Assembly (NCBI RefSeq): GCF_000020025.1
Contig: NC_010628.1
Span: 7,170,001 to 7,202,000 of the forward strand
Direction: 5' to 3'
From: Nostoc punctiforme PCC 73102
GTDB lineage: Bacteria > Cyanobacteriota > Cyanobacteriia > Cyanobacteriales > Nostocaceae
DNA length: 32,000 nt
The notes under the pieces: generated by a model
Told to the model about the DNA's origin: nothing
Seen by the model: only the letters and a program-made list of their open reading frames with translations
Database searches by the model: none
Made by a program: the position numbers and the translations under genes
In this document: positions 1 through 32,000 of the stretch, one piece after another
How the letters are laid out: each line of letters begins with the position of its first letter
Numbering within the stretch: position 1 is the first letter of the stretch

Positions 1-150
1 AACTTAGTTATGCCAGATAAAACACGCCATAGCCGAATTCAGGCTGCACAAGTCCCCAGGTTGATGGATAAGCATTTTGGTGACAAGAGTTTAGAAGCAC
101 AGCCTGAGAATTTAAGGGAAGTGGCGATAACTAATGGCAAGCTTTGCTGA
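1..150 (+). CDS. 3' end of an unidentified ORF entering from upstream of the window
   Basis: Frame 1 is open from base 1 to the TGA at 148-150 (..MPDKTRHSRIQAAQVPRLMDKHFGDKSLEAQPENLREVAITNGKLC*). I recognise no family. Confidence 0.2.
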   Translation, partial: NLVMPDKTRHSRIQAAQVPRLMDKHFGDKSLEAQPENLREVAITNGKLC

Positions 151-323
151 TGTAGGTAGGTAAGCATGAATAAACCTAACTATGCAATAAAATGTAACAT
201 AGCTGAAATCTTTGTGATTGCCTCTCATAAGAGATGCGCCGCATAGCTTGCTTCTTTGCAGGAGTAGGTTTCACTCGCAATTACGTACTTGTAGATTTTC
301 CCACCCACCTATTTAGTGAAATC

Positions 324-352
324 TTGACATTTCAATGAGAAAGTTTAATAAT
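324..352 (+). promoter_or_regulatory. Sigma70-type promoter candidate
   Basis: A perfect -35 TTGACA lies at 324-329. After a 17-nt spacer there is an A/T-rich -10 candidate, AATAAT, at 347-352 (TAATAA/ATAATA in neighbouring registers). Confidence 0.4.
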
Positions 353-359
353 ATCTTCT

Positions 360-449
360 CAAGTGTGTTCCGTTAATACTCGGCCGTAAAGTCCGATAGA
401 AGTTTGCAATAAAATCAAAAAACTGGCTTTAATTAAGGCCAGTTTTTTG
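360..449 (+). ncRNA. Candidate ~90-nt small RNA (unnamed) between the promoter and an intrinsic terminator
   Basis: The promoter at 324-352 is followed ~60 nt later by a strong stem-loop and T-run at 417-449. No ORF of meaningful length lies between them. It is not recognised as a known RNA family. Confidence 0.3.
417..449 (+). terminator. Rho-independent terminator (symmetrical, potentially bidirectional)
   Basis: The sequence is AAAAAACTGGCTTT-AATT-AAGGCCAGTTTTTT. The stem pairs 423-430 with 435-442 (one G-U pair), flanked by an A6 run and a T6 run. Confidence 0.6.
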
Positions 450-610
450 AATGAGTAGGATTTTTACTAAGCAATTTTTAACTGGGATGATAATATAATT
501 TGGAAAAATTCAAGGGAATGTGGTTGATTGATGAATGCTTAGGCGCAAAGAGACTTGTCGTTAGACACCGCTTACACTTGAAGCGTCAATCATCAATCAT
601 TTAAACACAA

Positions 611-1033
611 ATGCCACATACCCCTCAGTGGATATACATTGTTTTTTTGACCTTTTCCACGATAGTCATGATTTTTCTATTCCGTCATGACTGGAATCGC
701 CTGGCTAAACTCTACCGCACGAAAGAAGCGCCGCCACAAAACTTTTCCCGAATGCAAAGCGGTTCTGTGGGTTTGGTTCACTACAAAGGAACTTTAAATG
801 TTGGGATAACTCCTCAAGGGATTTATCTGAGTATTTTCCCCTTATTTGGCTTGGGACTTCCGCCGTTGTTGATTCCCTGGAGTGCCATTAGGAAGATTGA
901 ACCTGCTAACCAACTATTTATTGAGCGTTTTCGTTTGTATCTTAGTTCTCCAAAAGTCAAGCTGATTTTAAGTAAAGATATTTTGGAACCAGCTAAAGAA
1001 TTTTTAGCCACACAGGGATTTGAGTGGATTTAG
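611..1033 (+). CDS. Hypothetical small membrane-anchored protein
   Basis: 140-aa ORF with one N-terminal hydrophobic helix (WIYIVFLTFSTIVMIFLF) followed by a soluble domain. No motif recognised. Confidence 0.5.
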   Translation: MPHTPQWIYIVFLTFSTIVMIFLFRHDWNRLAKLYRTKEAPPQNFSRMQSGSVGLVHYKGTLNVGITPQGIYLSIFPLFGLGLPPLLIPWSAIRKIEPANQLFIERFRLYLSSPKVKLILSKDILEPAKEFLATQGFEWI

Positions 1034-1145
1034 ATAAATCCCATTTTGACCCGGCTGATCATTTAAAATATAAAATTCCTCGTAATCATTTTTAAATTGG
1101 TATTAGAATCGCAAAACAGCATTTGCAATCTATTGGAGCATTGTC

Positions 1146-1391
1146 ATGAGCAACCTTAGCGTCCAGCTTCCTGACTCTTTGTACAAAAGTTTGCAGGAAC
1201 TTGCCAAACAAGACGGCATTTCTATCGATCAGTTTGTGGCGACAGCAGTTGCGGAAAAAATCGCTGCACTCACAACTGAAATTTATCTAAGGGAGTTAGC
1301 AAAGCTCGGCAGTCGAGAAAAATACGACGCAGTTTTAGCGAAAGTACCAGATATTGAACCGGAATCTTGCGATCAATTACCCACAGCTTAA
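1146..1391 (+). CDS. Ribbon-helix-helix (CopG/Arc/HicB-C-terminal-like) antitoxin-type DNA-binding protein, orphan
   Basis: 81 aa. The N-terminus MSNLSVQLPDSLYKSLQELAKQDGISIDQFVATAVAEKI fits the RHH beta-strand plus two-helix pattern typical of type II antitoxins. No toxin-sized ORF is adjacent. Confidence 0.6.
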   Translation: MSNLSVQLPDSLYKSLQELAKQDGISIDQFVATAVAEKIAALTTEIYLRELAKLGSREKYDAVLAKVPDIEPESCDQLPTA

Positions 1392-1598
1392 CAACGAAGC
1401 GATCGCCTACGGTTTGTCATAAGCAAGGCAAAGTAGTAGTTGCGATCGCTTAATATTTGTAGGCAATTGGGTTTAGCGCTGGTTTGGTGGGGTGCGTTAG
1501 AAGCAGCGTAACCCATCGAAAGTATCTAGAAAAGTACGTTAGGAAAGTAACACAGCTACAAATAAATTTTCAATGCTAGTACAAGGCTAGTTGTCTAA

Positions 1599-4478
1599 TC
1601 AAAGCTGATGTGGGTTACTTATTGGAGTCTGATCTAAATCTTGATTGAACTTTGTTAAGTCTTTACCCTCAAGAAGTGTTCCTTGAAGATTCGCCCCTTC
1701 AAAATTTGCCTTTTCAAAATTTGCGTCTACAAAATTCTCTTGAGCAAGATATGCCCCTTGAAGATTCGCTTCTCTGAGATCCGCACTTTCAATATTTATC
1801 GGAAAAAAACTGGCTCTCTTAAGATTTGCTTTTCTAAGATTGCTCTGTTTAAGATTCACTAAAGTTAAAGTTGCATTTTCAAGGTTAGCATTTTCAAGAT
1901 TGGCATTTGAAAGGTTGGCATTTTCAAGATTGGCATTTGAGAGGTTAGCATTTTCAAGATTGGCATTTGAGAGGTTAGCACCTTGAAGATTGGCCCTTGC
2001 CATATTTACACCTCTAAGATTTGCATATCTGAGATTTGATTCAACAAGATTTGTCAATATCATCTCTACATCTTCAAGATTTGCTTCCTCAAAATTTGCA
2101 CCACAAAAATCTTGGATATGGAGAATTGAACCTTGTAAACATAAAAAACTAAGATATTTCAAAGATAAAACATCTTTATCTAATCTTTGTCCACGAAGAC
2201 GTGAGATCCATATACCAAAGGAATCAATATAAGGGCATTTAATATCTGATTTTTTTCTTGTTAATCGGGCACAGGCATTTAATACAGCTAACAAAGCCTT
2301 TTCTGCATTATGTGCTTGCCAATTTTCTAGCCAAAATTCCTGTCTGCGATTCAAAAGTTCCATTGGCATTCCATGACTTAACATGAAACTAATCAAGCGA
2401 CATAGGGTCTGCTGCCAGTTACTTACATCTGATAAATTCTGTAAACGAAGTTCATCTAGGATGAAGTTGAACAAATATTCATCCATTGAGGATGGACAAC
2501 ACAAAATTGCCCAATGCGCTAAAGCTTGTCGATCATCCCAGCCCCGATCTAGATCATTCTCTCGTTGTTCTAGTTCGTCATGAATACGTTTAATTCCTCG
2601 CACAATGCGTCTAGCTGTGAGATATTCACCAAAACTCTTATGAGTAAATTCAAAGGTTTTATCTTCTGCTCTAACCCCACTTTGCCGGAAATAAAAAGCA
2701 GCTAACAAACGAGTTAAACCTAATTTCGCACCTTCTTGAAATATGTTTAAAAGACGTTTTAAACCAATATTTTCACAATGATTTTCTATTTGTTTAACTG
2801 TTGTTGTCCTTCCATAACCATGCCAAGTAGCAAGAGCAATCTCTTCCAGAATTCGGACAAAATCTTTTTCTTCGATTCCCTGAATTGCCGGATGCTGATA
2901 ACCAGTCCAACCACGCTCATAAACTGCTTTAAGTAGGTCTTCATAAATAGCATTTAGGTTGCTATCTTCAGAAAAGCGTACTGTACCTCGTACAAAGCTT
3001 AAGGCAACCAAATAATTCAGCAAAGGTTGGGCAGTAATTTCTGTAAGTTTGCCTTGGTCTAGTTCTGATGGTAAGCCAGTATACTCGTAACCACTAGCTT
3101 TACCATAAGATTGCCACCAAACTTGCCGTTGATCTTGCTCTAAAAATTTATGAGTATCAATATAATTTTTCCTTTCATCTTCAGTTACAAAATAAGGCAG
3201 TATATGTAATATTTGCTGATGTAGACGAAAGTCAGTGCTATTTGCTTGCACTACCAGTTCCCGACCACTGATTAATACTTGTAATCGATTTTCACGCCCA
3301 TTAAAGCGATCTACTTTTTTTTGTACTTCACGAACAAAGTCTTGTGCAGTTTTTTCTGCAATTTTGCCCTGCATAGCAAGTTCATCTAAGGCATCAAAGA
3401 TAATGAGTAAACGTGATTCACCCTCGTCTTGCTGTAAAGGATTATGGCGAAGAAAACCATCATCTCGCACAAATTTACCCACTGCATCAACTAAGTCATC
3501 CGAGGGATCAAAATGATGCAAAGGTATAAATAACACAGAAATTTGTCCTTTTTCTGCCTGGTTAGCGGCAAAGATTTTGGCAAAAGAAGATTTCCCACTT
3601 CCTGGCCCACCACTAATTACTCGGATGGCATCATTGCGCTCACCCTTTTCTAACCAAAGTTCCAGTTCAGTTTCTAGGTCAACAACAATCTGCTCATATT
3701 TATTATCTTCCCTGGATCTACGTTCAAATTCTTCATTTTTTTCAACCTCAAGTTTACGGTGATAATAGGCACGCAAGGGAACATAAACTTGTTTGAGACC
3801 AAAGGCTTCCAAAAACATTGGTTCTTCAACTTGTTTTTGTAGCCATGCTAAATAACGCCGCCATCTTTGTTCCCGTTCACTTGCTTTAGTAAAGGGGGTA
3901 TCTAGCTTCTCTTTTAAAGAGGCATAGTCTTGAGGATGATTTCCCCAAAGTTCATTGAGAGCATCTACAAAATAGCTAGGAAGCCGATTACTAATTGTCT
4001 CTGCTTGAGGTTGGTTAAAACCACAGTCTTCTAACCATTCTCTAAAAGGAGTTTTAATTACTTCAAAAAGGGGTAAGTCTTTGGGACGCTCAAAAAAGTT
4101 TTGATCTATAACTAACTGACTGTTTTGCAATGACTTGTCTAAACGATTGCATAATACTTTAAAATCAATTTCCTTGCTTAATAAGTCTTTATTTCCTTCC
4201 TTCTTAACCAGTAAGTCTTTATTTCCCTCTACCAAGCTACGCATTGCCTGCATTAGAGAGCGGTAAATCAGCAACCATGCTACTTGTCCAGTATCTGCTC
4301 CTAGTCCAAGTGCGCCTAAAGTGTCTACCGCATCTCCAGCTAAACTGTCCCATTTACCAAAGCCAGCATCTACCGCAGCTTTGCCTAGAGATTTAAACAA
4401 ATCCCTGAAATTTACCTTGATATCCTTATTCCATATAGCAACTGGCTTGCTAACTGGAATTCCAGGGGTGTTGCTCAT
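1599..4478 (-). CDS. NACHT-type STAND P-loop NTPase with C-terminal pentapeptide-repeat module and unassigned ~285-aa N-terminal domain
   Basis: Walker A VISGGPGSGKSS is encoded at nt ~3588-3614, and the Walker B-like motif is LLIIFDALDEL. A long helical region follows. The C-terminal ~146 aa (nt ~1668-2105) are A(N/D)LxX pentapeptide repeats, including [10 protein letters not shown] x3. Confidence 0.85.
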   Translation of the reverse strand: MSNTPGIPVSKPVAIWNKDIKVNFRDLFKSLGKAAVDAGFGKWDSLAGDAVDTLGALGLGADTGQVAWLLIYRSLMQAMRSLVEGNKDLLVKKEGNKDLLSKEIDFKVLCNRLDKSLQNSQLVIDQNFFERPKDLPLFEVIKTPFREWLEDCGFNQPQAETISNRLPSYFVDALNELWGNHPQDYASLKEKLDTPFTKASEREQRWRRYLAWLQKQVEEPMFLEAFGLKQVYVPLRAYYHRKLEVEKNEEFERRSREDNKYEQIVVDLETELELWLEKGERNDAIRVISGGPGSGKSSFAKIFAANQAEKGQISVLFIPLHHFDPSDDLVDAVGKFVRDDGFLRHNPLQQDEGESRLLIIFDALDELAMQGKIAEKTAQDFVREVQKKVDRFNGRENRLQVLISGRELVVQANSTDFRLHQQILHILPYFVTEDERKNYIDTHKFLEQDQRQVWWQSYGKASGYEYTGLPSELDQGKLTEITAQPLLNYLVALSFVRGTVRFSEDSNLNAIYEDLLKAVYERGWTGYQHPAIQGIEEKDFVRILEEIALATWHGYGRTTTVKQIENHCENIGLKRLLNIFQEGAKLGLTRLLAAFYFRQSGVRAEDKTFEFTHKSFGEYLTARRIVRGIKRIHDELEQRENDLDRGWDDRQALAHWAILCCPSSMDEYLFNFILDELRLQNLSDVSNWQQTLCRLISFMLSHGMPMELLNRRQEFWLENWQAHNAEKALLAVLNACARLTRKKSDIKCPYIDSFGIWISRLRGQRLDKDVLSLKYLSFLCLQGSILHIQDFCGANFEEANLEDVEMILTNLVESNLRYANLRGVNMARANLQGANLSNANLENANLSNANLENANLSNANLENANLENATLTLVNLKQSNLRKANLKRASFFPINIESADLREANLQGAYLAQENFVDANFEKANFEGANLQGTLLEGKDLTKFNQDLDQTPISNPHQL

Positions 4479-4594
4479 AATATATATAGATGCTTGGCTA
4501 GCAGTATTTAGATAATCTATTTAAACAAGACTTTATAAGTAATGTCACTGCAACTAAAAAGTTGTAGCATTTTTTGTACAACAACAACACCTTA

Positions 4595-4855
4595 CTTAAA
4601 GTTGTCAGGCTCAAAGGCTCAACGTTGAGGATAAAAGGCTCAACGTTGAGGATAAAAGGCTCAATGCTGAGGCTAAAAGGCTCAACTCTCAGGCTCAAAG
4701 GCTCAACGTTGAGGATAAAAGGCTCAACTGTCAGGCTTAAAGGCTCAATGCTGAGGCTAAAAGGCTCAACTCTCAGGCTCAAAGGCTCAACTCTCAGGCT
4801 CAAAGGCTCAACGCTGAGGATAAAAGGCTCAACTGTCAGGCTTAAAGGCTCAAAA
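4595..4855. repeat. Tandem array of 21-bp units (11 complete, 2 partial)
   Basis: Complete units span 4616-4846 with consensus GGCTCAA-N5-AGG-NTNAAA. The variants are GGCTCAACGTTGAGGATAAAA (x3, plus one CGCTG variant), GGCTCAATGCTGAGGCTAAAA (x2), GGCTCAACTCTCAGGCTCAAA (x3) and GGCTCAACTGTCAGGCTTAAA (x2). Confidence 0.95.
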
Positions 4856-4880
4856 ATGACTTGGTGATTAGAAATCGCGG

Positions 4881-4910
4881 CTGCACAAACAAAACCCGCC
4901 TGGGCGGGTT
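4881..4910 (-). terminator. Rho-independent terminator for minus-strand transcription (end of the phn / 157-aa gene transcription unit)
   Basis: GC-rich stem AACCCGC / GCGGGTT (4893-4899 / 4904-4910), loop CTGG. On the minus strand it is followed directly by TTTTGTTTGTG. Confidence 0.6.
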
Positions 4911-4962
4911 GCAAAAATTTTTATACCATTTTGATTGATGATTGCAACACATCCTTGGGTAA

Positions 4963-5068
4963 AGACGCGATTCATCGCGTCTCTACAAATGGTCTATTTG
5001 TTGCATTCTTTTTTTAAATTGGTATTAGATACAAAATATGGTAGGGAAGCACGGGTGTACTTCCCTAC
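4963..5068. repeat. Two intergenic hairpin repeats
   Basis: AGACGCGA-TTCA-TCGCGTCT lies at 4963-4982. GTAGGGAAG-N10-CTTCCCTAC, a 9-bp perfect stem, lies at 5041-5068. Both sit downstream of the 157-aa gene and resemble dispersed hairpin repeats of Nostocales genomes. Confidence 0.6.
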
Positions 5069-5144
5069 GAGTAACGTGTATTGCACCCAAATTTATAACT
5101 GCGACGTAGGCGCAGCCAGCCGCAGGCATCGCCGATTTTAGGCT

Positions 5145-5618
5145 TTAGCTAGCTGCGGCTTCGGGTTTCTTTTTCTTGGAACGGCGGCTAAACCTGCGTC
5201 CCATCTCATCAATTACTGCATCTAAACCTGTAACATCACCGCTAGCTTTGGCATAGCTATAAATTGCTAATGCTGCTGCATAAGCTTCACTACCAGCCGC
5301 TATACAAGTATCATCCACCAGTTCTTGCAGTTGGGTTAGAGACAACAGCACCGGATACAAATCTTCATATATTTCCAAGTCCCGGCGCATCTCTTCCAAA
5401 TCAAAATAACGAGGCAAAAAGTTAGGGTTCTGTGTCGCCACTTCTAAAGCTTTACTGACAAAAGCCCGACTTTTATCTCCCATCTTGACTATGGTGCGTC
5501 GGTCTTCAGTAGTCAAATCAATTAAAAACGGTAACTTTTCTCTAATTGTAGCGATCGCTTGCATGACTGCTTCTTTATCTGCTGGGGCTAGACTGGCACT
5601 GATGCGATTCTCTGCCAT
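5145..5618 (-). CDS. Conserved-looking hypothetical protein (helical, basic C-terminal tail)
   Basis: 157-aa ORF on the same strand as phnE and 84 bp downstream of it. No recognisable catalytic motif. The C-terminus is RRSKKKKPEAAAS. Confidence 0.55.
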   Translation of the reverse strand: MAENRISASLAPADKEAVMQAIATIREKLPFLIDLTTEDRRTIVKMGDKSRAFVSKALEVATQNPNFLPRYFDLEEMRRDLEIYEDLYPVLLSLTQLQELVDDTCIAAGSEAYAAALAIYSYAKASGDVTGLDAVIDEMGRRFSRRSKKKKPEAAAS

Positions 5619-5702
5619 TTTTAATACTCCTTTAGGGTACTTAATTTCAGTATTCCCAAAGTTATATGGCTTTGCCTCAAATTTAAAATTAACAATTAAA
5701 TA

Positions 5703-6497
5703 CTACATAGAATCGAGCCGATGACGTAATTGGCTACTAAAAGCATCAATTACTGTGACGACAACCAAAAGCACTAACATCATGGTTGTTGCTTTTGTGT
5801 ACTCAAACCCATCGATGTAACTTTTTAACTGAAAGCCAATACCACCTGCACCAACTACACCCAAGACAGAAGCAGCACGGATGTTGTACTCAAACATCCA
5901 AAAGGTGTAACCCAATCCCAGAGGTAGTACTTGCGGGAGAATGCCGTATTGAGCAATCTGTAACTTCGAGGCTCCGATAACTTGCAAGGATTCAAGAGAA
6001 CGCGGATCAACCGCTTCAATTGCCTGTTGATAAAATTTGGCAAGGTAGCCGATGGTGTAGATTCCTAAAGCTAAAGTTCCTGCTGGTGCGCCTAAGCCAG
6101 TGGCGGCAACAAAAATTAGCCCCAGAATAATTGAGGGGACAGAACGTACAGTATTTTGCAGTAAATTAGCTAGCGATCGCAACCACCCAGGCGCAACGTT
6201 GCTGGAGCTAGCTATAGCAATCGGTACAGAAAGAATTGCCCCAATGGTAGTTCCCCATAAAGACATCTGTACAGTTTCAATTAATGCTTTAACTGCAATA
6301 TCTAAAACTTTCCAATCGGGAGGAAATAACCGGGTAATAAAATCGGTGATGTATGGCCAGCTAGAACTTAGCAGTTCAAAATCGAGTTTGAGTCCTCGCA
6401 AAGCCCAACCATAAACTACTACCACAATTAATAAAATGAGTAGAGAACTCAGCCAAGGGTAGAAACGTAAGCGTTTTGACTTAAAAAAATAACTCAT
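5703..6497 (-). CDS. phnE: Phosphonate-type ABC transporter permease
   Basis: 264 aa and multi-TM. It shows a typical PhnE-family pattern (..TVQMSLWGTTIGAILSVPIA.., EAVDPRSLESLQVIGASKLQ..) and lies in an operon with an ATPase and a PhnD-type SBP. Confidence 0.85.
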   Translation of the reverse strand: MSYFFKSKRLRFYPWLSSLLILLIVVVVYGWALRGLKLDFELLSSSWPYITDFITRLFPPDWKVLDIAVKALIETVQMSLWGTTIGAILSVPIAIASSSNVAPGWLRSLANLLQNTVRSVPSIILGLIFVAATGLGAPAGTLALGIYTIGYLAKFYQQAIEAVDPRSLESLQVIGASKLQIAQYGILPQVLPLGLGYTFWMFEYNIRAASVLGVVGAGGIGFQLKSYIDGFEYTKATTMMLVLLVVVTVIDAFSSQLRHRLDSM

Positions 6498-6600
6498 ATT
6501 GTATTGAAGAAGAATTCAGGAGTCAGAATCCAAGAGTCAGAATAAATTTTGAATTCTGGCGACTGACGTATGTATTCTGTTTTGTTAAATCAAATCTTAC
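6498..6600. repeat. Short-repeat element in the phnC-phnE spacer
   Basis: GAATTCAGGAGTCAGAAT..GAGTCAGAAT..GAATTCTGG. The first ~30 nt are nearly identical to 7345-7370. Confidence 0.7.
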
Positions 6601-7335
6601 TCAAGCGGAAACTCTAGCAAATTGAGCTTGTAAGTTGTCACAAAGTCCTTGGTAAACGACGCGTCCAGCATCTAAGACGATCGCTTGCCCTGCGTATTTT
6701 TCTGCGATTCCCAAATCGTGCAGAACTGCGACAATAGTCATACCTTGCTCAGTGTGCAATTCAGATAGAGTTTCCATGACTTGTTGCGATGCGACAATAT
6801 CTAAGCCAGTGATGGGTTCATCGACTAAGAGAATTTGCGGTGATTGAATTAAAGTCCGGGCGATCGCTACTCGTTGTTGCTGTCCGCCACTTAATTGACT
6901 GGTTTTTTGAAAAGCTAACTCTCCCAGTCCTAACTGTTCTAATAAATTTAGTGCCAAAAAGCGATCGCGTTTGGAAAATCCCAACAGTGTTTGCCAAGTT
7001 GTTCTTTTACCAAGGCATCCGCATAAGACATTTTCCAGTGCTGATAACTGCCGAATCAATCCACCACCTTGAAATAACATCCCAACATCGCGCCGAATCT
7101 TTGGCAGTGTTCGGGAATTCATCTCAACATTATTGACGATCACTTCTCCTCTCACTGATGGCACTAATCCAACTAGCGATCGTAGTAATGTAGACTTACC
7201 AGCACCGTTTAGCCCCAGCAAAACGACAAATTCACCGCGTTTAATCTGGCAATTAATCCCGTTGAGAATAGGACGATTGAGAGATGGAGTATAAGCTGTC
7301 TCTAGGTTATGACACTCAATAACATAATCATTCAT
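6601..7335 (-). CDS. phnC: ABC transporter ATP-binding protein (phosphonate-import type)
   Basis: Walker A GLNGAGKST, ABC signature LSGGQQQRVAIAR, Walker B ILLVDEP. The phn assignment comes from its position between phnD and phnE. Confidence 0.8.
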   Translation of the reverse strand: MNDYVIECHNLETAYTPSLNRPILNGINCQIKRGEFVVLLGLNGAGKSTLLRSLVGLVPSVRGEVIVNNVEMNSRTLPKIRRDVGMLFQGGGLIRQLSALENVLCGCLGKRTTWQTLLGFSKRDRFLALNLLEQLGLGELAFQKTSQLSGGQQQRVAIARTLIQSPQILLVDEPITGLDIVASQQVMETLSELHTEQGMTIVAVLHDLGIAEKYAGQAIVLDAGRVVYQGLCDNLQAQFARVSA

Positions 7336-7487
7336 AGAAATTTATTGAACAGAATTCAGGAGTCAGAATGGGCTAAACGCCCCGCTACCGCTAACAGAAT
7401 GAATTTTGACCGAAAACGCGGATAGCGCCGCGTCTCGTAGAGAGGTCAAGATTGGTGAATTCTAAATTCTGAATTCTGAATTCTGAA
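7336..7487. repeat. Heptamer-armed hairpin element filling the phnD-phnC spacer
   Basis: The left arm is CAGAATTCAGGAGTCAGAAT (7350-7369). The right arm is four tandem AATTCTG heptamers (~7458-7485), complementary to the left arm. The core contains the GCGTCTCGTAGAGAG mini-hairpin shared with other elements in the window. Confidence 0.75.
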
Positions 7488-8468
7488 TTATGGTTCAATG
7501 CCAGCAATTTGCAGAGCATTACGGATAGTTGCTAGGTGACGATCGTGGTCAATTCGCACTAACTCTGTGGAATTATACAAGTCGGTTAGCAATTTATTAT
7601 TTTGCGACTTATTTAATTTCAGTAAACCGTTGATGATTTTTTCCCGTGTTGGAGCTGGAACATCATCATCAATGGCAATACCGTGGGCAGGTACACCATT
7701 AATTTTGTGCAGAACCCGTAACTTACTCTTCTCTTCTGCGGTGATATAAGGTGGATTGAGAGCATATTCTGACACAACAGCCACATCAGCTTGACCGCGC
7801 ACAACTGCTTGCAAGGCTTTGCTGTAATTGCCGCCGTAAGAAATTTGACCAAAGAAACCATCTAAGCGATCGCGGTTGGGTACAAATTTTTGTTTGACCA
7901 ACTCAGCGACAGGGATAATAAACCCAGAGCCAGAAGTAGGGGAAGTAAAAGCAATTTTTTTGCCCCGCAGTTGTTCCAAAGTGGCTTTAGCTGAATTTTG
8001 AGTTTTTAGGGGACTATTCTTAGGAACAACAAATGTTGAGCTATAGGTGTATCTTCCAGAATAAGTAGGACGAACTTCGGCTAGATACAAGCTGGCGTTT
8101 GCTAATTGTTTCGCTTTCAAAGCCGGACGGCTACTTAAAAAAGCGACATCAGCCCGGTTTGCTCTCAAAGCTTCCACAGCAGCTGTATCATCACCAACTT
8201 GGGCGACGACTGGAATTCCTAACTCTTTGGATAAAAAAGCTCCTACCGCATTTGCCTTATTTTGCAAGTCTGTAGAATCAGCACGGCTAGGAAAAATTAT
8301 TGTTAAAGCCTTTAGATTTTGGGCAAGTAAGCGTGGTGTTTGTTGATTAGCGGTGGGGTTGGCGATCGTTGCCTGCATAGCCCCTACTGTGCTGACTACT
8401 AAACCTGTAAGCACTACAAATGCTGCACCAGCACCCAATAAGCTCTTTTTCCTCACACTCATTTGCAA
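7488..8468 (-). CDS. phnD: Phosphate/phosphite/phosphonate ABC transporter periplasmic binding protein
   Basis: 326 aa with an N-terminal signal-like hydrophobic segment. PhnD-family body (..KKIAFTSPTSGSGFIIP.., ..GQADVAVVSEY..). Confidence 0.8.
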   Translation of the reverse strand: MQMSVRKKSLLGAGAAFVVLTGLVVSTVGAMQATIANPTANQQTPRLLAQNLKALTIIFPSRADSTDLQNKANAVGAFLSKELGIPVVAQVGDDTAAVEALRANRADVAFLSSRPALKAKQLANASLYLAEVRPTYSGRYTYSSTFVVPKNSPLKTQNSAKATLEQLRGKKIAFTSPTSGSGFIIPVAELVKQKFVPNRDRLDGFFGQISYGGNYSKALQAVVRGQADVAVVSEYALNPPYITAEEKSKLRVLHKINGVPAHGIAIDDDVPAPTREKIINGLLKLNKSQNNKLLTDLYNSTELVRIDHDRHLATIRNALQIAGIEP

Positions 8469-8614
8469 CTCTCCATTAGGAAGTTTTATCAGTTCTTTTG
8501 CTAATTAATTGCAATTAACTCCTAAAAAATATTTAAGCCTTTTAAGAATAAAAGTCAATAACAAAGCCTAGTTTGTTTGGAGAGTTGTAGACTTATTTTG
8601 TGAATGTATTGGCA

Positions 8615-9910
8615 CTAACCGCTAATTACAGCGATCGCATCAATCTCTACCAACACATCTTTAGGTAAGCGCGATACCTGAACACAAGCCCGCGCTGGGG
8701 CTGTATTTTCCGGGAAATATTTAGCATAAACGGCATTCACCGCCGCGAAATCATTCATATCAGCTAAAAATACAGTGGTCTTCACCACGTCTTGAAAAGT
8801 TGCTCCGGCTGCTGTGAGGATGGCTTCAAGATTAGCTAATACCTGCTCAGTTTGCTTTTTGACATCATCAGTGTAGACGACATCACCAAGGCGGGGATCG
8901 ATGGCAATTTGTCCAGCTATGAATACAAATTGACCTGAAGCTGCGATCGCTTGATTATAAGGACCCACTGGTGCAGGTGCGTTATCAGTATTAATTACTT
9001 TACGGGTCATAGATATTACTTTCTCTAACGATGTTTCCTGTTTACCGATTTCTGCTTCAGCTGCGATCGGTTTGTAAACTTCTCCATCTGGCATTATCGC
9101 ACGGCTAAAGTCAGCATCTTCAATTAGCCATCCGTAAGTAGCAGCATCGGTCAAGTCTGCTCTGGTCAAATTGGTTTCTTTCAAATTTACGTTTTTTAAA
9201 TCTGCTCCTTGGAGAACTGCTCTCTCCAAATTTGCTCTTTGGAGAGAAGATTCTTTGAGGTTTACTTGTGCGAGATTGGCTCCAGACAAATCAGAGCCAG
9301 TCAGATTTAATCCTGATAGATTAAAATTCTGTAAATTTACAGCTTGCAGTTTAGCACCCTGTAGATTTGCCTTCTGAAAGTTCACACCCTGTAAGTTGGC
9401 TCTACTCAAATCCGCTCCTACTAAGGAAACTCCATTAAAGTCTATACTACTGAGTGTTGAATTACTCAAATCTGCTCCTACTAAGGACACTTCTCTCAGT
9501 TTTGTATTACTCAAATTTGCATTACTCAAATTTGCCTTGTCTAAGTTGGCATGGCTTAAGTTTGCACTACTTAGATTTGCTCTGATGAAATTAACACTGG
9601 TTAAGTTTGCACCATTAAAATTTGCTGATGACTGTACCCGATTTCGATTCTCCCAAAGCTCTGAACCATTCACCTCACTCAAATTTGCACCTGATAGGGA
9701 TGCTTTACTGAAATCGGTTCCGTTAATTTTTGCGTTTGTCAGATTTGCTTTAGTTAAATCTGCACCTTTAAAATTTGCAGCAGTCAGGTCGGCATTAGAT
9801 AAGTCTATTTGCATTAGGTCTGTATTTCTGAGGTCTGCTTTTCTCAGTACTGCTCCTTGAAAGTTTCGTTGTCCTTCGGCGTATTTCTCTAACAGTTCCT
9901 CAGCATCCAT
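8615..9910 (-). CDS. Pentapeptide-repeat domain fused to a RidA/YjgF (reactive intermediate deaminase) domain
   Basis: A single 431-aa ORF. Residues ~17-268 are A(D/N)LxX repeats. Residues 301-431 ([44 protein letters not shown]) are a full-length RidA domain. An internal ATG at nt 9010 could also give a stand-alone RidA. Confidence 0.8.
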
Positions 9911-9930
9911 AATGCACCTTTAAATACCAC

Positions 9931-9962
9931 TGACACAGTATAATCACAAAAACTTTGTGTCA
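9931..9962. promoter_or_regulatory. Dyad-flanked -10 elements in the divergent spacer upstream of the PRP-RidA gene
   Basis: The inverted repeat TGACACA (9931-9937) / TGTGTCA (9956-9962) flanks TATAAT on the + strand (9939-9944). That hexamer overlaps TATACT on the - strand (9937-9942), ~30 nt upstream of the ATG at 9910. Confidence 0.3.
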
Positions 9963-9964
9963 CA

Positions 9965-10052
9965 GGTATTCCTCTCTTTTCTTCCTTCGTGCCCTTTGCG
10001 CCTTCGCGGTTCGTTCCTCTTATCCCAACCTCGAACACATCCCCATAATGCC
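9965..10052. repeat. ~86-bp dispersed repeat, copy A
   Basis: ATTCCTCTC..GCGCCTTCGCGGTTCGTTCCTCTTATCCCAACCTCGAACACATCCCCATAATGCC is highly similar to 12044-12129 in the same orientation. Confidence 0.85.
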
Positions 10053-10115
10053 ATCAAGTCAGCATCACGATCGCATTCGTATAATACTGTTACGACAAAC
10101 TGTAAAACATCATTG

Positions 10116-10423
10116 ATGAATATTAAAGAAGTACTCCTCCAAGAAATTGAATCATCCTCAGATGTTCTACTAGCCCAAACCTAGATTTTTTGCGTTTTCT
10201 CAAAACAAAACCAAGAACCGAGGAAATATCTCTTGACCTGTCAACGGAAAAAAATGATGATACTTCCAATCATGAAACAAAACCAGAAATACAGGAAGCA
10301 ACACCAATTCTTAAAGGCTCTAAAGCAGAAGACTTACTAAAATTTGCCGGAACCTGGCAAGGGGATGATTTTGAGGAGTGCTTGCAGCTTGTTTACGAAA
10401 CCCGTTCCTCGGCTGAATTTTAG
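10116..10423 (+). pseudogene. DUF2281-like antitoxin-type gene disrupted by a 1-nt frameshift
   Basis: MNIKEVLLQEIESSSDVLLAQT stops at the TAG at 10182-10184. The +1 frame continues from 10190 as (L)RFLKTKP...LLKFAGTWQGDDFEECLQLVYETR. Adding one T in ACC-T-AGATTTTTTG restores ..LAQTLDFLRFLKTK.., the usual motif of this family. Confidence 0.7.
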
Positions 10424-10453
10424 TGATGTACTATCAACTGCTCTGCACTATAA

Positions 10454-11902
10454 CCCTCTTCTGTCACTTTCCGGAATAAGGAAGTAGTAAAGAAGCTAAA
10501 TCATCCAGAAGCATAACAGGGTTTAAATTGATTCATGGCTGCAATTAAATGATTGAATCCCAGTAATAACTGTGAATTAGGGAAAATATCGAGCCAAGGA
10601 TAAATCAACCAAAATAGTAAGAGTGGTTGGACGATTAGACGCAGATTATTTAAAACATTCTTCCATCCAGATTCATGATTCCATTGTTGATGATTAGAAA
10701 AGTCAATATGACTAGTTCTTTGCCCCTCAGCCTCAATTTGGCGAGATTGATTTAAGGCTAACAAGGCTGGAGAATTCAAACTAATCATCGTGTAAACGCA
10801 AAAAATAATCTCCCACCACCTCTCAATATGTTGAAAATTTGTGAAACGATAATCTGTCCAGCCTAGTTCTTGTTTACACTGTCGAAAACCATATTCAACC
10901 CAGGTTCTTAATCCATATAAGTCGCCTAAAGTCTTTTTCAAATTCCCTTGAAGATTCGTCATCACGAAGGAGGTAGAATTTTCTGGCATGGTTTCTGGGT
11001 CAGTAGTTATTTCCCAGTAAGTTATGGTTCTTTTTTTACCATAAATTATTTCTCTAATGTATCTAGTCTCTGATTTTTGATTACTAAATGTTCTCTCAAA
11101 TTTACACCAATTGTTTGCTCTAACACTTTGCCCTGCTGGCAACCAGACTCCATGATTACTTCTAATTGCTACCACATAGGCTAAGTTATATTCATCCAGT
11201 TTTCTAATAAATTGGCTACTTTCACCATATAAACTATCTGCCAGTACCAGTTCAATCTGAAAGCCCTCTTCCATTAACTCTGTAATCATTTCTGACGCTA
11301 ACTCTATTTTAGTTTTATATTTATCTCCCTCTTTCAGCGTCCCTTTTGGTTTAAACACTTTTACCATTAATGGAAAGGTTATATTAGAGTAAACTCCATA
11401 AGCATTGACTGAAACTATTCCATTATCAATTTTTCCCACACTTCCTAAGTATTGTCTCGCCACATAGTCAGTCTTTTTACCTTTTTTTCTATCTCCAGTT
11501 TCATCTATTACTACTGTAATCGCCTGACCATTCAATACTTGCTTAAGTTTATTTAATCTTCGTTGTTTTAATTCATCTACTGACCAATCTGAATTTGCCA
11601 GGAAATGATGTAATGATTGGGCTGAGTTTATACTTACTACCTTCGCTATCTCTGGTAATGATTTCCTTTTTATTGTTGATATGATTCCTAAGTGTAAATA
11701 TTTGAAACACTCATAATTTCTTACTTCCTTAAATAGGTCTTTATAATCTGCACAATATTCATCTATGATGGCAACTGTTGGGTGGGCATCTCTTGCCAAA
11801 TGTTTCAGTATTTGTAACTCTACATCCATTGCCCCACTTACCTTTCAAGGTTTTCTTTTTTTATTCTTTTATTCAGAATACCCGGAAAGTGACAGAAGAG
11901 GG
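10454..11902 (-). mobile_element. Intact IS701-like insertion sequence
   Basis: Perfect 21-bp terminal inverted repeats: CCCTCTTCTGTCACTTTCCGG at 10454-10474 and its reverse complement at 11882-11902. A 4-bp direct target duplication ATAA lies at 10450-10453 and 11903-11906. There is a single full-length transposase ORF. Confidence 0.85.
10501..11829 (-). CDS. DDE transposase (IS701 / IS4-superfamily like)
   Basis: 442 aa. Candidate DDE residues lie in VVIDETGDRKKG, LVLADSLYGESS and WVEYGFRQCKQELG. The N-terminal region (SLPEIAKVV..SAQSLHHFLANSDWSVDEL) is typical of IS701-type transposases. Confidence 0.8.
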   Translation of the reverse strand: MDVELQILKHLARDAHPTVAIIDEYCADYKDLFKEVRNYECFKYLHLGIISTIKRKSLPEIAKVVSINSAQSLHHFLANSDWSVDELKQRRLNKLKQVLNGQAITVVIDETGDRKKGKKTDYVARQYLGSVGKIDNGIVSVNAYGVYSNITFPLMVKVFKPKGTLKEGDKYKTKIELASEMITELMEEGFQIELVLADSLYGESSQFIRKLDEYNLAYVVAIRSNHGVWLPAGQSVRANNWCKFERTFSNQKSETRYIREIIYGKKRTITYWEITTDPETMPENSTSFVMTNLQGNLKKTLGDLYGLRTWVEYGFRQCKQELGWTDYRFTNFQHIERWWEIIFCVYTMISLNSPALLALNQSRQIEAEGQRTSHIDFSNHQQWNHESGWKNVLNNLRLIVQPLLLFWLIYPWLDIFPNSQLLLGFNHLIAAMNQFKPCYASG

Positions 11903-12043
11903 ATAACCTTACCGTCGTCTCAGGAGACAGCCATTTTCAAAGGATACAACAACTACGAGCCTTAGAATCTTGGCTTTGACATCCTCCCAACACCAACCGA
12001 TTCCTACGGAACGTTAACACAAACTGTATGTTGGGGAATTCCA

Positions 12044-12129
12044 GATATTCCTCTCCTCTTCTCTCTGCGCTCTCTGCGCCTCTGCGGTTCGTCCCTCTTA
12101 CCCCAACCTCGGACGTATCCCATAATGCC
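12044..12129. repeat. ~86-bp dispersed repeat, copy B
   Basis: Direct-orientation copy of 9965-10052. It overlaps the last ~10 codons and the stop codon of the NUDIX gene. Confidence 0.85.
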
Positions 12130-12529
12130 GATACCGCCAATAATCGCGCAGAATGCGATCGTGGTCAAAACATAAATTCCCCGGCACACACCAATACTCA
12201 AAAATTCCTACACCCTTGGCATCATCCCCAGCCTTTGGTTCCCCCGTAGCTGTCGCCAAAAATACAATGCTAATCGTATGCTGACGCGGATCGCGATTGG
12301 GGTCAGAATACACCAGTAATTGTTCAACTAATTCCACCTGCAAGCCCGTTTCTTCCTCAGCTTCTCGCCGGGCCGCCACTTCCACGGCTTCCCCATAATC
12401 TACAAACCCACCAGGAATAGCCCAACCTAAAGGTAGATTATGTCTTTCAATTAACACTATTGGCCGATGAGGTCGATCTACTAGTTCAATGATGATATCA
12501 ACTGTTGGTGCAGGATTTCGGTAAGTCAT
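12098..12529 (-). CDS. NUDIX hydrolase
   Basis: Nudix box [24 protein letters not shown] (GX5EX7REUXEEXGU). Confidence 0.85.
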
Positions 12530-12533
12530 ATTT

Positions 12534-12688
12534 ATGAGTCATTGGTCATTAGTCATTGGTCATTAGTCATTGGTCATTTGTACTGAGTTTCGACTGCGCT
12601 CAACTACCGCGTAGTCGTTGGCGTAGCTTCTCGTTAGAGAAGTATTAGTTATTCACAAAGGACAAATGACAAAGGACAAATGACAATC
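12534..12688. repeat. Heptamer-armed (STRR-like) intergenic element
   Basis: The left arm is (TCATTGG/TCATTAG)n at 12536-12580 and the right arm is (GACAAAT/GACAAAG)n at ~12655-12688. The core has a CTTCTC-GTTA-GAGAAG mini-hairpin. It is homologous to 31677-31826. Confidence 0.85.
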
Positions 12689-12823
12689 AAAATGAGTTTA
12701 CTTGATTTACCGTGCAAATACTGTTCCGTGATAAATTCGATGCGTTGGCTTTGCCACTGCCCCTTGGGCAATCGCGTAGCGTGTGCATCAAACAATTGCT
12801 CTCTCTCATAATTCAGGTTACTT

Positions 12824-14332
12824 ATGCCTTTTCCTAGATCCAGTGGTATTTTGCTGCATCCTACATCCTTTCCTAGTCGATTTGGCGTTGGAGATTTAGG
12901 CTTAGAAGCCTATCGCTTTATTGATTTTCTCAAAGATAGCCATCAACAATATTGGCAAGTTTTACCCCTAGGCCCCACTGGATATGGTAATTCCCCGTAT
13001 ATGTGCTACTCGGCAATGGCAGGAAATCCCCTGTTGATTAGCCCAGAAAAACTACGAGATAAGGGTTTGCTAACTGAAGAAGACTTTGCTAATTTACCAG
13101 GATTTCCGGTAGAAAAGGTAGACTTTGACCAGGTTGTACCAATTAAGATTGGGCTACTTAAAAAAGCCTGTGAAAGCTTTAAAGTGAATGCTACGGACAT
13201 CCAAAAAAACGAGTTTGCAGGTTTTTGCGACAGTAAAGCTTACTGGCTAGAGAATTACGCCTTATTTATGGCGCTGAAAGATGCCCACGAAAATGCAAGC
13301 TGGCATACATGGGAGCCAGAATTTGTCAAGCGTAAACCCGAAGCATTAGCTCAAGCAGAGGAGCGGCTCAATGGAGATATTTTCTATTACAAGTTCGTCC
13401 AATTTGAGTTTTTCCGGCAGTGGTCAGACCTGAAAAGCTACGCCAATATGCGCGGTATTGACATTATCGGCGATATCCCGATTTACGTATCTCATGATAG
13501 TGCCGATGTGTGGGCACATCCCAACATCTTTTGCTTAGATGAAGAGACAGGAGAAGCTGCTCAAATGGCGGGAGTCCCACCAGATTACTTTAGCGCCACC
13601 GGTCAATTGTGGGGCAACCCAGTTTATAACTGGGAGGAATTACAAAAACAAGACTTTAAATGGTGGGTACAGCGCTTTGAGGCAATGCTGGATTATGTAG
13701 ATATAATTCGCATTGACCATTTCCGGGGCTTCGAAGCTTATTGGTCAGTACCCAAAGGCGAAGAAACTGCCATGAATGGCAAATGGGTGGAAGCGCCTGG
13801 AGACGCTTTTTTTGAAGCGATTAGACAAAAATTAGGTAAGCTACCCGTCTTGGCAGAAGATTTGGGAGTAATTACATTAGAAGTAGAAGCGCTACGAGAT
13901 AAGTATGAATTTCCGGGGATGAAGGTTTTGCAGTTTGCCTTTGGTTCTGATCCCGGTAATCCATTCTTACCATTCAATTACCCGCGAAATGCTGTAGTTT
14001 ATACTGGCACTCACGATAATGACACAACTGTAGGCTGGTTCAATTCAGCTAACGACTACGAAAAGCACAATTTGTTGCTTTATTTAGGTTGTGTTAGCCC
14101 TGAAGGTATTCACTGGGATCTGATTCGCCTAGCTTTGAGTTCCATAGCCAACCAAGCGATTATTCCCTTGCAAGATGTTTTGGGATTAGGAAACGAAGCG
14201 CGGATGAATTTTCCTAGTACTGCTGAGGGTAACTGGGGGTGGCGCTATCAAGCAGAAGCGTTGAGAGATGAATTACGCGATCGCTTAAAAGTTCTTACCA
14301 GACTTAATGGACGCGCCCCCCAAGAAAATTGA
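12824..14332 (+). CDS. malQ: 4-alpha-glucanotransferase (amylomaltase, GH77)
   Basis: 502 aa. The N-terminus PRSSGILLHPTSFPS, and the motifs GDIPIYVSHDSADVW, RIDHFRGF and TGTHDNDT, are characteristic of MalQ. Confidence 0.93.
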   Translation: MPFPRSSGILLHPTSFPSRFGVGDLGLEAYRFIDFLKDSHQQYWQVLPLGPTGYGNSPYMCYSAMAGNPLLISPEKLRDKGLLTEEDFANLPGFPVEKVDFDQVVPIKIGLLKKACESFKVNATDIQKNEFAGFCDSKAYWLENYALFMALKDAHENASWHTWEPEFVKRKPEALAQAEERLNGDIFYYKFVQFEFFRQWSDLKSYANMRGIDIIGDIPIYVSHDSADVWAHPNIFCLDEETGEAAQMAGVPPDYFSATGQLWGNPVYNWEELQKQDFKWWVQRFEAMLDYVDIIRIDHFRGFEAYWSVPKGEETAMNGKWVEAPGDAFFEAIRQKLGKLPVLAEDLGVITLEVEALRDKYEFPGMKVLQFAFGSDPGNPFLPFNYPRNAVVYTGTHDNDTTVGWFNSANDYEKHNLLLYLGCVSPEGIHWDLIRLALSSIANQAIIPLQDVLGLGNEARMNFPSTAEGNWGWRYQAEALRDELRDRLKVLTRLNGRAPQEN

Positions 14333-14344
14333 GAAGTGGGGAGT

Positions 14345-14425
14345 CGGGAGACAAGGCAGACAAGTGAGATAAGGGAGAGGGAGGCGTAAATGCCTCCTTG
14401 TCTCCTTGTCTCCTTGTCCCCCTCA
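14345..14425. terminator. Long hairpin between convergent genes (possible bidirectional terminator / repeat element)
   Basis: The central stem is GGAGGC-GTAAAT-GCCTCC (14380-14397). It is extended by GGAGACAAGG.. pairing with three tandem CCTTGTCT-type heptamers. It lies between the malQ stop and the RodZ-like gene stop. Confidence 0.45.
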
Positions 14426-14445
14426 TCCTCCTCATCTCCCTCATC

Positions 14446-15270
14446 TTAAAACTTAGGCTTGGCAGCAATCCTAACTTCTTCCTCTTTCCCTGGCTCTCCC
14501 ATTTCTTTGGCTTTCTCTTGATTGACGCTCATCAATACACCACCAGCATTATCAGTTTTCACTGTCAGTTGCTCTTGAGCTTTCCAAATCCGGTGAGTTC
14601 CCTCTGGGAGAATACCCTCAAACTCGGTTTTGCCATCGGCTATGACGCGAATCCAGGATGACGCTTTCAAAGTCACACCAATCTGTACAACTTGTCCCTG
14701 TTCAATGCTGCTAAGAGTATCGCTGACAGGTTGAACTTTTAGTGAATCTTTTGGTTGGGTTGGTTCTGGTTTAACAATGGACTTTTGTTTTGGGTATATT
14801 TGGTTTTGGCTATTACTTGCTTGTAGTACCGCGTTATTTAATAACTGAGATAAGCCATTTACAGAGCATACGATTAGCAAGATGTAAAGAAAGTAAAGAT
14901 GAATCGGACGTAGTTGATTAATGGGTGAAGTATTCCCCATACCTTGAGGATTTAATTGTGCAGAACTGATCGGAAAAGTGCCAGAAAATTCTACTCCATT
15001 CAAGCCTAGAGCATCGGCAAATTGCCTGATCAAACCTTGAATATAGATTGGTTCTGGGAGATCGTTTAAATTACCTTCTTCGATCGCCTGTAATAATCGC
15101 TGGGGAATTCTGGTTAATACAACTACTTGCTCTAGAGATAGGCCCTGTTCTTGACGCAAAGCCCAAAGTTGAGCGCCCAATTCTGCCAACTTTTCGGTTC
15201 GTTGTTGCTCTATTGAAAGCGATGGCTGGTGATTATTCTTCTTTCTTAGCCATTTCATGCCTACTGACAC
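14446..15270 (-). CDS. RodZ-like HTH membrane protein (XRE-type HTH + TM + DUF4115-like C-terminus)
   Basis: HTH segment LSLEQVVVLTRIPQRLLQAIEEG, one TM (IHLYFLYILLIVCSV), and a beta-rich C-terminal domain. It lies 17 bp downstream of the pseudouridine synthase gene. Confidence 0.6.
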   Translation of the reverse strand: MSVGMKWLRKKNNHQPSLSIEQQRTEKLAELGAQLWALRQEQGLSLEQVVVLTRIPQRLLQAIEEGNLNDLPEPIYIQGLIRQFADALGLNGVEFSGTFPISSAQLNPQGMGNTSPINQLRPIHLYFLYILLIVCSVNGLSQLLNNAVLQASNSQNQIYPKQKSIVKPEPTQPKDSLKVQPVSDTLSSIEQGQVVQIGVTLKASSWIRVIADGKTEFEGILPEGTHRIWKAQEQLTVKTDNAGGVLMSVNQEKAKEMGEPGKEEEVRIAAKPKF

Positions 15271-15287
15271 TCCTTAACTCCACTGAA

Positions 15288-16073
15288 TCAATAATTAGGT
15301 TGCGTTATCTGATCTTGCAAAAAGCGAATTTCACGATCGGTGAGGGAACGATATTTACCCTCTGACAATAAGGGTTCTTTTGGAGTTTGTAATTGAATTG
15401 GGCCGATAGCAGTTCGATGCAGCTTGATTACTGGGTATCCTAACTGTTGAGCTATCCGGCGGATTTGGCGATTTCTTCCCTCCTGCAACACTATTTCTAA
15501 AAAGCTTTGTTCGGCACGATGTTCTATTAGGTGTACCTCAGCGGCCCTGGTTTTTCTACCCTCTAACACCACACCCTCACGCCACATTTGCAGTACTACT
15601 TCTGGGGGATGTCCTTTGACCAAAACACGATATGTTTTGGAAATGCTGTGGCGGGGATGGGTTAGTCCAAATGTCAGATTTCCGTCATTTGTCAGGATTA
15701 ATGCTCCTGTAGAGTCTGCATCTAAACGCCCAACTGGGTGAATACCTGAACCCTCCCGTAATTCTTTCGGTAGTAAATCCAGGACTGTTTTTCTTCGGTG
15801 AGGGTCGTAGCAAGTCGAAACCACTCCCGCAGGTTTATGTAGCAATAGATATATTAAAGCCGGACGCTGCTTTTCGGATAAAGTTTTACCATCAATGGCG
15901 ATCGCATCTTTTTGGGGATCAACCTTTTGACCTAAATGTGCCAATTTCCCATTGATTTGCACCCGTGAGTGCCTAATCATTTCTTCAGCTTCACGACGTG
16001 AGGCGATGCCCCATTGAGCAAGAATTTTTTGTAACCGTTCCTCCATCTGGAATTGCTGATTTACTGTTAACAA
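15288..16073 (-). CDS. rRNA pseudouridine synthase, RsuA/RluB/RluF family
   Basis: An S4 domain (RLQKILAQWGIASRREAEEMI) and the catalytic motif HPVGRLDADSTGALILTNDG. The true start may be the internal MEERLQK (nt 16046). Confidence 0.85.
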   Translation of the reverse strand: MLTVNQQFQMEERLQKILAQWGIASRREAEEMIRHSRVQINGKLAHLGQKVDPQKDAIAIDGKTLSEKQRPALIYLLLHKPAGVVSTCYDPHRRKTVLDLLPKELREGSGIHPVGRLDADSTGALILTNDGNLTFGLTHPRHSISKTYRVLVKGHPPEVVLQMWREGVVLEGRKTRAAEVHLIEHRAEQSFLEIVLQEGRNRQIRRIAQQLGYPVIKLHRTAIGPIQLQTPKEPLLSEGKYRSLTDREIRFLQDQITQPNY

Positions 16074-16179
16074 TTAAATGATATTTGCATTTTGTAGCGA
16101 GTAGGCATAAATGTTACATTTAAGACTTGTTTAATTTCTGTCCAGTTGTTGAGCAAATACTCATAAACAGATTGCTTAG

Positions 16180-16896
16180 ATGCCAGAGTACAATTCTCAA
16201 ACTACAAATGCAAATAAAACCCGCATAATTACGCAGATACTCACAAAAGCCCTAAAGCTCTGGTTAAGAGCGCAAGTGAGCCAAATCTCAGAATTAGAAG
16301 TGGAGATTAAAGCAAGCGATCGCCAACTTCTCTCTGGGCGTATCCCCTTGGTATCTATTTTTGCTAGTCATGCAGTTTATCAAGGTCTCCTAATTACACA
16401 AATTCAATTAACGGCAGAAAATATTCAGATAAACATTGGTTCCGTACTTAAGGGAAAGCCATTACAACTGTTAGAAAGAGTATCAGTGGTTGGTGATTTG
16501 ATCGTAGACGAGAATGATTTGAATGCTTCTCTCTCATCTGACTTATTATCAACTGCTTTGAGCGATTTGCTGGTTAAGGTTTTACCAACACATTTCCCTA
16601 AGTCACAACCAATAAACTGGCAAGAAATTATCCTTGATAACAATCAAATTATACTGCGAGGCTTGAGAGTAACCAATACTGAAACAATGCCTCTAGAGAT
16701 TTGTCTGGGCGGCTTACAGTTACTTAGTGGACATGAGTTGCAACTGACACAAATAAAAATCAAGCCCCACGAGGGAGATATATTAGACGACAATCATGAG
16801 CACAATCTGGATCTTGGCTCAGATGTCGATATCCAAGAACTAACGTTGATCCCAGGCAAACTGGTGTGTCGAGGGCAGATTAACGTTAATCCTTGA
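16180..16896 (+). CDS. Hypothetical protein, DUF2993 (LmeA-like) type
   Basis: 238-aa ORF with the repeated-beta pattern seen in cyanobacterial DUF2993 proteins. The family assignment is from memory only. Confidence 0.45.
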   Translation: MPEYNSQTTNANKTRIITQILTKALKLWLRAQVSQISELEVEIKASDRQLLSGRIPLVSIFASHAVYQGLLITQIQLTAENIQINIGSVLKGKPLQLLERVSVVGDLIVDENDLNASLSSDLLSTALSDLLVKVLPTHFPKSQPINWQEIILDNNQIILRGLRVTNTETMPLEICLGGLQLLSGHELQLTQIKIKPHEGDILDDNHEHNLDLGSDVDIQELTLIPGKLVCRGQINVNP

Positions 16897-17132
16897 TCGT
16901 GAAAAATTAAAAAATAGTAATATGCCATTTTAAATAACGTAGTGCCTCTCAGGGGATGAGGAGAACAAGAGCAAAAGGGTTAGGGGACTCAAACCTAGGG
17001 TAAAATCCCTATACATAAGTGATACATCAATGTAGGGGACTGAAACCCTTGCAGAAGGACTAATAGCATCATCTTTTCCCCTGTCTCCCCTGCTCCCTTC
17101 CCCCTGCCTCTTTTTAACTCACCCCAAAAGCT

Positions 17133-18014
17133 CTATAGTAGCGGCAACAGTAGTGTCACAAAATAATAAACCAAAGGTGCTGTGAAAATATAACTATCAG
17201 TACGGTCTAAAATACCACCGTGACCGGGAATTAACTGTCCAGAATCTTTGACTCCAGCATCCCGCTTGAGCATAGACTCGGTAAGATCCCCTAAAAGACT
17301 AGCAATGCCAATCAACAAACCCAATGCTAAACCAGTCAACAAGGATCTGGGCAAGTGGAGATAATAGGCTCCTGCTATGGCTACAGCAACACTTGAAGTA
17401 ATGCCAAATACAGCACCTTCTACAGTTTTCTTGGGGCTAATCTCAGACAGACGGGTTTTCCCAAAGAATTTGCCAATGGTGTAAGCACCAATATCAGCTG
17501 CCCAAATACACAAAAAAGTCAGCATTGTTGCTGTAAAACCTTGTGGTAAAGAAGCATAACTTGCCTTTTCCCAGAAGTCTGCCCAGGTTGTAGGCCAGTA
17601 ACCCCCTAAAGGTAGATTGCTAAAAACGGCACTATCAATTGCTCGTAATCGTACCCAGTAACTCGGCAAATAACCTACGTAAAATAGCCCCATTATAGAA
17701 GCAGAAACATCGGCGATCGTGGCAAATTTGGGCTGAAATAACAGGTAAAAACAGATAAGTGTGCCAGCTAAGGGCATCACAGCGTCAGCTAAACTGCCAT
17801 CAATAGTACAAATTACTAGCAAAAATAGGCTGACAGCCATAGTGGTTTTAGCGGCGGGAGCGATGCCTCTGGCTCGCACCAAATTAAAATATTCCTGTTG
17901 ACCCAAAAAGATGACAACCGCAAACATGATGGTAAAGTACCAGCCACCCAAAAGGGTAACAGAAAGAGCAAGAGCGATCGCAACAATTCCACTAATAATC
18001 CGAGACCAAGGCAT
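17133..18014 (-). CDS. cdsA: Phosphatidate cytidylyltransferase (CDP-diglyceride synthase)
   Basis: Signature SMLKRDAGVKDSGQLIPGHGGILDRTDS and multi-TM topology. I place the start at MPWSRIISG (nt 18014), because the upstream 21 codons of the ORF are encoded by the heptamer repeat. Confidence 0.88.
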   Translation of the reverse strand: MPWSRIISGIVAIALALSVTLLGGWYFTIMFAVVIFLGQQEYFNLVRARGIAPAAKTTMAVSLFLLVICTIDGSLADAVMPLAGTLICFYLLFQPKFATIADVSASIMGLFYVGYLPSYWVRLRAIDSAVFSNLPLGGYWPTTWADFWEKASYASLPQGFTATMLTFLCIWAADIGAYTIGKFFGKTRLSEISPKKTVEGAVFGITSSVAVAIAGAYYLHLPRSLLTGLALGLLIGIASLLGDLTESMLKRDAGVKDSGQLIPGHGGILDRTDSYIFTAPLVYYFVTLLLPLL

Positions 18015-18209
18015 AGAAGTATTAAATATTGGGCATTGGGAATTGGGTATTGGGCATAGGGTATTAGGTATTGGCATTGGACATTAATTAATCAGTTATT
18101 CTTTCTTCCGCTGCTTCCCCTGCTTCCTCATATTTGTTTTCCCCCTTCTGTCTATTGCCGCCTCTTCCAATGCCCCATTCCCCATTCCCCATTCCCCATT
18201 CTCCATTCT
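18015..18209. repeat. Inverted heptamer arrays filling the whole cbiT-cdsA spacer
   Basis: (T/C/A)ATTGGG-type heptamers lie at ~18027-18086 and CCCCATT heptamers at ~18167-18206. The two arrays are mutually complementary. Confidence 0.85.
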
Positions 18210-18824
18210 CTAATCCAGTTTCTCACCACTGAGGATAAAAATGGGATCAACGGCAGTAAAGGTTTGAGAAAAGCCGCGCGTCTCTAAGCGGTTAACCGCA
18301 GATTGAACAACTTCGATATTTCTAGCCCTTAACAGAGAAAAGCTTTGAGAAATAGCATACAGACTTTCTAGATTAGCAGCTGTAGCTACAACCCGACCGG
18401 ATGGTGGCAAATAATGCCATGCTGCTTGCAGAATATCCTGGATAGGTCTTCCTCCCTCAATACAAACGCGGTGAGGAGCAACTTTGAGGTCATGTAAACA
18501 CTCTGGGGCACTACCTTCAATAACTTCGACGTTTTTAACTTCAAAGCGCTCGCAGTTGCGCTTGATCAGATTAGCTACTTCTTCATCCCTTTCTATAGCA
18601 ATAATTTGACCCTTTGGACACAATAGCCCCACTTCTACGGGGATTGTACCTGTCCCTGCACCAATATCCCACAATACAGAATCTGATGTTAGTCGCAGTT
18701 GGGCAATTAACAGTAGCCGGACTTCTCGCTGACTCAGGGGAATTCCTGGCAAATGCTCGAACAGTTCATCAGGAATACCAGGGGTAATATAAGGCCAAAG
18801 TTGGGAGGGCATAGAATTACGCAA
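18210..18824 (-). CDS. cbiT: Precorrin-6Y / cobalt-precorrin-6B C15-methyltransferase (decarboxylating) subunit
   Basis: ~200 aa. The N-terminus is LWPYITPGIPDELFEHLPGIPLSQREVRLL and the SAM-binding motif is VLWDIGAGTGTIPVE. Confidence 0.8.
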   Translation of the reverse strand: MRNSMPSQLWPYITPGIPDELFEHLPGIPLSQREVRLLLIAQLRLTSDSVLWDIGAGTGTIPVEVGLLCPKGQIIAIERDEEVANLIKRNCERFEVKNVEVIEGSAPECLHDLKVAPHRVCIEGGRPIQDILQAAWHYLPPSGRVVATAANLESLYAISQSFSLLRARNIEVVQSAVNRLETRGFSQTFTAVDPIFILSGEKLD

Positions 18825-18907
18825 TTATACTAAAGATATGGATTTGCCGAAATTGAAAAGTCATAAGCTATAAAAACTTTTCAAACGTAGCATTATAAGA
18901 AACCATA

Positions 18908-20311
18908 ATGATTGGTGAAATATTAGGCGAACGCTATCAAGTTCAGCAGCTATTAGGCAAAAAAGCAGGGCGACGGACGCTTGTAGCTCGTGATTGGAAC
19001 ACTCAGGAATTAGTTGTTATTAAGTTACTCTCTTTTAGTAGTGACTTTGAATGGGATTCACTCAAGCTGTTTGAGCGAGAAGCTGAAACTCTAAAATCTT
19101 TGTCACATCCCTTAATACCTCGCTATTTAGACTATTTTGAGGTAAATTCACCCACCATCAAAGGATTTGCCCTAGTACAAAGTTATATCCCAGCAAAAAC
19201 TTTAGAGCAATACGTCCAATCTGGCCGGACTTTTACCGAAGTAGAAGTCAAAGAGATAGCCAAAGCACTTTTAGAAATTCTCATTTATCTACATGGGTTA
19301 TATCCGCCTGTTATCCATCGTGATATTAAGCCTAGCAATATTTTATTGGGAGAGCGTTCTGGTAACAGTGTTGGTAAAGTTTACCTAGTAGATTTTGGCT
19401 CGGTGCAAACTGTTCTTGCTACAGAAGGTGGAACTAGGACTGTGGTGGGAAGCTATGGGTATATGCCACAGGAGCAATTTGGCGGACGCACGGTTCCGGC
19501 TTCCGATCTTTATAGCTTAGGTGCAACTTTAATTTATTTAGTGACGGGTACTCATCCAGCCGATTTACCCCAAAAAGATTTTCGTATTCAGTTTGAACAG
19601 GTGGCTAATGTGAGTCCTGAATTGACTCGCTGGTTGCAGCAAATGACTCAACCCAGTCTAGAGAGGCGTTTTAGTTCTGCTGCTGGTGCGCTCGCAGCTT
19701 TAGACAAATCACAAACGACAAACTTGCCTACTTTGGTTGTAGGTAAACCAGATGGGAGTAAGATTCAATTAACCAAAAATGGGGATTCTCTAGAAATTAT
19801 CGTTCCACCATCTGGTTTTGATCCATCAATAATATTCACAGGTTTATTTGCGATCGTCTGGAATTCATTTATCCTCTTTTGGACAATTGGCGCACTCTCT
19901 ATTCCTTTTCCTGTCAACATCCCCTTTGCTTTGTTCTCACTTCCTTTTTGGGGTGCTGGCTTTCTCATGGTGTATAAACTTCTCTTTCATTTATGTGGAC
20001 GCATCTGCTTACGCCTGAATGCAGAACAAATTACCCTAAGTTGGGAGTTGTTTAGTTGGAAATTTTATCGCCCCCGTGCATCGTCAAGGCAAAGTATTAA
20101 TAAGTTAGTTTACATTCCCAAACATTTTACTAAAAATTCTGATGGCACTAGAATTGCCGTTCCAGCAGAATTATATATTTGCTCAGGAGTACAAAAATAT
20201 CAGCTTGGTGGAAACGATATCGGTATTAAATCCGAAGTAGAACTTGAATGGTTAGCTCATGAATTAAGTGATTGGTTGGGTTTGCCAATTACCAAGCCAA
20301 TGGGAAGTTAG
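18908..20311 (+). CDS. Membrane-anchored Ser/Thr protein kinase
   Basis: Hanks-type kinase: VIKLL (Lys), catalytic loop HRDIKPSNILL, and DFG. Hydrophobic segments follow at ~aa 305-360, then a C-terminal domain of unknown function. Confidence 0.9.
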   Translation: MIGEILGERYQVQQLLGKKAGRRTLVARDWNTQELVVIKLLSFSSDFEWDSLKLFEREAETLKSLSHPLIPRYLDYFEVNSPTIKGFALVQSYIPAKTLEQYVQSGRTFTEVEVKEIAKALLEILIYLHGLYPPVIHRDIKPSNILLGERSGNSVGKVYLVDFGSVQTVLATEGGTRTVVGSYGYMPQEQFGGRTVPASDLYSLGATLIYLVTGTHPADLPQKDFRIQFEQVANVSPELTRWLQQMTQPSLERRFSSAAGALAALDKSQTTNLPTLVVGKPDGSKIQLTKNGDSLEIIVPPSGFDPSIIFTGLFAIVWNSFILFWTIGALSIPFPVNIPFALFSLPFWGAGFLMVYKLLFHLCGRICLRLNAEQITLSWELFSWKFYRPRASSRQSINKLVYIPKHFTKNSDGTRIAVPAELYICSGVQKYQLGGNDIGIKSEVELEWLAHELSDWLGLPITKPMGS

Positions 20312-20500
20312 TCGAGCTAGCGATCGCTTTGTTCAATGTGTCCAATTTTGCTTCAACCATACTTGACCTAAATTCATTAATTTCTACTCCTACTCGGTAG
20401 CCAAAACTACGGGGTAAATCTCGCGATTGAAAGACTGGTGAACAACACCAACGTAAAATTCGCTATCCTATTGACTAACTTAATTTCCAAATAATTCACC

Positions 20501-21547
20501 ATGTCAATATATAGATGGGATAAAAAATATTGGCTTCTACTTATGCCCCTGGTTTTTGCGGGTTTGTTAATACATATTAAATTCTGGCTAACGCCTCCCG
20601 ATTCTTTAAAGGGGGATGATATTTACTTTATTTGGTTGGAAGGCAAGAGGATTATTGCTGGAGAAAATCCTTATGCTAGGGTTTTGTTAGGTGACATGAG
20701 GGTCAATGATAAATATGCAACTTATTTCCCACTTGCCTACCTTTTCTCTGCGCTAGTTCAAAAGCTTGGTTTCCGAGATTTTCGTGATTGGTTATATTTG
20801 TGGCGACCTATTTCTTTTGCCTTCCATATTGGTATCGTTGCCTTAACATTGAGATATTTCCAGATACGAGGTTTATGGATACTTGGCTTTGTAGCCTCTA
20901 CAATTCTTTTATTAGGTCGCTGGAGTATCTATATAGTACGTGTTCACCATCTGGAATTTGCAGCGATATTTTTTTTACTATTGTCTTTAGTCCTTTTGAA
21001 AGAGAAGACTAAACTTTCTTTACTTATGTTTAGTATCTCTTTGGGAATTAAACAGATTGCAATATTCCTGCTGCCTTTGTATCTCATCTACTTATGGAAA
21101 AATGGAGTAGGAAATAAGCGGGGTAAAAATTTAGTTTGGGGATTTTTTATTATTTTAAGCATTCCTCTTTTAACATCATTACCTTTTCTGATTTGGAATG
21201 CTGAAGGCTTCTTCAAATCCATCTTGTTTTCTGCAACACGTTTAGAAAGTTTGCATATAGGGGCTGCACCCTCTGTAGATGTTATTTTTTCTAATAAATT
21301 CACCTGGATTGTAGGATTAAGAGCCAAGTTTCTCATGCTATTTCTGATGGGAATGCTTTACCTAAGTTTCCTGAAAGAAAAGGTGAGTATGTTTGTATCT
21401 TCCACAATAATTATGATGATATTTTTGTATTTTAATTCAGTATTATTCTTACAATATTTCTTATGGGCTCTATGTATCATTCCCTTCGCCTTGGTTGAAT
21501 TGATACCTTTAGATTCTAAGCAAAAGAAAGATAAGCTTATCTTTTAA
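20501..21547 (+). CDS. Polytopic membrane protein, possibly a GT-C fold glycosyltransferase (DUF2029/GT87-like)
   Basis: 348 aa with ~9-10 hydrophobic segments and an early-loop motif GENPY..YATYFPLAY reminiscent of DUF2029-type proteins. The sequence is visibly more AT-rich than its neighbours. Confidence 0.4.
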   Translation: MSIYRWDKKYWLLLMPLVFAGLLIHIKFWLTPPDSLKGDDIYFIWLEGKRIIAGENPYARVLLGDMRVNDKYATYFPLAYLFSALVQKLGFRDFRDWLYLWRPISFAFHIGIVALTLRYFQIRGLWILGFVASTILLLGRWSIYIVRVHHLEFAAIFFLLLSLVLLKEKTKLSLLMFSISLGIKQIAIFLLPLYLIYLWKNGVGNKRGKNLVWGFFIILSIPLLTSLPFLIWNAEGFFKSILFSATRLESLHIGAAPSVDVIFSNKFTWIVGLRAKFLMLFLMGMLYLSFLKEKVSMFVSSTIIMMIFLYFNSVLFLQYFLWALCIIPFALVELIPLDSKQKKDKLIF

Positions 21548-21635
21548 CTTCAAAAATAATAGGAAGCTTTACGCAGTTTCTCTGTCCTCACGCGCAACCC
21601 CTAGCGTAATCTTCCCTGATTCAATGGAAATGACT

Positions 21636-21785
21636 ATAAGAGAACGAACCGCATACTCCTACGGTGAAGCAAGCTACGCGCAGTGTCTCGTTAGAGAAGG
21701 ACGCATAGACACGTTCGCGGAGCGTCTCATAGAGAAGTGGCTTCCCGAAGGGTAGAGCGCAGAGGAAGAAGGAAAGAAGAGAAAT
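21636..21785. repeat. Third (inverted) copy of the ~86-bp repeat, carrying a nested ~100-bp insert
   Basis: TAAGAGAACGAACCGC (21637-21652) and GAGCGCAGAGGAAGAAGGAAAGAAGAGAAAT (~21755-21785) match the two halves of the reverse complement of 12044-12129. They are separated by an insert holding two TCTC-NTA-GAGA mini-hairpins. Confidence 0.7.
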
Positions 21786-21965
21786 TTAAATTTGATAGGC
21801 GAATCAAATTTAATGGGACAGACCACTAGAGCAACAAGCGGGGTCAATCGTTGCTTGAACTATTCCCCTTACTCCCTACTTCCTTACCTCTTGTTTGCCC
21901 CTAAATCATCAGATTTGAGCCATCAATGTCTATATTTAATTAGAGATGCCTTAGAGGAAATTTAT

Positions 21966-22139
21966 ATGTTTGGACTAGGATGGCCAGAAATCGCTGTAAT
22001 TACCATAGTCGCTATTCTAATTTTTGGCCCTAAAAAAATTCCCGAATTGGGCACTGCACTAGGCAAAACCCTACGAGGTTTTAAGGAGGAGATGAAAACC
22101 CCCAGTGATGAAACTAATTCAGAAGAAGAAAAACAATAG
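21966..22139 (+). CDS. tatA: Twin-arginine translocase subunit TatA/E
   Basis: 57 aa: MFGLGWPEIAVITIVAILIFGPKKIPELGTALGKTLRGFKEE... This is the canonical TatA TM helix plus amphipathic helix. Confidence 0.85.
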   Translation: MFGLGWPEIAVITIVAILIFGPKKIPELGTALGKTLRGFKEEMKTPSDETNSEEEKQ

Positions 22140-22203
22140 TCAATAGTCAAGAGTCAAGGCTGAAAAACTTTGAAATGCTGAACTTGAGACTCTTGACTGT
22201 TGA

Positions 22204-24909
22204 CTACAGTAGTGTGTTGACTACAGAAGAAGGTGCAATCCCATTTTGAGAATCAGCGATCGCTGTGCCAGTATTTTGTTGATGTGTCTCTTCCTTGGCT
22301 AAACCACGCAGCTTAATTAACTTAATAGCCCTAGTCACGCTTTCTGGTAGAATCACCACCAGGCTGTTATCAGGAGCCATGTCTAAGCCTTTATTAATCG
22401 CTTGGGTTTCATCCAAAATTGATTCATAGCGGCTATCAGGCTTCACTTGGGTAATGCCTTGAATAATTAATTGGGCGGCTGAACCCCGTAAACGTCCCCG
22501 TGTATCATCGTCTTCTTTGACAATGATGTAGTCAAAAATTTGTGCTGCTAATTTGCCCAAAGTAACAAAATCTTCGTCGCGGCGATCGCCCGGGCCACCA
22601 ATTACGCCAATCCGTTGTCCTGTAGTCCAGTTCCGTACAAAGGAACCTACAGCTTCATAACTAGCTGCGTTGTGAGCATAGTCTACTAAAGCGTGGTAGT
22701 TGCCTAAATTAAATAAATTCATTCGTCCCGGCGTTTGACTAACTGAAGCTCGGAAAGTCTTCAAACCAGAGCGAATCTGCTCAATCGTGACGTTTTGCAC
22801 GAATGCTGCCAAACTTGCAGCTAAAGCGTTGGCAATCATAAACGGCGCACGTCCGCCCATTGTTAAAGGTATATTTTCTGCTCTTTCTATCCGATGTGTC
22901 CAATCACCTTTAACAATTGACAAATAGCCGCTTTCATAGACTGCGGCTACTCCACCCTTTTGGATGTGCTTTCGCACCAATTCCGAGTCGGGATTCATGG
23001 TGAAGTAAGCAATATTAGCCTTAGTTTTTTCTGACATAGCGGCGACGCGATGATCGTCGGCGTTAAGTACCGCGTAGCCATCAGGGAATACGGCTTCCGC
23101 TACTACACTCTTGAGGTTAGCTAATTGCTCAATAGTCTCTATATCGCCTATTCCTAAGTGGTCGGCGGCTACATTTAATACCACTCCTACATTTGCGGCT
23201 TCAAAGCCCAATCCAGAGCGGAGAATGCCACCGCGGGCGGTTTCCAGTACTGCTACTTCTACTGTGGGATCTTGGAGAATGACATGGGCACTTTGTGGGC
23301 CTGTGTTATCGCCAGCTTCCACTAAGTAATCGCCGATGTATGTTCCATCGGTTGTAGTATATCCGACTACTTTACCAGTCTGTTTATAAATATGTGCTAA
23401 TAGCCGGGTAGTAGTGGTTTTGCCATTAGTACCAGTAACACTGAGGATAGGAATTTGGCTAGATTGTTCGTTAGGGAACAGCATATCCATCACTGCACCA
23501 GCGACGTTGCGGGGAATACCCACGCTTGGCGCAACGTGCATCCGGAAGCCGGGAGCGGCGTTAACTTCAACAATTACGCCATCGACTTCCCGCAGGGGAC
23601 GGCTAATATCCGTGGTGACGATATCGAGTCCGGCGATATCTAAACCGATAATCTTGACTACTCGTTGTGCCAACCACAGATTTTCTGGGTGAATTTCATC
23701 GGTACGATCTACGGCGCTACCACCTGTACTTAAGTTGGCTGTTGCCCTGAGATAACAAATAGTACCCTTGGGTGGAACGCTATTTAGGGTATAGCCTTGC
23801 CTTTCTAATAGTTGATAGCTGGTGCGATCTAGTTCAATTTTGGTCAGGACGTTATCATGTCCTTCACCGCGATTTGGATCGAGGTTTGTTTCCTCAATCA
23901 GTTCGGAGATGGTCGATCTGCCATTGCCAATGACGTGAGCTGGGACACGTTCAGCTACCGCGACTACTTTGCCATTTACCACTAGTACCCTGTGGTCACG
24001 CCCAACGTAATATCTTTCGACGATAATTGACCGGGAAACCTGTCTAGCGGCTTCATAGGCAGCTTCCGCTTCTTCCCAAGTTCTGATGTCAATGGTGATC
24101 CCACGTCCATGATTGCCATCCAGGGGCTTGACGACGATGGGATAGCCGCCAACGTATTCAATAGCTTGTTCCAAATCGTCTAAGAAGTTGATTACTGTGC
24201 CTCTGGGTACTGGCGCACCAGCCGCAGCCAGGATACGTTTTGTGGCTTCTTTGTCGCAAGCTAGTTCTACGCCCAGAATGCTGGTATTGTCAGTCATTGT
24301 GGCTTGCATCCGCTTCTGGTTCACGCCGTAGCCTAGCTGAATCAAAAAGCGGGCTTCCAGAGGCATCCAGGGAATACCTCTTTTTTCTGCTTCTTTGATG
24401 ATTGCTTCAGTAGAAGGGCCTAAAGAAGCATCACGGGTGAAGTCTTTCAGGTCTTGGATATCTTGCTCTAGTTCTGCCTTGGGATAACGGCCTCGATCGA
24501 CGATACTCTGGCACAGCCGCACTGCGGCTCGTCCGGCGTAGCGTCCCGCTTCCTCATTCTGGTATTCAATTACTACTTGATAAATTCCGGGTGTGGCAGT
24601 TTCGCGGGTGCGACCAAAGCCGACGTGCATACCAGCTAATTCCTGGAGTTCTAAGGCTACGTGTTCTACGATATGGCCGATCATCGTGCCTTCTTTGACT
24701 CGCATCAAAAAACCACCACGACAGCCAGGCGAACAATAATGACCCTCCAGACTCGGCAGCGCCTCAACTAGTCCTTCATAAAAGCCTGGGATTTCATTCG
24801 AGGGCGTCTCGGCAAGGGTTTCTAAATCGAGGCGCATGACGATCAGCTTGTGGCGTCGAATGCTCCAATAGTTTGGGCCGCGTAAGGTCTGGATCTTGAG
24901 GATTCTCAT
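22204..24909 (-). CDS. cphA: Cyanophycin synthetase
   Basis: The N-terminus MRILKIQTLRGPNYWS is typical. There is an ATP-grasp region and a Mur-ligase-like P-loop (VTGTNGKTTTTRL). It is ~900 aa and lies downstream of cphB. Confidence 0.96.
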   Translation of the reverse strand: MRILKIQTLRGPNYWSIRRHKLIVMRLDLETLAETPSNEIPGFYEGLVEALPSLEGHYCSPGCRGGFLMRVKEGTMIGHIVEHVALELQELAGMHVGFGRTRETATPGIYQVVIEYQNEEAGRYAGRAAVRLCQSIVDRGRYPKAELEQDIQDLKDFTRDASLGPSTEAIIKEAEKRGIPWMPLEARFLIQLGYGVNQKRMQATMTDNTSILGVELACDKEATKRILAAAGAPVPRGTVINFLDDLEQAIEYVGGYPIVVKPLDGNHGRGITIDIRTWEEAEAAYEAARQVSRSIIVERYYVGRDHRVLVVNGKVVAVAERVPAHVIGNGRSTISELIEETNLDPNRGEGHDNVLTKIELDRTSYQLLERQGYTLNSVPPKGTICYLRATANLSTGGSAVDRTDEIHPENLWLAQRVVKIIGLDIAGLDIVTTDISRPLREVDGVIVEVNAAPGFRMHVAPSVGIPRNVAGAVMDMLFPNEQSSQIPILSVTGTNGKTTTTRLLAHIYKQTGKVVGYTTTDGTYIGDYLVEAGDNTGPQSAHVILQDPTVEVAVLETARGGILRSGLGFEAANVGVVLNVAADHLGIGDIETIEQLANLKSVVAEAVFPDGYAVLNADDHRVAAMSEKTKANIAYFTMNPDSELVRKHIQKGGVAAVYESGYLSIVKGDWTHRIERAENIPLTMGGRAPFMIANALAASLAAFVQNVTIEQIRSGLKTFRASVSQTPGRMNLFNLGNYHALVDYAHNAASYEAVGSFVRNWTTGQRIGVIGGPGDRRDEDFVTLGKLAAQIFDYIIVKEDDDTRGRLRGSAAQLIIQGITQVKPDSRYESILDETQAINKGLDMAPDNSLVVILPESVTRAIKLIKLRGLAKEETHQQNTGTAIADSQNGIAPSSVVNTLL

Positions 24910-25053
24910 GGGAATAGGTAGATGGAGATTCGGAACCAAAATTCTAGTTTCTTACTGTAATTGACCGCTAAACTGTTCATTGCAAACAGTTTTTTCTTTT
25001 TACATAGTATTCTCATCATTTTTCTACAACAAGAAATAAATGTGCGATCAACC

Positions 25054-25293
25054 GATTTTGGATTTTAGATTTATGATTTTGGATTAAAAGAGACAATTAG
25101 GGTACTTAGCTCTGGTAATTTTAGATTTACAATAGCGTAGCGTCAACGAGTCATCGAGGGGTTTTTAGATTTGTTTTACCCACTTTCTGGCGGCATCTGC
25201 CGAAAAGCTCTCTTAATCTAAAATCCGTCTTGAAAAGTTTGCTAGGTCGGGAAACCCTCCTTACAACTTTTCGCAAAATCCAAAATCTAAAAT
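25054..25293. repeat. Heptamer-armed element in the cphB-cphA spacer
   Basis: GATTTTG/GATTTTA heptamers at 25054-25085 are complementary to AAAATCC/AAAATCT heptamers at 25275-25293. They enclose a ~190-bp core. Confidence 0.75.
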
Positions 25294-25332
25294 TTGTGGT
25301 CAACTCAGTGTAACCTCAGATACTCTATCCCG

Positions 25333-26196
25333 TCAGCTGGAGATCCGGTGTACAGCAGGCAATACAGTGCGCTGGTACAGGTGGAAGCGATCGCCGTAGC
25401 TGAGGATATGGAGACGTAAATTATGCACGGTTAATGGTTCATTAGCACCAACATGGGGTTCGTTGGTGTGGGTGGCTTCAGTGGGATCGACAATGGTAAC
25501 ACTGCCTTTACCCATAACTTGTAACCAACCATCACGTTCAAACACTGCACAAGTATCTTCGTCAATGCCAATACCTAAGCGATCGGGGTGAGCAGCGATC
25601 GCACTAATCAACCGCCCCATCCGATTCCGGTTGTGAAAATGTTGGTCAACGATGACTTCAGGAATAAATCCCAAACCCGTTGCCATATCTACTAGGGAAC
25701 GATTTGGCGACTCTCCACTCCCGCCGCCAGCAATCATGTGATGCCCCATCACTGCCGCTCCGGCACTGGTGCCTGCTAACGTCAGTTGCCCTGCCCTAAC
25801 CCTCTGCCGAATAATTTCCATTGCTGGCGTATCTGCCAATACACCACAGAGACGGAGTTGGTCTCCTCCTGTCAAAAATACCCCACTACAGGCTTCTAAG
25901 GATGCTTTGATTTGAGAGGCTTCACACTGTTCGCGTTCGCGGATGTCTAAAATCTCTACCTTTTGGGCACCCATTTCTTCAAAAATGCGAATGTACCGAC
26001 CACCAATGATGGCAGGTTCGCGAGAAGCAGATGGAATAATTGTAATATAAGCCTTACTAGCACCGGCACGTCCAAAAAAAGTTCGTAGGATTTCGCGCCC
26101 ATGAACTTTGTCTTCTGCGCCTCCGATAACCAGAACGGCGGTTTTAGTTGCTTGGGGTGTCCTCATTTCTAGCGATTTAGCTTGTAATTGCGGCAT
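25333..26196 (-). CDS. cphB: Cyanophycinase (peptidase S51)
   Basis: Motifs VLVIGGAEDK and LAGTSAGAAVMG (nucleophile Ser). The start is set at MPQLQAK (nt 26196), which has GGAGA ~7 nt upstream. Confidence 0.93.
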   Translation of the reverse strand: MPQLQAKSLEMRTPQATKTAVLVIGGAEDKVHGREILRTFFGRAGASKAYITIIPSASREPAIIGGRYIRIFEEMGAQKVEILDIREREQCEASQIKASLEACSGVFLTGGDQLRLCGVLADTPAMEIIRQRVRAGQLTLAGTSAGAAVMGHHMIAGGGSGESPNRSLVDMATGLGFIPEVIVDQHFHNRNRMGRLISAIAAHPDRLGIGIDEDTCAVFERDGWLQVMGKGSVTIVDPTEATHTNEPHVGANEPLTVHNLRLHILSYGDRFHLYQRTVLPAVHRISS

Positions 26197-26540
26197 TTTG
26201 TTTCTCCTGTCAACAACTTCAGGTGAATTTAACAAGGTTCAGAAGGCTGATGATTTTTGCGCTTTGCAACTTTCGAGAGGACACTTTGTGGAAGTTTTGA
26301 AACTGGGCAGCCACTCTCCGAATTCTCGCTTAACGCTCGCGTTGCCTCAGTCTAAACGTGTTTGTTCCCATTCCTCAAAGCCAGGGCCTTGTTTTTCACC
26401 TGTCCACTTGCAGCAGGGCAAAATAGTCTTTAGGGGGCTAGATTCCCCCTCTGGGGCTAGGGATGAGCAGGTAAGACTACGCTTTTTTCTGAGGCTGGCT
26501 CGATGCATCCTGGAAGTTGTTAACTTGATATGATTATTAA

Positions 26541-26568
26541 TTTAAATGTAGTTGTGACAACATTTAAA
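26541..26568. promoter_or_regulatory. Dyad symmetry element in the cphB / trmD divergent region
   Basis: TTTAAATG-N12-CATTTAAA, with perfect 8-bp arms. It contains TGTA-N8-AACA, a near match to the NtcA-type GTA-N8-TAC consensus. Confidence 0.25.
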
Positions 26569-26734
26569 CATAAATTAAGTAATTAGAAAAACTTTTGATC
26601 CCATCTAAAATCCAAGAGGTCTGGTAGTTTTAGATACTATTGATAAAGTTTAACTGGAGTTTGACTCGACCTTGGCTTGGCGGTGTTTGCTAGACATCCA
26701 AATTTAAGATTAGTGTCCTTGAATACGAATAACT

Positions 26735-27451
26735 GTGCGCTTTGATATAGTTACACTTTTTCCTGACTGTTTTAACTCTGTTCTCAATTCTGGATTACTA
26801 GGTAAAGCCTTAGCTAAACAGATTGCCGAAGTGCATCTGGTTAATCCACGGGACTTTACCACTGATAAGCACCGAAAGGTGGATGATGAACCCTACGGCG
26901 GCGGCGTTGGGATGCTAATGAAGCCAGAACCGATTTTTACCGCTGTGGAGTCGCTGCCGGTTCTACCCCGAAGAGAAATAATTTTGATGAGTCCACAGGG
27001 TCAAACAATTAATCAATCTCTTTTGAAAGAATTGGTGACAAATTATGACCAACTAGTAGTTATTTGCGGGCATTACGAAGGAGTCGATGAGCGGGTGCTG
27101 CATTTGGTAACTCGGGAAGTATCTCTAGGCGATTTTATTCTGACTGGCGGAGAAATTCCAGCAATGGCTTTGATTAATGGTGTAGTGCGACTAATACCAG
27201 GAACCGTGGCTAAAACCGAGTCTCTCACAGCAGAAAGTTTTGAGGAAGGGTTATTGGACTATCCCCAATATACTCGTCCTGCCAATTTTCGCGGTTTGAA
27301 AGTACCTGATGTCTTACTCAGCGGGAATCATGCAGCGATCGCCCAATGGCGTTACGAACAACAAATTCAAAAAACCCGCGATCGCCGCCCCGATCTCTTG
27401 GAGAAATTGGAGCAGGGGAAGCAGGGGAGCAGGGGAGCAGGGGGAGAATAA
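26735..27451 (+). CDS. trmD: tRNA (guanine37-N1)-methyltransferase
   Basis: GTG start followed by RFDIVTLFP. Motifs GHYEGVDERV and SGNHAAIAQWR. The C-terminal tail QGKQGSRGAGGE is encoded by a short G-rich tandem repeat. Confidence 0.93.
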   Translation: MRFDIVTLFPDCFNSVLNSGLLGKALAKQIAEVHLVNPRDFTTDKHRKVDDEPYGGGVGMLMKPEPIFTAVESLPVLPRREIILMSPQGQTINQSLLKELVTNYDQLVVICGHYEGVDERVLHLVTREVSLGDFILTGGEIPAMALINGVVRLIPGTVAKTESLTAESFEEGLLDYPQYTRPANFRGLKVPDVLLSGNHAAIAQWRYEQQIQKTRDRRPDLLEKLEQGKQGSRGAGGE

Positions 27452-27499
27452 TTATTTCTAACTCCTAACGAATAACCAATGACAAATGACTAATGACTA

Positions 27500-27982
27500 A
27501 TGACTAAAATTCGTATTGGTAACGGCTACGATATCCATCAACTGGTGAGCGATCGCGTTTTGATTTTAGGTGGAATTCAAATTCCTCATGAACTGGGTTT
27601 ATTGGGTCACAGTGACGCTGATGTGTTAACACACGCGATTATGGATGCCATGCTTGGGGCATTATCTTTGGGGGATATTGGTCATTATTTTCCGCCGAGC
27701 GATCCCAAATGGGCGGGAGCAGATAGTTTAGTACTATTAAATCAAGTACATCAGCTGATTCGGGATCGAGGTTGGCAGGTGGGAAATATTGACTCGGTGG
27801 TAGTAGCAGAACGTCCCAAATTAAAACCGCATATTCACAATATGCGCGACAAATTAGCGGCAATTTTAGAATTAGAATCAAATCAAATTGGGATCAAAGC
27901 TACCACCAACGAAAAATTAGGCCCCGTAGGACGTGAAGAAGGCATCTGTGCTTATGCTGTCGTCTTGCTTTTGAAAGAATAA
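27500..27982 (+). CDS. ispF: 2-C-methyl-D-erythritol 2,4-cyclodiphosphate synthase
   Basis: Motifs [12 protein letters not shown] and [11 protein letters not shown]; 160 aa. Confidence 0.93.
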
Positions 27983-27987
27983 AAATT

Positions 27988-29787
27988 ATGAAATATTCTA
28001 CAATTTTTCATATAGTTAAGCGTTTTTGCTTACCAATAATTCTGGTTTTGGCAACAGCAATTACAGTTACCGCGTGCAATCCATCTAACTTTAAAACCGC
28101 AGCTGCACAAGTTCCCCAATTGGTTCTTTCTACTACGAGCGATCCTAAAACCTTTAACTACGCCCTCATCCAAGAATCTCCCAATATTTCTGGTTTCACT
28201 TATGAGGCATTAGCTACTCAAAACGGAATAACTAAGGAAATTGAGCCAGCTTTAGCTGAATCTTGGGAACTTTCCCCAGATAAACTACGGTTTGTCTTTA
28301 CCTTGCGAGAAGGATTGAAGTGGTCGGATGGTCAGCCATTAACAGCCGATGATGTCGTTTTCTCTTTCAATGACATCTACATGAACAAGCACATTCCCAC
28401 TTATACCCAAGATGCTCTCCGCATTGGTATCAGTAAAGCTTTTCTCAAAGTCCGCAAAATCGATGAACGCCGGGTAGAATTTATTCTGCCAGAACCGTTT
28501 TCTCCTTTCTTGCGATCGATTGCAGCAGGGGTAGGAATATTACCAGAACACGCTCTGCGTGCAGCAGTGGAAACCAAAAATTCTGACGGTAAGCCAGTGT
28601 TTATGTCCACTTGGGGAACCGACACAGATCCCAAAAAAATTGTTGTTAATGGCCCTTACACAATCGAGAGTTATTCAACCAATCAACGCGTAACATTTCG
28701 GCGCAACCCTTACTACTGGCGGCAAAAAGATGCACAAGGAAAACAACTGCCATATATTGAGCGTGTAATTTGGCAAATTGTGGAATCGCCTGATACAGCT
28801 TTGCTGCAATTTCGTTCTGGAGGGTTAGATTTACTAGAAATTGGCCCTGGAAATTTTCAATTGCTCAAACGTCAAGAAAAGCAAGGTAACTTTACTATTA
28901 AAAATGCTGGCCCTGACTCTGGGACAAATTTTATAACTTTCAATCTTAACAAAGGTAGTCGCAATGGCAAACCTGTTGTAGATCCTATTAAGTCCCGCTT
29001 TTTTAACAACGTTGCTTTTAGACAGGCTGTCGCCTACGCTATAGATCGCCAAACGATGATCAACAACACTTTGCGGGGATTGGGTGAACCGCAAGACTCT
29101 CCAATTTCTGTTCCCAGTCCCTATTATTTTTCTCCAAAAGAAGGTTTAAAAACTTATGACTACAATCCAGAAAAAGCTAAACAACTTTTACTAGGAGCCG
29201 GATTCAAATACGATGATAAAGGTCAACTTTTGGACGCGGATGGTAATCGAGTCCGTTTCACAATGATGGCTGTTGCTGGTAATAGACCGACAATCACACC
29301 GAAAATTCAACAGGATCTCGGCAAGATAGGCATTAAAGTTGATTTACAATTTCTTGACTTCAGTATTATTGGAGAAAAAATCTCTAACACTCTAGATTGG
29401 GAATGTTGGTATGGAGCCATCACCGGGGGTATTGAGCCACAAGATGGTTTCAATGTTTGGTCTGTAGAAGGTAACTTTCATGTATTTAATCAGAAAGCTC
29501 AAGCCGGACAATCCCCAACAGTAGGTTGGAAAGCTACCGATTGGGAGCAGAAAATTGAAGACCTCTACATTCAAGGGGCAAGGGAATTTGATGAAACAAA
29601 ACGCAAAGCTATCTATGCAGAAACCCAACAACTCTCACAAGAGTATCTACCTTTTATTCACCTATTTAATTCCCTAGCTTTAGTAGCCGTGCGTAATACT
29701 ATTGAGAACGTAAAATACTCAGCGATAGCAGGTTACAATTGGAATATTTATGAACTCAAAGTAGTAGAAGCTAAAAAAGCTACTTAA
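27988..29787 (+). CDS. ABC transporter substrate-binding lipoprotein, family 5 (peptide/nickel/opine type)
   Basis: Signal peptide with lipobox VTAC. ~600 aa with a typical family-5 body (..LREGLKWSDGQPLTADDVVFS.., RNPYYWR). Confidence 0.85.
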   Translation: MKYSTIFHIVKRFCLPIILVLATAITVTACNPSNFKTAAAQVPQLVLSTTSDPKTFNYALIQESPNISGFTYEALATQNGITKEIEPALAESWELSPDKLRFVFTLREGLKWSDGQPLTADDVVFSFNDIYMNKHIPTYTQDALRIGISKAFLKVRKIDERRVEFILPEPFSPFLRSIAAGVGILPEHALRAAVETKNSDGKPVFMSTWGTDTDPKKIVVNGPYTIESYSTNQRVTFRRNPYYWRQKDAQGKQLPYIERVIWQIVESPDTALLQFRSGGLDLLEIGPGNFQLLKRQEKQGNFTIKNAGPDSGTNFITFNLNKGSRNGKPVVDPIKSRFFNNVAFRQAVAYAIDRQTMINNTLRGLGEPQDSPISVPSPYYFSPKEGLKTYDYNPEKAKQLLLGAGFKYDDKGQLLDADGNRVRFTMMAVAGNRPTITPKIQQDLGKIGIKVDLQFLDFSIIGEKISNTLDWECWYGAITGGIEPQDGFNVWSVEGNFHVFNQKAQAGQSPTVGWKATDWEQKIEDLYIQGAREFDETKRKAIYAETQQLSQEYLPFIHLFNSLALVAVRNTIENVKYSAIAGYNWNIYELKVVEAKKAT

Positions 29788-29886
29788 TTTTCATGTATTA
29801 TCAAGGCTAAACTTCATCATATCAGGTTTGCTTAAACAGTTATAAGACCTGTAGTTGGGTTGAGGAACTATTTGTGTATTAAGAGT

Positions 29887-31680
29887 ATGAAATTTTTTAG
29901 AAAAATATTCCTGGCAATTAAACGTTTTTGGTTGCCAATAATTCTGGCTTCAGCAACAGCACTTACACTGACCGCCTGCAACCCAGCGAACTTTAAAAGC
30001 GCAGCGGCTCAAGTACCGCAACTTGTCACCGCAGTTTTGAGTGAGCCTTCAACTTTTAACTATGCTCTAAATGAGTCAGCATATAGCGTTTTTGGCTTCA
30101 TCTATGACTCATTAATTAATGAGAATCCCCTAACCACAAAACTAGAGCCTGCTTTAGCAGAAGCCTGGGAAGTTTCTGAAGATGGTCAACAGATTGTGAT
30201 CGCTCTACGAGAAGGAATTAAGTGGTCAGATGGTCAGCCAATGACTGCTGATGATGTTGTCTTTACTTATAACGAAATCTACTTAAATCCTAAAATTCCT
30301 ACCTCCACCAAAGATGCTTTAAGAATTGGTGACAAGGGCACTTTGCCAAAGGTGAAAAAAATCGATGAGCGTCGGGTTGAATTTAGCATAGAGGAACCCT
30401 TTGCTCCTTTTTTAAGATATGTAGGTGGTATCCCAATTATGCCAGCCCATGCTCTACAGAAAGCAGTTCGCACAATTGGATCTGATGGAAATTCTAAGTT
30501 TCTCTCAATCTGGGGAACAGGCACAGACCCGAAACAAATTGTTGCCAACGGCCCATATATTATGGAAAGTTACGTTTCCAGTCAGCGAGTTATATTTCGG
30601 CGTAATCCATACTATTGGCGCAAAGATGCTCAGGGTAATCCTCAGCCTTATATTGAGCGTATTGTTTGGCAAATTATTGAATCGACTGAAAACCAGTTGA
30701 TTAGTTTTCGCTCTGGGCAGTTAGATGATTTAGAAGTTCCGCCTGAAGGTTTTAGTTTACTGAAGCGAGAAGAAAAACGGGCAAAGTTTGAAATTTATAA
30801 CGGCGGGCCAGATACAAGTACGACTTTTATTGCTTTCAATCTGAGTAAAGCGAAGAATTCTCAGGGTAAACCTTTTGTAGACCCAATTAAATCTAGGTGG
30901 TTTAATAAAAAGGAATTCAGACAGGCTATAGCCTACGCGCTCGACCGCGAAACCATGAAAACAAATGCTTATCGGGGACTGGGTGAACTGCAAAATTCAT
31001 TTGTTTATGTCAAAAGTCCCTACTTTCTTCCTCCAGAAAAAGGCTTAAAGGTCTATAATTACGAACCAGATAAATCGAAGAAATTACTGTTAGAAGCTGG
31101 GTTTAAATATAATGACCAAAATCAGCTTTTAGATGCTGATGGTAACAGAGTCAGATTTACAATCTTAACTAATTCTGAAAGGAAAGTTAGAGGAGATATG
31201 GCATCTCAAATCAAACGGGATCTCGCTAAAATTGGGATTCAAGTAGATTTGCAAATTCTCAGCTTCAATTCTTATCTAGAAAAACTTAAAGTTACGCAGA
31301 ATTGGGATTGTTACCTGGGAGGATTTGCTGGAGGCGGTATTGAACCCCACGGCGCTAGCAATATCTGGAGAATCGCCGGTGCATCCCACGCATTTAATTT
31401 GGGGCCACAACCGGGAGATCCACCCATAACTGACTGGGAAGTTTCCGACTGGGAAAAGGAAATTGACAGCCTTTACATTAAAGGGGCACAGGTATTGGAT
31501 GATAACAAGCGCAAGGAAATTTATTATGAATATCAGCGCATTGCCTCAGAACAGTTGCCGTTTATTCATTTAGTGGAGAGGTTGAATCTGCAAGCAGTGC
31601 GCGATCGCTTCCAAGGAATTCAATATACTGCTCTTGGTGGTCCATTCTGGAATCTCTACGAACTAAAAGTAACCGATTAG
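29887..31680 (+). CDS. ABC transporter substrate-binding lipoprotein, family 5, tandem paralogue
   Basis: Collinear similarity to the preceding gene along its full length. Lipobox LTAC. The start is set at MKFFRK (ATG 29887) rather than the TTG at 29860. Confidence 0.85.
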   Translation: MKFFRKIFLAIKRFWLPIILASATALTLTACNPANFKSAAAQVPQLVTAVLSEPSTFNYALNESAYSVFGFIYDSLINENPLTTKLEPALAEAWEVSEDGQQIVIALREGIKWSDGQPMTADDVVFTYNEIYLNPKIPTSTKDALRIGDKGTLPKVKKIDERRVEFSIEEPFAPFLRYVGGIPIMPAHALQKAVRTIGSDGNSKFLSIWGTGTDPKQIVANGPYIMESYVSSQRVIFRRNPYYWRKDAQGNPQPYIERIVWQIIESTENQLISFRSGQLDDLEVPPEGFSLLKREEKRAKFEIYNGGPDTSTTFIAFNLSKAKNSQGKPFVDPIKSRWFNKKEFRQAIAYALDRETMKTNAYRGLGELQNSFVYVKSPYFLPPEKGLKVYNYEPDKSKKLLLEAGFKYNDQNQLLDADGNRVRFTILTNSERKVRGDMASQIKRDLAKIGIQVDLQILSFNSYLEKLKVTQNWDCYLGGFAGGGIEPHGASNIWRIAGASHAFNLGPQPGDPPITDWEVSDWEKEIDSLYIKGAQVLDDNKRKEIYYEYQRIASEQLPFIHLVERLNLQAVRDRFQGIQYTALGGPFWNLYELKVTD

Positions 31681-31826
31681 TCATTGGGCACTTGTACTGA
31701 GCGTATCGCTAAAGCGAAAGCTCCGCTAACGCGCAGCGTCTCCGTTAGGAGAAGGCGAAGTATTGGGCATTGGTTATTCACAAAGGACAAATGACAAAGG
31801 ACAAATGACCCATGACAAATGACAAA
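31677..31826. repeat. Heptamer-armed (STRR-like) intergenic element, homologous to 12534-12688
   Basis: It shares TTGTACTGAG...GAAGTATTGG..TTATTCACAAAGGACAAATGACAAAGGACAAATGAC with the copy at 12534-12688, and its mini-hairpin is TCTCC-GTTA-GGAGA. Confidence 0.85.
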
Positions 31827-32000
31827 ACCTTGCGATCGCTCCTCGAAGCGGTTGCCAATGGTAAAGTTACGCCAGATACGGCATTAGACTCACTCAAAAA
31901 CTTAACTTATGAATCTGTGGGTGAGTTTGCCAAAATTGACCATCATCGCCAGCTAAGAACTGGTTTCCCAGAGGTGATTTGGGGTCCCGGTAAGACTCCC
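31812..32000 (+). CDS. larB: 5' part of a LarB-like (PurE-related, nickel-pincer cofactor biosynthesis) gene; runs off the window
   Basis: An open frame runs from ATG 31812 to the window end: MTNDKTLRSLLEAVANGKVTPDTALDSLKNLTYESVGEFAKIDHHRQLRTGFPEVIWGPGKTP. The DHHR..RTGFPEV..G.GKT pattern is typical of LarB-family N-termini. Confidence 0.65.
   Translation, partial: MTNDKTLRSLLEAVANGKVTPDTALDSLKNLTYESVGEFAKIDHHRQLRTGFPEVIWGPGKTP

Follow-up and report, generated by a model that had tools for sequence, protein, structure and literature searches.

In the census of bacterial NACHT proteins by Kibby et al. (bioRxiv 10.1101/2022.07.19.500537), the combination NNH3+NACHT+Pentapeptide is listed in Table S1 as clade 9. 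In the available part of this source, the architecture of the clade is given as NNH3 or NNH4 followed by NACHT and Pentapeptide, and its members include WP_118166576.1 from Nostoc sphaeroides and WP_168505314.1 from Anabaena sp. UHCC 0187; relatives carrying domains of conflict systems (an EAD10 adaptor ahead of NNH3, or Ntox49) are reported as well. The same portion of the source assigns the tested bNACHT genes, which are of E. coli, Klebsiella or Vibrio origin, to clades other than 9, and defines the NACHT Walker B signature as D[GAS]hDE, i.e., a small residue after the Mg-binding aspartate and two acidic residues one position on.

Several other systems are relevant for comparison. The validated anti-phage protein bNACHT01 from Klebsiella pneumoniae (NNH1+NACHT+NCH1, clade 14) is, like the protein analyzed here, a single-gene NACHT protein with nothing at its N-terminus but a helical NNH domain, in which no enzyme is recognizable. 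In Avs proteins, a STAND ATPase reportedly follows an N-terminal output domain and precedes C-terminal repeats, to which phage proteins bind directly. Animal NLRs (NLRP3, NLRC4) possess the NACHT fold, a winged helix with a conserved histidine motif and the same succession of effector, NACHT domain and repeat sensor. Finally, the small stand-alone proteins Np275/Np276, HetL (All3740) and Alr5209 of cyanobacteria adopt the right-handed quadrilateral beta-helix typical of pentapeptide repeats.

Domain organization of the NACHT-pentapeptide protein

The gene in question (positions 1599..4478, minus strand, as are all parts of the protein described below) lies in the window, i.e., the 32,000-nucleotide stretch of the Nostoc punctiforme PCC 73102 chromosome that was analyzed. 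It is complete, starts with ATG and consists of a single ORF of 959 aa, which an exact-sequence look-up identifies as ACC84102.1 (WP_012412045.1, B2J986); a literature search found no publication that mentions it. The gene encodes an NLR-type molecular switch of an already catalogued kind, with a helical NNH3 head, a NACHT ATPase and a pentapeptide tail, so that the tripartite layout proposed in a first-pass annotation made from the sequence alone is confirmed. That annotation also surmised that the architecture was already present in databases, and it is indeed the one listed, in the available part of the census, as bNACHT clade 9, with the same domain order and names. We infer that the protein, which has NNH3 and the overall architecture in common with the listed members, belongs to this clade; the protein itself was not encountered among the entries in this part of Table S1. 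More than 120 full-length homologues were identified (55-94% identity), among which the N-terminus is kept. The AF2 model has a pLDDT of 80 and a pTM of 0.76.

The nucleotide-binding domain (3159..3794, aa 229-440), which includes the pre-NACHT strand (VYVPLRAYY, aa 231-239), shows the highest conservation of all regions, with a mean identity of 74% to 117 homologues; residues 211-240 form the most conserved block (87%). Both nucleotide-binding motifs are present where they had been noticed. The Walker A motif GGPGSGKSS (3585..3611, aa 290-298) retains the intact GxxxxGK[ST] pattern that is found in 124 of the 126 family representatives; G293, S294, G295, K296, S297 and S298 are invariant, and the catalytic lysine is K296, not K295 as originally numbered. 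The Walker B motif LLIIFDALDEL (3378..3410, aa 357-367) contains the D[GAS]hDE signature (D362-A-L-D-E366; family consensus DGLDE), which is detected in 108 of 113 family representatives; across 69 sequences, D362, D365 and E366 do not vary. Downstream are helical domain 1, the winged helix and helical domain 2 (2154..3158, aa 441-775), with the sensor-1 context, the TAQPLLNYL motif (aa 482-490) and the winged-helix motif FEFTHKSFGEYL (2619-2654, aa 609-620). The latter conforms to FxHxSFxE[FY]L, with invariant F609, E610, T612, H613, F616, G617, E618, Y619 and L620, and the core pattern F.H.[ST] is present in 83 of 89 representatives.

The Pfam NACHT model (PF05729) scores the window protein at 23.0 bits, under the gathering threshold of 26.7, and other evidence was therefore needed to establish its NACHT status; four family members (P0241, P0191, P0180 and P0239) exceed the threshold with 34.6-37.6 bits. 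An hhalign comparison with bNACHT01 yields an E-value of 3.8e-5 over aa 204-372, a segment with the pre-NACHT strand as well as the Walker A and Walker B motifs; in this alignment, LKQVYVPLRAYY is matched to LKDMYHPLRI of bNACHT01. A Foldseek search started with the AF2 model identifies NLRP3 structures (7zgu, E 6.9e-10; 8ri2, E 1.7e-7), and these alignments extend over aa 441-775 as well. Together with the Walker B signature and the winged-helix motif, these results support the original assignment to the NACHT-type STAND NTPases, and the segment of about aa 229-775 is predicted, from the sequence and the model, to be a competent NACHT ATPase module between NNH3 and the beta-helix.

The differences from the described systems lie mostly outside this module. 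The detectable similarity to bNACHT01 is limited to the NTPase core; bNACHT01 is shorter (609 aa versus 959 aa), has a different NNH family at its N-terminus, and ends in a short helical domain instead of a repeat sensor. The identity to animal NLRs is about 10-12%, with a pentapeptide beta-helix in place of LRRs and NNH3 in place of PYD or CARD. The layout of output domain, STAND ATPase and C-terminal repeats is shared with Avs, but the window protein matches no PADLOC model for Avs, its ATPase comes from a different STAND subclade, and Avs have TPR-like repeats as sensors and a nuclease or another enzyme as the head.

The N-terminal region, initially regarded as unassigned and perhaps a new effector, is a named all-helical Pfam domain, PF22735, “NACHT N-terminal Helical domain 3” (3795..4418, aa 21-228; E 2.8e-52; 178 bits against a cutoff of 27). 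Its helices, from H63-85 to H201-217, are modelled at pLDDT of about 80-90. Structure searches against PDB and BFVD reveal no fold match for NNH3, and no recognizable toxic or enzymatic fold was detected. The N-terminal segment (4302..4436, aa 15-59) combines a conserved sequence with a low-confidence model: K18, K33, W43, A47, L57, G58 and L59 are nearly invariant, pLDDT is below 50 in both models, and hhalign gives a local match to the NNH1 domain of bNACHT16. The Gly-rich stretch noted earlier, GKWDSLAGDAVDTLGALGLGADTGQVAWLL, is present at aa 41-70. A Bell/HeLo-type death domain with amyloid (BASS) signalling was considered and rejected. Such a domain is characteristically a bundle of five helices and roughly 120 aa, the first helix being hydrophobic, and it has a short amyloid motif in common with the product of an adjacent gene. 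NNH3 spans about 210 aa and lacks a hydrophobic N-terminal helix, no Bell-type gene is located next to the NACHT gene, and inspection reveals no motif common to the 157-aa neighbour and the N-terminus of the NACHT protein.

The C-terminal tail (1659..2153, about aa 776-940) is a pentapeptide-repeat right-handed beta-helix of about 8 coils and the predicted sensor, as the earlier reading had it; by the match to PF00805 (E 2e-42) and the AF2 model, the helix extends over about aa 779-935. The tail shows a tandem A(D/N)LXX register, and the AF2 model places one strand per 5 residues at pLDDT 90-98. Foldseek superposes this quadrilateral helix on 2j8k and 4ycq (TM 0.73-0.80), and the closest sequence similarity is to Np275/Np276, HetL and Alr5209 (38% identity, TM 0.73 and E 5e-12 for 2j8k; profile E 4e-50 to 3du1). 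Membership in three characterized families was rejected, with scores of 45.8 bits against an NCBIfam cutoff of 240 for Qnr, 35.2 against 360 for MfpA and 88.8 against 260 for orthologues of HetL (NF047416). The tail is the least conserved region of the protein (47% identity), varies in length between 88 and 259 aa in the family, and shows dN/dS of 0.35-0.41 versus 0.04-0.21 across the rest of the gene. It contains a 30-nt tandem DNA repeat (1873..1994; TRF, 4.1 copies, 91% match) that encodes 10-aa units and is the site of an in-frame copy-number polymorphism, with indels of whole units among near-identical alleles. One allele (P0274) has a 10-aa deletion at this repeat and is otherwise 100% identical; in another (P0272), 20 aa are missing at the same place.

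Divergence and genomic context

The gene is AT-richer than its surroundings, as had been suspected (GC 0.378, and 0.347 in the tail, against 0.418 in the window and 0.41-0.48 in neighbouring genes). The impression of an accessory-looking patch holds in part: local insertions (an IS and phnCDE) are missing from relatives, but with malQ, a NUDIX gene, rodZ, cdsA and cphA/B, the gene content of the window is that of ordinary chromosome. The comparison with Nostoc C052 shows flanks that are 91-96% identical and a gene with 52-87% identity, where dS reaches 1.06 versus 0.11-0.36 in the flanks, i.e., 3-10 times the flanking values; the collapse of identity coincides exactly with the borders of the gene. 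The gene is a divergence island, with alleles far older than the flanking DNA.

Upstream of the NACHT gene is a conserved gene for a 157-aa hypothetical protein (5145..5618, minus strand), for which searches detected no family or structure match. This gene anchors a variable slot, the boundary of which is marked by a 21-nt tandem array (4607..4853; TRF, 11.8 copies; 11 pattern matches versus 0.12 expected) that separates the start codon of the NACHT gene from the upstream terminator. The array follows the 157-aa gene at all anchored loci that were scanned there (L001, L003 and L009-L013), whatever gene comes next. The slot downstream of the anchor contains a NACHT-pentapeptide gene in the window and at L001, L003, L012 and L013; a fifth other strain has a syntenic NACHT-pentapeptide locus without the 157-aa gene (L002). 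Other occupants of the slot are STAND-TPR genes, in two strains, and a kinase/WD40 gene, in one. Two terminator-like hairpins on the minus strand (4893..4910 and 5041-5068), both being pattern matches from a consensus scan, would insulate the NACHT gene from the 157-aa ORF, and the NACHT gene looks monocistronic; no conserved partner gene was found for it across the family.

In other genera, the NACHT gene is found at unrelated positions; in Nostoc MS1, it is located between ndhF3 and ndhD3. Toxin-antitoxin modules (PIN, ParE, TumE, HepT/MNT) and an RHH gene are located near several of the loci. A PADLOC search yields no defence model for the gene, apart from a weak P-loop match to mad8 (E 7e-4), and recognizes none of the slot occupants, including the homologue at L012. 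The neighbours are core genes with no recognized defence system adjacent, and a canonical defence island was not found around the gene. A slot that holds very different versions of one gene, or other NLR-like genes, is consistent with a role in immunity or conflict but does not prove it.

Predicted mechanism and alternative explanations

The first-pass annotation proposed a conflict or defence sensor. This proposal gains from the divergence island, from the tail as the least constrained and length-variable part and from the replacement by STAND/repeat genes at the slot, and loses from the lack of a defence island and of a PADLOC model. On balance, the analysis points, with slightly better than even confidence, to a stand-alone NLR-type STAND switch of clade 9 with an immune or conflict role. 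By analogy with characterized NLRs, Avs and bNACHT proteins, the ADP-bound NACHT domain would be kept closed against the repeat tail in the resting state. A ligand docking on the exposed faces of the beta-helix would lift the autoinhibition; most likely, this ligand would be an invader protein, e.g., from a cyanophage, or a protein of the host that the invader has modified. Nucleotide exchange and oligomerization could then proceed, and the NNH3 heads, gathered by oligomerization, would deliver the output. The likeliest outputs would be growth arrest or death of the infected filament cell, via the activity of clustered NNH3 or a recruited factor.

It appears rather unlikely that, instead of an immune receptor, the gene encodes a STAND ATPase of physiological or developmental signalling, a switch that would respond to an endogenous partner of the pentapeptide helix and regulate a process specific to filamentous cyanobacteria. 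HetL and other cyanobacterial pentapeptide proteins act in development, and the tail is nearer to HetL and Np275/Np276 than to Qnr or MfpA. All named matches of the 959-aa protein come from filamentous cyanobacteria, and physiological inputs are hinted at by family variants that end in REC, GAF or LeuA-allosteric domains. Also compatible with such a role are the location among core genes of the chromosome, the absence of a PADLOC match, the clear purifying selection on the whole protein (omega about 0.2), and the single architecture, fixed at 55-65% identity across cyanobacterial orders and more conservative than many defence genes. The selection, the fixed architecture and the domain variants count against the immune reading, as do the core-gene surroundings, the lack of a recognizable toxic or enzymatic fold in NNH3 and the failure of the search for close relatives on plasmids or phages. 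However, a housekeeping regulator would be expected to track its flanks, unlike the abrupt divergence described above; moreover, unrelated STAND-TPR or WD40 genes occupy the same slot elsewhere, the position of the gene varies between genera, and the repeat number is polymorphic.

The mechanism suggested in the first-pass annotation, with the pentapeptide helix mimicking B-form DNA as bait for DNA-binding proteins of invaders and the N-terminal domain being a membrane-active effector, seems very unlikely. The beta-helix does superpose on MfpA (6zt4_A, TM 0.77; 2bm4_A, TM 0.76) and Qnr, and a net charge of -10 (family median -9) makes the tail mildly acidic, but the superposition is expected of any pentapeptide protein, the identity is 13-21% to MfpA and Qnr versus 24-41% to cyanobacterial and designed pentapeptide proteins in the Foldseek matches, and the tail falls far short of both family cutoffs. 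The DNA mimicry of Qnr and MfpA involves a dimeric, uniformly electronegative rod of B-DNA dimensions; in the present family, the net charge of the tail varies between -23 and +7, and outside the tail the protein is just as acidic. At the other end of the protein, the conserved but poorly modelled first 60 residues would suit a segment that changes conformation, but NNH3 possesses neither a hydrophobic nor a strongly amphipathic helix (mean hydrophobicity 0.54 and muH 0.15 in the best window of 18 residues) and has no fold match among pore-forming or HeLo/MLKL-type bundles (AtMLKL3, E 4.5, TM 0.13).

Equally poor prospects are assigned to a two-gene module in which the 157-aa protein, with its 21-nt array, is the constant partner of whichever NLR-like gene fills the adjacent slot. 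The order of 157-aa gene, array and NLR-like gene is observed at 8 anchored loci and is kept at L012 and L013 despite completely different outer flanks, and conflict systems of the Aravind type often join a constant component to variable ones. However, in Calothrix 6303, Leptolyngbya, Microcoleus, Anabaena azotica and Nostoc MS1, no homologue of the 157-aa protein is encoded less than 10 kb away from the NACHT gene, the 157-aa gene is absent from the syntenic locus of Calothrix NIES-2100, and the gene next to it at L011 is encoded on the other strand. The terminator-like hairpins lie between the two genes, and the proteins do not co-diverge, the 157-aa protein being 82-99% identical where the adjacent NACHT protein is 56-94% identical; a short intergenic distance alone could explain the persistent linkage. 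An allorecognition or kin-discrimination locus resembling the fungal NACHT-WD40 het genes, with ancient allele classes under balancing selection, is hardly credible: the age of the alleles far above that of the flanks, the alternative cassettes at one locus and the NACHT-plus-repeat layout of fungal HET-E/D would agree with it, but Nostoc filaments are not known to fuse their cytoplasms, no partner locus was identified, and pathogen-driven diversification or simple cassette replacement predicts the same signature.

With respect to the immune or conflict switch itself, a more elaborate version is conceivable but improbable, namely, that the beta-helix is a nucleic-acid-shaped decoy for DNA-binding proteins of cyanophages, that clustered NNH3 mounts a new kind of abortive response within a single filament cell, and that the 157-aa gene and the 21-nt array mark a dedicated landing pad on the chromosome for the swapping of NLR-type receptors among Nostoc strains. 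If true, ancient allele classes would be maintained here at a cassette locus for bacterial NLRs. Should the gene prove ordinary, the practical gain would be that the label “pentapeptide repeat protein” gives way to a correct annotation. Bacterial NACHT proteins are prokaryotic relatives of animal inflammasome receptors, and functional tests so far cover enterobacterial clades only, whereas clade 9 is a pentapeptide-sensor clade that is abundant in multicellular cyanobacteria. N. punctiforme PCC 73102 is a genetically tractable model, so that the hypothesis is directly testable, and the divergence island, the old alleles, the repeat polymorphism and the alternative STAND cassettes at this locus provide a handle on how bacterial NLR repertoires diversify.

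NACHT module, NNH3 domain and pentapeptide tail of B2J986

The single long ORF at 1599..4478 (- strand, ATG start) encodes a 959-aa protein that, according to an exact-sequence look-up, is ACC84102.1 (WP_012412045.1, UniProt B2J986) from N. punctiforme PCC 73102, with a database annotation that goes no further than "pentapeptide repeat protein". All the features quoted in the first-pass annotation were found in this ORF, namely a Gly-rich stretch in the N-terminal region (aa 41-70), Walker A GGPGSGKSS (aa 290-298), Walker B LLIIFDALDEL (aa 357-367) and a C-terminal pentapeptide tail of about 150 aa, except that the Walker A lysine is K296 rather than K295.

The Pfam NACHT model scores B2J986 slightly under its cutoff (23.0 vs 26.7 bits), several homologues pass the threshold (34.6-37.6 bits), and a search of PDB sequences with the family profile retrieves pentapeptide proteins only, with no NACHT. 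Therefore, the defining features of bacterial NACHT proteins used by Kibby et al. (bioRxiv 10.1101/2022.07.19.500537) were tested, through motifs, fold and hhalign comparison. Walker B carries the signature D[GAS]hDE in the form D362-A-L-D-E366, where D362, D365 and E366 are invariant; the family consensus is DGLDE. Among the 69 aligned homologues, Walker A is invariant, and the sensor-1-like VLISGRE, TAQPLLNYL and the winged-helix FEFTHKSFGEYL, which is the NLR "FxHxSFQEFL" motif, are invariant or nearly so; NACHT-type motifs are found in 94-98% of the family representatives (50% identity). A Foldseek search started with an AlphaFold2 model (the 69 homologues as input, pLDDT 80.1, pTM 0.76) identifies NLRP3 (7zgu_A, E-value 6.9e-10; 8ri2, E-value 1.7e-7) as well as pentapeptide beta-helices. 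The profile-sequence alignment with bNACHT01, whose anti-phage activity is validated, matches the pre-NACHT strand, Walker A and Walker B (E-value 3.8e-5), with the pre-NACHT strand LKQVYVPLRAYY paired with LKDMYHPLRI of bNACHT01. The Walker motifs, the winged-helix motif, the NLRP3 matches and the bNACHT01 alignment bear out the original assignment of a NACHT-type NTPase, and the NACHT membership of B2J986 is established.

The N-terminal domain, at first considered unassigned and possibly new, is covered at aa 21-228 by Pfam PF22735, "NACHT N-terminal Helical domain 3" (NNH3; E-value 2.8e-52, 178 bits vs a cutoff of 27), a name that originates in the census of Kibby et al. The domain is predicted to be all-helical, with the core (aa 60-230) modelled with confidence; aa 15-59, which include part of the Gly-rich stretch, are conserved in sequence and yet fall under a pLDDT of 50 in both models. 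NNH3 shows no significant structural neighbors in the PDB (best E-value 0.28) or among viral predicted structures, no match in PHROG, and no hydrophobic or strongly amphipathic helix. Thus, the suggestion that this domain is membrane-active gains no specific support from either a hydrophobic segment or a fold match, and a glycine zipper or TM helix at aa 41-70 was rejected, given the low hydrophobicity and G58 as the sole conserved glycine. A local hhalign match between aa 1-53 and a portion of the bNACHT16 NNH1 domain (E-value 6e-9, to be taken with caution because the template is a single sequence) hints at a relationship between the NNH families. In Table S1 of Kibby et al., NNH can be placed between a true effector or adaptor and NACHT (e.g., EAD10+NNH3+NACHT+Pp and PNP_UDP_1+NNH1+NACHT+LRR); therefore, NNH3 may simply extend the NACHT module at its N-terminus and not be an effector itself. 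As bNACHT01 illustrates, a head consisting of NNH alone is compatible with phage defense. NNH3 also contains a small in-frame duplication at aa 84-103 (window 4170-4229; EGNKDLLVKK / EGNKDLLSKE) that is common to the closest alleles, gapped in about 29% of the homologues and located in a low-pLDDT loop.

The tail is modelled as a right-handed beta-helix of about 8 coils (pLDDT 90-98). Its nearest matches are pentapeptide proteins that are cyanobacterial or designed, such as Np275/276 and HetL (24-41% identity), compared with only 13-21% identity to MfpA/Qnr, and it falls far below the Qnr, MfpA and HetL family cutoffs. The idea that the tail acts as a DNA-mimic bait has no specific support because the likeness to the MfpA/Qnr fold is generic to all pentapeptide proteins; moreover, the Qnr and MfpA cutoffs are failed and the charge of the tail ranges from -23 to +7 across the family.

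Distribution of the NNH3-NACHT-pentapeptide family

The architecture is not new: as the first-pass annotation had anticipated, it is already catalogued, being listed as "NNH3+NACHT+Pentapeptide" (clade 9) in Table S1 of Kibby et al., with examples from Nostoc sphaeroides (WP_118166576.1) and Anabaena sp. UHCC 0187. The sister group, NNH4+NACHT+Pentapeptide, is represented in Vibrio, Nitrospirae, Bacteroidetes and others. In the part of Table S1 covered, the "bNACHT" test label is attached to no clade 9 row; the genes tested are members of other clades, taken from E. coli, Klebsiella and Vibrio. A literature search for the function of pentapeptide-bearing NLRs, or for any mention of this gene by accession, found none; therefore, the architecture is catalogued but functionally uncharacterized, also in agreement with the initial assessment.

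More than 120 full-length homologues (55-66% identity) originate from filamentous cyanobacteria, including Nostoc, Calothrix, Anabaena, Microcoleus, Coleofasciculus, Symploca, Leptolyngbya and Chlorogloeopsis. When NNH3 by itself is used as the query, an exhaustive search yields 953 clusters at 50% identity, and in the best 150 of these, almost every full-length member shares the architecture. Of two rare NNH3-NACHT variants (family proteins P0256 and P0128), one has its repeats replaced by a LeuA allosteric (leucine-binding) domain and the other has an extra C-terminal GAF domain; these are small-molecule-sensor versions of the same switch, and a REC-bearing variant appears in the table of Kibby et al. 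With respect to mobile carriers, relatives were found in no phages, and plasmids yielded only distant NACHT+pentapeptide relatives (23-30% identity).

The variable slot downstream of a 157-aa gene

The window is ordinary chromosome, with malQ, NUDIX, rodZ, pseudouridine synthase, cdsA, Ser/Thr kinase and cphA/cphB genes, among others. On one side, the NACHT gene is flanked by a ribbon-helix-helix ORF and a 140-aa ORF, and on the other side by a 157-aa gene at 5145-5618 (- strand), hereinafter the anchor. The ribbon-helix-helix protein (1146-1391, + strand, 81 aa) is antitoxin-like, with weak DUF6290/CopG, Arc-like and HicB-like matches and no obvious adjoining toxin, and is also encoded beside the NACHT gene in Nostoc C052. 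Compared with N. foliaceum, Calothrix NIES-2100 and Nostoc C052, the window contains two insertions, one with a phosphonate ABC transporter of the phnC/D/E type (5666-8615) and one with an IS4-type (DDE) transposase (10431-12084); the phn genes of Nostoc UHCC 0302 are located on the opposite side of the NACHT gene.

PADLOC recognizes neither the NACHT gene nor neighboring systems, matching only generic RidA, kinase and ABC-ATPase domains, and scans of the PADLOC, PHROGs and Rfam libraries returned nothing relevant. The gene at 8615-9910 (- strand) encodes a pentapeptide-repeat domain of about 290 aa fused to a RidA/YjgF (Rid family) domain that resembles PADLOC PD-T4-2_B at the domain level only; relatives retain this fusion, with a length of 436-456 aa, at the syntenic position. 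The Ser/Thr protein kinase at 18908-20311 (+ strand) matches PD-T4-6 models (E-value 3e-59), which probably reflects a generic kinase domain.

The anchor protein is all-helical and hypothetical, with no match in Pfam, NCBIfam, PADLOC, PHROG or PDB, and is widely conserved in Nostocales (more than 1100 homologues; mean column identity of 79% in a 21-sequence sample). Its downstream neighbor is an NLR-like or repeat gene in 8 loci. Comparison of the position downstream of the anchor across further genomes reveals an NNH3-NACHT-pentapeptide gene in the window, N. foliaceum, Nostoc C052, Nostoc UHCC 0302 and Nostoc HK-01, the latter two with entirely different outer flanks. In Nostoc DSM 114161 and the Lobaria cyanobiont (same malQ-NUDIX-RidA-157aa context), the slot instead contains an NB-ARC-like STAND+TPR gene (856/890 aa), close to additional STAND genes and to PIN/ParE/TumE modules, and in one FACHB assembly a kinase/WD40 gene occupies the slot on the opposite strand. 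Calothrix NIES-2100 has a syntenic NACHT-pentapeptide locus that lacks the 157-aa gene. A fixed core position without variability, which according to the first-pass annotation would have refuted its claim, is not what is observed: occupants differ between strains, and the gene is one of several alternative NLR-like cassettes in a variable slot.

Two roles considered for the anchor, obligate partner and Bell/BASS-type effector, were rejected: in distant genomes it does not adjoin the NACHT gene, terminator-like hairpins intervene, and the two genes do not co-diverge (in loci with both, the anchor is 82-99% and the NACHT protein 56-94% identical). Since two terminator-like hairpins separate the anchor from the NACHT gene, the latter looks monocistronic. 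The same interval contains a strictly phased 21-nt tandem array (4607-4853, 11.8 copies), the only one in the window, with a 12-bp palindrome CTCAACGTTGAG inside several units and no Rfam match; ORFs 4498-4914 (- strand) and 4574-4867 (+ strand) are artefacts of this array. Arrays of about 8-14 copies follow the anchor directly in all anchored loci of relatives scanned (L001, L003, L009-L013) irrespective of the next gene; therefore, the array is a marker of where the slot begins, and its consideration as a regulatory element specific to the NACHT gene was dropped. It is also recorded at the Calothrix NIES-2100 locus, and an unrelated array of 21-nt period lies upstream of the Leptolyngbya homologue.

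Contexts in other genera were collected by exact-protein look-up; a single-protein search of genome contigs gave 2 close loci. The homologues in Calothrix 6303 and Anabaena azotica are among housekeeping genes, that of Leptolyngbya adjoins HepT/MNT and transposases, that of Microcoleus is near a caspase-STAND gene, and that of Nostoc MS1 separates ndhF3 from ndhD3 in the CO2-uptake operon (region 7453-14962 of locus L008), which looks like an insertion into the operon. The positions are unrelated between genera, and across these loci no conserved partner gene was found; the gene is solitary.

Allele age and a candidate immune switch

As initially noted, the gene is AT-richer than its surroundings (GC 0.378, and 0.347 in the Asn/Leu-rich tail, vs 0.418 for the window and 0.41-0.48 for neighboring genes). 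In Nostoc C052, whose flanking genes on either side are those of the window, DNA identity of 91-96% in the flanks falls to 52-87% exactly across the gene (NNH3 53-71%, NTPase 78-87%, tail 52-63%). By the Nei-Gojobori method, dS is 1.06 for the gene vs 0.11-0.36 for three flanking genes, with a gene-wide dN/dS of about 0.2; therefore, the alleles are much older than the surrounding locus and do not merely drift faster, which indicates recombinational allelic replacement or long-lived polymorphism. Calothrix NIES-2100 is incongruent, its flanks being more divergent (73-82%) and its allele closer (83%).

Within the gene, constraint is consistently weakest in the tail. Mean identity to 117 homologues is 74% for the NTPase domain, 67% for the helical/WH arm, 57% for NNH3 and 47% for the tail, where dN/dS is also the highest (0.35-0.41 vs 0.04-0.21 in the rest of the gene) and length varies from 88 to 259 aa across the family. 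The tail-coding region contains a 30-nt tandem repeat (window 1873-1994, 4.1 copies, 91% match). A 92%-identical allele lacks two 10-aa tail units, and an otherwise 100% identical allele lacks one, which might conceivably reflect collapse of this repeat in a short-read assembly. Given that near-identical alleles differ by whole 10-aa units, slippage at this repeat may adjust beta-helix length by half a coil at a time.

The best-supported reading is that the gene, correctly spotted as NLR-like in the first-pass annotation, encodes a solitary NLR-type switch belonging to bNACHT clade 9. If NLR, Avs and bNACHT proteins are a guide, the repeat tail would sense a ligand that ends autoinhibition, the NACHT module would then oligomerize, and the oligomer would elicit an NNH3-dependent output. 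The most likely role is anti-phage or anti-mobile-element immunity in filamentous cyanobacteria. A role in non-immune signaling is a serious rival, given that no defense model matches, there is no defense island, no relative has been tested, the fixed architecture is under purifying selection, and some variants carry physiological-looking sensor domains. The divergence signature is the main new result, and the value of this gene lies in the combination of a tractable host with diversification at the level of the locus.
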